64,000 nt of DNA, taken from Paramoeba atlantica. Its lineage: Eukaryota > Protista > Discosea. The notes under the pieces were generated by a model. It did no database searches. It saw only the letters and a list, made by a program, of their open reading frames with translations, and was not told the origin of the DNA. This document shows positions 1-64,000 of the stretch, piece after piece. Position numbers and translations under genes: made by a program. Where the stretch lies: positions 310,001 through 374,000 of the forward strand of contig CDRNVI010000054.1 of the NCBI GenBank assembly GCA_977017575.1. The letters run 5' to 3'. The number at the start of each line of letters is the position of its first letter. The first letter of the stretch is position 1.

Positions 1-723
1 TTCTGCGGTGTTCTCCCCTCTATCCTAGTTTTTCCTGTTTTCTTTTTAAAAATATAATTTTTTGAAGATCGATAATTTTTTTCTGAAAAATTAGGAATGG
101 CATTTATAGAAATTAATGAGAAGAGGAGTAGTCATAAAATGGGAAATAGTTGCGAAGCGCTCCACTGTATTTAGGAATAAGATCCTATGTTGTGCAGTAT
201 TTTTATTGTAAAAAGCCTACATAGATGAAAGTAATACGATTGCTTGTAAGCCTTTTCCGAAATTTGTATTTTGACATTTTTTTAGACTCAGCTTGAGTTC
301 CACCTCGGCGTATAAACGGTTACATTTTTACTCCCATCACTATGTTCATTAACGCATAGATTTTTTTATGATTCTGCTGTACTCTTGCGCTGAGGAAGAG
401 CCACGAATTTCACGCTGTGGGAAAGTCTCACGCGCAACGCTACCTCCGGAGTTTTACTTATTTCGTATGGTTAAAGATCTGCTAAACACTCCGATTGAAT
501 GGAGGGACGAAATCCCAGCCAGCGAATGGCCTGGTGTACATTTAGACCCATCCGGCGAAGTGACTGCGATTCAATGGAACGCTCTTGAGCTGCGCGGCCC
601 GATGCATTGGGAAAATACCCCTGCTTCTTTGATTTTTTTTGAATGCGGAGGGCATCGTACTCAGTGTAACTATCTGACCGGGGAACTTCAATTGGAGAGT
701 CTTTCTCAGGGATTAACAAAGTT

Positions 724-1953
724 GGTTAAACTGAACCAATATTCGCAAATTTATGAATTTTCAAAATTTCACGTCCCTTTTTGCTTACACTTTAAACTTT
801 TCTCCACTTAAACTTGATTACTTCTTACAAATGGAGGCATACGCAGTGCTCCTTCAAATTTTGTAAGACTTGAAGCAGTGTATCACCCCCATTGCACTTC
901 AAACTTCCGGTACATACCTCTGCGTATGCTTGTATTCGATCCCCCCTCTTCTCCAACTTTCGACCTAGAACATTGCCGTCCCGCTTTAGACGCTTCTTGA
1001 CCATGGAGTTCGCGCACTCCACAGTATTAGTGTGCACACCTTCATTCGTAACCCACTGTCTCTTGTGGTTTACACTTTCCCACTTATATTTGCCGCGGAG
1101 AGACAAATTATGGCGGGCACCATCAGTCCAAATTTTTGTACGACTTCCCGAAGCTAGATTCTGGATGTTCGGAAGAAGGCTCTGAGATGTTCGATTTGGA
1201 ACAGCTTCCATGAGAATTTCAGATAATTTGTTGTCCCTCGTTGTGACCGCTATCGTCTGAGCAATTTGATTACCATCTTGGCGAACACGTTTTGCTCGAT
1301 GGCAACCGCCCCTCTTTCGGACAGAAAAAAAAGTTTCATCGCATTGCATGGTGGTCACCTTGGATCGCAGTCGAACTCGTCGGCGTATATGCGTTGTGGC
1401 CATGAGGGAATCCAGCCATTGACGCAATTTAATCACCGTTTTTTCGCTTAACTCCGTTTCCGCCACTGAAGACGCATGGCGCCCACCCCTAGAGTACAAA
1501 ACGATGTACAGGAGAGTCTGTTTAGCACTTCGCTGGCTCTTGCTGGGCAACAGCGGCCCCATAGCTCCGTACCTCCCTTTACAATGCTTGGGGCAGACCC
1601 ATTTATTCCCGACTAATGCCATGGTGTGCGGAGCTCTGTGATTTTTCTTGTAGCAAATAACTTTCTGCGCCACTAGAGAGTGGTTTTTCATCCAGTCCAG
1701 ACATTGATTCTCACTCCAGGAAGAAATTCTTCTGATCGTAAGTTTCGAACGGCACGAGAACCCACCGCACCCAGTGCACGTCATTAAAAGGTGAGAAGAG
1801 CAATAAACAAGTACTAATGGATTCAAAAAACACAATGCTTATATAAAATTAATGTGCAGAACCATGATTCAGAATAAAAGAAAGGAGCGATAAAACGTTC
1901 AGGTAAAAATTTTGCCAGATTGAGAAAAGTGCGAATATTGGTTCAGTTTCACC
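724..1953 (-). mobile_element. Merlin (IS1595/ISXO2-like) DNA transposon, full length
   Basis: 24-bp TIRs GGT(T/G)AAACTGAACCAATATTCGCA with 1 mismatch; 8-bp TSD ACAAAGTT at 716-723 and 1954-1961. Confidence 0.95.
825..1835 (-). CDS. Merlin/ISXO2-type DDE transposase (likely ATG at 1784)
   Basis: Motifs QCDETFF..RKR, WTDG, VNH, GVHTNTVE; N-terminal CxxC...C; ORF uninterrupted. Confidence 0.92.
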   Translation of the reverse strand: MCFLNPLVLVYCSSHLLMTCTGCGGFSCRSKLTIRRISSWSENQCLDWMKNHSLVAQKVICYKKNHRAPHTMALVGNKWVCPKHCKGRYGAMGPLLPSKSQRSAKQTLLYIVLYSRGGRHASSVAETELSEKTVIKLRQWLDSLMATTHIRRRVRLRSKVTTMQCDETFFSVRKRGGCHRAKRVRQDGNQIAQTIAVTTRDNKLSEILMEAVPNRTSQSLLPNIQNLASGSRTKIWTDGARHNLSLRGKYKWESVNHKRQWVTNEGVHTNTVECANSMVKKRLKRDGNVLGRKLEKRGDRIQAYAEVCTGSLKCNGGDTLLQVLQNLKEHCVCLHL

Positions 1954-2937
1954 ACAAAGTTGGACCTTTCCAAGAACGAGCTGCGCGGTGAAGTGGAGAC
2001 TGCGTTGCTTCCACGATCGCTGGAAAATCTGCATTTGGAATGGAACAGATTTTCAGGCACGTTTAAATTTTCAAACGTACGTATACTGAACTTGGAAGGT
2101 AACGAGGACTTATCGGGCATGTACAATTACACACATAGATTTGACTTTCTTATGTTTAAGTTCACCAGAATTGTCTTAGCATAATATCCACCCCGCGTTT
2201 GGCATATAATATCTGATTAAAAAGGTTGAAATCAAATCAGTAACGTATTTTATCAAAGTCCTTTTTCAGTTCATGCTTACGCTTTAAAAAGTTCACACTT
2301 TTACAAGTTCATACTTTTTACAAGTTTCCCCCTGACTTTGCACATTTTTCTGATTGTTTTCTGAAATTTCTTGATGAGCAAAGTCACGGGGCTATCAAAA
2401 TACTGAAAACCAAAAATTTCATTTCTTTTGTACAAAATCTGGTTTTCACGAGACTGTATACAACGTTCGGGGACTGCGACCTGATTCAAAATATTTTTCC
2501 GGGGTTCTCTCTGTCCTGAAGCGCACGAATCCACCTTTATTTTCCTTTCGCGACTACTTTTTACCTGCTAGACTTTTGTCCCAATATCGATGATATGGGT
2601 CTGTACATTATCTTGGGAGACCCCTGGGAGAAGGATATTTGAAAGCAATTCTTTAAGGGTTGCGTCTTGGAGTACATTGAGGGGTCGTCTGTTGATGGAA
2701 CCTGATGTTAGTTTGTCGGTGAGGACTGTTGTGAGCTACGCGACGATGAAACACAGCTTTTTGAATCATTTTATCAGTTTTAGTTTGGTTCTACTTGGTA
2801 CAAGTAAAAATAAAGTAATATGCAGTAACATTCGAACGCATCTGATGGAAGATTATTTTGAGCAGTCATTCTTACGCATCCGTTCTATTTATTTGCAACC
2901 TCTATTTCTGCGCCCTATTTTCTAACCCCTTTCATCC

Positions 2938-3627
2938 ATGACCCTATTCACACCCCATCAGCTCACTCTTCCATCCCTCTACAAACGGCTTCCTTTATCC
3001 ATCCTTCGCCACCCCCACCCTCTCTCCTCCCCTCCCCCTCCACACCTTCCCCCCTCCAACGTCCTTCCCAACCGCTTCTCTTCCCCCCATGCTGCACCCC
3101 ACCCTCTCCCTCTCCCTTCACTCCTCCACACCCCCGTCGCCTTCTACCGCGCCGCCCACCCCCGGCGCCGGAAGACCACACGTATCGCCAACTGCCGCTC
3201 CATGTGTACGTTTAACTATGTGGTCTACGGCCGACACACGCGGCTACGGGAGACCCACCCCGCGATCGCCGCGGAGTGGGACTACGAGCGCAACCCCCGC
3301 CACCTGCACCCCGCGGTGGTGATCAACACCACCGTGCAGCCCCTGTGGTGGGTGTGCGGGGGGTGTGGGGAGCGCTACTGTATGTCCCTGGACCGTCGAA
3401 CGGTTCTGGGAAAGGGGTGCCCCAAGGGGTGTGGGGTGACGGGGGGGCAGGGGAGTACGGGGGCGATCACGAGTGGAACGTCCTCGAGTGAGGGGAGGAT
3501 AGGAGGTGGGGAGGAGAATGCTCATGGGGAAAAGGGGGAGGAAGGAAAGGTGAAATGGCTTCCGGGGGAGAGCTCGAGAATGTTTCGTTCACAGGCTCCT
3601 ACGCTTCAACCTAAAAATTTTAGTTAG
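2938..3627 (+). CDS. Zinc-ribbon (DUF4379-like treble clef) protein
   Basis: HPAIAAEWDYERN...WWVCGGCGERY....RT..GKGCPKGC matches the 'probable zinc-ribbon' pattern. Confidence 0.7.
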   Translation: MTLFTPHQLTLPSLYKRLPLSILRHPHPLSSPPPPHLPPSNVLPNRFSSPHAAPHPLPLPSLLHTPVAFYRAAHPRRRKTTRIANCRSMCTFNYVVYGRHTRLRETHPAIAAEWDYERNPRHLHPAVVINTTVQPLWWVCGGCGERYCMSLDRRTVLGKGCPKGCGVTGGQGSTGAITSGTSSSEGRIGGGEENAHGEKGEEGKVKWLPGESSRMFRSQAPTLQPKNFS

Positions 3628-4276
3628 CGGAGGTTCAAAAAACCGATTTACACTTGTATTCACGGGGTGTACGAATTTAAGGTTCGTAAAACGTCGCCGA
3701 TTTTGTAAAATTGTAGCGCTTTTCATGCTGAGATGATGAAAAGATTCTACAGAGATTATCAGTTTGATAATATCCGTTTACGATGGCTAATATTCATTTC
3801 CATATTCGATATGGAAATTCTATATTACGCCAAAAAAGCGATAAAATCACCTTGAACTTCAGCGACCCACGTACCAGAATTGTCCCCCATCCAATATTTG
3901 TTCTCGCGGTGATGGGAAATGAGTGATCGAAAAAAGTCTTCATTTTCTCATTTTTAGGAGCTTTTTCAGATATAATTATTTATGAAAGAGACAGCAGTGT
4001 CAACGCGACTTGTGGGTCCTCGATTCTCTTTATTGTCCGCAATGTAGATATCGATAGATGGAGTAACGCATTCGTGTGGAGAAAAGCGCTGCAGTGGTTT
4101 GCCGAACCAATCGGGGTTCCTACAAATAATAGAGCAAAACAAAATAATAGAGCAAAATCACCAGTAATGTTTATTTTGTTTGGGGGAATGTCTGTCCATG
4201 GGAGTGAACCATTCTGTTTCCGGAGAACTCTGAGTAGAGGCTGTGTTGGCGGGTGGCCACTATAGTTTACCCCGTG

Positions 4277-5400
4277 TTAAGCCCAAGGTGCTTGATTTCC
4301 CTCTCAAGAACCTCCAGAGCCGCCCCACATACCTTTGGTTCACCCGCGAAGGTGACATCGTCAAGGTAAGCCCATATTTTGAGGGAGCCTGGGAACTTAG
4401 CCGCCACCTTGGCTATGTCCCCTTGGATTCCTATGGCGAATAGGATTGGGGCCATGGGGTCCCCTTGTTTTACCCCCCCTGGAGCTCATTATGGAGATTC
4501 CTTCCCCAAGGTGTAGGGTGCTAGGCTTCCCGTAGCCGAAGAGGTTGATACCTTCAAGGGGGAGTAGCTTGGAGTCTCCCTTTAGGGCCCTGAAGATGGC
4601 CGACCTCGAGATGCTGTTGAAGGCATTCTCGAGGTCGGCTGCCACTGTGACCTCGCCCGGTCTGTCCCTAAAGTGTTGACGAACACTGTAGATTATGTGT
4701 TCGCACCCTTGGGTGTACTGCGCCCCAAATTGAATGCCTTGAAAGTAGGAGGGTAGGTTTTCTCTCACCTTCTCCAGTATTTATTTATATTTCATGCGGG
4801 GCAAAACCTGAAGAGTGAGCGCCTGACGTACGACGACTGTTATCAACGGCCATTACAGCGCATTCAACGCCGGTCGTACGCAGGGATTCGGCCTATGGCC
4901 ACGCCGCGTGGTCCTCCAGGGAGGTCCTGCAGCACATGGGGGGGTGAAGGGGGCACTGGACTTCCACTGCGGGGGGCGTCGTTGAGAGGCTGCAAGAAGC
5001 CTTTCGGCTACGCAGCGTCGTTGAGAGGCTCTCCCTGGCGTCCATCCAGCGGGGGCACTCGGCGCGTCTGACCCGCTGCACGGGTGTGCGAAGCGGCGGC
5101 CCCTCTTCAACGGAAAGAAGAGTTTCCGGCCCTAGCGCCAGTCGGAAACGGACACACATGAAAGGTTAAGAGTATGCCCGTTTCCGGGAAAAGAAAGGAT
5201 GAGCTAGGGAAAATGTACCAACAAGGTACAGAAACTGTATCTTTATCCCGCAACCTTTAGGAAGCATTGGTAAGAGGAATGGTGCCCAACCGGGGCGCCC
5301 GGCTTGGTAAAGAGTTTGAGGGACGCCCCAGTGAGCAGCTCCCTCATGGTGGGAGGTAGGGAGTTGGACATGATCCCATGCATTATTTGTTTTTCTATTC
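4277..5400 (-). pseudogene. CRE/SLACS-clade non-LTR reverse transcriptase fragment, split by the element at 4785-5241
   Basis: IQFG, ADLENAFNSISR, QGDPMAPILF (after a frameshift), AYLDD, LGL. The upstream part (LLTGASLKLFTKPG...FLKVAG) joins ILEKVRENLP across the insert. Confidence 0.8.
4785..5241 (-). mobile_element. 457-bp SINE-like element with SL-exon-like head and HERO-LINE-like tail
   Basis: 5-bp TSD TTTAT (4780-4784, 5242-5246). 5' end GATACAGTTTCTGTACCTTGTTG/GTAC. 3' end ctcttcaggttttgccccgcatgaaatataa resembles the LINE tail at 5847-5876. Confidence 0.8.
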
Positions 5401-5928
5401 TTATTCTCAAAAGACCTAAAAACAGCGGGAACTGTGCACTACAGTGACATGTTTTAGCTTCAGCTCGGACACTATGTTATCAATGAGCGCTTGGTAGCAG
5501 TGCAACCATCGATGATTTCTACTATGTTCCACGTCTACTGTGTCCATCGTGCAAAATGCATACTATATGGAGAAGACACAAACAGATCCTTTCTGTATCA
5601 GCTGAGTCACAGCAGTCTTCCACGTTGAAGGGCAATCGCCTAATTTGAGCACATCATTAAATACTGGTGCCATGTGGGTTTCGAGCTCTCTCACGGAGTA
5701 CAGAGTTACTTTATCATGAAAAGTGATTCCAGCGGTTTAAATTTTCTAAAGGGGGAGTTCGTCTATTATTAACAACCATCTATTAAACCCCTCCGCATCA
5801 AAAAAGGCACCCACCCTTATTTTTCGCACGAGGGGGGCTAGGGGAATTATATCTATACAGGGCATTACCTGTAGAGTAATAAAGTCTAACAGGACGTACG
5901 CATATGACGTCGCCTGCTAGACCATTTG

Positions 5929-8900
5929 CTAACCAAAGCTTTGGTTGTCCCATAAAGGGGATTCCCTTTTCAGCCAGAGTTGAAAGCTGCTCCGGATCGC
6001 CGTTCGGATGACTTCGACACGGCACTTATCTGAGAGTGCCTTGTCACCCAAAAAGAGACGGTTGATGTGACGCAGCGTCGTAGAAGGGAGACCTCTAGCT
6101 CCAACTTCAAAGCATATCAAGTGGCAGTCTGAGTACCTTATTTTTCGTCGGTGTAGAATATTTATGTACTTTTCTACTTTTCGGCAGTGGGCTTCGTGTA
6201 CGTTTTCCTCCCAGGGCATCGTCAACTCAACGATAAATTCAGTTCCGTCGTTGAGTTTGACGATTCCATCTGGGCGAAGCTGTGTTTCCAGGTCGGACCA
6301 CCATGCGGGTAGTTGACGTAGGTGTGGGAGATCAAAATGTGCCTCTGCGGTATGGGGGGAAGAGAGTATCGCGTTTGCAAAGGTGGAGAGTACACTATCA
6401 TGGCGATATGTGCAACGTCCCTGTTCTAGTGATACCTTGCACGAGGATAAGAGGTGTCGTAATGTTTCCGGTTCTTGTTTACAAATTCGGAATTGTACTG
6501 TATCTGTGCCGTGAATTCCCCATGTCCTCAGCATTGTCCTATTAGGGAGAGTGTTTTGTACCATTAAAGAAGTTGCGAAGCGGCTAAGGGAAGTGCTACG
6601 TAATCCGTTTATCGCGGCGCTGAAATCTTTCGCCTGTTCTTCCTCGGAGGTTATATCCCACCACTGAATAGCGAACGTTGACCTGCGGCGTAGTGCGTTG
6701 ATCATTCGGTCCTCATTAAGCTCAAGAAGAGTTCGTTTTGCGAGGTCGCGATCCTCCAGTATGTGTGTGATGTCACATGCTGGTCGAATTTGGCCTTTCC
6801 TGCGCTTATGTTCTTCAGCCCGTATTCTTTCCTGCAGTGCGGCGGTAACGTTCGGGTCTCGGGACCGCTTCATTTGACAGAGAAGATCAGCTGTACAGTC
6901 TTCCCAGAGTCTGGACAAGCTGCAGATGTTCCATCCACGCTGAGAGTAGATTGCTTCGCTGCATGTAGTTCTAGCCGCATTGATCCACCGTTTCAGGGAG
7001 TGAGTACACATTTTCTGAAGGCGTAAAATAAAGTTTAGCGTGATACATGGGTGTATAGTAAAGGTGAAGCGTAGCCGAGAGATGATTGCGTGCTGATATA
7101 TCCAAATTTTTGATGGGAGGTCGTGGGCCGACTGGTCAATGTTATGAAGCCATCGCTTCAATAAGGGCCTAACTTTCGTGAAAAGGGCTCGGGATTGTTG
7201 AGAACCGGGGGCAATATTCATGCCAAGAAACGTACTTCCTTCGTCGCATATATGCGGTATAGCTTCGTTCTTGATGAAAATTTGAGGACGTCGTGTCATG
7301 TAGCCGGGGTGTTCATCATTTTTCTTGGACGCCATATATTGGACTCTGCACTTTTTGACGTTGATGGAAAGGCCAAGCGAACCGAGTACCGTGGATAGTG
7401 TTTCAACAGCCAGTTGCATTTCTTTTTCACTATTCGTCAGGACCGTGAGATCGTCGGCGTACGCTTTTAGGAAGCTTTTTGGAAATCCAGGGAGGTTCAA
7501 TCCAAATGAGGGAAACGATTTTGCCATGTAACGTAGGGCTAGATCCATAATCACCAGAAAGAGCGTAGGAGAGAGAGTGTCACCTTGTAAGACACCTCGT
7601 TTAGCTGGGATCGCGCTGGACAGACCTTCGTAACATTTAATGCGGGTACTTGCGTCAGTGTATAAACATTGGACGTATTTAATAATGTTTGGGGAGATTC
7701 TCGCCCATTCCAGTGCTTCAAAGATGATGTTGCGGGGGACTGAACCAAAGGCGTTACTGAGGTCTAGCTCGGCCATGCAGTAGTTCAACTTGTTCTTCCG
7801 GTAGTGGCGTAGGAGCTCTGAGAGGGATTGCGTATGTTCGAGAGTACCGTTAATGGCGGGGAGAAAGCCTTTCTGTATCTTGGGGTCAATGACAGAGGCT
7901 TCAATTAGGAATTTCGTCATTTTCCGGCTGATGATGGAATGCAGGAGTTTCCCTAGTACGCTAGTCAGGCCGATGGGACGCCAGCTTTGTGGGTTGTCAG
8001 GCTCCCCTTTTTTGTAAATGAGGCGAGTGACGGATATTTTCCACGACGTCGGACATGTGCTGAAGCGCACTAGCGCGTTGAAGACGTTTGCCATGTGGGT
8101 GTGGGAGCTGTGGCATCGCTTTAGAGTCTGGTACGTAATGGAGTCCTGGCCTGGAGCACTGCTGTTTTTCTTTGATGTGAGAGCGTTCGAAATGTCGATT
8201 GAAGCCAGTTCGTCCCAGGTCATTTCTGCCAGAGGACGGATTCCGAGGACGTCGTGGGGTGGTAAGTGATGCACTGTAGTGGGGTCCGTAAGTAATGTTG
8301 TGAACACACTTTCCACTTTCTGTACATTGCAAGTCGGATAGGCCGGTACACTTTCTGCTTCTGTGCTTTTGTCCAAGGTTTGACTCGCAGCCGTCCATGG
8401 ATTGCGGTTGAATTGTTGAAGTGCCCAGCGACTTTCCAGTTCCCGTTTTTGGGCCATGGCTTCTGCGCTGTATATACGTTCCGCCTTTTTGGTTTCCTTA
8501 ATCTTTTGTTTCAACGCCATGCGGGGAGCCTTGCCGTGTGTGTATCGCAGCTTCATTTGTAGTTGTTTTACATGTCGAGAGAAGGAAAAGGCAACTTTTT
8601 CGCTTTCTAATGGACGGACTTTCCCCTTTGTGTGTCCTCGAGCCGTTCGGATAATGAAACCCTTCCTGGAGTCGACGTCTCGCGCCACTTCATATGCCGA
8701 CACCGCTAGTATTGCACTCAGTAGTTCTGCGTTATGGACGGCGGGGAGTGCGTCGCCAGAGACAGTGAGCAAGGTGTTGCATCTGTGGAGGGCCCTACGT
8801 TCCACCTCGTGCCAGTGCGCGTCAGCCAAGTTTATGTTTAACTTGCCCCCCTGGATGTATCGTGCCGTGCGGAAAAGGTACTCCGTCTCGTCGAGTGGTC

Positions 8901-9276
8901 TCGGAGAGGAAGCGGAAGTGGGGGGGTTAAGTTCGGGGTGTTCTTGCTCTTGTCCTGCGTTGGGGCTCCCCTCAGAGTCTCCTTCGATTCCCTGATCGAG
9001 GGATGGTCCATAGATTTTGCAGCATGGATGGCTGCATTTGAGTTGACTTATGCATCGATGTTGGCATGGGTGCGTCCGCTTCAAGGAGGAGGCGTGGTCA
9101 CGCGAAATAATCTCGTATGGTGGAAGTGTTGGGACCGTTTGGGGCTTTGATGGCTGTACTTCTTCTTTGTCGTCGGTGCGAAGGAGCAGAACGATCCGAA
9201 ACGCCGATAACCCAGGGACCGCTCTCCCGTTCAGTACCTTATTTACCGCTTTACCCATTGAGCTAGGTGATGGCGG
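5929..9276 (-). CDS. LINE ORF, 3' part: RT, zinc knuckle and restriction-like endonuclease
   Basis: SAPGQD, WRPIGL, QKGFL..GTLEH, DLSNAFGSV, GVLQGDTLSP, AYADD; xRICKQEPETLRHLLSSC (first Cys is Phe), RHDSVL, RPDG, ELTMPWE, RKVEKY, EVGARG. Confidence 0.95.
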   Translation of the reverse strand, partial: PPSPSSMGKAVNKVLNGRAVPGLSAFRIVLLLRTDDKEEVQPSKPQTVPTLPPYEIISRDHASSLKRTHPCQHRCISQLKCSHPCCKIYGPSLDQGIEGDSEGSPNAGQEQEHPELNPPTSASSPRPLDETEYLFRTARYIQGGKLNINLADAHWHEVERRALHRCNTLLTVSGDALPAVHNAELLSAILAVSAYEVARDVDSRKGFIIRTARGHTKGKVRPLESEKVAFSFSRHVKQLQMKLRYTHGKAPRMALKQKIKETKKAERIYSAEAMAQKRELESRWALQQFNRNPWTAASQTLDKSTEAESVPAYPTCNVQKVESVFTTLLTDPTTVHHLPPHDVLGIRPLAEMTWDELASIDISNALTSKKNSSAPGQDSITYQTLKRCHSSHTHMANVFNALVRFSTCPTSWKISVTRLIYKKGEPDNPQSWRPIGLTSVLGKLLHSIISRKMTKFLIEASVIDPKIQKGFLPAINGTLEHTQSLSELLRHYRKNKLNYCMAELDLSNAFGSVPRNIIFEALEWARISPNIIKYVQCLYTDASTRIKCYEGLSSAIPAKRGVLQGDTLSPTLFLVIMDLALRYMAKSFPSFGLNLPGFPKSFLKAYADDLTVLTNSEKEMQLAVETLSTVLGSLGLSINVKKCRVQYMASKKNDEHPGYMTRRPQIFIKNEAIPHICDEGSTFLGMNIAPGSQQSRALFTKVRPLLKRWLHNIDQSAHDLPSKIWIYQHAIISRLRFTFTIHPCITLNFILRLQKMCTHSLKRWINAARTTCSEAIYSQRGWNICSLSRLWEDCTADLLCQMKRSRDPNVTAALQERIRAEEHKRRKGQIRPACDITHILEDRDLAKRTLLELNEDRMINALRRRSTFAIQWWDITSEEEQAKDFSAAINGLRSTSLSRFATSLMVQNTLPNRTMLRTWGIHGTDTVQFRICKQEPETLRHLLSSCKVSLEQGRCTYRHDSVLSTFANAILSSPHTAEAHFDLPHLRQLPAWWSDLETQLRPDGIVKLNDGTEFIVELTMPWEENVHEAHCRKVEKYINILHRRKIRYSDCHLICFEVGARGLPSTTLRHINRLFLGDKALSDKCRVEVIRTAIRSSFQLWLKRESPLWDNQSFG

Positions 9277-9770
9277 ATTGTCAACACCAACGCACCACTT
9301 TTTTTCCTAAAAAATAATTTTCTTGTCATTTCCAGTGCACCACTTTTTCTTAAAAACTGTATTCTCATTTCCAATGCACCATCAATTATTTAAAGAAGTA
9401 TTATTTTATAATATCCTTCGGATCTACACTACAAATGCGCCATTATTCAAGACTCAGTCATTACGATCGTAATCGTATTCAATCACTCTTTACATCTGGC
9501 GAGAGTCGGCGAAGCATAGCTCGCATAATTGGCAAAAGTCACAGCACTGTTTGTCGCGAGTTGGCGCGTAATGCAAGAAGGGGTCAGCGCTATGAGGGGA
9601 CGAGGGCACAGCGCATTTCGAAAAGACGCCTCTCGTGTAAAAAGGTCAAGCCTCACAAGATACAAGGCCTTTTGGAAGAGGAAGTCAGCTCTCGACTTCA
9701 AAAGAAGCACAGCCCGGAACAGATTGCAAATACGATCCGTAGCTGTCGTACCGCCTCGACTTCTACCATA

Positions 9771-11326
9771 CAGGGGTGCAAATCAGATGCTGGGGGGGTC
9801 TAAAATTAGCAATGTTTGCGCAATTTTGGAAAATAATAGATCATTCGAGAGCTCTCGCAGAGATCTATGTTTTGGCGCTATTATCACGTTAAAAGAAAAC
9901 AAATTTGAAAAAGATATTTTTTTAAAGGTTTTTTACCCCCCTAAAAGTTGCAGATTTTTCAATTTTTGCAGTTTTTTCCGTGTTTTTTTTTGTTTTTCAG
10001 CTCACTATAATGCCGCAAAAGCGATCCCTCTCTAAGCAAAACAGTAAAAGCTTATCTGATAGATCACACGAACCCCGGGGGCACACAAAATATTCACACA
10101 GGATGCTTCTCGTTAAAGATTACGAGAATACAAACTCCTACAATGCCACTTGCCAAAGACAAGGCGTCCACGACAGCACTGTTAAGTTGTGGGTTAAGCG
10201 ATTTGAGGAAACCGGGGATGTTGAACGTGCTACGCCTCCTCGCGAACGCACTGACAACGCCGGAGCTTCTTGAGGCATGCCGCGAAATTATTGACGCGTC
10301 CAACGCGACAAGTGCGCGAGGTTGTCCCTCGTGGAGTTTTATTCTTCGAGAGGTTAGGAAAAGGGGTTTCTCCTGCAGCAGGCCGGCCCTAGTAAATTTT
10401 TTGAAGGACGAAGGGATGATCCAACGATTTTTTTCTAAAGGCCTGTTCTTAACTGAAGTTCACAAGGCCAAGCGACTAACATTTGCACTGAAAATGCAGA
10501 AGTGGTCCGTCGCACAGCTTCGTCACATTATTTGGTGTGACGAAAAAAAGTTTACTTGTCAACTTGGGCGCGAAAGCCGTTCTTACATTTGCCGAGCGAG
10601 TGACCCCCCCAAGCCACCCCTAAAAGCTGCGCAAAAATGGTTTGGGGGGGATGGAGTAAACGTTTGGATGGGTATAAGCCTTATTTATGGAGTTTTTTAT
10701 CACGTCTTTCCCGACAGGGTCAGAAATGGGAAAGTTACAATTACTTCAAATGTTTTTAAAGCAGCTATGACAAAAAGGGGGGGTTTCTTAAGTTACTTGA
10801 AGCGTCATAGCGGTACTAGAGTTGCAATGAATAATGCTCCTTGTCACAATGGCACCTTTAAAACCTTTCGAGAAAACCAAGTCTTTGTTTTAGACTTTCC
10901 CCCAAAATCCCCAGATCTTAACCCTATTGAAAACATTTGGGACATCATGGACACCTTTATTAAAGATGGTACAAACCCAGAAAATAGGACTGAAGTTTTG
11001 TATTCTATTGAAAAGGCGTTTGATTACATTAAAACAGATGGTCATGACATGCTCATAAATACTTTAAACAGCATGCCGCGGCGTTTCGACATAGTAGTAG
11101 AAAAAAAAGGGGAAAGTTGTAATTATTGAACGTACAAAATTTTTCTTTCACTTTTTGCATTTTGACGTTTTTGGGCTTCTCCTCAGTTGACCACCCCCTT
11201 ACACCCCGGGAAACCGCCTATCCAAATACATAGATCTCTGCGAGAGCTCTCGAATGCGCTATTATTTTCCAAAATTGCGCAAACATTGTTAATTTTAGAC
11301 CCCCCAGCATCTGATTTGCACCCCTG
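9771..11326 (+). mobile_element. Tc1/mariner (IS630-like) element nested in IS30
   Basis: About 100-bp TIRs starting CAGGGGTGCAAATCAGATGCTGGGGGG; TA TSD at 9769-9770 and 11327-11328. Confidence 0.93.
10010..11129 (+). pseudogene. Tc1-like transposase with a frameshift near 10245 and second catalytic D apparently changed to N
   Basis: HTH (STVKLWVKRFEETG), IIWCDEKKF, AMNNAPCH, PPKSPDLNPIENIW. A polypyrimidine tract plus AG lies 9 nt before the ATG. Confidence 0.88.
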
Positions 11327-12247
11327 TATATCGCCATATTCGTCGCAACGCGTCCTTAGGCGGCAAGTTGTACACCCATTTGCGGATCCAGCGAAAGAGG
11401 CCATACCGTCGTCGCACCAGACCTGATCGCAGCGCGATTCCCAACCGAACGCCACTTGAAAATCGACCAGAAATTGTTAATAAGCGTCGGCGCTACGGCG
11501 ATTGGGAAGCAGACTTGGTCGAGGGTCGAGGACATACCGGATATATTCTTACCCTGTGCGAGCGTAAGAGTCGCTTCCTTGTTCTTCGCAAGTTGGAATC
11601 TAAGCACGCGAAGGGGGTAAACAAACAAATTGAAGACGGGTTAAAGAATTACAAGGTTCAAACAATCACATACGACAACGGAGCAGACACGGAGGCACCA
11701 TGAAGAAGTAAACAAAAAATTGAAATGCAAGTCTTTCTTTTGCGCTCCGTATCATTCGTGGGAGAAAGGGTCTGTGGAACATGCAAACGGTTTGATCCGA
11801 CAATTCCATCAGAAAACCGAATCTTTTGAGAATTTGAACCAAAGTGAATTAAACAAAACAGCATTGGAATTGAACACTCGTCCTCGGAAATTATTAAATT
11901 ATCGTTCTCCAATGGATTTTGTGAATGAACTGCGTAAGTAAAAGAAGCTAAGTAAGCAAAGGTACGTGAGAAAGCTTGTAAAGTTAGCCTGCTAGTGTTG
12001 GAAATTTAATGACAATAAATTTAAGCATTTTGTAAAGGTGAAGAAATTCTTGTCTAATAAAGTTTCTTACTCAGATCTTACACTTGTATTACGCTTTCTT
12101 TAAATACTCTGGATAAGTTTTTATGTTGAAAGGAAAAAGGAACGATGTTCAACTATGGTGAGGCGCAGAAAAAGGGAATGACGGTCGACTATGGTGAAAA
12201 AAGTGGTGCGCTGGAGTTGACAATGGGGTGGTGCACTGGAGTTGAAC

Positions 12248-13498
12248 ATCCGGGGATGCGTAGTGGTTGTATAATTCCAGGCGGCTGTCGTGAAAAAGAG
12301 ATACCCAGTTCGCGTGGCGAGAAATGTGACTTGTTGAGTCTACTCTACTAACTTCTAAAAAGTCACACGCTCTCTTTTCCATAAGTTCGTCTACGGTACA
12401 CGTTTCTACGACGATGTCGTGTGCTGCACTTTTCCCATTGAGCGCTTTGGACAGGGCGGCTTCAGCCCCCTGGGGGGAAGGGATACGACTACGCACAAGT
12501 TGGCTTACGCAAGCTGCATGCACATCCGGGAAATATCTCCATGTGTTGTCGTTGACGAGGTGGAGTTTGACAGGTTTTGACCGGGACTGGATAAAGTGGA
12601 AACGTTGCTTGTGTCGGTTATGGGTTACGGGATGCGTGGGGTCCTGGGGCGGCGGGAGATACTGTGACGGGCTGTCGGGAGTTTGTGTGGGAATCTTGGT
12701 ACCCTCGGATTCATCCGAATGTAAATGGGTGTCCAGTTGTGATGGGGGTAAGAGGCTTCCTTGTTCAAGCGGCGGGCTTTGTATTCGCCCTACGCTGTGC
12801 GCTTGTTGGAAAACCCAGGATGGGACTTCGTCATCGCCATTCTCATTCCGCGGACTGTGTTGGTGTGCTGTGGAAGATGAGTCCAAGAGAATGATACTTT
12901 CCGGTGCCTTGTTTTTGGGAGTCGGGATGGCTGGTTCCCTGGCAACGGCACGGTCAGCTGTCGTAGTGGTTGTGTTTAGGGACGGTGTGACGAAATTCTT
13001 GGGAAGGGTACATGGGCCGGTGGGTAGAGTATTCTGCCCATCCAGTTTGCTTATCGGTGTGTCAAGCGAAGTCAACGGTGTGCCAGTGCGTTTGCAGCAA
13101 GGATGGCCGCACCCTGCTTTGTTCTTACATTTATGTTTACAGGGCTCGACACGGTCTGCTTGTTCGGAAGCGGGGCCTAGGCCTTGCTTGCAGCACACGT
13201 GCTTATATTGATCTTTACTCTTGCAGATATGCTTGCATACTCTAGTTAAGGCGTGGACCTGAAGTTGTGTTGGAGATTTAGGTTTGGGGAGGCTTTGGGA
13301 GTCCGGAGTTTTATTAATTTCCGGAGTTTGATATGGAACGCCGTTGAAAAGTAGGAATTTGGCAAGCGAGCAGGCAGTTGATGCGACGGCACCACCGACG
13401 GTAACAGTGGGTGATTTTTGATGGGGAGTAACCTCCTTGGGTGGGGGTACATGTAAATCGTGTTCGTCTTTTGGACAGGGTGCTATTGTGTACGACAA
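12248..13498 (-). CDS. LINE ORF, 5' part (continuous with 5929-9276 once IS30 is removed)
   Basis: The join reads HYASPD-PPSPSSMGKAVNK in frame. Contains CxHxCx5CxHxCCK motifs. Confidence 0.85.
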
Positions 13499-14163
13499 GC
13501 GTTCCTGTCCGGTGCTGCTGTGAGGTCGTACGGTTACCGCCGGGGTTGAGGGAGTGCCGTTAGATTACGTTTGCAACATGGGTGCCCGCAGGTCTGTTTG
13601 TTTTTACAGACATGCTTACAGGGTGTGCTACGTTGTACCGGCATTACACTCACAGCCGTGATCACCTTTACGTCTTCTCTTGCATCCACCGGTGCGTCAC
13701 ATCACTTATTGTTGTACGTATCCGGTTTTGCTACGCGTACCAGGTGTCGTTTGCAGCATGGGTGTTCACAGTGAGCTTTGTCCTTGCAGCGGTGTTTGCA
13801 TTCCGGAACCGTTTGTTGTGTGGTTGGGGGGACGGGGTGAGGGGGAAGTTCGTTTGTGTGAGGAGTGACCAGGATATGTGGCCGCGTTACACCCCGCTTG
13901 CAACAGGGGTGTCCGCAGGTGCTTTTGTCCTTACAAGGATGTTTGCATGGAGCTGGGGGTACTTCTCCTGTGTCGCTGGTAAGGGACTCATTGCTCTTTT
14001 GGGATATGAGAGCCTGGACGGTTCGGGTAGCAGATTTTGCAACCCTGTCTGTGAGAGTGCCTTTCAGGGACAGGTTTTTGTTTTGGTTAGACACGTCGCG
14101 TGGTCTCTTAGGAGAGTCCTGCGACGCCTGGTGTGTGCCCTTCCCTAGTAGTAAGCAAAACAT
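13499..14163 (-). pseudogene. LINE ORF extreme N-terminus with three Cys/His repeats; in-frame TGA (13702-13704) and a frameshift near 13550
   Basis: ATG 35 nt after the SL-like head; CKHPCKDKSTCGHPCCKR, CKHRCKDKAHCEHPCCKR, CKHVCKNKQTCGHPCCKR. Confidence 0.75.
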
Positions 14164-14608
14164 GTCGTTGTAAAGGGTAGGGAAAAGAAAAAAAAGTCAA
14201 CAAGGTACAGAAACGTTATCGCACCACTTTATCGTGCAAAATTTTGAGATCTGTACGTTCCCGTTGTCTTTAGGTCATTTCGAAAAATATAAAAAAGTTG
14301 AATGTATTTTTTAAAAAAAATCACTTTTCATGCCAACAAATACGTATCGACTCCCCAGGGGTGGTCTTACAGAAAGTGGAAAAGTGTTATGGCGCATGAG
14401 GCTTGGCCACGGGGTTGCGATAAGGTAACTAGCCCGCGGGTTTAATGTCAATGTGAAACATATTGGAAAATATTTGAAAAACAATTCGCCTGAAATTCTT
14501 TACACTCTGAGCCCTGAAGTAAAAAAAGAATCCAAAGACACTTTGTTATTCTTCCATCCAACTCAATTACATGTGTTTCGTACATTAAAACATTAAAAAA
14601 AGTACCAT

Positions 14609-14934
14609 TCACCCCAAATGGTATTTTTCAGAAAGATGGGGCAACACCTCACACTGCGAAGGAAACAAAAGCGTACCTTGATGACGGCAGCATGAAATTA
14701 TTGAAAAATTGGCCGCCCAACTCCCCCGATCTCTCACCAATAGAAAACGTGTGGAGCATGGTACAAAGTCTTGTAGATGAATACAATCCGGCAAATAAAG
14801 AAGATCTCATAAAAAGCGTACGTAAAGCTTGGCGTAAATTGTCTCAAGATTATATTGATGATTGGGTTTTGAGCTTAGATGCTCGCCTCAAAGTTTGTGT
14901 GGCGAGTAACGGAGAAAAGGTGACAAAATGGTAA
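14609..14934 (+). pseudogene. C-terminal fragment of another Tc1/IS630 transposase
   Basis: FQKDGATSHTA...WPPNSPDLSPIENVW. Confidence 0.8.
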
Positions 14935-15057
14935 TCTTTCTCTAAAATATACGTATTCGTTTCTTTTTGTTTCATTTCTTCACGCGCAAAGTCTTTATGT
15001 TGAGATCTGCAAAATGCAACAAAAATCAACCCAAACGGACATTTGGCTGAAAACTTA

Positions 15058-15401
15058 AGGGCGGGTGCCTTATTGGTGCGGAGGGTTTATTAACAATGGT
15101 ATTATTTCATCTAGTATTAACATTCATCTATTATTAACAAGAATTAATTTCCTTCATTTTTCGCAGCTTCCCTAAAGGAAAAATCGCCAAATTTAACTTT
15201 CAGCGGGCTTTTTGTTCGTAAACTTGGTGTATTCGTGGGGGTTAGGGTAGAAAACAGGCCTAAAACAAGCCCAAAAGGTTGATTGTTAATAATAGATGAA
15301 AAATTCATCCATTATTGAAAAAGTGGGTATTATTTCATCTATTAGTAACAAACCGTTTATTATTAACAAAAAAAATTGTTAATAATAGACGAACCCCCCC
15401 T
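15058..15401. mobile_element. MITE with TTA flanks (possibly PIF/Harbinger-like); internally deleted 67-bp relative at 5750-5817
   Basis: TTA on both sides; its ends match 5751-5816 in inverted orientation. Confidence 0.4.
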
Positions 15402-15845
15402 TTAACGAGTTTGGCTTGTGTCGCAATGGGCAACGGCGATATGTGAGGGGCTGCGGGTGTCGAGGTTTCACGAGGTTTCAACGAGACCTACAGCCCCCCT
15501 AGTATCCTTATCGCTCATACACACCATTTGCAAAACCAACCTTTTTCGAAAGCCTTGAAATGGTCATATTTCTCCCACTCGTCACTTCACCATAAAACCT
15601 TTCTTTCCTCTCTTTGCTACATTCCCTACGCTCTAACCCCTCCACCATGACCACCCTATCCACCCCTCCTCCCCTTCCCCCTTCCCCTTCCCCCTCCTCT
15701 CCCCCACCCCCCTTCCATTCACCTCATCTAAGATTACCCTCCTTAGAGAAAGCGTAATCGGATGACACAAGCCGATTTGGTTTAAATCCATCCATCCATC
15801 TAACCCCTACTCCCACTACCCCCCACCCCCCTCCCCCCTCCCCCC

Positions 15846-17546
15846 ATGCCCCCCACCCCCCTCCTCCTCAGCCGCATGGCCTCCGTCCTCCACACCGCCC
15901 TCACCTCCCCCCTCCCCCCCCGCACCTACACCCGCCACGCCCCCTTCGTCGACACCGTGAAGGCGCTGGTCACCAGCGGCCGCGGCGGGGACGGCCGCAG
16001 TGCCTTCCTCCACGCCTGCAACGACAACCTCGGGGGGCCGGGGGGCGGGGACGGGGGCGCCGGCGGGGACGTCTACCTCGCGGCCACCCCCCGCAGGCCG
16101 GATCTCGCGCACATCGACGGCATGGGGTACGCCCTGCACGCGAGCCCCGGCAACGCGGGGGCGGCGAAGACCCTGTGTGGGGGGAACGGGGCCGATCTCG
16201 TGTTGGAAGTCCCCCTGGGGACGACCGTGCGGGACCTCGACGGCAACCACACCCTGTTTGATCTCACCCAGGAGGGGGGGGTGCTGCTGCTGGAGGGGGG
16301 GCGAGGGGGGAAGGGGAACGTGCGGTTCGCCCACAGCCGGAACCAGGCCCCCCGGGAGTGTACCCAGGGACTCCCGGGGCAGAGTATGCTGGTGCAGCTG
16401 GAGCTGCGTACGGCGTGTGAGGTCGCGTTGGTGGGGCTGCCGAATGTGGGGAAGAGTGCGTTGCTGGGGGCGTTGACGACGGCGCGACCGAGGGTGGCGC
16501 CGTACCCCTATACGACCCGGGAAGTGTATGTGGGGTATCTGCATAAAGCCTATGGTGGGGCAAGTATCCGGGTGGCGGATTTACCCGCACTTACCGAGGG
16601 GGCATATGCGGGGAAAGGCCTCGGCTCGGGATTGCTGCGGCACGCGGAACGCGCAAACACGCTTGTTTACATAGTGGATCTCGCCAACGTCTACCACAGT
16701 GAGCTCCAGGGTCGATACTTGGAACCCTGGGAAGTAGTGGAGGTGCTGCGAAGGGAGATGGAGTACTACGACTCCGGATTGTCTACCCGAGCCGTGGCGA
16801 TTTGGGCCACCAAAGCGGATCTCGCCTATGATAACCACGGCAGAGACACGGCTGTGGTGTGTGAGGAACTCCGGAAACGATTTTCCGGGGAGCTGCCTGT
16901 TTTTCCGGTTACGACTATAGCCTCGGAGGAAAATCTCGTGGGACAAGATGCCTCCTTGACTTTCGCCCTACGTCACTTGGGTCCCATAGCGTTCAGTCGC
17001 GCGCAGGCCGCGGAGAGTTACCGCTCCGACTGTGAGGCCACGGCGTGTCAGGAGCGGACAGAGCGACAAGAACGGGACAAACTGTGGGTACAGGGTCAGC
17101 AAGGGGAGATAATAGAGAAGCTTCAAGAAGAGGATGCCAGCGATCGCGGCACAAAGATGCAGGGTCGGTGGTTAGAAACGGAAACGGGGAACCGCAATCC
17201 AAAACAACTTAGCAAAGAGCGGACTCTAGCAGGAGACTCGTCGGTGTCAGGTAGTCCAAACGAAGACACAAACAGAATTTCTGGGAATGCTGATACGGAA
17301 GCGGCCGAAGAAGAGATCGTCGTGGAGGAAGCTCCAAGTCTGGTGGATCAGCAGCTGGATAATCTCTACGGTGCCGTAAGCACATCTAACATGACTCCAC
17401 ATGAGGCGTATACCACGATGGAGAGCCAATTGCCGTTTCTCCGCGACAAATCCCATCAAGGGGCCTACTGGAAGCTGACCAGACGCCGAGGTGAGAGGCT
17501 TACAGATGAAATTCTCCGTACACCCAAACCGCGGGGGCCACGATAG
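15846..17546 (+). CDS. MTG2: Obg/CgtA family GTPase, probably mitochondrial
   Basis: FVD....V.SG.GGDG...F, GGDGGAGGDV, GGRGGKGN..F, G1 GLPNVGKS, YPYTT, G3 DLPA, G4 TKAD. Confidence 0.9.
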   Translation: MPPTPLLLSRMASVLHTALTSPLPPRTYTRHAPFVDTVKALVTSGRGGDGRSAFLHACNDNLGGPGGGDGGAGGDVYLAATPRRPDLAHIDGMGYALHASPGNAGAAKTLCGGNGADLVLEVPLGTTVRDLDGNHTLFDLTQEGGVLLLEGGRGGKGNVRFAHSRNQAPRECTQGLPGQSMLVQLELRTACEVALVGLPNVGKSALLGALTTARPRVAPYPYTTREVYVGYLHKAYGGASIRVADLPALTEGAYAGKGLGSGLLRHAERANTLVYIVDLANVYHSELQGRYLEPWEVVEVLRREMEYYDSGLSTRAVAIWATKADLAYDNHGRDTAVVCEELRKRFSGELPVFPVTTIASEENLVGQDASLTFALRHLGPIAFSRAQAAESYRSDCEATACQERTERQERDKLWVQGQQGEIIEKLQEEDASDRGTKMQGRWLETETGNRNPKQLSKERTLAGDSSVSGSPNEDTNRISGNADTEAAEEEIVVEEAPSLVDQQLDNLYGAVSTSNMTPHEAYTTMESQLPFLRDKSHQGAYWKLTRRRGERLTDEILRTPKPRGPR

Positions 17547-17688
17547 CACACAAAGAAGAACATAAGGTTTACAACCTGAAGGCACATTTCGGTACTGATT
17601 CTACCTTGTATTAGCCCTATTTTTGAACCGAATAAGACAAATGTACGATCTCTGTAAAGTATGATCTCTGTAAAGTATGATCTATGTA

Positions 17689-18756
17689 CAGGGGGTGGCA
17701 CGGAAATATGGGGGGGTCAAAATTTTTACAACTTGTCCAATTTTGGAAAGTAGCACCGCATTCGAGAGCTCTCGCAGAGATACGTTCACCTGCTATTGCG
17801 TTTCCCGTGTTTTTAATTTTTTTAATTTTGGACAAAAAAATACATTAAAATATACGTCAATATTTTATGTATTTTCCCTCTATTTTTTGACCTTTCCGCC
17901 GCGTTATGCCACATAAAAGGGCTTATTCCAATACAAGGGTGTACAGCACCGTGATCGTCATTGTTACAGTCCTCGTGTACAGCTTATAGTCACCCACCGC
18001 ATACTTTTAGTAAAGAAGTATGAAGAAACTGGGTCAAAAATAATTTATGCCCACAAAAGCTCATTATGCCCCACAAATCGGTCAGAATTGCGATCGACGA
18101 TCGCATCTGGGATTGAATTGTTGAAAGGAGAACAGAACAAAACATTTTTACACACTTCAAAAACTGTTCCACCTCATATTAAGATTACATTACAAAAAAA
18201 TGGAGATCATTGTGGATATTAAATGACATACTGTACCCCCCCCTGTTTATAATAGCCTCGACCCCTCCCCCCCTTTATAGGTTCTTTTTTTGGCAAACTG
18301 GGGAAGATTTTTTTTAATTTTCTTGCACTGTCTTAAATATTTTGATATTTATTTTCATATAGTTCTTCGAGGTATGGTGCGTGTTCGTGCTGGACATTTT
18401 ACTTTGGAAGAGCGCCGGGGCCCACTTAGCGATTGAATAGTTCCTGGTTCCTCGCTCCCAAATGTAGGGCGATTTCTGTGCCAACTCTTAATCTTCAATC
18501 GCCCTCCCCCCTTTATAGGTTCATTTGGGCAAAAGCGAGGCTATTATAAACCGGGGGGGTACAGTATTTTTCAAAATTCGAAACTTGCAATTCCTGTTTT
18601 CAGCCCCTTTGGCATAGGGACCTACCCCCCTGGATACGGGAAACGCAATATCAGGTGACACGTATCTCTGCGAGAGCTCTCGAATGCGGTGCTACTTTCC
18701 AAATTGGACAAGTTATAAAAATTTTGACCCCCCTCATATTTTCGTGTCACCCCCTG
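17689..18756. mobile_element. Non-autonomous Tc1-type element
   Basis: About 105-bp TIRs starting CAGGGGGTGGCACG with the inner CGAGAGCTCTCG palindrome; TA TSD. Confidence 0.85.
18231..18564. mobile_element. MITE (TIR CTGTACCCCCC, TA TSD) nested in 17689-18756; right half repeated at 28180-28316
   Basis: Inverted termini seen directly; near-identical sequence at 28180-28316. Confidence 0.75.
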
Positions 18757-18859
18757 TATGAGAAGAGTGGCGTATATAATACAACATATAGCATCGTGAT
18801 ATTTTACTTTTAAACCAGAATTAGGTTATTTACGAAAAGGTTGCTGCGCAACTTTGTTT

Positions 18860-20311
18860 ATGAAGTTTCATCGTTGCGTTGATAACGCGACGATCGCTGT
18901 TGTCAGTGTACTGAATGTCTCATCCGTACCACTCATGATTTTATCGCTCAACCGATGGCTGCGGGTACTGTACGACCATAACATGGGATCTCCTGAGTAC
19001 TCAACCGTTTTTATTCCAAGTTTAGTCAATGCTTTCCTTTTTTGGGTTATTTTCTTAGTGACCGCAGCGTGTGTCGGACGGCGAAATTTTCTCGCACCGT
19101 GCTTCTCAATATTTCTGCAAGACCCATACCATGGGTTGCGGCTCCTAGCCGTGGCAGCTATTGGTGCCTTCAACGGATTGGCCGGAATTTTTTATACCTA
19201 CCCTTTAGCACGGATACCTATTTCCGCTCAAAACGTTCTAGGATTTTCTTTGATGATTCCGTCATTTTTTATAGCACGGCGTATTGTAGCTCTGGCACAT
19301 CATAAACCAAAACTGACCGACGACAAACAAGAAAAAGAAACCAAGCCTCTATCCATTCAAGTATCTTCTCCATCAGAATCTTACGACCGGGAGCACAAAG
19401 TGGCGTGTCGTTCACGATGCCAGACTGTATGGTACTGGCTTTTGAGCCCAATAAATCTATACCCTCTTCTCGCGATTATTTTCGTAGCTGTGGGTGTGGT
19501 TCTTACGCTTGCCCCGCTTCATTTCGTCGTGATCATAGGACCCCGTGCCGTGCCTGTGTTCTGGTTTCTCCTCTCAAGTTGCTGCATGATTACCTACAAC
19601 CTACTCACGGGTTGGGTGCTACAATCTGTCCGAGCCTATCCCCCCGTTGTCTCCGTAAAACCCGTCCAAGGGGAGCGTTTCTTTGACCGCGTCGCGCGCG
19701 AGGAGCAGCACCAGGCCACCCACGCGACCTCCTCGCTACACCCTCTGCAAGCCCGACTCACGGTACTCGTCGGCAACACCACCTTCCAGCTCGCCTTCAT
19801 GGTGCTCTACGCCCTGCTGGATCGGGAACACGTCCTGGGTCACAGCCCCTCGTTCAGCGCCACCTTTCACGGTGTCGCGGACAACCTCCGTCGGCTGTGC
19901 TACTCGTCCCCTGTGGAGCTCAGCACCGAGAGTGCATTCCAGGGCTCCGGCCTGCTCCCCTGTGTGCTTTACATTTTCGGTCTCTGGCTAAATTTAGTCA
20001 CCATTGCGTATTTAAGCTACCGCTCCGTCCCGTTCATTACGCTGCTCGGGCTGGTGTGTGGGCCGCTGACGAATTTGGTGCACTCCGTTGCCCGGGCCTG
20101 GTTTGGGTTTTCCAGTGCAAAAGGTCACGCCGCGGTGGAGGGCCGCGACTACGGGCTGCATTTAGGCTGCATGGTGGGCGCCCTGGTGTGTTTCTCCATG
20201 TGCGCGCTGCTGTATTTTCTATGGGAGCGCACCGTGGAAAACAAAAATAAAGAAAAACAGGAGAAACGAACAGAAAGCCCGTCGAAGGAGGTCCGTGAGA
20301 GTGCGGTGTGA
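18860..20311 (+). CDS. Multi-pass membrane protein, possibly CRT-like (DMT superfamily)
   Basis: About 10 hydrophobic segments; IGAFNGLAGIFYTYPLARIPISAQNVL resembles a CRT-like region. Confidence 0.55.
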   Translation: MKFHRCVDNATIAVVSVLNVSSVPLMILSLNRWLRVLYDHNMGSPEYSTVFIPSLVNAFLFWVIFLVTAACVGRRNFLAPCFSIFLQDPYHGLRLLAVAAIGAFNGLAGIFYTYPLARIPISAQNVLGFSLMIPSFFIARRIVALAHHKPKLTDDKQEKETKPLSIQVSSPSESYDREHKVACRSRCQTVWYWLLSPINLYPLLAIIFVAVGVVLTLAPLHFVVIIGPRAVPVFWFLLSSCCMITYNLLTGWVLQSVRAYPPVVSVKPVQGERFFDRVAREEQHQATHATSSLHPLQARLTVLVGNTTFQLAFMVLYALLDREHVLGHSPSFSATFHGVADNLRRLCYSSPVELSTESAFQGSGLLPCVLYIFGLWLNLVTIAYLSYRSVPFITLLGLVCGPLTNLVHSVARAWFGFSSAKGHAAVEGRDYGLHLGCMVGALVCFSMCALLYFLWERTVENKNKEKQEKRTESPSKEVRESAV

Positions 20312-21290
20312 GAGAGAGGGACCAGTGTAGACGGTTCCGTTGAGGTCGATGTTTCGCGATTCAAGATGGCACGGTTTAATCGTGTATTGACTTTCAGAAA
20401 TAGATTGTGTTGTTCTTTGTTCTTAGAAGAAAGATAAAGGGCTTACATGAAAAGTTATTATAATTATGAACAGCATTTTTTTGTCATTTTTTTACATTTT
20501 CAGGAAATCTATAATCGAAAACAATTTATACTATAGTAAACGTGTACAATGTACATAATTTGCAGATAGTATTTCAAATGCAGAAACGCCTCGAATGTTG
20601 GATTACTAAATAGATCCTCCTGCTACGGTAAGGTTCTACCGTAGACCCCCCCAGTACAATAATGTAATAGACCCCCAGCGATAGAGGTTAGACCCTATTT
20701 GGTCTGGCCCCTAGTGAAACAGGTTTGGCTCGGGAGACCTACAGGAGCCGCATAGGGATTACTACCCACCTACTCAGTAGGGGGTATCCACATGTCGGGG
20801 CCGCGGGAAGCAACCCTAATAAGCGTTTTAAAACGCTTTCCGAGGAGCTTTCCCCCTAGTTATCTGTCACACGTCATCCTCCCGCTAGTTAACTGTCACT
20901 TTTTTCATCACTTTCAGAAAAGCGAAACTTTTACTTCCCTTCTTTTCAGTTTGAAAGTTAATAGTTTGAAAAGTGCATAGGAAGAAAAGAAAGAAATACT
21001 GGGTAGATAGGAATCTTCTGTGGGCTGGACAAACCTTTTTGGGAGTAATTCTTTTTGTAGCTCTTTGTTCTTTATATTTTTTGGTGACAGACCCCCCTAG
21101 CTATCTGTCGCACACTGACCCCCCTAGTTATCTGTCTCACCATTATCCCCCCTACTTATTGTTCATCTTTTCCCGAAAAGTAGTGACAGATAACTAGGGG
21201 GGTACAGTACTTCCAAAAGTCAGTTCCAAAAGTTCTCCGCTACCCAAACCCGGATCAAGTGTAAAGGAGGGGTGATACTATTGATTCTTA

Positions 21291-21361
21291 ATGATGATTC
21301 TATGTGTACGACGGTCTTCTGACGCGAACATGACTTCATAAACACTACAAAAGTGAACTGA
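21291..21361 (+). ncRNA. Probable box C/D snoRNA (copy 1)
   Basis: C box ATGATGA at 21291, D' CTGA at 21319, C'-like ATGAC, D CTGA at 21358. The guide ACGACGGTCT is complementary to the conserved LSU rRNA sequence AGACCGTCGT. Confidence 0.6.
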
Positions 21362-21498
21362 AGTTAATTTTGATAATAAGGCTTGATGATAAGGCTTTTG
21401 ATGACAAGGCAATCAAAAAGAAATAAAGGAAGACCACAACTTGAGGTGCAGACCTTAAGGTTTAGAAACCCTCAACTTTTATATCTCTAGTTTGATAG

Positions 21499-22137
21499 AT
21501 GTTATCGAAAGTTTTATCTCCACCAGTTCTATCAATGGATTACGAAGGTACGTCGCACTTAAAGCCTAAAAAGGTAAGTGGAGTGTCCGTACCACAAGAA
21601 TACGATTTAGTGCGACTTCTGAAAGACGTTGAAAATAGTCACTCCACTTGGACTACCACTACTCCTGCGTGTAAATGGAGTGGAATAAACTGCAATGCTG
21701 CAGGGATCATTCAAGTTATTGACTGGCGTTCGTATGGTCTTCGTGGTTCTCTGGATTGGCAGTATTTGCCAAATCAACTGATCTGGCTCATTCTTCGAAA
21801 GAATAAACTTACAGGCGAAGTACCTTTCAAATCTTTGCCTTCAACACTGGTATGTCTATCTTTACAGAATAACCGGTTCAGTGGGAATCCGTGCTTTAAG
21901 AGTTTGCCTTTGCTGAAATCCGTTTCGTTGTCCAATAATCAATTCGAGGGATGGGTCGATTTTGATTCGCTGCCAAATTCTTTAAAAGATTTATACCTCA
22001 GCGGAAATTCAAAGCTTAGAGGTTCCTATGTTTTGCCCAGCAACTTTGGCATGAATTCTCATAGAACTTACGATTTCACTGATACTGAGATCAAAACATG
22101 CAATGGTATTTTGAGGCGTAATGTGATGTGGATGTAG
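21499..22137 (+). CDS. LRR-family protein (copy 2)
   Basis: KV....PQEYDL.R...W....CKWSGINC N-cap followed by LxxLxLxxNxLtG repeats. Confidence 0.85.
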   Translation: MLSKVLSPPVLSMDYEGTSHLKPKKVSGVSVPQEYDLVRLLKDVENSHSTWTTTTPACKWSGINCNAAGIIQVIDWRSYGLRGSLDWQYLPNQLIWLILRKNKLTGEVPFKSLPSTLVCLSLQNNRFSGNPCFKSLPLLKSVSLSNNQFEGWVDFDSLPNSLKDLYLSGNSKLRGSYVLPSNFGMNSHRTYDFTDTEIKTCNGILRRNVMWM

Positions 22138-22661
22138 GGTTTTTTTGATTAAGTATGGGGTGCGTTCGGAGACGCACATCAGGCGAAACATGGATTTTCG
22201 TACAGTACTACATCTTCTATTAGAGGGGTGAATCGGGTTCGGTGCGGTCGGGCGCGTCCGGGTGCGGTCGGGTGCGGCTCAAATTAAAAATGCAGTGCCC
22301 CGAAAAAGATCACTCCTAGATATTCAGGAGTTTAGCAATTTTATACACCCTCTTATCATTTTCAGAATTTTGAGATGTACACGTTCCAGTTACTTTTAGT
22401 AAAATGAAATTTTGATGAAATGCAGTCGAAAAGTATCTTAAAAAAATTAGCAGGGGTCCGAATAACTATAAAACTATATTATAGGTACTTTAAAGTAAGT
22501 ATATTTATTTTTCCCTACCATTATCTACCTTTATTTTTTTTGTCAATGATTTGCACTGGAATCGTACTGTTTCGTTGAAATTTTTCAATGCCTTGACGCT
22601 CGGATTGTAATACAGAAAGTCGAGCTAAATTTGTCCAGTCTTATTAGTAATAAGTTTTTTA

Positions 22662-22756
22662 GTCTCTTCGTTAAACGCGGTAGTTGTTTTCAACTTAGAA
22701 GTCATTCATGCCGCGCGCTTCGCGTTGAAAACTGCCACCGTGTTTAGCGAAGAGCC
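22662..22756. repeat. 95-bp palindromic MITE-like repeat; also at 26422-26516 and 46364-46458
   Basis: GGCTCTTCGTTAAACGCGG...CCGCGTTTAACGAAGAGCC with TA flanks; three copies. Confidence 0.8.
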
Positions 22757-23016
22757 TAAAAGGAAAGCTGAAGAAAACGGAAAGATTGGCCGGGAAAGCT
22801 GAAGAAAACGGAAAGATTGTAGCCAAAAATAGCCGATTTTCAGGTAAAAATAGGGACATTTTCGGGTTTTTTTGCTCTCAGAGCACTAAATCCGACATTT
22901 GGATGTGGGAAATCACTAGTAGGGGTGAAGCAAAGCCTACCTAACATATTGGGTAAAGAATACGACTCCAAGCACACCATTCTTTCGACACAAAAAGGCC
23001 TCTTTGGGTCCGAAAA

Positions 23017-23086
23017 ATGATGATTCTATGTGTACGACGGTCTTCTGATACGATCTTGATCTCCAAAACACAAAAAACAGGACTGA
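23017..23086 (+). ncRNA. Probable box C/D snoRNA (copy 2)
   Basis: Identical to copy 1 from C box to D' box. The 3' half has diverged but keeps a C'-like TTGAT and the terminal D box at the same spacing. Confidence 0.6.
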
Positions 23087-24412
23087 TTCTTGTGTACAAC
23101 AATATCTAATATTGTTCTTTTTACAGTGCGTGGCTTTATTACGGGACGGGTTAATTAAGGGACACCCCCATCAGGACAAAGTGTCCCGTAATTAACCGTC
23201 CCTTAATTCTCCATTTTGCTTTCTAAGGCTCTACTATACCTTTTTTTCAATTATCTTCCTTTATTAATTTCCTTTCCGTTCACTGATCCTACAGATACAT
23301 TTTTATGTGTGCCTGATAACTTGCGCGCTCTGTTCCTTGGGCGCTACACTTGTAGTTCTTTTGTCCCATTCGAAAGGTATGACCCCACCCCTATAAACCC
23401 CTCGACACGAATAAAGCACCCCCCTTTATTTTTTGCGTGCGGGGACCCATGGGGGTTGCAGCACCACTTTGTCGTCCACAATTTTGAGATCTGCACGTTC
23501 CCGGGGTTTTTAGCTTCATTTAAAACTTGTAAAAAAATCAGTTTCAGAAATATTTTTTTTCTAAACTTTCATGGTAAAATCCAAGTACCGTCCCCCAAAG
23601 GGGGGATGACCCCTATAGGTAAGACATTATTGCGCCTGAGGTTCGAGGACGGTGTCCCAAAGAAGCAACTTGCACGATAATTTAATATTTCTGTAAAATA
23701 TGTGAGGCAATATCTGAAAGCATAAGAAACCAATAAAACCAAAATATTTACACCGAAAAAAAATATTTTACGTCGCAGAAAAAAAATAGTAACCATTATT
23801 TCACCAAAAGACCTTGCTGGAGTGCCGAAAGCAGCGCTAGATGCATTGCGGGGAGATTGAGGGAGTTGCTATGCCCTGTCCATGGTATCATGTTCAGGGG
23901 AACAGCAACTCCCCATTATCTCGGCGTAGTAAACACGCCTTGGCTTGCCTGGCACTACGATTGCCGAAAAAAAAATATTTTCGGTTCATTTCGCAGCCCA
24001 GTCGCTTCCCACTTAAGGGGCCCGCTCCCACAACCGAGTGATCTCCCCGGCAGCATGGTTTTACTCATGCGTCGAGAAGGCTGGGGTGTGAGACCAGGGT
24101 GCATTTGTAGAAAATTTTCGGAAGAAGAAATACGAAGGAGATTTTACTGCATAATGGAGTAGAAAACTTTGAGTGCAATAGAACAAAGGGTTGGCGTAAA
24201 CCTTTGGTTAACGTTTTTTCTTTTGGAGTGGATTTACTTTCTTTGCCATTCCTCATGCTATCCACTCATAAATTTTACTAATTACTCTAGATTCGTGTGT
24301 TTGTTTCATCCAGTTACGCTTTCTATAATTCTTACATAGGGTCTACATGTACATCGCCAGCTCTTAGAGCTGAGTTCAGGAGTGCTTCTTTTATGTCATA
24401 ATTATGCTCTTC

Positions 24413-25196
24413 TCAAGTCAACCCGTCCGCTGGGTTTTCTTTAGATTTAATATGGAAAATTCGAAAAGAATGTTCACGTTTCTCTATCTGTTCATCCATT
24501 TCCGTGATCTCATTACACATCGATCTCCTAACTGATGTACGCCCCGATTCTGATGGTATTTCACTCTGGTGAAACCAGTGTCGCATATCAGCGGATAAAA
24601 AGTTTACGTTGGGGGAATTCTCTATTCTATACATGGATAATTTCAGCGATAGCTGGAAAATTCAAGCAAGGAGGGCGATTGCACATCTCATTTAGTGGTG
24701 TTCCATCCGCAATACTTCTTGACAATTCCTCCCCTTTTGATGCCTCAAAGTAACGTAAATATAAGCGTGGTCATGATCGAGAGTCGTGTGCCACACGTAG
24801 CACCCCGCATTCCACGAGTTCTAATAAATGTTGTAACCAAACCCCGGAGGATAGTTTCCTTGTTTTCCCGTAAAAAGGGGGACAATTTATCCATTCAATA
24901 AATTTTTGGGTACTTTTCAATGCCGTGCAACATTTGATACCCCATGGTAAACCATGTTTTAGGTGTGTTGATGTAAAGAATCCAAGTTGTTCCTTCAGTA
25001 TTTATGATGAATCTTCGTTAACAAAGAAATCGGGTATAAATGCATCAAGCAAAGCAACCGTTTGCTTTGTTTTTCTAGTTTTCTTTTTTTCTCTCCACCG
25101 AATAAGCACTAACGCGTTCACTATCGTCGGTCTGAATTTCTGATTCAATATTCCTACTAGGCGAGATATCCTGAAAAGCCGTATTCCGAGCGTCAA
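24413..25196 (-). pseudogene. Degenerate RT-thumb/RNase H relic, possibly a DIRS/VIPER-type retroelement
   Basis: RLVGILN and FHIKSKENPADGLT* (TGA plausibly from CGA); several stops. Confidence 0.4.
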
Positions 25197-25445
25197 CCCG
25201 AGACGTCCGGTGTGTGCCTCGATACTTCCGTATGGGGGTATAGTGCACCAACAATACTCCCCCTCCTTGTTTTCTCTCCCCCAAACACTCTATATTTTTC
25301 AACTTCATATTCGTATTTCGAACGTCAACCCGAGACGTCCGGTGTGCTTCGATACTTGCATATGAGGGGATCTATAACGCACCAACAATAGTCCCCCCCC
25401 TTGTTTTCTCTCCCCCGAACACTCCATATTTTTCAACTTCAAATC
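25191..25445. repeat. Two tandem copies of a ~132-bp unit
   Basis: CGTCAACCCGAGACGTCCGGTGTG starts at 25191 and at 25323. Confidence 0.85.
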
Positions 25446-25749
25446 TTCTTAGGGGGGAGGACTCCCGTTACCATGCCTCAAGTGAGGATTAAGGAACTAA
25501 GGTTTTTTTTTTCGGCAATCGTAGTGCCAGGCAAGCCAAGGCGTGTTTACTACGCCGAGATAATGGGGAGTTGCTGTTCCCCTGAACATGATATTATCAC
25601 TCCTTCGTAAGCACCATGTTACCGGGACCAAGCCCTAGGTGCCAGGCATGCCATGGCACGTCACAACTTCCCACCCTCTCCCTTCTGTTTTTATTCTGTT
25701 TTCACTTTATTGTCAAAAAAACATGCCGGAGAGGAGGGTGTATAGCGCA

Positions 25750-26115
25750 AATGCAACGGCAAGTGTGTCCCGAAGGACACGGAGCCCATGGGCCTCCCAG
25801 CACGAATGCTGGGGCGGTGGTACCCCGAAGGGTACGGAGCCCATGACCCTCGTTACAGAGGATGAATATATAAATGCAACGGCAAGTGTGTCCCGAAGGA
25901 CACGGAGCCCATGGGCCTCCCAGCACGAATGCTGGGGCGGTGGTACCCCGAAGGGTACGGAGCCCATGACCCTCGTTACAGAGGATGAATATATAATGCA
26001 ACGGCAAGTGTGTCCCGAAGAAGAACACGGAGCCCATGGGCCTCCCAGCACGAATGCTGGGGCGGTGGTACCCCGAAGGGTGCGGAGCCCATGGGCCTCG
26101 TTATAGAGGATGAAG
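25750..26115 (-). repeat. Three tandem ~123-bp units, each with three TTCG-loop hairpins on the minus strand
   Basis: Units start at 25750, 25873 and 25995; stems GTACCC/GGGTAC, CCCAGCA/TGCTGGG and GTGTCC/GGACAC. Confidence 0.9.
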
Positions 26116-26272
26116 TACTGCCAGGACGGGACCAAGCGAATTGATGCGTGAGATTTTCAGGCGTGTAAGATTGTTTAGGTAAATGGAGCTAAATGTAGTA
26201 GTTCTACTGGATACTAGAAACAAGTAGTTCAATTATATTTAGTTTATAATCGTGCTATAGATATATTGAAAA

Positions 26273-26341
26273 CTTCACCCTCAAACTCCGCCGAATATGG
26301 CGGTGCCGGGCTTGGGACCGGTAACAAGCGTGTTAACGAAG
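26273..26341 (-). ncRNA. Twister ribozyme-like motif (possibly degenerate)
   Basis: TAAC..GC, then CCGG-TCCCAAGC-CCGG, a hairpin, then GAGGG, in twister order. P1 CTTCG/TGAAG; P2 poorly paired. Confidence 0.55.
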
Positions 26342-27299
26342 GAGTGATAATGAGTAAAAAGGGGGTACATGTCACAAAACGCACTGTTCAACGTGACTTA
26401 AAAGCAATGAAATTCTTTTTAGGCTCTTCTTTAAACGCGGTGGTTGTTTTCAACTTAGAAGTCACTCAATCTGCGCGCTTCGAGTTGAAAACTACCGCCG
26501 CGTTTAACGAAGAGCCTAAAAAGAAAATTTAGCCTGGAAAACGGAAAGATTATAGGCAAAAATAGCCGAATTTCGGGTAAAAATGGGGTGATTTTCAGGT
26601 ATTTTTGCTCTCAGAGCACTAAATCCGACATTTGCGCGTGGGAAATCACTCGTAGGCATGAATGGAAGCCTACCGAACGTATTGGGTAGAGAATGCGACT
26701 CCAACCATACCATTCTTTCGACACAAAAATGCCCCTTTAGGTCCGAAAAATCCTTTTTCATCTTTTTTAGTCAAAAATGGGTCATTTTGAGGTGCGCACC
26801 ACCGTTAGAAGAAGTGATACCTTGCGAAAACAACTGCGGAGAAAGCTAGTGTAGGTCCCAAACTATCAAAATACAATAGGGGAAACGATTTTGGAAAAAT
26901 ATTTTTTTTGCCATTTTTTTCGCCAAGTTGAAATTTTTTTCAAAAAAAAATCCGAGCTTGGCGGACCCGTCCTGCGGATACGCGGAGGGGTCACCCCCGG
27001 GTAGGGGGGTGGAAAATGCGCGCCAAGACCCCGGCTACCCTTTCTGCGTTTTTCTTTCGAAAACTAATTTTTTCGAAAAAATTTGCTCGACCATGCCCCC
27101 CCCCTGGACCCCCCCCCCTGGACCCCCCCCCATGGACCCCCCATTTTTTTCAATTTTTTTTTTCAGTTTTGGACCACCGGAGCCCCCTTTTATATTTTTT
27201 TCTTCTATTATATTACTGTGTTCCTCTTTATATTTTCACTGTTTTTGTTCACTTTTTTTTCAATAATCGAGTGTAGAGCGGTAGTTTTACAACCACCGC

Positions 27300-27670
27300 A
27301 ATATACTTACAGTAGTGTTCAGCCTCTTTTACCCCCCCCCCACCTACAGGTCTTGCATTTTGTTCGATTTTGGAAATATTTTGGATGGGACTGTTTTTCG
27401 ACCCAATCGTTCCGAATCCGAGGTCCTTTTCACTCGTGGGCACCTGTATCATACGTAAACTGGGGAAAAACCGCAAAAAAGTCGATTTTTGTTGTAATTA
27501 GCTTTTTTGACCCCTACCTGGATAGGGGGGGTAGGGGGTCGCTCGAGTGAAAAGGGCCTCGGATTCGGAAGGATTGGGTCGAAAAACGGTGGTATACCAA
27601 ATATTTCCAAAATCGGACAAAATACAAGACCTGTAAGGGGGAGGGGTAAAAGATGCTGATCACCACTGCA
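27300..27670. mobile_element. Foldback/MITE with ~140-bp imperfect inverted arms
   Basis: 27315-27435 is the reverse complement of about 27543-27660. Confidence 0.7.
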
Positions 27671-27879
27671 TAAAAACTATGGTTCACCGGCACGATAAAT
27701 GTAGGTTGAAAACAGAAAAGAAAAACAAAATTGGCCCAACAAAAATCTGGAAAACGTTTTTAAGACATTTGAAGACATATTTATAGCTTTACAGACTTAT
27801 TCTGACTCTTTCCTCTCTATTCGTACATACACATAAATCCTAATTATCCTAACTTTACCAAGTCACCTGGAGAAAATTG

Positions 27880-28160
27880 ACACTTTTCCAGTACTGGGTG
27901 AGTTTCATCCACTGTAGCTCCCGCATTAGCACAAAATATTGGTGCTTACACCGATTACCTCGGCGACCGTCTGGACAAGTACACTGGCAGCCTTGTAGAC
28001 CAATGTGCACAGTGTAATAACGATCAGTTTCACCTTAAACCTGATACTTGTGGTCACCATCTTCGACTACCCCATACCTACGAATCAAGCGAATGTGTTC
28101 AGCAACGGCCTTACCCAATCTTGTCGTAGGTATCTCTGATTCGTCAACAGACTCACTCGC
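27880..28160 (-). pseudogene. SWIM zinc-finger ORF relic inside the Merlin element
   Basis: RLGKAVAEHIRLIRR...YQV*GETDRYYTVHIGLQGCQCTCPDGRRGNRCKHQYFVLMREL. Confidence 0.75.
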
Positions 28161-28319
28161 ACTAGTCTATTTTTTCCTGGCATAGTTCCTGGTTCCTCGC
28201 TCCCAAATGTTGGGCAATTTCTGTGCCAACTCTTAATCTTCAATCGCCCCCCCCCCCTTTATAGGTTCGTTTGGGCAAAAGCGCGGCTATTATAAATGGG
28301 GGGGGGGGGCACAGTACTT

Positions 28320-29210
28320 GAATTACGAATCAAGGTTTTCATTAATTTTTGGAAACGGTTTCGTAAAGGGATTTTAAAGGAAACTTCACTAATAAATCTT
28401 GCCCGCGATTCGCATTGCTCCATGGTTGTTCCCCGCTTGTGAAAAAATCGCCTACAATAACCCTTAACGGCTGAGTGAGACGATTCTGCATTGTTCGTAT
28501 GCACACTCATGCCAGGAGAGTGGACGAACTCATCAGCATGACAAATAGTGAAATGCCGGCAGAAGGCACCAATACCACGGTATGATCGCCGTCATCTGTA
28601 ATTACGGTAGAATTTGTTCCTTCGATCACTTTTTGAACGAAGGCGTGCAAATTAACTTTCGTACGTGTTGTTGTAGCTTCCCAGTAGATCTGCATCGACT
28701 TCCCGGTACTTGGATTAACATCTGTGGCTGTCATTAACCAAAATCTTTCCTTTCTGGTACGTTCTCCGCGGTTATGCAACCGCTTACCGATGTAAGTCTC
28801 ATCCACCATGAGATATTTCATCGTTGTTGTAGGTGAAGGTAGCAAACTCAACACCTTTTCAATTCCTTGAAGATCGGCACGCACTTGCCGTTCACATCGA
28901 AGAGTCTGAATCGCAACGCTTTCAGTCAGGTTACCCTGTGCCAGTAATAGCTAAACACGAAATTTAGTCACTATTCGACATTTCTCAGGAAACAACGGTC
29001 CAAATTCGGGGATTTTCTTACGACAATCTGTCCCGTCCGAAAGCTTCTTGAAGCATTGTCTTTTGCGAGGCCGCTCTCCACACCTAATACACGGAGTATT
29101 TTCCCCAAAACAATGACTTCGCAGCCAGCGGAATAAGTTCTCCTCAATTATCTGCATTATCGAGGTCACCAATACCAAGCAGGCCAACGTAGTACATCCC
29201 GGACAGTCCA
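28320..29210 (-). pseudogene. Merlin transposase with a stop and a frameshift
   Basis: MDCPGC..C, LMVDETYIGKR, VITD, SVHTNNAESSHSAVK. Confidence 0.85.
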
Positions 29211-29955
29211 TTGGGTACTCCAAGCATTGAAAAATAAGTTGAAATGTCTTAAGTGTAAACAGAAAAGTTTTATAAAGTCAACAAAAGGTTTTTTTTGACA
29301 AAAAAAATCATGAGAAAAAAATAAATTTTTAACCTACATTTATCGTGCCGGTTACCCAAAACTATTTTTTTAGTATTTTTCTTAGTAAGGTTTTTTCTGA
29401 AAGTATTGCTTGAAATGACGAATCGACGCAATTTCTTTTTTCACTCCCGTTTCCTTAAAAGATTTCTCACTATTTTTCTCATCATTATGCCCAACAAGCG
29501 TCGTGGTCAAGCTAAAATCATTTTTTCACACTTTGTTGAAGTCGATGGGGAAGTAGACCTACTTTAATGTCAGATATGTTCCAGCCCAGACGCCTTTTTT
29601 CATACATAAAACACACATACACGTGACATCTAATCCTGCCCTCTAAGCCTCTACACCTCCATCGGCTCTCTCCTACCCCGCGAAATTCCTCTGGGTCCAC
29701 TGACCGATCTGTCTACCTCGTGCCTTCCTGGGCATGGAACACGGATAAACACCATATACTAGTAGTTTTTATAGTACTATATAGTGTCTATAGTACTATA
29801 AACGAGGTTTATAGTACTATAAATTTTCTTGAAACACTATAAACTATCTATAAATCGTTTTAGGGGCCTCGGTGGAAGGTCGTGCTGGAAACAATTTCTA
29901 TCCTACTCCTCTGAAACCGACTATTTTGACCCCCTACTGAAAGCTCTTTTTATAT

Positions 29956-31908
29956 ATGCAGCGCGCAACACCTCGTCTATGTTTCCTATCCTCAGTGCGA
30001 ATCATCCTTGCATCGTCAAAGGAATATAGCACGTACTTATTTTCTTCCTCACCAGAGTGTAAAGACACCGTGGAGTCGGAAATCAGAGCTGTGAATCATC
30101 GCATTCAACTGGAAAAACATCTTACTGAGAACTCTCGCGTGATAAATACGATTGATTATATAAACAAGCAAGACGTGACACCGAAGAATCCGGCATTTCT
30201 TACCAACAAAGATGGTATCAAACTTAAAGAACTCAAAGCAATACCTTCAATGGAAGACGCTCCTAATTCAGCAACCGCTAAGCAAAAATGTTCCCCTGAA
30301 AAAACTACGGAAAATCTTTCAAAAAACAAACAAGTCCAAAAACTTGCTGCGTACTACTCGTGGTACCCTAAGGAGGTGTGGGATACTCAACCGATTGATG
30401 AAAACCATATGTCGGTTAAAGCTTTCAGAAAAGCGCTTGATCGTGTACCGTTTAATGTTGCAGAGTGGGCCAATGAAGCGTTATCTCCTGTAGTGCATTC
30501 TCAAGAGAAAATTCACTTAGATGCTGAAAAGACAGTTAAAAAGTTGCGCGCTGCCTCCAGCAAAATAATATCTGATGCTCCAAACAGCAGGTTGGATACA
30601 AAATCAAACCAAAAGATAGGACAGGAAGTTACCCAAATCGGGGATACGTCGAGGATCCATCTTGAAAAGACAGGGCCTCGTTACCCCCAATGTGAACTAT
30701 GCCTCAAAGAACCTGCTACCTTACGGCACATATTAAATCGCTGCAAAGTAGCCCTGAATCAAGATCGATACACATACCGACACAACTCCGTACTAAGTTT
30801 ATTGGGCAAACAAATACGTGAGAGTTCCTGTTTGAATACTCTTTGGTTGGATCTTCCGAATTACGGATATATCCCCGCAGAGCTGAAACGTGTGTGTAAC
30901 GGGTTACGCCCCGACGGATATGTTGTATTCAAGGACGGGTCGCGGGCGATTCTGGAGGCTACGTGTCCATGGGAACTGCGACTGCCGCTTATGCACGCAA
31001 GCAAACACCTGAAATATCAAACCGCTTGCAAGCTTTTAGAGAAGAAAACGGGAAAACATTGTGAACTTTTTTGCTTTGAAATCGGTGCTCGTGGAATTGC
31101 CAGTGAAGCCTGCGCTCACTTGAAACGACTGATTCCGTCAAATTTCGAAGAGGCACTTTGCGCAATGTCCGCTTCAGCACTGGAGTGCTCATATGAAATT
31201 TGGAAGTATCGTTCAGAGCCTGTGTGGCCGCATTCCATTGAAAACCGACGCCAGAATTCATCAAAACGTATTGCGGAAAAAACGGCGACGCAGTTGCTCG
31301 AACCCATCGAGGAGAATTTAAGACCAAAAAAGCCATCTAGATCAACAGGGAAAGATGACAGCGACTTCCTGTACGGTGATGAAGCTTTGTGTATGGTGAC
31401 GAAGACGGAAGAAAAACATAGGCGTTCTTCAGCATATGACAGAAAATCTGTCGATTCGGGAGACAAAAAAGCAGGAGAACGAATTATTCGCGCATCCTTC
31501 CATGATCCGACCGGACAAGCTCTGAATAAAAGTCTGCATGATAATGAAATGCCCAATTCTCAAGAATCTCAAGAAATAGGAGAGAAGAGCGATGAACACC
31601 AACAGGTGCCGAAGCAGGTCGTCAGCAGAAGAGCTGTAGACCAAGATACAGAAATTGCAAGCACTAGTGAAAAAATGAACCAAAATATAGAGGAACCTGT
31701 GGTACAGAAAGAGGTTGAGTCAGTAAATGGGAAATATAAAAATGTAGCGTACGGGGACGAAGTCCTTTGCTTTATACCTGCTGACAATAAGGCGGGACTT
31801 TCTTTTCATAAGATGCTCAAGAAAGGCTCTGAGATATTTTCCTCTGTGACAGTCTATGTAGCAGGTGGAACGAGCGACGACTCACAGGAGCAAGAACCAA
31901 CGTCATAA
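29956..31908 (+). CDS. Intact 650-aa protein with HERO-type CCHC knuckle and restriction-like endonuclease but no RT
   Basis: CELCLKEPATLRHILNRC, RYTYRHNSVL, LRPDG, LEATCPWE, KHLKY, CFEIGARG; about 220 aa C-terminal extension. Confidence 0.85.
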   Translation: MQRATPRLCFLSSVRIILASSKEYSTYLFSSSPECKDTVESEIRAVNHRIQLEKHLTENSRVINTIDYINKQDVTPKNPAFLTNKDGIKLKELKAIPSMEDAPNSATAKQKCSPEKTTENLSKNKQVQKLAAYYSWYPKEVWDTQPIDENHMSVKAFRKALDRVPFNVAEWANEALSPVVHSQEKIHLDAEKTVKKLRAASSKIISDAPNSRLDTKSNQKIGQEVTQIGDTSRIHLEKTGPRYPQCELCLKEPATLRHILNRCKVALNQDRYTYRHNSVLSLLGKQIRESSCLNTLWLDLPNYGYIPAELKRVCNGLRPDGYVVFKDGSRAILEATCPWELRLPLMHASKHLKYQTACKLLEKKTGKHCELFCFEIGARGIASEACAHLKRLIPSNFEEALCAMSASALECSYEIWKYRSEPVWPHSIENRRQNSSKRIAEKTATQLLEPIEENLRPKKPSRSTGKDDSDFLYGDEALCMVTKTEEKHRRSSAYDRKSVDSGDKKAGERIIRASFHDPTGQALNKSLHDNEMPNSQESQEIGEKSDEHQQVPKQVVSRRAVDQDTEIASTSEKMNQNIEEPVVQKEVESVNGKYKNVAYGDEVLCFIPADNKAGLSFHKMLKKGSEIFSSVTVYVAGGTSDDSQEQEPTS

Positions 31909-32680
31909 TGTGCTGTAATGAGTTCACGCTGGGCTGATCTTTATTAGTAAAAACATTCGCGAAAAAAAAATGTATGTACCCCCCAAACATCCAAAAATGT
32001 ATACCACCCAGACACGTTTTTGAGCACGAGAAAAACTTCGAAACTAGTACTGCCAAAAATTATGTCTCTATGTAACGAAACTAACTTCACAAAGGCGAAT
32101 GCACCTGCCCTACTTCAGAAATTACACGACAATCTCTTTACTCTACTTGAGCGATGCATCTTTGTTCTACCCCATTTATTGATTCACTTCGTTTTTTATT
32201 TCTTGCTTGCTTATCATGTTCCATCCAAAAGTGATTTAGAATTGTATATTTGTACATTGTACATTTGTACATCCTTCACTTTATAAATCATTTCCTTCCT
32301 CTTTTTTTTGTAGCGGACATTTCCTAAACATTTTATACAGCATGACTTTTTACACAACACCTGACATTTTCTAACCCTGTACATCCTTTCTGATTATCTT
32401 TTCCTTTCCTCTTCTTTGCCGTTTCGAGCTTATCTCTCTACACTCTACCACATTGTTTCCTTCCACCATGGTAGCCCTACACCTATCAAATATCTCTTTC
32501 ATATCGTGGTTTAAACTTTAAACGGTTTGATAGATTTAATGCAGACCAACAAATTTTATCCAATATTTTAGAATTTTTCTTTTACAAATTTTTATTACTT
32601 TAAGGTACTTCTTTCGTAATTTTGTTTATGAAAATTCTCTTTTAAGGTCATTCTACGCTATTTCAGACCCCTGTATTTCC

Positions 32681-33385
32681 ATGTCCCTCTCCTCCCTCCT
32701 CCTCCCTCTCCTCCTCACCTCCCTCTCCCTCTCCCCCGTCTCCGCTGACCCGCTCCACGAGTACCGCCACCTCAAGTGTTCCATCTGCGAGACCGTCGCG
32801 CGTAAAATCTGGGATGAGCTCCAGACCCACTTGGAGAAAACAAAAGACGCGACCTTTCAAACCAGCGGGCGTCTCAACAAAAGCAACAAAATCAAACGGA
32901 AAAAATACTACGGCTCCGAGCTCCAGGGGGTTGAAATCATGGAGAACATCTGTGTGGAGATGGGCGATGAGTGCGCCCTGCGGTATGACCCGCAGCGCAA
33001 TTTGCGCGTCTTCTCCACAGATCACTCCCTGCCGCCTGCGGTGTTTTATAACCCGGAGGACCGTGCGGCGCTCCGGGCGGTCTCCAAAACCGTCTGTGAG
33101 AGTTTGTGTAAAGAAGATTTTGATGAATTCGAGGCGGAGCTGACGGATTTAATGAGGGAGGACACGAACGACCCCCTGGAGTCGTTTGAGGCGTTCTTGA
33201 CGTTTACCTGTAACCGAACGTTGGATTTGTGTAACAACCCGCGGATACCGAAACACGTGGAGAGGGAGCGTGAGATGAAGGCCGTGCATGACGCGAGGAA
33301 ATTACAGAGCACGGAAACGGGGAGTGAGGATGTGGATGGCGTGGACGAGGAAGATGAGGATGAGGAGGAAGAGGACGAGTTCTAG
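32681..33385 (+). CDS. Canopy/MSAP-like (DUF3456) saposin-type ER protein
   Basis: Signal peptide, LKCSICETV, GSEL...EIMENIC, VCESL, FTC...LDLC, acidic tail ending EDEF. Confidence 0.7.
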   Translation: MSLSSLLLPLLLTSLSLSPVSADPLHEYRHLKCSICETVARKIWDELQTHLEKTKDATFQTSGRLNKSNKIKRKKYYGSELQGVEIMENICVEMGDECALRYDPQRNLRVFSTDHSLPPAVFYNPEDRAALRAVSKTVCESLCKEDFDEFEAELTDLMREDTNDPLESFEAFLTFTCNRTLDLCNNPRIPKHVEREREMKAVHDARKLQSTETGSEDVDGVDEEDEDEEEEDEF

Positions 33386-33540
33386 TGAATAAACGCATCC
33401 TGGTGGGTACCTTTAATGAAGTTTGCTTTGACAATTTTCTTTTTTAATAATGTGTTTCACGTTAGATTTGGCACCAAACAAACCTGTATAAGTACTTCAA
33501 GTGAAAATTAAAATTTGTACTCTACGACACACAAAAGTTT

Positions 33541-34369
33541 TTGTCCGTGTTATCCTCGATGCATATTTTAACTTTATCCATGCCTATTCCTCCATTCAGT
33601 CTTCTTGCAAGCGATGCACCGCGCGTGGGCAAGGTTTCCTCAACGAATCTCCCGATCGAATACACTCTTGCACGTCTGATACAAAAGGTTACGGGAACAA
33701 AGCATGCGACATGGACCGAAATTACCCCAGGATGTGAATGGAAGGGGGTCAGATGTACCTCTACCGGTAATGTAACCAGCATTGTTTGGGGACATTTGGA
33801 GTATAACGAATGTCTAGGCGGCGATTTACAATGGCAGTACTTACCAAAATCCTTGTATGCCTTTACGATTAACAGCAAAAAAAATGTCTGGTGTAGTGCC
33901 ATGGTCGATTCTTCCACCCTTTATGGAATATTTGGGTCTTACGAGCAATGAGTTCGTTGGTAATTGCGATTTGGATGCACTGCCCAGGAACATGGCTACA
34001 CTCTGGCTTTCTCGTAATTGCTTCTCTGGATCGATATCTCTCGCAGCGCTACCGCCTCAACTTACAGCTTTGGATCTGTCGCACAATGCGTTTACAGGCA
34101 CTCCTGACTTACGATACTTACCGTTGCACCTTGAAGAGCTTTCCCTAGAAAATAACTCTCTCACGGGAACAATTGTGTTTGCAGGTCTGCCCCAAAGTCT
34201 AAGTCTTTTGACACTGGGAAGTAACATTGGATTGCAGGGTGAAGGAGCTCTTTGGCTCAGCACTGTTGACCCCTTTGCAGGAGTGATTAACATTCGATTC
34301 TTTCCCAATGGAAATATTGCGCGTCGCATACTCGAAATATTCATCGGCATACCACAGGAATTTGATTGA
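33541..34369 (+). pseudogene. LRR-family gene (copy 3) frameshifted in an A8 run near 33880
   Basis: GKVSSTNLPIEYTLAR N-terminus; seven A instead of eight would read NSKKMSGVVPW into the 33857-34369 frame. Confidence 0.8.
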
Positions 34370-34599
34370 GACAGAAATTTTAGAGCTGCAGAAAATGCGG
34401 TGCAGTGGGAAAACAATTAGAGAAAAGGCCAAGCAAAATCTGTGTTTTTGTGCAAAAAGACACCTTTTTTTTGCAAAAGACATTCTAAGAGTATCATTTT
34501 CAGAGTTATCTAATACTGTGCCCTCCGACTTATTCGTCACCTCCTTTTTGAAAAAAGACAAATAGCGTGGGGGTAAGTCTGTGACAATTAAGTGTGGGA

Positions 34600-35512
34600 A
34601 AACAATACATGTATGCTTCAAAATATGTGTCTGTTTACAAATGTTCTTAGTTCAGCGTTAGGACCATCAGTAAGGTGGCAGTACCACGGAAGACCACGAG
34701 GAGGTCCCGGCCCTACTTTCTCAATTTTGATTTGCGCCCAGAGGCAAGCGCAGTGTGCTTTTGAGGTAGTACAGGCATGCAAAAATTGTTATGCTGCATG
34801 ATAGCTGGCGCGGAAATTAGCCTTGTCCTAGAATGAAAAGTGTTTCATCAGTGCTCAAGACTTCTACTCAACAGCTCTCTGATTTTTCATATCATACAGG
34901 CCGGCCAAGAATATTGTTATGGTTTCCATTTCGTTTGTTATTGCACACCTCACGTTTCGTCAAACACTATTATTTCCTTTGAAATAACACTGTGCTGTTC
35001 GATAAGTTGTCTGTTTGATTAGTGAGTCTGTTCGATTATTGAGTGCTGTTCGATTAGATCTCGGTCAACTTTCGCTATTGCAAGTTGACACTCGCAGTTG
35101 ATGGATCTCTCGGGGGTTTTCTGGACTACCATTGTTAACAATCTTTTGAAAAAATTCTGCGCCTTTCTTTTTTATTCGAGAAACGGTATGAAAGTTTACA
35201 GAATACCTTTGACTTAGCTTTTCTGCCGACTCATCAGACTGACACAGTTAGTTTCTGTTGAGTGGTCAGGTGCTAGATTTTTTTCGAATGTTGATGTCGT
35301 GATAGTTTTGACTGTCGTATTGATACAATTTGATAGAGCACCGACTCATGGGGCAGGGTGGGTATCGTCAGGGCGACGGGGATGACATGAAGAGGGTTGT
35401 GGGGCAGAATGATCGTTGGCAAGATGAGACAGGGTTGAGGGGTGTTGTCGGGTCACGGTGCCGGATCTCCTAGGCTTCGTCGAAAAAAACAAACAAGTGG
35501 TGGGGGGGCACA
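34600..35512 (-). mobile_element. Highly degenerate Tc1/IS630-like relic
   Basis: HTH-like AEKLSQRYSVNFHTVSRIKK, VLSTDETLF, end GGGGGGCACAG-TA; many stops. Confidence 0.4.
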
Positions 35513-35866
35513 GTATTTCGTCCTTTCTTTTTCATCAAACCCTAAATTAAAAAAAATCGCTTTAAAAGTCAGCGAGTCCGAGAACCCCCCATTGTGTAAC
35601 GTACGCCAATTATGTAGATCTTAGATCTACGGCTTTTCTACAGCACTAAACTATTGATTACAAAAGCGGCGGTACCAGTACAAGACTGGTACCGCCGCGG
35701 GGTACGAGGCTAGCTGGGTGATGGGATTAGGGGGGGAGGAAAAGGGAATTACAAAAATATAGTTCGGTCAGAAAATAAGCAGTCAGAAAATACGTTTTCA
35801 CTCATGGTTTTCAATGCGAAGGTCAGCTCAAAGCGTGAGGAATCCAGCAATTCTTAAAGTAGCACG

Positions 35867-36634
35867 ATGAAAGGTGTGTTGCGTTTCTTCCATAAGCGTC
35901 TGTGCGTGCCGTACAAAACAGTTGTGCAGCGACCCAATTTCGCCAACGAGGAGAACAAACAAAGAAGTGTGACGACCCTCACCTCGACCCCCAGAACTCC
36001 ACATGTAGATCCCACACAAACAGACTTGCTGCCTTTATATGTCAATCCAAACTCATCGCCGTTGTCTGTGCCCCTACTCTATCTCACTCGTAGCGCACGA
36101 TCGCGCATACAACATTATCTTCGCACCCGAAACGATGGGGATGAAGTCATAAACCCAAAAAGGGAGAAACCTTCGGCAATCGAGAGTTCCCCCCTGAGCG
36201 ACTCAACGGCAAGCGGAAATTTTACATCCCCTCTTCTGCAAGATGAACAGCGAAAAGATGAACTGCAAAACGACCAGCCTTCGATACCTTCCGCTTCGCC
36301 TACCGTTATAAATAAGCACCAGGATGAAACAAACAATACGAAGTCCTCCTTTTCCGCCCTGCGCGTAGATCTTACCCCGGGCGGTTGTCAAGGACTCTCC
36401 TACGCGTTTACGTTCGAGTCAGCACAGAAGTATTCCCCGGACAAGGATGTTTTATTACGTTTCCCCGAAGGCGGTGTCGTGATACGGCGCGTGTGTATGA
36501 GCGCGCTGAAGGGCTCCACGTTAGATTTCCACAGTGAGCTCAAAGGTTCGGCGTTTGTGATTACGAATAACCCGAACGCCGATACCTCGTGCTCCTGTGG
36601 CACCTCGTTTACGCCGTGGGAGAAGCAAAAGTAG
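35867..36634 (+). CDS. ISCA2: IscA/HesB Fe-S cluster assembly protein, mitochondrial
   Basis: LRVDLTPGGCQGLSY, GSTLDF.SEL.GSAF, NNPNA..SCSCGTSF; basic N-terminal leader. Confidence 0.85.
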   Translation: MKGVLRFFHKRLCVPYKTVVQRPNFANEENKQRSVTTLTSTPRTPHVDPTQTDLLPLYVNPNSSPLSVPLLYLTRSARSRIQHYLRTRNDGDEVINPKREKPSAIESSPLSDSTASGNFTSPLLQDEQRKDELQNDQPSIPSASPTVINKHQDETNNTKSSFSALRVDLTPGGCQGLSYAFTFESAQKYSPDKDVLLRFPEGGVVIRRVCMSALKGSTLDFHSELKGSAFVITNNPNADTSCSCGTSFTPWEKQK

Positions 36635-37322
36635 GAGCTTATTTTCCTTGTAAAAATGGAGTTACAGAGGATCTGCATGTGCATTTACATCTTCACGCGT
36701 GTTTTCGCGTGAACTTCAGAGTGTTGAGTCACCAACCACGTTCATATGGTACGTGTCGCTTCTACATCGATTTTAACTCGCAACACCACAATCCCCAATT
36801 TTCCAGAAATGTGGGAAATGAGAGGGAAAACTTTCGCATGATTTCGATTTCGTGAAAATTGAATGACAGCTGTTTTACTTAGGGTTCAAATCCCCCTTTT
36901 CAACTGCACCGCAAACAGAAGTATTTTAAAGCATTTCATTTCTTGCAAACATGAATCACGCGAACGGTACATTCGTTCGAAGGACAATTCTCTTCTTCAA
37001 AAGTTTGACCGGATTTGCATCAATCACCGCTTCTCTGTTCCGAATTTGACGTGAACGCTTATTTCAAGGAACACACTTCATCGAACGTCCCATTTTTCGA
37101 AGCACTGCAATATTTGGTGTTAGAACGAATAAAACGATAACAATGAGTAAAGCTTAATCAATAAGAAAAAAAAATTTGATTAGAAACAAAATAACTGAAA
37201 AGAAAATACCTCAGATATGCCCATCCGGACTCCTTGGCACGCCGGAAACGTTGAGAGTTTCATTTCGGAAAAATAAAAAAGAAGAACCATCCGGTAGGTA
37301 TTGATAGTCGTGAGTAATATTA

Positions 37323-37597
37323 CCGTATACCCCCCAGTAATAGACCCCCCCAGTAACAGACATTTAGCTCGGAGGGTGGTTGGAGGGGGAGGGGGTGTTT
37401 GAGCGGGTGGGGATCGCTGGGCTGGGTGAGGGCGGTTGCGCGGGAGCGAATGGCGTAGTTGCGGGGTTGTCTGGACAGAAAATCAATGCACCCATGAACA
37501 AAAAGGTCTTTTCCCACCAAAAAAGCATACCCCCCCAGTAACAGAGATTTGGCCATTTGGGTTCAAAATCGATTCTATTACTGGGGGGGTATACGGT
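37323..37597. mobile_element. Tc1/pogo-type MITE
   Basis: TIR CCGTATACCCCCCAGTAATAG with TA flanks. Confidence 0.75.
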
Positions 37598-37683
37598 AAT
37601 AAACTTTACTGATCATTTGAAGATTTATCAGCAATAAGTATTGATAAATATTCAAAGCCTTTTGAGCGTATCTACTTTAAATC

Positions 37684-38571
37684 ATGTGGTTCATCCTGCA
37701 TGCCTCGGACAGTGCCCCTGTACGAAAGCCGGCTCGCGTACGCGGTCCTTCCCTTCCGCAAGAGTATGATCTCGCCCGTGTTGTGAGCAACATTTCGAGT
37801 CGTGATCCCTCATGGACTACAGAGACACACGCGTGTGCGTGGCACGGCGTAACGTGTGTGGTGAGTGGTCAAGTTGACGAAATAAAGTGGCCCGCTATGG
37901 AGCTTCGAGGTACAATATCCTGGTGCCATATTCCAGTTACTGTACAGACCGTGATTCTGGGAAAGTATTTTAGCTGGGAACGTCTGAATAAAATTACCGG
38001 CAGTCTTCCGGTTTTGGAGTTGCCACCGCGACTCGAAACGTTTATCATAGATGCCAACGACATGACGGGGGGAATCGACTTAGATGAGCTTCCTTCGGAT
38101 CTGATATATTTTGGAGTGGCGAAAAATCGGTTTGAGGGGTCGGTGTCTCTATCTTGTTTACCTCAAGGTCTAACCATATTAGATCTTCAAGAAAATTTAC
38201 TTTATGGGGAGCTTGACTTGACCACCTTACCCTCCACGCTAGAAAAACTGTATCTTGCCAACAACATGTTTTATGGGCGCCTGATTCTTAAGAGCTTACC
38301 AACTACGCTCGTACGCCTTGACATCGACAATAATAAACTGAGCGGTGAATTGAACCTTAATTCTGTTCCATCGACGTTGAAATACGTCTTCCTGAAAAAT
38401 AACTCGTTTACTGGGCATGTTGACCTCCGAACCGCATCGAAATATTTGATTTTAATTGACCTTAAAGGAAATAATATTTCTTCAGTGGAACCCATTCCAC
38501 ATCCACAGTCTTTGAGATGTGATTTAGGACGGTTACCTTCCCTCATTGCTACACCTCTTGATGCTTGGTAA
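37684..38571 (+). CDS. LRR-family protein (copy 4)
   Basis: RVRGPSLPQEYDLAR N-terminus, CAWHGVTC cap, about 8 LRRs. Confidence 0.88.
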   Translation: MWFILHASDSAPVRKPARVRGPSLPQEYDLARVVSNISSRDPSWTTETHACAWHGVTCVVSGQVDEIKWPAMELRGTISWCHIPVTVQTVILGKYFSWERLNKITGSLPVLELPPRLETFIIDANDMTGGIDLDELPSDLIYFGVAKNRFEGSVSLSCLPQGLTILDLQENLLYGELDLTTLPSTLEKLYLANNMFYGRLILKSLPTTLVRLDIDNNKLSGELNLNSVPSTLKYVFLKNNSFTGHVDLRTASKYLILIDLKGNNISSVEPIPHPQSLRCDLGRLPSLIATPLDAW

Positions 38572-38807
38572 TCGAATATCCTCAAATACTGCAAGGAGCC
38601 ATGCATTACTGTGCGTAACGCTCCAAATAGTTATGCAGGGGCGTGCACGAAAAAGGCACATACCATAGTAGTGAAAATTTTGTAAAACTTATCCCATTTT
38701 ATAAAATAATAGCGCATTGGGGAGCCCTCGAAATACGGAGTGTTTCCCTATCCTTTCCTAGCACTACCCCTTTCTTATCTTTTCTTCCCTTCCCCTATAA
38801 CGCTCCT

Positions 38808-39590
38808 ATGCCGCAGAACGAGTACATTGAGCTCGCACAGAAACGGTACGGGCGACAGCTCGACGCCCCGGAACGCTCCCGAAAGCGTCTCGCCCGGGGT
38901 CACCACAAACAGGCGAAGAAACTCAAAACCACGCGGGGGTTTAAGGCCAAGATCGCCTCCTCGCGCCGCTACAAAGAGAAAGCGGAGATCCGGAAACGCA
39001 TGAGAGCCCACCAAGAGAAACTCGCGCCCCACCAAAAGATCAAACCCACCACGGAGGGGGCGCTGCCTGCGTTTCTCATGGACCGCGCCGAGACGGAGCG
39101 CAGCAAAGTGCTCAGTAACAGTTTAAAACAGAAACGGAAGGAGAAGGCGGGGAAGTGGTCGGTGCCGATCCCGAAAGTGAAGTCCATGGTGGAGGACGAG
39201 ATGTTTCAGGTCGTCACGAGTGGGAAGCGGGGAAAAAAGTCCTGGAAACGGATGATTAACAAGGTCACCTTCGTGGGGGAGAGCTTCACGCGAAAGATGC
39301 CGAAATACGAGCGGTTTATTCGTCCCATGGGGCTGCGACAGAAGAAGGCCCAGGTGACGCATCCCGAGCTGAAGACCACGTTCACGCTCCCGATCATAGG
39401 GGTGAAGAAGAATCCCCAAAGTCGGGTGTACACTACCCTCGGGGTGATCACCAAGGGTACAGTGATTGAGGTGAATGTCAGCGAGCTCGGCTTGGTGACC
39501 CCCAGCGGGAAGGTGGTCTGGGGGAAATACGCCCAGGTTACGAATAATCCCGAACTTGATGGTGTGATTAATGCCGTGTTGCTGGTGTAA
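38808..39590 (+). CDS. NSA2: Ribosome biogenesis protein NSA2
   Basis: MPQNEYIE...through...[20 protein letters not shown], 260 aa from the ATG at 38808. Confidence 0.97.
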
Positions 39591-39818
39591 TAAGGCGGTT
39601 AGGGACCATTTTTTATTTAGTCATGTGTCCTTGGTTAAAAAACCGTTCTGATTAAAACTTATGTCAGAAAACATGTATTCCGTTCGTAATTCTACATGTT
39701 TTAATTGGTTTGTTAACAAACTAGTCCTTAATACGAAACGTTTAATGTCTATCTGTATCTCTATTTTGTCATGAATTTACAGTACAAGGCAAAACCTTCG
39801 CAAACTTAAGTACGCACC

Positions 39819-40652
39819 ATGACACAAGCTCGAGCAGGTGTCAAAAGAATTATTACGGACGACGACTCCGGCGATGAGTTTCTCTCCAGTGAGAGGGAGA
39901 ACATTAATGTTCTAACAAGACAGGATGATGGTCCGTCTACTGAACCATCGAAAGCAGATTTGGCCACAGAGAAGGCCAGTCACGTACCGACCCAACCCAC
40001 ACTGATGCTTTCGAAAACACAATGTGTCCACCCGTCTCTCAAATCACCTCATGAGGGGAAGGAAGCGAAGCCTCGTGACGGGTTGAGTGCTGAGACGAAG
40101 TCTACTGCAAAGTCGCAACGTACAAATGATAACGAGCGCAACACACCGATCAGCAAAATGAATCGAGAAGAATCGAAACTTACCAAAAGTCCGAAACAAT
40201 TTGTCAAAGGTCAGAATGGGTTGGTTGTTTTAGAATCTTATGTATACACAGATTCAGCGGATAATCAGAGTATGGAGATTCGGGAGGAGGCTTTGTTAAA
40301 GAATGTGGACAAGGTGTCGGACTTGAATACCAGCGTCGGAAACGAGTCTGCAATTGTTTCTGCATCCCTCGTAAAAGACCCTGATATGAATTCGCCCGAT
40401 TGTACAAAACGTGCTTTGAACGACAGCGAACCTGTTCAATCGGTCGCGCAGTGTTCGAACGAAAAGCCTACGATATCTCCACCATGTATTTTATCTTCTC
40501 CAGTTCCTTCAGTGCATTCTACGGAGAACAAAAGTCCAACACCGCCTGTCCAAACACCTAACAAACACACTGGAGCCGTGCGACAATTGGATTTAAAAAA
40601 GTTCTTTTTGAAAAAATCTGACTATTCGAGTCCCAATGCACGTAAGTGTTAA
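39819..40652 (+). CDS. Disordered protein with C-terminal PIP-box-like motif
   Basis: Low-complexity S/E/K/P sequence; QLDLKKFF near the C-terminus. Confidence 0.5.
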   Translation: MTQARAGVKRIITDDDSGDEFLSSERENINVLTRQDDGPSTEPSKADLATEKASHVPTQPTLMLSKTQCVHPSLKSPHEGKEAKPRDGLSAETKSTAKSQRTNDNERNTPISKMNREESKLTKSPKQFVKGQNGLVVLESYVYTDSADNQSMEIREEALLKNVDKVSDLNTSVGNESAIVSASLVKDPDMNSPDCTKRALNDSEPVQSVAQCSNEKPTISPPCILSSPVPSVHSTENKSPTPPVQTPNKHTGAVRQLDLKKFFLKKSDYSSPNARKC

Positions 40653-41299
40653 TAAATGACGAATGTAGTACTGTACGTACTGTATGTAGACGTGTGATGT
40701 TCCTCTATATTGTTTTCTAGACGCTTTTTTCTCATTTCCCCCCGTAGCCTATTAAAGTTTAACAGTACAGTGTTTAATTGCGGAGTGGAAAGCATTAACA
40801 CCTGTCACAATTCAGGAACTGTGGGTGTTTGCGAGATCTGGCATGCGATTTCTTTACGCCGAGTGGGTCGTTAGTATTCTGTCTGATTTTGCCTCCGGTG
40901 GCGGTTCGAACCTGCGCGTGAGAACACACCTGATTTCAAGTTATAAAATAGCCACTTGGGTAGTGGCCGCCTTTCGTGTTCACTAGTGTAGGGAATGATG
41001 AGGATCAAGAGGACATCTTTTCAGCCATTTGTTCCAGAATTTATTTTGAGACCCCCGTGACATCGTACATCACAATTTTTTTTGAGGACAGAGCAATGTG
41101 GGAAGTCAGAGACATGTGGAGGCACCCGACTTCGAATCTGAAGTTTATTGTTCATGTACTTATAGTGCAGAGATTTAAGTTGTGTCGGAAAATTATGCTT
41201 TATAAGACGAGCACAATACGAGCTTTCCGACAACTATTATTCCCCATCACCTACCGCAGCGTCATTCGCGTTCCAAGCAGGGAAATCACGGTTTTGAAA

Positions 41300-42132
41300 A
41301 ATGATGTAATTACCGCGTAATGCCCTGTGCACCATTGATTCTCGACACCCGCTCGTCGAGCTCTTGCTGCCTGAGAAAAGGAGATTAGCTGGCGGGTTGT
41401 GTGATACAAGCTTCCCCGGGCTCCTGCTCAAAGAACAGGAGCAGCGTATTTTTGTGAGTTCAAGTTTCGTGTGCGCCAGTTTCACAGGTCCACCGAGCAG
41501 GTCTGAGGTCTGGAGGACCGACCCGGAACCTCCCGCAGGGCATCAGCTCCCGTACCCGGCGTGGTCGTTAAACACGTCGTTGCCTCCTTGAACAAGCGGA
41601 AACTGGTAGAGGCGTTCGGATCTCGCACCCCCGATCGTCAGTGAGGGTCCTGGCTTGATAATCATGCGCCTGTTATTGTGCAGAGACAATATCCTTACTA
41701 CAACACCCGATATGGTTGGCACATAATCCGTCCACAGCGAATGTCGCTAACGAGGGTTTAGCACGGACTCTGTCGGTACAGGGATCCAACTCGTCTCTCT
41801 TTACGCAGCAGTAGGGGTGCACTGCAAACGACCGCTGCTTCGGTGTAAGACAAGACAAAACGACGCCCAATGTTCTTCCGGGGAGGCCATCATCGTGCAT
41901 GGCTCCCCGGAAAGCGCGAGACACAGAGGGTCGGGAAGGGAAGAAAACTCACTCAAGGAGTGAGCTGGGGACGGATGAAGAGTCAAAAATACGTCCCCTA
42001 CTTCCACGACAAAGAGGGACAGTTCCCACTAGCCGTCAACGGGAAACGGGCATGAAAGAGAAAATGTATGCCTGTTTCTAGCATAAGAAAAGAAGGGCTA
42101 GCAAGTCTGTACCAAGGTACAGAAACTGTATC
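41300..42132 (-). mobile_element. SL-headed element (copy B); 3' end not determined
   Basis: Head GATACAGTTTCTGTACCTTG/GTACAG at 42113-42132. About 480 nt are homologous to 48845-49321; the downstream body is homologous to 53040-53400. Confidence 0.7.
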
Positions 42133-42366
42133 TGTATGACATCTCACTCATGTCTTCCCACTTCTCTGCGTAAAATGATCACCAACTGTTTCACTCAATT
42201 CGCGCCATACTTTGTTCTGATATTACTTGCATTCCCCAAGCTTGCATGGGCAAAATTTTGTTTATTTATGTTACTGTAGTAGTCGTATCCTCTACTGTAG
42301 TTTTCCTACGTTTATAAACTTTCATAATCAAAGTTTAACTAAATTAAAGTTACTTTTGCTCATCAA

Positions 42367-42969
42367 ATGTATCCTTTTCGGAAACTGGATCGGAGGCAAC
42401 GCGTATTCCATCGCCCTTCTTTTTCCATTTTCGACTATCGTGTACCTCACCGACACTACTGTACCTGTACTGCTTCCCCCTCATCGGCACTCTCCCCGAA
42501 GAACGCGGAACTCCCGTCACCGAAAATTGTCGAGCTTGCACAGGCTTACTCAAAGCTCTCTTTAAAAGAATTCACTTCCCTGCAACGTCAAATTTTTGTT
42601 GAATTGGGTTATACTCCAGAGTTTTACGAGAAGGCACTTTTGCAGTCCATGGGCGGGGGAGGAGGTACTCCGGTGGTCATGGCGGCCGCCGCAGCGGCTC
42701 CGGCTGCCAAACCGACCCAGGAAGCGGAACCGGCTGAAGAGGCCCCGAAGAAGGAGCAGACCTCCTTTGACGTAAAGCTGGTTTCCTATCCTCCCACCAG
42801 TAAGGTACAGCTTATCAAGGAACTGCGCTCCGTAACGCAGCTCGGACTGATGGATGCGAAGCAAACCATTGAAAAGTCTGGGATTGTGGCGAAGAAATTA
42901 GGCAAAGAGGAGGCAGAGAAATTGAAAGGATTATTCGAGAAGCACCAAGCAAAGGTCGAAATCGTATAG
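42367..42969 (+). CDS. MRPL12: Mitochondrial ribosomal protein L7/L12
   Basis: EQTSFDVKL...KVQLIKELR..TQLGLMDAK..IEK......GKEEAEKLK..FEK..AKVEI. Confidence 0.9.
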   Translation: MYPFRKLDRRQRVFHRPSFSIFDYRVPHRHYCTCTASPSSALSPKNAELPSPKIVELAQAYSKLSLKEFTSLQRQIFVELGYTPEFYEKALLQSMGGGGGTPVVMAAAAAAPAAKPTQEAEPAEEAPKKEQTSFDVKLVSYPPTSKVQLIKELRSVTQLGLMDAKQTIEKSGIVAKKLGKEEAEKLKGLFEKHQAKVEIV

Positions 42970-43306
42970 AATGGATCTTCCTCGCGGTTTCTTTGAATTT
43001 CTCCTGACACAACCGTTCCTAAAACACTCCGTTACCGTGTTTGCCACGCTGCCACCCATTGTGTATTCTAACTCTTTATCATGAACTTTTGTAAATAAAT
43101 CACAAACAACTCTCTTTTTCTACACCTCTAACCAACCAGAGGCAAAGCTGTGTATCCAAATTTCTCCTCTATCATGACCCTCTTCAACCTATTTCCCATT
43201 TTACTACATTTTTTCAAAACAAAAAAAAATTAAAAAAGAAAAAAAATATTTTTTCCCATTTTCAACCTCTTATCCCCACATTCACACCATCTTTCCCCCT
43301 CCCCCC

Positions 43307-44233
43307 ATGTCCCCCACCCTCTCCCCCCTCCTCAACTGCCTCCTCTGCCCCCTCCTCTCCCTCGCCCTCCTCCACGCCCTCACCGGCCCCCACCCCACCC
43401 TCCTCACCCTGGCCTGGGCCCTCCTGCACACCTCCCTGGGGTACAAGCTCCAGCGACTCCCCGGCTCCGGCAGGCTCATCGACGGCTACCCCCTGTGGTC
43501 GTACCACAGCAGCCTGCTCCAGCAGGTACTCATCCTACCCGCACTCACCTACGGGTATTATTATTACAGTAGGTATGATAATATGAATATACATCTAGTC
43601 AATAGTCATCATAATAGTAGGTATGATTTATGTAATCTATACAACAGTAGCCATTGTAGTTATGATTATAATGGTAGTAGTAGTAGTGGTGGGAGTAGTA
43701 GTTCAATAGGATTACTCAGCAGCCTGGGCTCTTCCCCCGGGATGGGCGCTGTGGCTGCGCTCTACCACTTACATGCGGTGTGTTCCGTGGCGGGGGCCAT
43801 GCTCAAGGATCACTGGGTCTATGGGAACCGGAACCACTGGACGCTGCTGGTCCACCACGCGATGACCAGCTACGCCTGTGGGTGGTGTCTGGGGGTTCCG
43901 TTTCTAAAGGAGAGGGTGTTTTATGTGGGCGTGGGGGTGGAGGTGAGTTCGTTGTTTTATAACCTCGCGATTTTGTTTCCCGTGCGTAAATTTGCCGCCC
44001 TGCAGGTGGTGTTTGTGACGTTGTCGAATTTGAATTGTGTGGGGTTGCTGTGGGAGGTGATGAAGGTGGGGAAGGAGGGGGGTGCGGTGCCGTATCTGTG
44101 GTTTTGGCAGCTTTCCTATGCGGTGGTTTGTGCGGGTTTGCTGACGTTTCGGTTTGCGGGGGTTTGGAGTGCGGTGCAGATCTTGCGGGGATCGAGGGGA
44201 GGAAAAGGTGTTGTGATGCACAGAGTGGAATAA
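43307..44233 (+). CDS. TLC (TRAM/LAG1/CLN8)-domain membrane protein
   Basis: Multi-TM; LLVHHA motif; GVEVSSLFYN; FVTLSN. Confidence 0.65.
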   Translation: MSPTLSPLLNCLLCPLLSLALLHALTGPHPTLLTLAWALLHTSLGYKLQRLPGSGRLIDGYPLWSYHSSLLQQVLILPALTYGYYYYSRYDNMNIHLVNSHHNSRYDLCNLYNSSHCSYDYNGSSSSGGSSSSIGLLSSLGSSPGMGAVAALYHLHAVCSVAGAMLKDHWVYGNRNHWTLLVHHAMTSYACGWCLGVPFLKERVFYVGVGVEVSSLFYNLAILFPVRKFAALQVVFVTLSNLNCVGLLWEVMKVGKEGGAVPYLWFWQLSYAVVCAGLLTFRFAGVWSAVQILRGSRGGKGVVMHRVE

Positions 44234-44413
44234 GGTGGAGGATAAATAGCGAGTGCGAATTGGACTATAAGTTGAAACGTTTTTTTAAACAAATTGTTTC
44301 CTTCTGTATTTTGCATACCCATGACACCTGTTCTTTTGTTATGACATTGAAGGACTTCGTTTCTTTTTTAGAACAACCATTTTGATCATTATGATTCCCG
44401 TATTTTTTCCTTT

Positions 44414-45184
44414 ATGATTCTTCTGGCATTTCTTCACGACCCAGCTGAACGTTCGTCTAAGAGACGTAAAATTAACCCTGTCGATTCAAGTACATCCGGA
44501 AGTCCGTGTAAAGGATCAGTCGTGCGCACTGGAAAGGTAAGTCACGCTACCCTACCGGGAGAATATCAACTGGCCCGACTGGTCCGAGAGTTAGGCAATT
44601 TGCCCAAATCCTGGAATACCAAAACTCCCTCTTGCGAGTGGTTAGGTGCAAAGTGTAACGACGAAGGCCTGATTACAGAGATTCACTGGGATCAACTACA
44701 ATTATACGGCTTGCTACGTATGCAGCATCTTCCAGAAACTGTGTTGGTATTTACCGGCATAGATAATACACTGGAAGGACGCAACTTCCTAGGTGATCTT
44801 CCTTCAGGTCATAAAATCTTTAGCATTGGATGGAATAAATTTGACGGTGAACTCGACTTAACTGTTCTTCCACAAGGTATGATATCCGTTCTGCTGTACG
44901 ACAACGAGTTTTCAGGCGAAGTTTGCCTGACAAGTCTGCCTCACCAATTGCAAAAGCTTTCTCTTGCGCGCAATCGTCTCTCCGGAACACCTGATCTTAC
45001 AGCTCTTCCGGCATCTTTGCGCCACTTGGGATTGTGTAGAAACCGTTTTTCTGGTATTGCTGACATCACACAGTTGCCGCCTTCTGTTAGAACTGTCGAT
45101 TTGTCCTTTAATCCAGATTTACTGTGTCGTATGGATGGCGAACATGAGGTGAAACAAGCGGGCCGCTTTAGCTTTTGTAGGTAG
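44414..45184 (+). CDS. LRR-family protein (copy 5)
   Basis: RTGKVSHATLPGEYQLARL N-terminus, CEWLGAKC cap, LRRs. Confidence 0.88.
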   Translation: MILLAFLHDPAERSSKRRKINPVDSSTSGSPCKGSVVRTGKVSHATLPGEYQLARLVRELGNLPKSWNTKTPSCEWLGAKCNDEGLITEIHWDQLQLYGLLRMQHLPETVLVFTGIDNTLEGRNFLGDLPSGHKIFSIGWNKFDGELDLTVLPQGMISVLLYDNEFSGEVCLTSLPHQLQKLSLARNRLSGTPDLTALPASLRHLGLCRNRFSGIADITQLPPSVRTVDLSFNPDLLCRMDGEHEVKQAGRFSFCR

Positions 45185-45599
45185 AGTGCGTTGCAACTGA
45201 GTTTGCGCGTCCTAATTATTTCCTCGAATGTGACTAGTTTTAAATGCCGCGTACTAGTTTACAGTATTAATTTTTTAAGTCCGTGTACATGAGCTTCAAG
45301 TCCTGTACTACCATACAGGGGGGACCACGAAAACTGACTAGCTTCGCATTTTATAGATATCAAGAGGCCGTTTGCGCTGATTTTTGTCGCAAACGAGAGA
45401 TCTCGTTCTGAATGTCGTGTCTACGCTACTTAGAGCCCGTTTCTACTAATCAGGTATTTTTTTGCTTACAAAATGGTGATATTTGGGGCAAAGTATTTTG
45501 CAAAAGTAACCGAAAATCGTAAAAAAGGCTAACAAAAAAATCCAATCCGTTTTGGGTAGAATGGTCTAATCCATGTTACGGGGGGGGGGGGGGTGATCG

Positions 45600-45904
45600 T
45601 TCTCTGGAGCCCCGAAAGTTATAAACGCCAGGGCGTAAAAGTCCTTATTTCTCACCGCTGCTTGTGTGGCCTGGGTTGAAGTCTTCTTGCCCTCCTCCAG
45701 GCCTAAAGAGAAGCCGGGGGATCCCGCCTCCCCGGAGACGTAAGACGATGCAAGGGGGTTAATGACCGTGACATCCACCAGGGCAAGGCCGGACCCGATT
45801 TGGAAGCACACATCCGCACCCTTTTTATTATCAAATCGGAGTTCGTTGAGATCTGGGTTGTGTTTGTACTGGGGTAGGAGGTGACGGAAGCCATCCTTAA
45901 CCAA
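45600..45904 (-). pseudogene. CRE-clade restriction-like endonuclease fragment
   Basis: GADVCF....LALVDVTVINPLASSY....PG.....E..K....F.ALAF.TFG. Confidence 0.65.
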
Positions 45905-47012
45905 TTTATGGCGGGATACCCGTGTACTTCCTTTTAGTAAAAGGAAAACGGGTAAAATTTTACCCGTTTACAGTCCAGAGCGTGGACTACGAATTCTTTA
46001 TTTGGGAAAGAGATCCCGCACACGCATTGTACCGTTGGGCAAGACAAAAAAACGTACATACTGTAGGCCCGAACCGATACTTGCATTCAAAGTAACATGC
46101 ATTGCTCTTCTACATAAGTTAATCAACAAAACAAATTTGAAGGGCCTTATCATGATATGCGACCTAATAACATAAATCTAATAATATAAATTAGACCTTA
46201 TCATAATTTTTCTGCTGAACGGTCGTGCCCTCGAGCCGAACTCTTCGGGCTCTAAAGTTTAATAGTTTATAACATATCAATCCTATGGATACCAAGATTC
46301 CGTTGCAGTTTTCCGACTAATGACCGGAGTATCACTGGGCAAGAGGTTAATATTTCTTTTTTAGGCTCTTCGTTAAACGTGGTGGTTGTTTTAAACTTAG
46401 AAGTCACTCATGCTGCGCGCTTCGCGTTGAAAACTACCACCGCGTTTAACGAAGAGCCTAAAAACAAAAAATCGCCAAAAGATCATCAATAATCTATTTT
46501 TCTCCGTGAAAAAGCGCGATTTTTCGGCAAAAATTGCGAAATTTTAACCCAAATTTGGGCCGCTTTTGATGCCTGACCAGTAGGCTTAGGAAACGAATTT
46601 GCCGAAAAAAACGTTGTAGAAAGGTAGCTGAGGTCTAAAACTCTTAAAATACGTTTTAGGACACGATTTTGGAAAAGTAATATTTTTACTTTTTTTTGGG
46701 TCAATTTTTTTTTTTGGTCACCCCAAATTTTTGGGGTGACCCCCCCATGGACCCCCCCTAGGGGTCCTTTTTTTCAATTTTTTTCTTCTTTTTTGGACCA
46801 CCGGAGCCCCCTTTTATATTTTTTTCTTCTATTATATTACTGTGTTTCTCTTTATATTTTCACTGTTTTTATTCACTTTTTTTGCAATAATCGAGGGTAG
46901 AGCGGTAGTTATACAACCACCGCAATAAAATTTATAAGTTATTTACGATGTGCAATGCACAGTCGTCTCCAGTAGCTTGTTGCACGCAATCAACATGTGA
47001 CCTGTGGTCAAT

Positions 47013-49321
47013 ATATGATTTCATACAGGGCGATTACCTGTAGAGATTAAGGGATATGGTTTTCTTCGGAAAGCACGTGCAAGCCATATCCTGTTGAACC
47101 GAATTACGTTGTTTCTTCCCAAGCATTTGACGCCCTTTTTATCCGAATCATAAAACTTCCTCTCACTGCTTTTTGTATCATATTTTCGAGACAGGAGAAA
47201 GCGAGTGATTTATCACCATTATAAAGGTGGTAGAGGTCCCGGCTGAATGGGTTTGGGAGACCGCGAGCGCCGATTTCAATCACGATCAGATAACAGTTAG
47301 GATGCACCTGACGTCGGCGATGTAGAATGTTGCAATATTTTTGTCTTTTGCGGCTCTGCGCAGCATCCATAGCTTCTTCCGTGTGTGAGCATTTCCGCGT
47401 AGGTCGAAATGATGCGTAAAGGCGTGAGGGGATTCCGCTACGAACTTGCGTAATTGTGTTAGGACTAGATCGTGCCGGCACGTACATGTATATCGCCCTT
47501 GCGCTAGAGCAACGCTACAGCCTGACAGTATACAGGGGGGGTCACGAAAAGAGTGGGGGGTCTAAAATTTGTACCGTGCGAGCTTTTGACCTAATTCCTT
47601 CGGCACTCAACAGATCTCGAAATTTTAAGACTACAAATTTTCAATTAAATTTAAATCCGGCGACTTGGCAGGCCAATCAGGAATGCTGATACCCATGTCT
47701 CTGCCGACGCGGCGAGCGTGATTATGGCCCGGAGCGTTATCCATGATCACTGTTGCCGCTGGTTTACGCTTTAACTAGTTGTAGAAACCATTTCGTTTTG
47801 TCATGGCAGAGAGAAACGTTTCATTAGTGACCGTCTCATTCTCCGCAAGCTCATGAAAACAGTGAACCTTGGGAACCCCCCATTCAAGGCTCACCGCCAT
47901 CCAAATATGAACTCCCTTTCCTCCGAAATATTTCTCAACATCTTTTGGTACCTCAAGGGGTTCATCTGACCTTTTGCAAATGTACCAAATATTGCGTGAG
48001 TGGTACCCGCATTTAAAATTCTTTTCATTCGTCCACAGAATACGGGCGTATTGAAAAGGGGTGAACCTCTCCAAACGATTTGCCAACTCCAGGCGGTCGA
48101 ATTTGTGCTGAGGCGTGAGATGAGGAACTTTCCTCATTTTTCTGCTTATGTACCCGCTCCTTTTCAGTGATCTTTTCACAGAGGAAAGAGAGCATGGGTA
48201 CTTGGTTTGATCGATCTGGCGGTGACCCCACCTCCAAGATGGACAGCCAATGGGACTACGTTGATTTTCTTCATCTACAATAGATTCTAACATTATTCGA
48301 AACTCTTCATTATCAATCGCATTCTTACGTATGTATTTTATACGTTCTAACCCTCCTGTCTCCCGGTGGCGTTTAACCTATCGAGAGACAGTTGCTTCAC
48401 TGCATTTCATAAGAGCAGCAGTGTCTGTAATCGAACGTCCCTGGTTTTGTACCTCATGGACGCAAATTACACGTGTTTCATAAGTGATTTGTTGCGTCGA
48501 GAGGGTGCGCCTCTGGCGGCGAAGTGTTTTCGGCATAAAAGATGTGTTAGAAAGAGTTAAGTGGTATTTTATTCATAGATTAATGGGCTAAAATGATAAA
48601 AAATGATAAAAATCCGATTTTTTGCAGAATTTTCAGGTAAAAAGTTCAGTAAAATTTTATCATGACGTCATATCAGCTTCAGGGGCGGCAACAATGGTGC
48701 CAGTAGTCTTAAAATTTCGAGATCTGTTGAGTGCCGAAGGAATTAGGTCAAAAGCTCGCACGGTACAAATTTTAGACCCCCCACCTTTTTCGTGACCCCC
48801 CCTGTATGGCGTGTAGTTTCCGTTGCCTCGTGGCAAAGGGAGCTTTGATGTTCATGCGCTCGTTGGCGCAGAGATACAGCCCTTGATGCGACGGCCGATA
48901 TCATCGGCACAATCCGTAATGACGGATGTCGCACCAAGGGGGTTTAGCACGGACTCTGTCGGTAGAGGGGGTCCAGGCAACTCGCCCTCTCTTTACGCAG
49001 CCGGAGGGGCGCACTGCAACCGACCGCTGCCTCGTGATAAGACGAGGCAGAGTCACGCCCAGTGGTCCTCAAGGGAGGCCACCATGGCGCATGGCTCCCC
49101 GGGAAGGAAAGGGCGCGAAAGGAAGAAAGCCGGGGAGGGAAGAAAACTCACTCAAGGAGTGAGCCGGGGAGGGGTGATGGGGTGGAAGCGCGTCCCCTAC
49201 TTCGCCGAGAAAGAGGGACAGTTTCGGCCTTAGTGCCGGCCGGCAACGGGCATATTAACAGTAAGACTATGCCCGTTGCCGGGGAAAGAAAAGATGAACA
49301 ATAAGGTACAGAAACTGTATC
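47013..49321 (-). mobile_element. SL-headed non-autonomous HERO derivative (copy C, about 1.03 kb) split by Tc1
   Basis: Head at 49299-49321. Tc1 removal restores SSLCHEATETTRHILSGCSVALAQGRY...RHDLVL. IEIGARG follows, then the tail ctctacaggtaatcgccctgtatgaaat. Confidence 0.85.
47533..48804 (-). mobile_element. Tc1/mariner element with degenerate transposase (ATG at 48536)
   Basis: About 100-bp TIRs CAGGGGGGGTCACGAAAA; TA TSD; GCPSW, WTNEKNF, YFGGKGVHIW, IMDNAPGH; homologous to 10010-11129. Confidence 0.9.
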
Positions 49322-49499
49322 GTGAGATACTGCACCAGGAGCGTGTTGCTTCAAACTGTCAAAGACTAGAAGGGTGTTAGAAGAGACGCGAACAAGTACG
49401 AAGTGAACTTCGTAATACTGACATGCGTACTATTCCATCATGGGATCGATTTCAGGGACAGTCCCAAACTCAAGAAGTGTCTGTGTTTGCCACACATTC

Positions 49500-50890
49500 C
49501 ACAATGCGACTTTTGTACCCGTTTGTATTGATTTGTACTTCTCGATTACTCGGTTGCATAAAATATCCAGAAGTCCGCATGGAATTAGATAGCCCCGGCG
49601 GCGGGCAGCGTTCCATCGATCCGCTTTATACGAAGTACTCGTTTGTTCAGTTGATGACAGAGCTACATCAATCTTATTTAATTTTGTTGCTTGATCAGAT
49701 TGTGGAACTATTTTCTGAGCAATTTCACTTTTTTCGAAAAGTTTCTTACGTGAAGCCCACGCAGAAGCCTTTAATCGCCTTCCGGATTCTGGTGATATTG
49801 GTATCTTATTAGGTTTCGTATCGCTTTCGTTTCGAACCAATGCCTTGGTGCCTTACCCCATATTTGCATTCTCTACCTTTTTGGTAAAAAAATGGTCCTT
49901 TTTTTTCGGACAACTGTTTTCGTCGTTTTTTTTCAAAACAACACTATGTAAGTCGGGGGGTACACCGCGGCACTATACATGGGGGACACCCCAGTGGGGG
50001 ACACAGTATACATGTATGTATGCTCACAGTATATGGATACTGTTATGGATAAGTGACCAAACTTTCCCTTAACTGATAAATCTTCCCAGAAAACGGACAA
50101 TTCACTTTCTTTATCACTTGCAGAACCTTCGTTAGAAAGATTAAAATATTGCACTCGTCCGCTCAACCATAGTTTTAAATCGCGAGTCACGTTTGCCAGC
50201 GAAACTTCTCGAGCAGGATTTTTGGAGAACTGTGCCGCCAATTTCTTACATCACTCATTAAGACTTATGACATACCCTTTTCAGCTCCAATTAACTCGAG
50301 GAGATAATAGAGCAACAAGCAAATGCACAGGACTCAATGTTGGCATAAGACGATCCATCAAGACCATGCAAAGTGGCCTTGGTGCTTCATCACTTAGACG
50401 AATCCACATTCGAAGCGCCGATGACACAGTGCAATCATCGCGTTCGATAAGTTTCCCTACTAGTAGTAGGGAACTACGCGATACACTACGCGATACAGTA
50501 ACTACGCGATACACTAGCAGCTTTTCGATCCACACATACATTTTTGCCTTCGTGGAAAATGATTCCCATGCAGGATCACTAAGAGCACGTTCCACAAGAT
50601 CCAAAGTAAACCACCAACGTGTTGGACAAGGGGCTCGTCACTTTTCATAGGTTTTCCCGAGCTCTAGAATAGCACTCGTATCCTCTATGCTCATAATGTT
50701 CCCCATGAGTTGAAGTGAATGCACAAAACATACAGTATACGCAATTCCGTTTTCATCGGCAGTCATCATCAACCCCTTTTTTATTCCTGTTCCTTCGCGG
50801 CGCGATCTTTGATCTTGTGCTAGTTTTGTTCTGTTTAGGGTTTGTGTGTGCGTTTTGCGTGCTATTGGGATGAAAAAGTCATCCAAAAAA
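49500..50890 (-). pseudogene. hAT-like transposase relic
   Basis: CFVHSLQL (CxxH motif), PCPTRWWFTLDLVERAL, and a possible SGSMERC dimerisation motif; many stops. Confidence 0.55.
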
Positions 50891-51055
50891 AGAAAATTTC
50901 AGGATAAAATTTGTGGATCTGAAGCAAAGACAGGGTAGCTGTCAGGGAGGAGGGGGGTAGGAATATTAAGCACCATTGGGACACTTAATATTCCTGGTAG
51001 GGATAATACGAGGGTATAAGAATATTAACCCAGAGAGTGGTTTATATTTCACTGC

Positions 51056-51240
51056 TTGGAATACTCAATGGACCGCCCAGGATGTACTACATTGGTCTGC
51101 TTTGTATTCGTGACCTGTAAAGAGGGTAAGGTGCACTCCCAGGCTTCCCACCCAGTTTCACAGCATTCAGTGCACAATGGAGACCATGTATGCTCTTCAC
51201 TATTTTTGACAAAGTACTTTTTTCGCCACGTCAATAAGGA
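51056..51240 (+). mobile_element. Fragment of the second Merlin family
   Basis: The 5' sequence (MEYSMDRPGCTTLVC) is close to 29150-29223 (MEYPMDCPGCTTLAC). Confidence 0.6.
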
Positions 51241-51544
51241 ATACGCGGGTTTTGCAACGTTTTACCAGGTTTTGCCCTTCATAGGTTTCAACCCTCTAAG
51301 AAGTATTTATAAATCCTGTGAACCGAATAATTCATAATTAGTTATTAGAGGGAGAAATACACAAAGAACAGAATTTAAAATCACAGAATCATAAATTGCC
51401 GGAAATGTTCAACTCTCTCGAATGCGCTAGCATTTTCCAAAATTAGGTAATTTTTTACCCCCCGCCACACCTTTGGACTCGAACTCCTGTATGCGTTTAT
51501 TTACGTTATACTTTTAGGGTTTTAATATCAATCTGAATATTTTT

Positions 51545-52084
51545 ATGGACGAAGCTCCAACGGTAGTTACCAGGCCTGCAAAGGTGCGTGGTGCACTCAA
51601 TCTTCCTCCAGAATACGACCTCGAGATGCTTACTAAGCAAATAGATGGTCACGTTTTTTCGTGGTCCGAAAAGTCATCTGGGAAACAAAAGAGATCATCC
51701 CGGAGCAATACGTTAGGTCGAGGTGATGGGGTGTTGTACCGCAATGACGAAGTACGAACTATTCGATGGCGTGAGTACGGATTATCCGGGTCTCTCAACT
51801 GGGCATTTATTCCCCGAAACATGCGTTGTATTGATGTGAGTTATAATGACTTAACAGGAGAGGTGGAATGGGGCATGTTGCCCCCTACGTTGGTTCAGTT
51901 GTGGCTGTCTTCAAATCGCTTTACTGGGGAGATCGATTTTTCCTGCCTACCCCAGACGTTGCAGGTTCTAGACCTGCATTGTAATGATTTTTCTGGAACG
52001 GTATTATTCGAATCACGCCCAAAGGGACTCTTTTATCTTCGTCTTAGTAGGAATCCTAGAATCAAGAGCTGTATGGCTATATAA
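51545..52084 (+). CDS. LRR-family protein (copy 6, short)
   Basis: AKVRGALNLPPEYDLE N-terminus; 4-5 LRRs. Confidence 0.8.
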   Translation: MDEAPTVVTRPAKVRGALNLPPEYDLEMLTKQIDGHVFSWSEKSSGKQKRSSRSNTLGRGDGVLYRNDEVRTIRWREYGLSGSLNWAFIPRNMRCIDVSYNDLTGEVEWGMLPPTLVQLWLSSNRFTGEIDFSCLPQTLQVLDLHCNDFSGTVLFESRPKGLFYLRLSRNPRIKSCMAI

Positions 52085-52899
52085 TGTAAGGATCAGCACT
52101 TTCACGGAAACTGTACAGTGCGTATGATAGGGATATACAGGGACATGAAAGGTAATAGGCCACTTTTTATTAGCACGTTGCGACCTTAGCTACTATTAGT
52201 TCTCTTTAGTTACTCGAATAGAATAATTTTCTTTTCTTCGTGACCTTGTTCTTTCTTTAGTGAACAGCTAGTGTTTGATTACGAGAAAAAACGTATGGCA
52301 TCCGCGCGTGGCGATGCATGACGCCGAAGAAGTGGGAACTGATGACAGTATTTAACATCAACTCGACTGTGAATATAGTGTTGTGCACTCGTGAGAAGAC
52401 TCACAGAAGACTCACTGCAGTTAAACGAATATGTAATACAGGATATGCACTTACGCTGTACACCCTGCATTATACCGTGACCCCCCCCTTTAATATGGAC
52501 AGGGGGTACCTCCCCTTTATTATGGACAAATCCGACCGGGCGCCGCGGAGAATTTGAAAGTAATTAAATGCAGTAGTACGTATTGCCCAGTAACATTGAT
52601 ATAGTATCGCCCAGTAACATTGAATGCACGCCCTGTTTATTCTTGTTTTTTTCAGAAATCAGGTGGAACCCATTGCTTGCTAAAATTCCAACGAAATAGA
52701 ACATCCTTGTCTTTAGGTTAAGGAGCTTAATGGATAAGGAGTTAAACTCCTTATCCGGCTCGTCAGACCACATCCCCCACAGCTCCAACCCTTGTTTCCG
52801 AATCTTTCCCTCCACCTTCTGCGTGGGCTCGTTAGGCTCGTCTTTCCGACGAAAAACCGCACGCACTCTTACCACTGGTCGCTCGCCTGTCGCAATCAT

Positions 52900-53400
52900 C
52901 AATTTTTTTCTAACGACTCCACACAACTGATGTAAAGATTGGGTGGGCAACGGCTCGGTAGGCGCGAGGTCGTCTGCCCCTGGTGTTACACCCCCGCCAA
53001 AAAGTATTGTAATTTATTAGTATCGACCACGAATTTTTGGTCCACACCCTCAAGGTGGCGGAGTGGCAAGAATTCAAAGTTTGAAGTACATGGTGCTCAG
53101 ACGGCGAGTTCAAACCCGATCATCGCAATATTCCTGACGGCCTCACTCTAAGAGGCTGGGCTGAGAACCGACTAGGCCCAGTACTCGGAGGACCGTCCCG
53201 GACCCTCCCCTCAGGGAACCAGCTCCCTTACCCGGCTTACGTCTCTTGGGTAAGCCGTGTTGACGTACAGTTCGTCGACGCAGCGTGTTGGCAACAGCAC
53301 GTTGGTGCCGCCTTGGACAAGCGGAAACTGGTAGAAGACGTCGGCCTCGGAACTTCCAAATCTGTCTGTGAAGGGTCTGGCTTGCCAGCGACCATCCGGA
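52900..53400 (-). mobile_element. Fragment homologous to the body of SL-headed element B
   Basis: YQFPLVQGG segment and flanking DNA shared with 41440-41660. Confidence 0.55.
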
Positions 53401-53888
53401 GCAATCCGGAATTTGGATTGGATCACCCCCCCCCCTTTATTATGGACAAAAGCTGAAAAAGTGTCCATAATAAAGGGGGAGTCACAGTACAGGGATACAA
53501 GTTTTTTCAGCGTCTTGTGCAAGAATGCTAGACAGGAGATAGATTGCCGTACGAAGGTCAGTATACTTTTCTCGGATTTTTCGACTTGAGGGTCTGTTCC
53601 CAGAGATTCTTGTGAAACCCCTTCACGAGCAGAGAAAATGTGTTTTATGTGGTGGTAGTAGTAGTTGCTGTGCGAGTAGTGCCCTACCCATGGACAATCA
53701 ATGCATTTCAAGTGTGTGCGCTGTTGCATTCACGTGGTAGGGACGAGGATGACGAACAGTAACTAACAAAAGTGTTCAAATGTTTTCACAAATTTTAATG
53801 TTTTTATATTTTACAAAAGAGATGCAGAGGATAATGCAGTAGTATATTACAGTAGTGTAGGCTGGAGTAGTGCTTATATTCCCACGTA

Positions 53889-54146
53889 CTTAGACTTCAT
53901 CAACGATCTTACAATAAAAAACTATGAAAGATATAATGCGAGCCCAACACTTGAACACTTTTTTCACCTTTTTGAGATTATTTTTTTTGACCAAAACTTT
54001 GCCTGACTTCACCCTTACCAAACCAAAATGACCAAAACTTAATACTTCGTAAGTCCCCCCTTCGCCCTAATTAAAGTGTTCAAGTGTTGGACTCGCATTA
54101 TATCTTTCATAGTTTTTTATTGTAAGATCGCTGATGAAGTCTAAGA
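53889..54146. mobile_element. Foldback MITE with ~80-bp arms
   Basis: CTTAGACTTCATCAACGATCTTAC... inverted at 54074-54146. Confidence 0.75.
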
Positions 54147-54263
54147 AGATATCATTGTTTGGCGCTGCTGCACTGGTACGTAAGCGGTCTTAGAGAATGA
54201 CATGTTCGGAGTTTGAGACTGGTCGACCCTTTCAGGTTGCGTCAAGCGATCAGGTGATACATA

Positions 54264-55007
54264 CAGGGGTGTAAATTTGGATGTGGGGGGGGGTCTAAAA
54301 TTTGTAAAAATTAACCAATTTTGGAAAATAATAGCGCATTCGAGAGCTCCCGAACAGGGCTCATTAACGTAACAAGGCCGAACTATGCACAAGGGGGTAT
54401 TGCCCCCTAGACAAAGCGCCCCCAAAAGCTATTTGCAACTTTCTAAAACAATAGCAAATATCGAAAAAAAAAATTAATAATTGCTATTATCGTCGATTAA
54501 TCCCAATCACAATACAGCATCCCTTTCGAAAGCTCTTCATGGCATTTTCATGGGCCTTGAAACCCTGCTTCGATCGCAATGATCAAATCTGCACTATTCC
54601 GAGGGGCTCAACCATTTTTGGAGTCGCCCACTATGGAACATGATTTTTTAGCGCGAAATAGATTGTGTTGTTTCGTAATCAGCAACAAGAACCATGCACC
54701 AGCTTGCTTTTACGTGCCCAGGCGAAGAATAAACCCTTTCGTAGTCTTTGCGTTCGGGTGATGGCCCACAACCCCATCTTTGTAGCATTAATCAGGGGAG
54801 AAATCAGAAAAACTGTCAAAAATGCAAAATTTTACCTCCCAAAAAACTAATTTTTTTTACGTGCACTCGAAATTCTAATTAACGCAGATGCCGTACATGC
54901 ACGTTCATGAGCCCAGTTCGAGAGCTCTCGAATGCGCTATAATTTTCCAAAATTGGCCAAGTTTTACAAACTTTAGACCCCGCCCCACATCCAAATTTAC
55001 ACCCCTG
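54264..55007. mobile_element. Non-autonomous Tc1-type element
   Basis: About 95-bp TIRs CAGGGGTGTAAATTTGGATGTGGGG; TA TSD. Confidence 0.85.
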
Positions 55008-55149
55008 TATGTCAGGGGTGTGACTTCAACGAGATTGCTCCCCTTAGGTAAGATAATGTCAACGTGTTGCCCCCTCCGACCATGTCGCGTCGTTTCGGCG
55101 AGCACAGAGTTTACTCCCTCTGATGACCACCTGTGTTGTGCTTTCCCGA

Positions 55150-55990
55150 ATCTTTTGACCAAAATATGGTCCCCATTGAGGACGGTGGTGATCCATTTGC
55201 ATGATTGGAATCCCCGGGCACCTACTTCGAAGGCTAGTATGTAGGCGTCCAGTTTTTCCTGTCGCCTATTGTATCCTGTCGCATATTGTATTTCTCAGAT
55301 TTCCTGCGATGTGCATTTTCGGCGTTTTCTCCCCATGTTCGATAAGGAGCTCTGTCCTGTTGTGAAGTTTTAGATATTCTTTGGACGAGCAATATATCCT
55401 GCTCTCTGAGCCAGGTTGGCAGGTTACGTCCTGGTAGGTCAAAATGTGTAGGTCAAAGTCAGTTCCTGATCCTTCCCGAATATGTCTAGCAAATTCATTA
55501 GGGACGAAGTTGTGTCGGAATGTGTACCTTCTCTGATTTGACGAACTCCTTGATGTGATTCACAGCGTAGTGGCGGTAATAATCGCTGAGGTTTCGTAAC
55601 CTTTCCAGAAATCGCTTTCCAGGAACAGTGCACGCGCTGACCAGATGGGGGAGAATGAAGGTACGAAGGGTTTCAAGATCGCGGTGCTTCACCAACTTCC
55701 AATGAGTAGACCCATGTTCCGCCCCTCTTACTCTGTGAGTGTCGCGAACCACCAGCCCCGCTGTCGTTGACGATGACCCCGGTTCTTCGTTTGTACTTCC
55801 GCTTACCTATGAACGTCTCGTCCACTCGGATTCGCGAAAACCTGTTGTCAAGATTTCGCTCCTGATCAAGTTCAGCCTCCCCGAGGTGTCGCAAGATGTC
55901 CCCACAACCTTTCGTTCCTACAAATGTGTTCTTTTAGCTTCACTCGTTGTGCCCCAGGAGAGTGTCATTTTCAGCACAGTATGAGAAATT
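55150..55990 (-). pseudogene. Merlin transposase relic, third family
   Basis: IRVDETFIGKRKY and YAVNHIKEFV..KVH in different frames. Confidence 0.65.
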
Positions 55991-56116
55991 TTCAACTTCG
56001 AGAAAAACGTATTTTACACGGACATGATTTTTTCCTCGTACCCCTCATTATGCTATTTATTCCTAAACAAACGCTATAAATTTCATTTTTTCGCATTTTT
56101 ATTCCCTATCCCCCCA

Positions 56117-57082
56117 ATGCGTCTGTCTTCCTTCTGCATCCTCGCAGCCCTCCTTGTCTTCCCCGCAACCTCCCTGGCTGCCGCCCCCTCCACCGGTCCC
56201 CCCAACCCCTCCCCGTCCTCCGGTCGTCAACGTACCAAAAGTGCCGCACGTCGACTCTATCATGCCGCGAAACGTAAAATCCACGAAACCTTTGCGGATG
56301 AAGCGGAGGAAGAGGAGCATGAGAAGAAAAAGAACAGCAATAAGAAAGGAATCCATAAAGCACTCAACACATTTAGCGATTCGGATTCCGTTCTCCCGCA
56401 CGCGCTACACGACACCGCGCCGTTTGATACTTCTGCGATTCAGCACTCCGCAACGCAATTCGCCACTGATTTGGGATCCGAGCTCGCGGAACAAGCGCTG
56501 GCGGATTTGGAGAATGCGGAGACCCCAAGTCCGCATAGTTTGTTTCATCGGGTGAAAGCAAAGGCAAAGGCGTTTCTTCCCGGAGGGGAGAGTGGGGAAG
56601 AGATGAAGCTTTCATCTTCTGATTCTAATTCGGCATCTGATCGGGATCATACGGTGGAGGAAACCGAAGGCTATGTCTCGCGTATGATGTCGGGGGTTCA
56701 AAACTGGTGGGCAGGGAGCGATGGGGAAAAGAAAGAAGAAAATGCTCTAATGCCTCAAGAAATTGTAGACCCCATGACTGAGTTGCAGAAGGCCCATGCC
56801 CAGCTTTCGGAAATGATACAGGAGGAAGAGCAGGAGGAAAACGGAAGCGTCAAGTTGCGTTCCGCGAAACGAGCCGGGAAGTGGACCCCAAAGTACATTG
56901 TGCTGTGCGTGGGGATAAGTCTGGGACTGGTGCTGCTGCTCGCGACCGTGGCGATCTCGGGGTATAACCGGTACAAGCTCGCGCACCGTCCCGTGAGTGC
57001 GTTGGAGCGGAGCTTATGTGGGTCCAGTAGCCTAGCTCGCTCGCGTGCGGTGCGGAAGAATCCGTGTTACACCTACTTCTAA
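56117..57082 (+). CDS. Type I membrane protein of unknown function
   Basis: Signal peptide MRLSSFCILAALLVFPATSLAA, acidic ectodomain, TM YIVLCVGISLGLVLLLATVAI, basic tail. Confidence 0.7.
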   Translation: MRLSSFCILAALLVFPATSLAAAPSTGPPNPSPSSGRQRTKSAARRLYHAAKRKIHETFADEAEEEEHEKKKNSNKKGIHKALNTFSDSDSVLPHALHDTAPFDTSAIQHSATQFATDLGSELAEQALADLENAETPSPHSLFHRVKAKAKAFLPGGESGEEMKLSSSDSNSASDRDHTVEETEGYVSRMMSGVQNWWAGSDGEKKEENALMPQEIVDPMTELQKAHAQLSEMIQEEEQEENGSVKLRSAKRAGKWTPKYIVLCVGISLGLVLLLATVAISGYNRYKLAHRPVSALERSLCGSSSLARSRAVRKNPCYTYF

Positions 57083-57520
57083 ATATGTTGATGAAGAAAA
57101 CGATTTTGAAATGTGGAATTGGTATATACACAGGACCTCGTATGGAACAAATGAGTTGATGCATATTTTGTGGAACGAAACGTGTTTCACAATACGTAAT
57201 ATGTAGGGGCAATTTCGTTTACAATGACATTTTTAGGTTTCGAGAAAATTGGGAGTTCGAATATTTGTATATAGAGCGATATTTCTTGCGAACAATGAAT
57301 CACAATGAAGATGATGTAGACTAGTTGCTGAATTTTGCGAATATTTTGAAAGAAAACAGTTTTAGTTTTTGAGGTCCACCATTTGTTGCGTATACCAATG
57401 CAGAAATTTTTTCATCACTATAAACAAGAGGGATAAAGAAACGTTTTCATACAATGTTTACCGATGATTCATATTTCCAATTCCTCAAAACCATTTTTCT
57501 AACGCATATCTTTCCAAACA

Positions 57521-57766
57521 ATGTCTCGGGACGACAAACCCCTTAACGTTTGTCACGACAAAACAGAATATACCCGAATCCCGCAAGACTTTTTAGAGGA
57601 CGAACAAAAGCGTGGAGCCCAAGGCTCGGATGCTCTGAAACCCTGTGCCACCTGTGGTCGGTGCTTCCACCTTTCCCGAATAGACAAACATCAGAGTATT
57701 TGTCAAAACAATCAGCACAGTAGCACTCGTCGAGGTGTCTATAGGATACATCCTGCTCAAGAGTAA
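57521..57766 (+). CDS. Small C2HC zinc-finger protein
   Basis: LKPCATCGRCF...RIDKHQSIC. Confidence 0.65.
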   Translation: MSRDDKPLNVCHDKTEYTRIPQDFLEDEQKRGAQGSDALKPCATCGRCFHLSRIDKHQSICQNNQHSSTRRGVYRIHPAQE

Positions 57767-58149
57767 CGTTCAACAGAGTGGGCTAACGTAACGTTTGGAA
57801 TTACTCGCCAAGCTCGCTCTGTCCATTTGAGGGACCATCAGGCCACGTATCGAGGATACCAGGATACAATTCTGAAACCATGTGTAGCCCGAACCTCTCA
57901 CTCCAATTTTACAAACAACATTTGTACGTATTTATGCTGTACAAAACATGTTTTATTTTCTAAAGTGACCTTATCCTTCTAAAACTAAAAATACAAACCT
58001 AGAATTAAAATGAGATTCCTAAAAAAAATTGAAAAAAAATTAAGATAAAAAATGAAAATGTAAAAACTGTAAATAAATTTTTAACTTAAAAAAAACAATA
58101 AAAAAAGAAAAACAACCTTATCCTCTCCCTCTCTATTCGTATCCCCACC

Positions 58150-59325
58150 ATGTCCCACCCCCTCCCCATGTCCCTCTCCCTCACCCTCCCCCCCCTCCCC
58201 CTTCCCCCCACCACCTACACCGCCCTCACCACCACCGTCGCCCAGCTCCTGCAACCCGGCAAAGGGATCCTGGCCGCCGACGAGAGCACCGGCACCTGTG
58301 CGAAGCGATTCGACCCGATCGGTCTCGAGAACACTGTCGAAAACCGACAAAGGTACCGGGAGTTAATGCTCGCGGCTCCGGGGCTGGAAGACTGCATCAG
58401 TGGAGTGATCCTCCATGAGGAGACGCTGGGGCAAAGCGCGCGTGGCACTGGGGAGTCCTTTGCGAAGTTACTCGAAGGTAAAGGCATTGTTCCCGGGATT
58501 AAAACCGATGCCGGGCTTGTGCCGTTTGCGGCGGGAGCCGAAGGGGAGCAGATGACGATGGGGCTGGAGGGGTATGTGGCTCGACTGGAGAAGTATAAAG
58601 CCCTGGGGGCTCGTTTTACGAAATGGCGGAATGTGTACCGGTTGGATGCGCAGGGAAAGGTCTCGGCAAGTTTGGTGGAGTATAATGCCGCGACCCTGGC
58701 GATGTATGCGAAGTTAACGCAAAGTGTGGGGTTGGTGCCGATTGTGGAACCGGAGGTTTTGATGGAGGGGGGGCATAGTTTAGCGCAGTGTGCGGCCGCG
58801 AGTGTTCGGATCTGGCGTGCGGTGGCGGAGAAATTGTCGGAGTATGGTGTGGTCTGGGAGGGGATGTTGTTAAAACCCAGTATGGTCGTCCCTGGGGTCG
58901 AGAGTGCGGAAAAGAAGAACATGGAGACGACGGATATGGGCGCTGAAATTGCCAAAGCGACCGTGTACGCCTTACGTCGGGCTCTCCCGGCCGCGTGCCC
59001 CGGGGTTGTATTCCTCTCCGGCGGGTTGAGTGAGAAGGAAGCCACGCGGTACTTAAATGAGATGAATAAGGGGGCGGAGGGTTTGCAGGAGGTTCCGGGG
59101 GTTAGCTCCCCGCTTCCTTGGCAGCTGCGCTTTTCCTATGCTCGTGCGCTCCAGAGCTCAGCACTGCGACTATGGCAGGGGAAGGAGGAGAATGTGGAAA
59201 AAGCCCGGCAGGGATTACTGCACCGCGCACGGATGAACTCGCTAGCAACGTTGGGGAAGTACGATGCGAAGGAGGATGTTTGTGGTGAGGAGCAGTCATT
59301 GTTTGTCAAAGGTTACTCCTACTAA
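58150..59325 (+). CDS. ALD: Fructose-bisphosphate aldolase, class I
   Basis: GKGILAADESTG, KWR, PIVEPEV, Schiff-base LLKPSM, FLSGG, FSYARALQ, C-terminal Tyr. Confidence 0.97.
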   Translation: MSHPLPMSLSLTLPPLPLPPTTYTALTTTVAQLLQPGKGILAADESTGTCAKRFDPIGLENTVENRQRYRELMLAAPGLEDCISGVILHEETLGQSARGTGESFAKLLEGKGIVPGIKTDAGLVPFAAGAEGEQMTMGLEGYVARLEKYKALGARFTKWRNVYRLDAQGKVSASLVEYNAATLAMYAKLTQSVGLVPIVEPEVLMEGGHSLAQCAAASVRIWRAVAEKLSEYGVVWEGMLLKPSMVVPGVESAEKKNMETTDMGAEIAKATVYALRRALPAACPGVVFLSGGLSEKEATRYLNEMNKGAEGLQEVPGVSSPLPWQLRFSYARALQSSALRLWQGKEENVEKARQGLLHRARMNSLATLGKYDAKEDVCGEEQSLFVKGYSY

Positions 59326-59951
59326 GCACGTAAAGGTATGATGAATCCTATGGGTTAAACGAACGAGAATATAAAGCGGACGTGTGGAGTACTGTTTTAA
59401 AGTGTAAAAGGTGGGTTATAGAGCAAAAAATAGAACTCAACAGACTTTCTTTTTGCGGAGTGAGCTTGGGCATGAGAAGGAAAACGCGAGTGCGATTCGT
59501 GGTCGCACGTTTAAAAACTGTTGTTCGTGTTTTTGGTTGCGGTATGTGCATATGGCTTATATAAGCATAGCACCATTGGGTGTGTCCGGTAGTAATTTGT
59601 GGAATGAGTATGGGTTTGGGAATGTCTTGGGCGCCGTACGATGAGCGATTGTTGGGCAGTGAATATCAGTCACAGGAGGAGACGGAAAACCGTTCTTTTC
59701 TTAATTTTGCTGGATGACGCGTGTGATTTTGTATTTTTTTTAAAACTTTGGAAATACAAGGACTTACAACGTAGGCTGAAACAAAACTGTGTTGTAGTCT
59801 TCCAACATCGCAACGACAATTCGGAAATCGGAACACAACGTATAAAGCGCGAACCTCGTTTTCGTATTTATACTCTTTTTCGTGGATAAGCCCAAAATTT
59901 TAAAACCAAAACTATAATCATTTTCAAAATTAAAACAAATTCTCCAGTTTT

Positions 59952-61124
59952 ATGCCCAATTTGGCGTCGCTCTTGTTTTTGTGGCCATTCGTGATTGACT
60001 TCCATGCTAACGTGTTTTTCTTTCTGGCATGTGAGCCCCCGCTAAAAAGAAGAAAGTTTGGCAGCAAAGTAAGTGCGCTTACGGAAGATGATGATACTCG
60101 CATGAGACGCTTTGTAGCGCACGTTACCTATCGACCCGCTTATTGGCGTAATTCCTCCGTCCACGTGTGTCAGTGGGAAGGAGTGAATTGTGATGAACGC
60201 ATGCGTATTTTTTCTCTTCTCTTTGACGACATTGTCCTAAAAGGAAACCTTACTTGGCATGTCATGCCCGTTCGACTCTCTTATTTTGCAGCTAACGTTC
60301 CTTCAGGACGGAAGAGGAACTTGCATGGGACTATTCCAACAGCTTCGTTTCCAGCCTCGTTGGAATTTTTAGCTATGTCTCGTCATGCACATACTGGGCC
60401 GCTTGATTTATCATCACTACCAGAAAAAATGGAACTGCTACAGCTATCATGTAACTCACTCAGTGGGAATTTGCAATTTGGTAATTTACCTCAAAGTGTA
60501 GAGGGATTGAACCTCCACGGAAACTCTTTCAAAGGCAACCTACTTTTGGATAGTTTGCCACGTTCACTTACCGATCTAGATTTGGGCTGTAACTTGTTTG
60601 AAGGCGACTTAAGTTTATCATTGATTTCACCTTATTTGCATCGCCTTAATGTGCGCAACAACTTACTCTCGGGAAGTTTAGCCCTTGGCACATTACCTCC
60701 AAATATTGAGCTTCTGCGCCTGGATACCAACGATTTTAACGGCACCATAACTTTAGAAAGCCTACCTGCTAGTATAAAGGAGTTATCGCTGCAGTCGAAT
60801 AAGTTAACAGGATTCTTAAACTTGATGAGACTTCCTGATCTTATAAGTCTCAATGTCCGCGAGAATTTGTTTTTTGGGGTACTAGATTTGAAACATCTTC
60901 CTGACTCGTTGGAGGTTCTGAACTTGAGCAGAAATCAGTTTTCTGGCTACCTTGACTTATATGATATAGGAAAGGATACGCGGAATTTAAAACTTGATTT
61001 GCGGGACAATCTATTCGAGGCTGTGATCTATCACAAACATAAGCTTCCAAAACGATGGATCGAACAAAGTGTTCCGCGCTTATCCATGCGCGAATATCTA
61101 GACAAACATTTCGTATCTGAGTGA
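59952..61124 (+). CDS. LRR-family protein (copy 7, about 10 LRRs)
   Basis: GSKV, CQWEGVNC cap, regular LPxxLxxLxLxxNxFxG repeats. Confidence 0.88.
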   Translation: MPNLASLLFLWPFVIDFHANVFFFLACEPPLKRRKFGSKVSALTEDDDTRMRRFVAHVTYRPAYWRNSSVHVCQWEGVNCDERMRIFSLLFDDIVLKGNLTWHVMPVRLSYFAANVPSGRKRNLHGTIPTASFPASLEFLAMSRHAHTGPLDLSSLPEKMELLQLSCNSLSGNLQFGNLPQSVEGLNLHGNSFKGNLLLDSLPRSLTDLDLGCNLFEGDLSLSLISPYLHRLNVRNNLLSGSLALGTLPPNIELLRLDTNDFNGTITLESLPASIKELSLQSNKLTGFLNLMRLPDLISLNVRENLFFGVLDLKHLPDSLEVLNLSRNQFSGYLDLYDIGKDTRNLKLDLRDNLFEAVIYHKHKLPKRWIEQSVPRLSMREYLDKHFVSE

Positions 61125-61819
61125 GAACATCGTACACTCTCCCCCTATTCATGCTCTTTTTCTTGCGTACTCTTGTTTTTTGTTTATTTCTTGCTTAGAT
61201 GTTACTCTTGCTCACATTTTATTCAATTAGGGCTTGTATTTGCTCAATCACTTACACATCTTCTTTTAAATCTTCTTCATTCTACACTGGGATTCGCTTG
61301 CTTTGCTGCGTTGTCCACACTGGATTTTATGTAGAGGTAGGCACTACATATTTTCGTTTATCGTATGTATACAAACAGTAGTTGCATGATTTACATATCT
61401 AGTTGCACGATCAAGCCACGATCTAGTGTCATTAGGTACATCTGTATACCTGGTATACAATCTGTATACCTGTAGGTAAAAGCTGTAGGTACTAAAATAT
61501 TTTGACTTGCTTTATTATAATAATGTTAGAATGGGAACAAATCTAAATTACCTCAACACTATTCATCGGCACAGTGGGGCGAAGAAAGGAAAACACCCTC
61601 ATCGGATAGAGACCCAGATTACTTGGCTTGGGGCTAAATATTTTAAAACGGGAGCCCATTTTCCAATTTTTTTGAAATATTTTTAAAAACCCGGAAATAA
61701 AGGATATCTATAATTTTTGGTGGCTATTATGTGCATATTGATAGTTTCAACACTAACTAACGAATCCGGAATTCTTTGTACCGAAAATTCCGTTCGTTTG
61801 GTCCATTGTTTAAATAAGA

Positions 61820-62452
61820 ATGTCAACGAGTCTCTTTAGCTTCAGCGGTGCAGATATCTCTCGTCCTTCCAAAGTCAAAGGCACGTTCCTCCCGCAAGAA
61901 TATGAAATGGCTCGGTTCCTAGCCAACATTTCGAACCCTCATCCTTCATGGAGACCCACCACTACACTTTGTGAATGGCATAGCGTATACTGCGATGAAG
62001 AAAAGCGTGTGAACTATATTGATTTAGGAGCGACCGATCTTTTCGATACTGAGTATAAATATTTCGGGACGCTGGCTTGGAGCCATATGCCGCGTACAAC
62101 GGATCACTTTGTTATGTCGGATCAGGAAGGTGTCACAGGTACGTTGCCCATTGCATACCTTCCTATAGCACTCACCAGATTTTTACTGCTTTCCTGCGAT
62201 CTATTCGGCTTCGTTGATCTTACAATCTTACCTCCTGGGTTAAGAAGATCTCTTACCAACAACCGATTTTGTGGAACGCTCGATCTGACTAGTTTACCTG
62301 CAACGCTGGTGTCGCTAGACTTATATGGTAATGAATTCGAAGGCCCTGTAGACCTTTCAAAACTGCCAGCGTCATTAAAAGACGCTGTGTTATCAGGAAA
62401 TAAGCTCTATGCAATAACTGAAATTCCCTCATTTATTAATTATAAATTTTAA
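61820..62452 (+). CDS. LRR-family protein (copy 8)
   Basis: SKVKGTFLPQEYEMARF N-terminus, CEWHSVYC cap, LRRs. Confidence 0.85.
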   Translation: MSTSLFSFSGADISRPSKVKGTFLPQEYEMARFLANISNPHPSWRPTTTLCEWHSVYCDEEKRVNYIDLGATDLFDTEYKYFGTLAWSHMPRTTDHFVMSDQEGVTGTLPIAYLPIALTRFLLLSCDLFGFVDLTILPPGLRRSLTNNRFCGTLDLTSLPATLVSLDLYGNEFEGPVDLSKLPASLKDAVLSGNKLYAITEIPSFINYKF

Positions 62453-64000
62453 GGACGAATTGGAATAATGGTACATGGAAAGAATTTCCAATGATCTATT
62501 TAGAGGGTTGAAACCTGTCAAATTTTGTCGGGTTTTGCCAGGTTTTGGGTGGATACCTTTTTTTTGGTGTGTCATTTTAGGAGACATTCTACAACTCCAA
62601 GAAGGCGTATCTTGTGAAAACGACGGTATAGAAAGCTCGTATAGGTCCCAAACTCTCAAAATACAATAGACGAAACGATTGCTAAAAATATTGTATTGTT
62701 TGGGGGGTGTAGACTTCCGGTGGGCCAGTGGAAAAAAAATCTCCTTTTTCAATTTTTCGTAATTTTTCTGAAAACTTTTTGTTCTTTTTTATGTGATGAA
62801 TACAAGACGGTAATCTAACACGCATGATTACACAATGTCTAATACATTTGGACACAATGTTTAATACATTTGGTTGTTTCTATTTTTTTTGTCAAGTTAA
62901 TTGTCTTCAATATGCAGGAAATATGTAAGCCGGCGACAGTAATTCAACATTAACATACAGAATATAGAAAATCCTTGTATATAGAAAATCCTTTTCAAAA
63001 AACTTGAATATTACCGTATATACAGCCATGGACAGAAGTGTGCCCCCGGCCTGGCAAATGCCATTTTTTTTATCCGTTTTTTCTCATTTTTGCAGCATTC
63101 GAGAGATCTCGTAAGTTAGTACAGTTAGTTTTTAATAGGGCCCAAAAATATAATATGCAATAGGATATACAGAATATGTTAAATTTGAATACCGACATAG
63201 TAAGAGACCACTGTGTACACACTATATATACGGGACACTGTGTACACACTATATGACAAAATGATTTCAGTTTTAAGACATAATGGATTACTTGATTTTC
63301 AATAATGGTGAATTACACTGGAAATACATTGTATCTATCAGTCTGATAGATCAGTCTGATTCAGAGGTCAAGAGGCCAAAAAAGATGAGTATTTCTAATA
63401 GCTACAATACTCACTATACGTTATATACACGTTGTTTGTAGCTTTACAAACAGGACACTTCTTATGACTGCGAAAACTGCCTTTCTATGTCGGACGTAAT
63501 CCATCTTGAGTACAGTAAACGTCACTATTCTCAGAATACTCAGTTGTACGTTGACACAGAAAAAACGGCTTTTTTGTCGTTTTTCGTCACTATTCTCAGA
63601 ATTGGTCTATTGAACGTTGACAGGCACTTTTTTATGAGGTCAAATCATAATTCTCATTTTTAAAAAAGAAAACGTTTTGCAAGAAAAATGTTAGCAGCGG
63701 AGCAACAGGCCGCTTTGGGTGCACAAAAACGACCCCCAGAGATCTCCAACTATCTCCTTGGTTTGCGGAGTCCCCGCTCTATCAGAAGAACACCGCGCAG
63801 TCAAACAGCGCCAGTTTTCCTTTTGTGTATTAGCGTTTTGTTTTCAGAAAAACAAAGTTTCATTACTCGTAGTCACCTAAATCAGTGTTTTCTTTTCTTT
63901 TTTTGGTCTCACAGACATTTATATGCCTTTCATGAATGGAAGAAGAGAAGGGACAACGATAAAAATGATCTCAAGTGATCCTCTGTGACCCCAATCGGTG

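What the first reader, a model, noticed from the sequence alone, without database searches (positions are those of the whole stretch)
4785..5241. A 457-bp SL-RNA-headed SINE-like element with its own TSD
Seen: it interrupts a CRE RT with a TTTAT duplication, starts with the SL-like 23-mer plus GT, has no useful ORF, and ends in a tail similar to the HERO LINE tail. Established: SINE heads derive from tRNA, 7SL, 5S or snRNA, and tails come from the partner LINE. Inference: a SINE whose head derives from SL RNA, a class I do not know to be described.
Basis: partly seen in the sequence, partly recalled or inferred. Interest (0 to 1): 0.8.

Follow-up and report, generated by a model that had tools for sequence, protein, structure and literature searches.

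The report
Spliced-leader-headed retroposon, LINE passenger
This is a roughly 460-base non-coding jumping element of a free-living trypanosome relative; it starts with the last 28-29 letters of the cell's spliced leader and ends like the neighbouring R2-type LINEs, and the leader piece looks like a scar of RNA trans-splicing rather than a piece of a spliced-leader RNA gene.

Summary
The element is real. It lies on the minus strand at 4785-5246, inside a decayed reverse-transcriptase gene. It has no credible ORF.

- **Head.** The head matches a true spliced-leader (SL) gene for 28-29 nt, not 23. Two insertions of this system for which an empty site could be read show no TSD.
- **Intron.** After the exon only GTA matches the SL intron.
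- **Trans-splicing.** Across about 230 kb of this genome, 15 other elements carry the same exon end joined to at least six unrelated sequences. Eight are R2-like LINEs, one of them in this window. Sister element B lacks exactly the 17-nt GT...Y-tract...AG cassette. Both points indicate trans-spliced RNA templates.
- **Shared with the LINEs.** The tail and an internal stem-loop are also found in the LINEs.
- **Not a classical SINE.** No tRNA, 7SL or 5S head was found.

"CRE" and "HERO" were not tested. The scan had already found this system on other DNA of the same genome, and I found no paper describing it. New here: a presence/absence polymorphism with its empty site, the re-spliced B copy, and the SL-headed partner LINE next door.

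The parts
4785..5246 (-).
   Evidence: Sequence. Removing 462 bp restores the host frame. The same insertion is present in the allelic ENA contig L002 14132-14598, with 7 differences in 467 nt.
5219..5246 (-). SL-derived head: the last 28 nt of the SL exon, or 29 with the G at 5247.
   Evidence: Identical to the SL gene exon of L001. The organism's own SL gene intron is seen as a loose end at 5216.
5204..5218 (-). GTAC-pyrimidine tract-TAG cassette. It looks like a splice donor followed by a trans-splice acceptor.
   Evidence: Conserved in SINE families A, C, D and E. Exactly absent from B. GGUACA pairs with SL UGUACC in the MFE fold.
5090..5188 (-). Structured 5' module: a 15-bp hairpin at 5188-5143, then two short hairpins. 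It is shared with families B, C, D and E.
   Evidence: 71-81% identity to B, C and D. Consensus fold with 2 compensatory pairs. The first 190 nt fold with z = -4.3.
4901..4933 (-). Internal stem-loop motif (GCUGCAGGACC-loop-GGACCACGCGGCGU), also present in LINE 5' UTRs.
   Evidence: 86% match to L006 9790-9826 and L007 15175-15139. Instances in eight elements; the apical stem has 3 of 4 pairs with a compensatory change.
4785..4815 (-). LINE-type 3' tail: CTCT, an imperfect hairpin, then ATGAAATATAA.
   Evidence: Motif shared by LINE1, the LINE fragment at 47014-47045, the L003 and L007 LINEs, and SINEs B, C and D.
4780..4784 (-). ATAAA after the tail. It may be target sequence, a TSD copy or the tail end; this is unresolved.
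   Evidence: Repeats 5242-5246. A tandem A-type copy elsewhere reads ..ATATAAATA at this point (joint 5230>4782).
4270..4780 (-). Host: a decayed RT gene, downstream part, with a frameshift.
   Evidence: Translation. RVT_1 E 3.9e-6 on 4270-4485.
5247..5476 (-). Host: the decayed RT gene, upstream part.
   Evidence: Same frame as 4400-4780 after removal of the insert.
5845..9272 (-). Partner-type LINE1, 3' part: RT, zf-RVT, CCHC and PD..E..K endonuclease motifs, 3' UTR and tail (5847-5876).
   Evidence: Pfam RVT_1 9.1e-30. Best solved relatives are R2 proteins, E 1.5e-29. Translation. Tail.
12259..14214 (-). LINE1, 5' part: a 17-nt SL head (14214-14198), a 5' UTR with the stem-loop motif (14122-14093), and the N-terminal ORF.
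   Evidence: The loose-end consensus at 9272 equals 12259-12288. P0006 and P0001 align across both parts. The head and its flank were resolved against intact copies of the surrounding repeat.
9273..12258 (+). A 2986-bp insertion splitting LINE1. It carries a Tc1/mariner-type transposase ORF at 10143-11129.
   Evidence: DDE_3 and HTH_Tnp_Tc3_2. Junctions.
48845..49321 (-). SINE B: a 23-nt SL head joined directly to the body, with the cassette missing.
   Evidence: It is 95-98% identical to the D copies.
41655..42133 (-). SINE C: a sister family 72% identical to B.
2030..2036 (+). Empty site of a D-type SINE that is present in the allelic contig L002 17346-17921.
   Evidence: Window 1-2030 and 2036-3200 flank a 576-bp insert in L002. 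GCATT is present here and missing at the filled site.

Best explanation
Element A is a non-autonomous retroposon carried by the genome's R2-like LINEs, which have a restriction-like endonuclease.

**Proposed mechanism**
1. Copies lying in sense within Pol II polycistronic units are transcribed as read-through RNA.
2. The 5' end of the template is made by SL trans-splicing at an AG acceptor.
3. The LINE protein recognises the shared 3' motif (CTCT, hairpin, ATGA..AT), and perhaps also the shared internal stem-loop.
4. It nicks a target and reverse-transcribes the RNA in place.
5. The cDNA, or the 5' joining step, usually stops 9-12 nt short of the SL 5' end. Each new DNA copy therefore begins with about 23-29 nt of the SL exon.

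On this reading the SL head is a scar of RNA processing. It is not a piece of an SL RNA gene and not a promoter.

**Shown**
- The anatomy of the element.
- The SL match.
- The exon-precise junctions with many partner sequences.
- The shared tail and internal motif.
- Multi-copy status.
- Recent mobility of a sister family.

**Inferred**
- Transcription by read-through.
- Trans-splicing of this family's RNA.
- Which LINE mobilises it.
- Why the first ~10 nt of the SL are lost.
For: **Exon-precise junctions**
- Seventeen SL-headed entries (A counted in both alleles) were found in the window plus nine loci of the same assembly. All end at the exon's last base.
- They continue into at least six unrelated sequences: GTAC.., TTCATC.., AATTATTTTC.., T-runs, ACTTTTTT.., and an SL relic.
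- Eight of them are autonomous LINE 5' ends.

**No intron content**
- Only GTA matches the true intron.

**Re-splicing**
- B is 95-98% identical to D but lacks exactly the 17 nt from the exon end to a Y-tract-TAG.
- The L006 LINE has an SL followed by a 10-nt SL relic.

**Shared cis elements**
- The tail of A aligns to the LINE1 3' UTR; no shuffle reached the score (0 of 5000; 0 of 2000).
- The tail motif is present in LINE1, the LINE fragment at 47014-47045, the L003 and L007 LINEs, and SINEs B, C and D.
- The internal motif occurs in LINE 5' UTRs.

**Partner LINE**
- LINE1 is R2-like with an RLE motif. It is SL-headed and lies 600 bp from A.

**Mobility**
- The D-type insertion is present in L002 and absent from the window.
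- D copies are 98.8-99.65% identical to each other.

**Copy number**
- Three to five other contigs per position in run X1 cover the A-specific body at 5036-5073.

**No classical SINE head**
- No Pol III-type or other known RNA family was found.
Against: - No RNA data exist. No listed run is on record as RNA, and the one candidate RNA run laid nothing. Transcription and trans-splicing of this element are therefore unobserved.
- DNA copies have TTG, not AG, before GTAC. A copy cannot regain the same head by canonical trans-splicing. The model needs master loci with AG|GTAC, and none was found in ~230 kb.
- The GTACA after the exon keeps the pairing that the real intron start makes with the SL. 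It is conserved in four SINE families, which random acceptor-side sequence would not predict.
- Head lengths cluster at 27-29 nt with no mechanism shown.
- No second A-type copy was read base by base; only contig statistics are available.
- A's tail hairpin is imperfect.
Confidence: 0.66

Rival explanations
1. True SL-RNA-derived SINE. The head was copied from SL RNA itself, meaning exon plus the start of the intron including stem-loop I. This could happen, for example, by RT template switching onto SL RNA, as in U6/L1 chimeras. The head was then fused to a LINE-tailed body.
For: - GTA after the exon equals the intron start.
- GGUACA pairs with UGUACC as GGUAUG would. The two differences are transitions that turn wobble pairs into Watson-Crick pairs.
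- The cassette is conserved in families A, C, D and E but absent from all LINE heads.
Against: - There is no similarity beyond 3-5 nt of a ~33-nt stretch of intron that could be read.
- The first ~10 exon nt are missing.
- No Sm-site-like motif was noticed, though this was not searched formally.
- LINEs carry the same truncated exon with no intron letters, so a second mechanism would be needed for the same 5' limit.
- One D copy lacks the G of GT.
Confidence: 0.12
2. Target-derived head. The ancestors were SL-gene-specific LINEs like CRE/SLACS/CZAR. The ~28 nt were carried over from the SL gene, as co-transcribed or duplicated target, and are now a heritable part of LINEs and passengers.
For: - CZAR and SLACS insert between nt 11 and 12 of the 39-nt mini-exon (PMC5814959), which leaves 28 nt downstream.
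- The modal head length here is 27-29 nt.
- The LINEs are RLE-type like the CRE clade (PMC12278014).
Against: - Heads range from 17 to at least 32 nt.
- All heads end exactly at the splice donor and carry no intron.
- None of the 17 lies in an SL gene.
- In CRE-type insertions the 28 nt lie 3' of the element, not 5'.
- CRE membership of these LINEs was not tested.
Confidence: 0.07
3. Internally deleted LINE (SIDE-like, or like RIME/ingi). A is simply a LINE that lost its ORF, not a separate composite element.
For: A shares with the LINEs the SL head, a 33-nt 5' UTR motif and the 3' tail.
Against: - Outside those three pieces, A has no detectable similarity to any of the eight LINE 5' ends or 3' UTRs examined.
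- Its ~110-nt 5' module is shared only with other SINE families.
Confidence: 0.1

Closest known systems
Non-autonomous partners of trypanosomatid LINEs (RIME/ingi, NARTc/L1Tc, SIDER)
   Same: - Short, non-coding retroposons of kinetoplastids.
- They share 5' and 3' cis elements with an autonomous LINE and depend on it (PMC8190864, PMC12278014).
   Different: - Those belong to the ingi clade with an AP endonuclease.
- They start with the Pr77 promoter/ribozyme, which gives unspliced transcripts.
- They end in poly(A) and make TSDs.
- Here the LINE is R2-like with an RLE, the head is an SL exon relic, there is no poly(A), and no TSD was seen at the two empty sites.
R2 SIDEs (short internally deleted R2 elements; from my own knowledge, not checked in a paper here)
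   Same: Passengers of an RLE-type LINE that keep the elements needed for 5' end formation and for 3' recognition.
   Different: - SIDEs keep the R2 5' ribozyme and stay in the 28S site.
- Here no ribozyme was found, insertion is dispersed, and most of the body is not LINE-derived.
Relict spliced leaders of dinoflagellate retrogenes
   Same: - A DNA-encoded, 5'-truncated SL at the start of a retroposed sequence.
- It is taken as proof that the template was a trans-spliced RNA.
- Repeated rounds leave stacked relics (PMC6050394, PMC5585692). The L006 LINE here shows such a stack.
   Different: - Those are retrocopies of protein-coding mRNAs.
- Here the carriers are a LINE family and its non-coding passengers, in a kinetoplastid.
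CRE/SLACS/CZAR
   Same: RLE-type LINEs of kinetoplastids that are tied to the SL (PMC5814959, PMC12278014, PMC4728078).
   Different: - They sit inside SL RNA genes at nt 11/12.
- The elements here are dispersed and carry SL sequence at their own 5' end.
- Clade membership was not tested.
Classical SINEs (tRNA, 7SL, 5S or snRNA heads)
   Same: Similar size, non-coding, a LINE-derived tail, and many copies.
   Different: No small-RNA gene head and no Pol III promoter were detected.

Membership tests
Classical SINE | Head derived from a Pol III-transcribed small RNA gene with an internal promoter | tested here: not met
   ARAGORN found no tRNA. Rfam gave no match at gathering or at E<=5.
Classical SINE | Short, non-coding | tested here: met
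   462 bp. ORFs are at most 88 aa (stop-to-stop stretches up to 92 aa), and the three tested have no Pfam hit.
Classical SINE | 3' end shared with a partner LINE | tested here: met
Classical SINE | Dispersed multi-copy family | tested here: met
   Three to five other contigs per position cover the A-specific body in run X1, and there is a tandem variant and a 61-bp deletion variant. Sister families have 7 copies in ~230 kb.
Classical SINE | Target-site duplication | tested here: inconclusive
   The 5-nt repeat coincides with SL sequence. The two empty sites in the system show small deletions instead.
SL-RNA-derived head | Full SL exon | tested here: not met
   28-29 of 38 nt.
SL-RNA-derived head | SL intron sequence after the exon | tested here: not met
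   Only GTA is identical among the ~33 intron nt that could be read.
SL-RNA-derived head | Sm site and intron stem-loops | not testable with these tools
   The full SL RNA gene of the organism could not be fetched.
R2-like (RLE) LINE, for the partner LINE1 | RT followed by a C-terminal CCHC and PD..(D/E)xK endonuclease | tested here: met
   RVT_1 and zf-RVT. Both motifs are visible in the translation. The alignment to an R2 protein spans residues 355-1056.
R2-like (RLE) LINE, for the partner LINE1 | Site-specific insertion | tested here: not met
   Heads have unrelated flanks in every locus.
HERO clade (LINE1) / CRE clade (host RT) | Phylogenetic placement with named reference elements | not tested
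   No named references were available. Hits carry no clade names, and the host RT gives only a weak RVT_1 hit.
Retrocopy with relict SL | 5'-truncated SL exon fused at the exon's last base to the retroposed sequence | tested here: met

The most novel reading that the evidence does not exclude
Three linked ideas remain open.

1. The RLE LINEs of this bodonid and their passengers have handed 5'-end formation to the host's SL trans-splicing, in place of the ribozyme or promoter that other LINEs carry.
2. The conserved block in the SINEs (SL part, GGUACA hairpin, Y-tract-AG) is a working mimic of SL RNA stem-loop I plus an acceptor. It would control re-splicing or renewal of the element.
3. SL-headed LINEs of this kind are the evolutionary intermediate from which the SL-gene-specific CRE/SLACS/CZAR elements arose. 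A cDNA end complementary to the last ~28 nt of the SL would home to SL genes at nt 11/12.
Probability: 0.2. Interest if true: 0.8.

Novelty: new variant of a known kind. Interest (0 to 1): 0.58.

Why it matters
- It would be the first LINE/passenger system described in which host trans-splicing defines the element's 5' end.
- The SL relic then becomes a built-in marker of RNA-mediated copying in a kinetoplastid, as DinoSL relics are in dinoflagellates.
- It offers a testable route to how SL-gene-specific retrotransposons of trypanosomes evolved.
- The elements also scatter ready-made trans-splice acceptors through a genome whose gene expression depends on such sites.

Tried and rejected
- **Known RNA families.** Rfam found none in the window at gathering score, none in A at E<=5, and none in L003, L005 or L007 at E<=0.05. 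No ribozyme, SL, tRNA, 7SL or 5S family was found. ARAGORN found nothing.
- **Exact-protein look-ups.** LINE1, the OBG gene and two ORFs of A were not on record. I therefore reached the ENA assembly through homologues of LINE1.
- **More A-type copies.** No second A-type copy turned up in those loci.
- **Master locus.** No copy with the cassette but without an SL relic was found.
- **SL in papers.** A search for the SL string in papers gave 0 hits.
- **Metagenome scan.** It gave one locus only, an SL gene of a relative.
- **RNA runs.** No run is on record as RNA, and the one candidate laid nothing.
- **Strict 28-nt head limit.** I dropped this idea after finding a LINE head of at least 32 nt (L009) and one of 17 nt (LINE1).
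- **LINE1 head.** My first reading gave 23-25 nt. It was corrected to 17 nt once the flank proved to be another repeat.
- **Constraints.** Read laying was kept under 6,000 letters.

Full report
**Observation**

Read on the minus strand, window 5246-4785 begins with ATAAAGATACAGTTTCTGTACCTTGTTG, followed by GTACATTTTCCCTAG. It ends with CTCTTCAGGTTTTGCCCCGCATGAAATATAA, followed by ATAAA.

It has two matches in the window (the second with 2 mismatches) against 0 expected. The 12-nt core occurs three times exactly, all on the minus strand, at 5237, 42128 and 49317.

The flanks are a decayed reverse transcriptase:
- Both sides translate in one frame once 462 bp are taken out. A frameshift lies further down.
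- A 72-aa piece hits RVT_1 at E 3.9e-6.
- Whether it belongs to the CRE clade could not be tested.

ORFs inside the element are short, and the three tested have no Pfam match.

**The head is real spliced leader, and longer than reported**

Contigs of public runs of this organism match the window up to 5216. They then continue (reverse complement) with TGAGAAGCTTCGAACTCTAAG... This gives an intron that starts GTATGAGAAGCT, the kinetoplastid SL intron start as I recall it from trypanosomatids.

A metagenome contig (L001) carries the same exon and intron start. It shows the whole 38-nt exon, which ends ..AACGATAAAGATACAGTTTCTGTACCTTGTTG.

Element A matches that exon for 28-29 nt. It is not independent evidence of a target-site duplication.

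Three readings fit both the sequence and the host frame:
- a 5-bp TSD with a 23-nt head;
- a blunt insertion with 5 nt of microhomology;
- a 467-bp insert with a 5-bp target deletion.

After the exon, only GTA agrees with the intron.

**It is one of a system**

The window holds two more such elements:
- B at 49321-48845;
- C at 42133-41655.

A shares its first ~150 nt with them at 71-75% identity, and also its last ~30 nt. B and C are 72% alike over their whole length.

Through homologues of the neighbouring LINE I reached contigs of an ENA assembly of the same organism, ERZ24900291. Window and loci together cover about 230 kb and hold 17 SL-headed entries, with A counted in both alleles.

Every head stops at the exon's last base. 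What follows differs:
- GTAC.. in SINE families A, C, D and E;
- TTCATC.. in B;
- AATTATTTTC.., T-runs or ACTTTTTT.. in LINE 5' UTRs;
- a 10-nt SL relic in one LINE (L006).

An exon-precise junction with many unrelated partners is what trans-splicing produces. A piece of an SL RNA gene would not give this pattern.

**Direct sign of re-splicing**

D copies are 98.8-99.65% identical to each other. They carry the SL part, then GTACATTTTCCCTTTAG, then TTCATC...

B is 95-98% identical to D. It lacks exactly those 17 nt, so its SL part abuts TTCATC. The missing piece starts at the exon end and ends at a pyrimidine tract plus AG. B therefore looks like a copy made from a D-type RNA that received a new SL at that acceptor.

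**Partner LINE**

The ORF at 9258-5929 encodes an RT (RVT_1, E 9.1e-30) plus zf-RVT.
- Its closest solved relatives are R2 proteins (E 1.5e-29). One alignment runs from residue 355 to 1056.
- The translation shows the C-terminal CCHC and RPD..E..K motifs of the restriction-like endonuclease.

The copy is full length but split:
- The family consensus seen in the reads continues from 9272 into 12259-12288.
- Homologous proteins align across both parts.
- Between the parts lies a 2986-bp insertion with a Tc1/mariner-type ORF.

Comparison with intact copies of the repeat that surrounds LINE1 shows three things:
- its head is a 17-nt SL piece at 14214-14198;
- its 3' end is at 5845;
- the insertion made no TSD.

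The label "HERO" was not tested.

**Shared cis elements**

The tail of A aligns to the LINE1 3' UTR over ~55 nt. It also aligns to a second LINE fragment at 47014-47045. No shuffle reached the LINE1 score (0 of 5000; 0 of 2000).

LINE1, the fragment at 47014-47045, the L003 and L007 LINEs, and SINEs B, C and D all end in CTCT, a short hairpin, then ATGA(A/T)NAT or the LINE1 variant ATAGATAT. The stem varies between families. Part of that variation is compensatory, and the stem is imperfect in A.

A 33-nt stem-loop in A (4933-4901) recurs ~100 nt into the 5' UTRs of several LINE families, including LINE1 at 14122-14093. A variant form occurs in B, C and D.

The ~110-nt 5' module of A is found only in the SINE families. 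It contains a 15-bp hairpin with one compensatory pair; the first 190 nt of A fold with z = -4.3.

No known RNA family, ribozymes included, matches any of this.

**Mobility and copy number**

L002 is the same locus as the window at 98.8% identity. It also holds A, with 7 differences in 467 nt.

L002 has a 576-bp D-type SINE that the window lacks:
- the empty site reads AAAATCT GCATT TGGAATGG;
- at the filled site the element replaces GCATT.

This is a presence/absence polymorphism with a 5-bp target deletion.

For the A family itself I have only contig evidence:
- three to five other contigs per position in run X1 cover the A-specific body (positions 5036-5073);
- pieces of other copies are about 85-90% alike;
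- one variant lacks 61 bp;
- one is a tail-to-head tandem.

A is therefore an older, multi-copy family. Depth figures (body 800-1400 against 35-55 in unique flanks) come from contigs and are not copy numbers.

**Mechanism proposed**

1. Read-through Pol II transcription produces the RNA.
2. SL trans-splicing makes its 5' end.
3. The LINE protein recognises the tail.
4. Target-primed reverse transcription follows.
5. 5' joining usually falls 9-12 nt short of the SL start.

Only the sequence anatomy and the polymorphism are shown. The RNA steps are inferred.

**What does not fit**

- DNA copies have TTG, not AG, before GTAC. They cannot regain the same head by canonical trans-splicing. Master loci with AG|GTAC are needed, and none was found in the sample.
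- GGTACA after the exon pairs with the SL's TGTACC as the real intron start would. It is conserved in four SINE families but absent from the LINEs. A tie to SL RNA stem-loop I therefore remains possible.
- Heads cluster at 27-29 nt. This equals the part of the mini-exon downstream of the CZAR/SLACS insertion point at nt 11/12 (PMC5814959). Heads of 17 and of at least 32 nt show that the limit is soft.

**Literature**

Searches for SL-headed SINEs or LINEs found none.
- Kinetoplastid non-autonomous retroposons described so far are Pr77-headed ingi relatives (PMC8190864, PMC12278014).
- Bodo saltans is reported to hold CRE, ingi, VIPER and TATE elements (PMC4728078).
- The nearest analogue is the relict SL of dinoflagellate retrogenes (PMC6050394, PMC5585692).

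**Earlier notes of this scan**

Earlier notes describe the same system on other pieces of this genome. My tests agree with their main conclusion. They add the empty site, the B/D re-splicing pair, the split SL-headed LINE1 beside A, and the ambiguity of the TSD.

**Verdict**

This is a real, multi-copy, LINE-dependent retroposon with a trans-splicing-derived SL relic at its head. It is not a classical SINE and not an SL-RNA-derived one.

Noticed in passing
window 9273-12258: A 2986-bp insertion with a Tc1/mariner-type transposase ORF (10143-11129; DDE_3 and HTH_Tnp_Tc3_2) splits the SL-headed R2-like LINE1.
   Followed up: partly
window 2030-2036 versus L002 17346-17921: A D-type SINE is present in the allelic ENA contig and absent here. 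Five bp (GCATT) of target are lost at the filled site.
   Followed up: yes
L009 about 14940-15005; read laying joint 5230>4782: Tail-to-head tandems: a SINE tail is followed at once by the shortened SL head of another SINE. This may reflect a preference for inserting at tails.
   Followed up: no
L006 9681-9728; L010 2712-2733: One LINE head is an SL followed by a 10-nt SL relic, which implies two rounds of splicing and copying. Another LINE head is preceded by an SL-like fragment (AGATACAGTTTCT).
   Followed up: no
window 14215-14250 and 5767-5844: LINE1 sits inside another multi-copy repeat. Its left part reads ..TTTTGCACGATAAAGTGGTG.., which includes 9 nt identical to SL positions 8-16. L009 9323 shows a similar 5' half (AATTTGAACGATAAAG). 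The organism's own SL 5' end may therefore differ from that of L001.
   Followed up: no
window 5566-5736: A fragment of a further R2-like RT (60% identical to P0003 over 40 aa) lies between the LINE1 tail and the RT that hosts element A.
   Followed up: partly
window 825-1835 and 2938-3627: An IS1595/ISXO2-like DDE transposase ORF and a DUF4379 treble-clef zinc-finger ORF, in a eukaryotic genome.
   Followed up: no
L008 9880-9917: A LINE with a 27-nt SL head is inserted directly after a (TG)n microsatellite. The L003 LINE tail runs into (AT)n.
   Followed up: no

What the first reader, a model, noticed from the sequence alone, without database searches (positions are those of the whole stretch)
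14198..14220. Retrotransposon family capped by a spliced-leader-derived head with a fixed 5' boundary
Seen: four minus-strand elements begin at exactly the same base with unrelated flanks: GATACAGTTTCTGTACCTTGTTG (5219-5241), GATAACGTTTCTGTACCTTGTTG (14198-14220), GATACAGTTTCTGTACCTTG (42113-42132) and GATACAGTTTCTGTACCTTATTG (49299-49321). Established: the T. cruzi SL exon ends GATACAGTTTCTGTACTATATTG, 21/23 identical to the last copy. Two copies continue with GTAC, a donor-like GT that pairs back on CTGTAC as in SL RNA stem-loop I. This is a HERO-type LINE, not the CRE clade known to target SL genes, and the 3' flanks are not SL sequence. Inference: the family captured an SL RNA-derived 5' module that mimics a trans-spliced mRNA or engages the trans-splicing machinery. 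Alternatives are template switching onto SL RNA or a relic of ancestral SL-gene targeting. This is the best candidate for an undescribed system.
Basis: partly seen in the sequence, partly recalled or inferred. Interest (0 to 1): 0.92.

Follow-up and report, generated by a model that had tools for sequence, protein, structure and literature searches.

The report
Retroelements headed by spliced-leader relics
Four jumping-element copies in this kinetoplastid-type genome begin with the tail of the cell's own spliced leader, most likely because such elements were copied back into DNA from trans-spliced RNA; the start point is not fixed, and three of the four are short non-coding elements, not LINEs.

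Summary
The motif is real at all four minus-strand sites (chance expectation 0). It is the exact 3' end of this organism's own 38-nt spliced leader (SL); I found the SL RNA genes in tandem arrays elsewhere in the genome. The "fixed boundary" fails. The SL match starts at SL base 10 (5247), 11 (42137), 16 (49321) and 22 (14214). The first six letters of the flagged motif belong to the target repeat. Only the flagged copy heads a LINE (R2-like). The other three are ~0.5-kb non-coding SINE-like elements. Genome-wide, about 850 SL cores head several retroelement families. Flanks are unrelated, 3' flanks carry no SL, and no SL intron follows. Best reading: element RNAs were trans-spliced and then reverse-transcribed. 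Some relics were re-spliced at their own AGs (15 tandem cases) or at an internal acceptor (the 49321 copy). In the SINE the relic is invariant, starts mostly at SL base 11 and is complementary to conserved downstream sequence, so a heritable, possibly functional 5' module is not excluded. No RNA data could be obtained. The scan had already reported SL-headed retroelements on other pieces of this genome. This is a new variant of dinoflagellate-type SL relics.

The parts
14198..14214 (-). SL relic (SL bases 22-38, GTTTCTGTACCTTGTTG) heading the LINE copy. This is the true 5' end of the flagged element.
   Evidence: Exact match to the native SL exon. Boundary fixed by intact copies of the interrupted repeat and by empty-site contigs.
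14215..14220 (-). GATAAC: target DNA (repeat X), not part of the element. This explains the two 'mismatches' of this copy.
   Evidence: 21 uninterrupted genomic copies read AAGTGGTGCGATAAC|CCCCC. Alignment with the 23461-23660 copy.
5845..14214 (-). R2-like LINE copy inserted in repeat X. Siblings are ~5.6 kb; this copy carries ~2.9 kb of foreign DNA between ORF1 and ORF2.
   Evidence: 12 siblings at 98-99% share the 5' region. All share the 3' end ...ATAGATATAATT, with unrelated flanks.
12149..14163 (-). First ORF region of the LINE (pieces 14163-13702 and 13498-12149); no Pfam family.
5929..9258 (-). ORF2, 1109 aa: reverse transcriptase (aa 416-648), zf-RVT, and a C-terminal region aligning with the R2 endonuclease part.
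   Evidence: Pfam RVT_1 9e-30. Best solved relatives are R2 proteins; chain 9nl2_A aligns over aa 355-1056.
9768..11329 (+). Nested Tc1/mariner-like DNA transposon with ~108-bp inverted ends, inside the LINE.
   Evidence: Inverted repeat 9768-9875 / 11329-11222, 95%. DDE_3 and HTH_Tnp_Tc3_2 in ORF 10143-11129.
5090..5247 (-). 5' fragment (~160 nt) of the SINE-like element. SL relic 5219-5247 (SL bases 10-38), followed by GTAC.
41653..42137 (-). Old, diverged SINE-like copy. SL relic 42113-42137 (bases 11-35, one mismatch, 3 bases lost before GTAC).
   Evidence: 72-80% identity to other copies over ~480 nt
48844..49321 (-). SINE-like copy with an alternative junction. SL relic 49299-49321 (bases 16-38, one G>A) is joined to TTCATC, 17 nt inside the usual element, just after a pyrimidine tract and AG.
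   Evidence: 95-98% to L073/L074 from element position 46 on. 19 genomic copies share this junction.
5780..5844 (-). Continuation of repeat X on the 3' side of the LINE (target site, no duplication).

Best explanation
The heads are DNA copies of the organism's own spliced-leader exon. They got there because retroelement RNAs were trans-spliced like host mRNAs and then reverse-transcribed and integrated.

Shown:
- The native SL RNA gene reads AACTTTAACGATAAAGATACAGTTTCTGTACCTTGTTG followed by GTATGAGAAGC. Base numbering assumes the usual AAC start.
- The element heads equal its 3' part.
- The join is always exactly at the exon's last base, and no intron follows.
- Flanks on both sides are unrelated to SL genes.
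- The flagged copy is a clean insertion into another repeat.
- Several unrelated retroelement families carry the leader.

How much of the leader survives differs by family: bases 14-30 onward in the flagged R2-like LINE family, mostly base 11 onward in the SINE-like family (the other three copies), and bases 1-4 onward in other families.

Inferred (about 60%): once captured, the relic travels with the element, because no copy keeps an AG acceptor at the SL/body junction. It is renewed now and then, when a relic-bearing transcript is trans-spliced at the AGs inside the relic or at a pyrimidine-AG site inside the element.

Unknown: what sets the SINE's modal start at SL base 11.
For: - Native SL. 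SL RNA genes occur as tandem copies with an identical upstream region, exon and GTATGAGAAGC intron start at C11, C3 and C24. The RNA folds far better than shuffles (z -5.1).
- Abundance. CAGTTTCTGTAC occurs 846 times against 9 for the control. 473 copies carry the longer 25-mer.
- LINE family. 12 copies at 98-99% each have an SL relic cut at a different base (15-30), with unrelated upstream flanks. Their 3' flanks are unrelated and carry no SL.
- Empty site for the flagged copy.
- SINE family. In 44 unique sampled heads the relic starts at base 11 in 19 and at bases 10-13 in 34, with single cases at bases 1 and 8. 3' flanks carry no SL.
- Re-splicing. There are 13 cases of a full SL end joined to a relic starting just after the relic's CAG, and 2 just after its AAAG (control 0). 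19 copies, including 49321, have the SL joined after ...CATTTTCCCTTTAG inside the element.
- Other families have the whole leader plus a 28-63 nt UTR and an ATG.
- Unspliced SL RNA retro-pseudogenes look different: intron retained, followed by an A-run (L006).
Against: - There is no RNA evidence. The only candidate RNA run laid nothing on the stretch, and the other runs behave as DNA.
- No copy has an AG at the SL/body junction, and no SL-less source copy was found. All 32 checked copies of one SINE subfamily carry the leader, as do all 12 LINE siblings. How the same junction persists is therefore inferred, not shown.
- The sharp mode at SL base 11 in the SINE is unexplained.
- Samples were drawn with exact-match patterns, so deeply truncated or mutated heads are under-counted.
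Confidence: 0.8

Rival explanations
1. Retained functional module. The SL relic from about base 11 is a selected, heritable part of a folded 5' RNA domain. It sets the RNA's 5' end (internal initiation or self-processing) or mimics SL RNA stem-loop I.
For: - The relic is identical in SINE subfamilies that differ by 13-28% elsewhere, and strongly so in the 28 nt right after it.
- The modal start is at base 11. Genome-wide, 38 of 144 exact heads read non-G + ATAAAG.
- Stuttered partial leaders in L022 also begin at base 11/12.
- No AG lies at the junction.
- Relic bases 27-32 pair with the following GGTACA, as in the true SL RNA.
- Relic bases 19-26 are complementary to a conserved GRRACTGT about 100 nt downstream. 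254 of 263 cells pair, against 63-120 when slid, and the only variation is A/G opposite U.
- A neighbouring hairpin shows a real A-T to C-G compensatory change, 19 against 11 sequences.
Against: - The pairing was derived from these same sequences, and the relic side never varies, so there is no true covariation for it.
- No known ribozyme or RNA family matches.
- The SINE body is unrelated to the SL RNA intron.
- One copy has the whole leader and one starts at base 8.
- The LINE family shows no such boundary.
Confidence: 0.3
2. Fresh leader every cycle. Undetected SL-less master copies with an AG acceptor give trans-spliced RNAs each time, and the truncated heads only reflect where reverse transcription or 5' joining stops. 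For the SINE this would be a block near SL base 10.
For: - The relic sequence stays identical to the native SL across subfamilies.
- One full-length leader sits on a SINE (L038).
- Family-specific stop points could reflect different enzymes.
Against: - No SL-less copy was found among 57 exact matches of one subfamily's first 21 nt. 32 were checked and all are SL-headed. All 12 LINE siblings are SL-headed too.
- Other families copy the leader to bases 1-4, so a general block at base 10 is unlikely.
Confidence: 0.2
3. Template switching. The element's reverse transcriptase jumped from the 5' end of element RNA onto SL RNA, or onto the free SL exon, as in U6/L1 chimeras.
For: R2-type enzymes are known (from my own knowledge) for end-to-end template jumps. 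Stuttered partial leaders and short tandem duplications of flank at 5' junctions (L022, L045, L059) show that jumping happens here.
Against: - A jump onto SL RNA would bring the intron, and none is present.
- The join is always at the exon's last base in every family.
- The alternative junction of the 49321 type lies exactly after a pyrimidine tract and AG, and tandem relics are cut exactly after AG. Both are hallmarks of splicing, not of jumping.
Confidence: 0.05
4. Relic of SL-gene targeting. The heads are target-site duplications, or remnants of SL genes into which CRE/SLACS/NeSL-like elements inserted.
For: The LINE has an R2-like endonuclease architecture, like the SL-gene-specific CRE and NeSL clades. 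The SINE's modal start (base 11) lies close to the base 11/12 site used by CRE-type elements in trypanosomatids (my own knowledge).
Against: - Upstream flanks are unrelated and lack SL bases 1-10 and the SL gene's upstream region. 3' flanks carry no SL.
- The flagged copy sits in an unrelated repeat, with an intact empty site elsewhere.
- The leader is on the 5' side and is joined at the exon end to element sequence.
- The apparent LINE-next-to-leader arrangement at 5247 is accidental, because the LINE ends at 5845.
Confidence: 0.02

Closest known systems
Relict spliced leaders of dinoflagellate retrogenes ('recycled' processed cDNAs; Slamovits and Keeling 2008, as reviewed in PMC6050394; PMC5585692)
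   Same: - The genomic copy of the SL sits directly upstream of retroposed sequence.
- Tandem relics record repeated rounds.
- Re-splicing uses an AG inside the relic.
- The debated idea that a relic may later help expression (PMC6050394) parallels the open question for the SINE here.
   Different: - Here the host is kinetoplastid-type, with a 38-nt leader.
- The carriers seen are mobile elements (R2-like LINEs, a SINE-like family and other retroelements), not ordinary retrogenes.
- The leader is usually 5'-truncated, in a family-specific way.
CRE1/CRE2, SLACS, CZAR (trypanosomatids) and NeSL-1 (nematodes): LINEs specific for SL RNA genes
   Same: Endonuclease-at-the-C-terminus (R2-like) architecture. 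Both are associated with spliced-leader sequence in a trans-splicing host.
   Different: - Those elements interrupt SL genes at a fixed base and are flanked by SL gene sequence (my own knowledge).
- Here insertions are dispersed, flanks are unrelated, and the leader is at the element's own 5' end, joined at the exon end.
L1Tc/ingi with NARTc/RIME: shared 77-nt 5' hallmark Pr77 (internal promoter plus HDV-like ribozyme)
   Same: Kinetoplastid LINE and short non-coding elements solve the problem of making a defined 5' end inside polycistronic units with a conserved 5' module (PMC1874656, PMC3185411, PMC8190864).
   Different: - L1Tc RNAs are reported to lack the spliced leader (PMC3185411 discussion; PMC1874656 title).
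- Here the 5' module is the leader itself.
- No Pr77 or HDV-like fold was detected.
- L1Tc has an AP-type endonuclease (my own knowledge), whereas this LINE is R2-like.
U6/L1 and other LINE-small RNA chimeras made by template switching (bioRxiv 10.1101/2025.02.02.635956)
   Same: A host small-RNA sequence is fused to the 5' side of a retroposed sequence.
   Different: Those chimeras carry the whole small RNA and join it to variably truncated partners. Here only the exon is present and the join is at the splice site.

Membership tests
Genomic SL relics from retroposed trans-spliced RNA | Sequence identical to the organism's own SL exon | tested here: met
   SL RNA genes found. Relics at 5219-5247 and 14198-14214 are exact; those at 49299-49321 and 42113-42137 each have one change.
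Genomic SL relics from retroposed trans-spliced RNA | Join exactly at the exon 3' end, with no intron sequence | tested here: met
   All sampled heads end ...CCTTGTTG and then continue with family-specific sequence. GTATGAGAAGC follows only in true SL genes and SL RNA pseudogenes.
Genomic SL relics from retroposed trans-spliced RNA | Tandem relics cut after an AG, or junctions at pyrimidine-AG acceptors | tested here: met
   13 + 2 tandem cases. 19 copies are joined after CATTTTCCCTTTAG.
Genomic SL relics from retroposed trans-spliced RNA | Element RNA carrying the leader | not testable with these tools
   The candidate RNA run laid nothing; the other runs behave as DNA.
SL-gene-specific LINEs (CRE/SLACS/CZAR/NeSL) | Insertion at a fixed base of SL RNA genes, with SL gene sequence on both flanks | tested here: not met
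   Unrelated flanks in 11 sibling LINE copies and about 45 SINE copies. Empty site in repeat X.
R2-superfamily LINE (restriction-like endonuclease type) | RT domain followed by a C-terminal zinc-knuckle/endonuclease region; no N-terminal AP endonuclease | tested here: met
   RVT_1 and zf-RVT only, no Exo_endo_phos. Best solved relatives are R2 proteins, with the alignment reaching aa 1056 of 1109. Catalytic residues were read by eye only.
HERO clade | Phylogenetic placement with HERO reference elements | not testable with these tools
   No named CRE, NeSL, R4 or HERO references could be fetched. Nearest named Atlas clusters are chordate RVT_1 proteins, and no trypanosomatid protein is among the 120 best hits. 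These are leads only.
SINE (non-autonomous retroposon) | Short, non-coding, many dispersed copies with defined ends | tested here: met
   480-580 bp with no long ORF. 144 exact heads genome-wide. Common 3' ends ...GCGCATGATAAACAA or ...GCGCATGAACATCAAA.
SINE (non-autonomous retroposon) | 3' end shared with a partner LINE | tested here: not met
   No similarity to the 3' end of the LINE in this window. Other LINE families were not examined.
SINE (non-autonomous retroposon) | Head derived from tRNA, 7SL, 5S or, as proposed, SL RNA | tested here: not met
   No tRNA by ARAGORN and no Rfam family. The body scores against the SL RNA intron no better than shuffles.
HDV-like self-cleaving ribozyme at the element 5' end (R2, L1Tc) | Nested double pseudoknot with P1 starting at the cleavage site | tested here: inconclusive
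   No Rfam hit. By hand, candidate P2, P3 and P4 strands occur in the right order. But P1 would be only 4-6 A/U pairs, and a long helix-forming stretch lies where P3 should run into P1. Not supported.

The most novel reading that the evidence does not exclude
In the SINE-like family the spliced-leader relic (from about SL base 11) is no longer a passive fossil. It would be an inherited, selected part of a folded 5' RNA domain that fixes the element RNA's 5' end inside polycistronic transcripts, by internal initiation or self-processing. That would make it a leader-derived counterpart of the Pr77 module of trypanosomatid retroposons.
Probability: 0.3. Interest if true: 0.75.

Novelty: new variant of a known kind. 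Interest (0 to 1): 0.6.

Why it matters
In kinetoplastids every mRNA gets its cap through the spliced leader. The textbook retroposons of the group either avoid the leader (L1Tc/ingi, reported as unspliced) or attack its genes (CRE/SLACS).

Here a genome carries hundreds of retroelement copies with the leader written into DNA at their 5' ends. This is a built-in tag that the RNA intermediates were processed like host mRNAs. It lets one count rounds of retroposition and recognise full-length copies. It also keeps annotators from mistaking about 850 leader cores for SL genes.

My paper searches found this kind of record described only for dinoflagellate retrogenes. The family-specific truncation points, above all the SINE's base 11, offer a handle on how these RNAs get their 5' ends.

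Tried and rejected
- LINE inserted into a leader. The LINE appeared to sit right next to the leader at 5247. Rejected: sibling copies show the LINE ends at 5845, and the stretch 5844-5248 is repeat X plus a degenerate RT-like fragment.
- HDV-like ribozyme as the cause of the base-11 boundary. No Rfam match, and the hand threading fails on P1 and the P3/P1 junction (own inspection).
- tRNA-derived head. None found.
- Homology of the SINE body to the SL RNA intron. Scores of 15-17 against shuffle means of about 14, with 61-178 of 500 shuffles as good.
- RNA evidence. One candidate RNA run laid nothing. The remaining runs gave only genomic-type contigs, though these did supply the empty site.
- Literature search for this SL sequence. 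No paper holds it. Searches for SL-headed retrotransposons in kinetoplastids found only dinoflagellate relics and the Pr77 literature.
- Clade assignment (HERO versus CRE). No named references within reach.
- Species. An aldolase fragment 99% identical is filed under the MMETSP0151 'Paramoeba atlantica' transcriptome. The nearest named relatives are Perkinsela, Trypanosoma and Diplonema at 54-55%. The species was not determined.
- RNAalifold on 34 SINE heads. It recovered only short invariant helices because of alignment gaps, so I counted hand-placed pairs in a script instead.
The 15 tandem-relic sites and the other 18 alternative-junction copies were therefore not inspected.

Full report
**Observation.** Upstream flanks are unrelated. 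The window looks kinetoplastid-like: intronless genes (an Obg GTPase, a class-I aldolase), mostly on the plus strand and preceded by CT-rich tracts.

**The native spliced leader.**
- Searching the whole assembly (45.7 Mb, 248 contigs) for the conserved core CAGTTTCTGTAC gave 846 matches, against 9 for the reversed control.
- Loci at C11, C3 and C24 hold tandem copies with the same upstream region. They read AACTTTAACGATAAAGATACAGTTTCTGTACCTTGTTG and then GTATGAGAAGCTTCG, the classical kinetoplastid SL intron start.
- This RNA folds into stem-loops far better than shuffles (z -5.1).
Base numbers assume the usual AAC start; transcription starts were not mapped.

**The boundary is not fixed.** Against the native leader:
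- The copy at 5241 continues upstream with GATAAA, so it starts at base 10 (5247).
- The copy at 42132 continues with ATACA (one mismatch), so it starts at base 11 (42137).
- The copy at 49321 starts at base 16.
- For the flagged copy, the upstream flank is another repeat ("X", also at 23461-23660). 21 uninterrupted copies of X elsewhere read AAGTGGTGCGATAAC|CCCCC. Contigs of three public DNA runs join 14215 directly to the sequence that lies beyond the element's 3' end.
- GATAAC is therefore target DNA. The element starts at 14214 with GTTTCTG (base 22). The insertion is clean, without target duplication.

**What the four elements are.**
- Self-comparison and comparison with fetched loci show that the copies at 5247, 42137 and 49321 belong to a ~480-580 bp family. 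It has no long ORF and no poly(A), and its common 3' ends are ...GCGCATGATAAACAA or ...GCGCATGAACATCAAA.
- That family is non-coding and SINE-like. The genome holds 144 exact heads of the form TTTCTGTACCTTGTTGGTAC.
- Only the flagged copy heads a LINE, spanning 14214 down to 5845. It has first-ORF pieces at 14163-12149 and ORF2 at 9258-5929. About 2.9 kb of foreign DNA lies between the two ORFs, including a Tc1/mariner-like transposon at 9768-11329.
- ORF2 has RVT_1 and zf-RVT and no AP endonuclease. Its best solved relatives are R2 proteins, with an alignment running to aa 1056 of 1109.
- Whether it is 'HERO-type' could not be tested, because no named reference sequences were within reach.

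**Family-wide 5' and 3' ends.**
- *LINE family.* It has 12 copies at 98-99% identity. Each begins with a leader relic cut at a different base (15 to about 30), preceded by unrelated DNA. There is small variation (T-run length, short repeats of CTTGTTG) right at the leader/body join. All end ...ATAGATATAATT, followed by unrelated, SL-free DNA.
- *SINE family.* In 44 unique sampled heads the relic starts at base 11 in 19 and at bases 10-13 in 34. Single cases start at bases 1, 8, 15, 20, 21, 22, 24 and 27, and two start at base 14. Genome-wide, 38 of the 144 exact heads read non-G + ATAAAG....
- *Other families.* They carry the leader from bases 1-4, then a 28-63 nt UTR and an ATG.

**Why trans-spliced RNA is the best source.**
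- The join is always at the last exon base and no intron follows. Genuine SL RNA retro-pseudogenes keep the intron and end in an A-run (L006).
- The 49321 copy and 18 others have the leader joined 17 nt further in, exactly after ...CATTTTCCCTTTAG. That is a pyrimidine tract plus AG, as expected of a trans-splice acceptor.
- Thirteen genomic sites have a complete leader end joined to a relic that begins just after the relic's own CAG. Two more begin just after its AAAG (control 0). This is the pattern known from dinoflagellate 'recycled' cDNAs (PMC6050394).
- Template switching onto SL RNA, and relics of SL-gene targeting, do not fit these facts.

**What remains open.**
- No copy keeps an AG at the leader/body join (TTG|GTAC or TTG|ACTTTT).
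- No leader-less source copy was found. All 32 checked copies of one SINE subfamily carry the leader, and so do all 12 LINE siblings.
- The same join therefore cannot be remade by splicing from these copies. The relic probably travels with the element, but this is inferred.
- In the SINE the relic is identical across subfamilies that differ by 13-28% elsewhere.
- Relic bases 27-32 pair with the following GGTACA, much like stem-loop I of the true SL RNA.
- Relic bases 19-26 are complementary to a conserved GRRACTGT about 100 nt downstream. 254 of 263 cells pair, against 63-120 when slid, with only A/G variation opposite U.
- A neighbouring hairpin has a true compensatory change.
- Stuttered partial leaders in L022 also begin at base 11/12.
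- Together these hint that SINE RNA begins near base 11 and that the relic has become part of a functional 5' domain. The pairing was read off the same sequences, though, and there are no RNA data.
- A hepatitis-delta-like ribozyme, the solution used by R2 and L1Tc (PMC3185411), is not supported (and inspection).

**Known parallels and novelty.**
- Leader relics as tags of retroposition are established for dinoflagellates (PMC6050394, PMC5585692).
- For kinetoplastids my searches found only leader-gene-specific LINEs and the Pr77 module of L1Tc/ingi, whose RNAs are reported to lack the leader (PMC1874656, PMC3185411). No paper holds this leader sequence.
- Earlier agents of this scan reported the same phenomenon on other pieces of this genome. 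My tests agree with them.
- My tests add the empty-site proof for the flagged copy, the distribution of start bases by family, and the two kinds of re-splicing junction.

**Verdict.** This is a new variant of a known kind.

Noticed in passing
L006 (G000:C6:26500-27700), L029 and L050: Retro-pseudogenes of the SL RNA itself. L006 starts at SL base 3, keeps the intron through the last stem-loop and ends in an A-run, without the gene's upstream region. L029 and L050 are truncated versions ending GTATGAGAAGCT + A-run.
   Followed up: partly
L022, L034, L045, L049, L055, L059 (5' junctions of SINE copies): Directly upstream of many SINE heads the flank is tandemly duplicated over 10-17 nt (e.g. CATGGACTGTA twice), or partial leaders are repeated (L022, L045). 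This looks like template jumping at the RNA's 5' end during integration.
   Followed up: no
L002, L003, L007 (G000:C1 and C6): Elements with a complete leader, preceded by A-runs, whose first ORF (MV.TRSKAK...) carries an LsmAD (ataxin-2/PBP1-type) domain (Pfam 1.3e-7). This is an unusual domain for a retroelement first ORF.
   Followed up: partly
L001 (G000:C1:9000-18999), L008: A 5,093-bp tandem array in which the leader is flanked on both sides by the same ~34-nt 5' UTR segment. L008 shows the same layout with another family. Earlier notes of the scan ascribe this layout to tyrosine-recombinase retrotransposons.
   Followed up: no
window 9768-11329, 47530-48807, 17687-18758, 54259-55012: Tc1/mariner-like DNA transposons and shorter derivatives with ~105-120 bp inverted ends sharing the motif CGAGAGCTCTCGAATGCGC. 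Two carry DDE_3-type transposase ORFs.
   Followed up: partly
window 825-1835 (-): A 336-aa ORF with an ISXO2/IS1595-like DDE transposase domain (Pfam 4e-10), i.e. a Merlin-type DNA transposon candidate.
   Followed up: no
window 14215-14420, 5780-5844, 23461-23660: Repeat X, the target of the flagged LINE, has at least 37 copies genome-wide. Its nature is unknown.
   Followed up: partly
window 22655-23018, 26413-27303, 46344-46940: Another repeat family whose end is a ~120-nt near-perfect palindrome (TTTTAGGCTCTTCGTTAAACGCGG...). It is unrelated to the SINE or to the flagged LINE.
   Followed up: no
L077, L096, L109 (G000:C45); C4 versus C9 loci: Contig C45 repeats this part of C54 at ~99%, including the same insertions, and C4 and C9 share several identical insertion sites. 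These are haplotigs or large recent duplications, so raw copy counts are inflated.
   Followed up: partly
L004 (G000:C11:1-9000), L051: SL RNA gene repeat units contain antisense fragments of the SINE. SL genes come in pairs about 297 nt apart.
   Followed up: no
window 58150-59325: The aldolase is 99% identical to a fragment filed under the 'Paramoeba atlantica' MMETSP0151 transcriptome, but only 55% identical to Perkinsela. That transcriptome probably contains this kinetoplastid-type organism.
   Followed up: partly
window, whole: All four leader-headed elements lie antisense to the plus-strand gene cluster around them.
   Followed up: no
window 5590-5705 and 5290-5340 (-): Degenerate reverse-transcriptase-like fragments (46% identical over 39 aa to ORF2 aa 378-416) lie between the LINE's target repeat and the SINE fragment at 5247.
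   Followed up: partly
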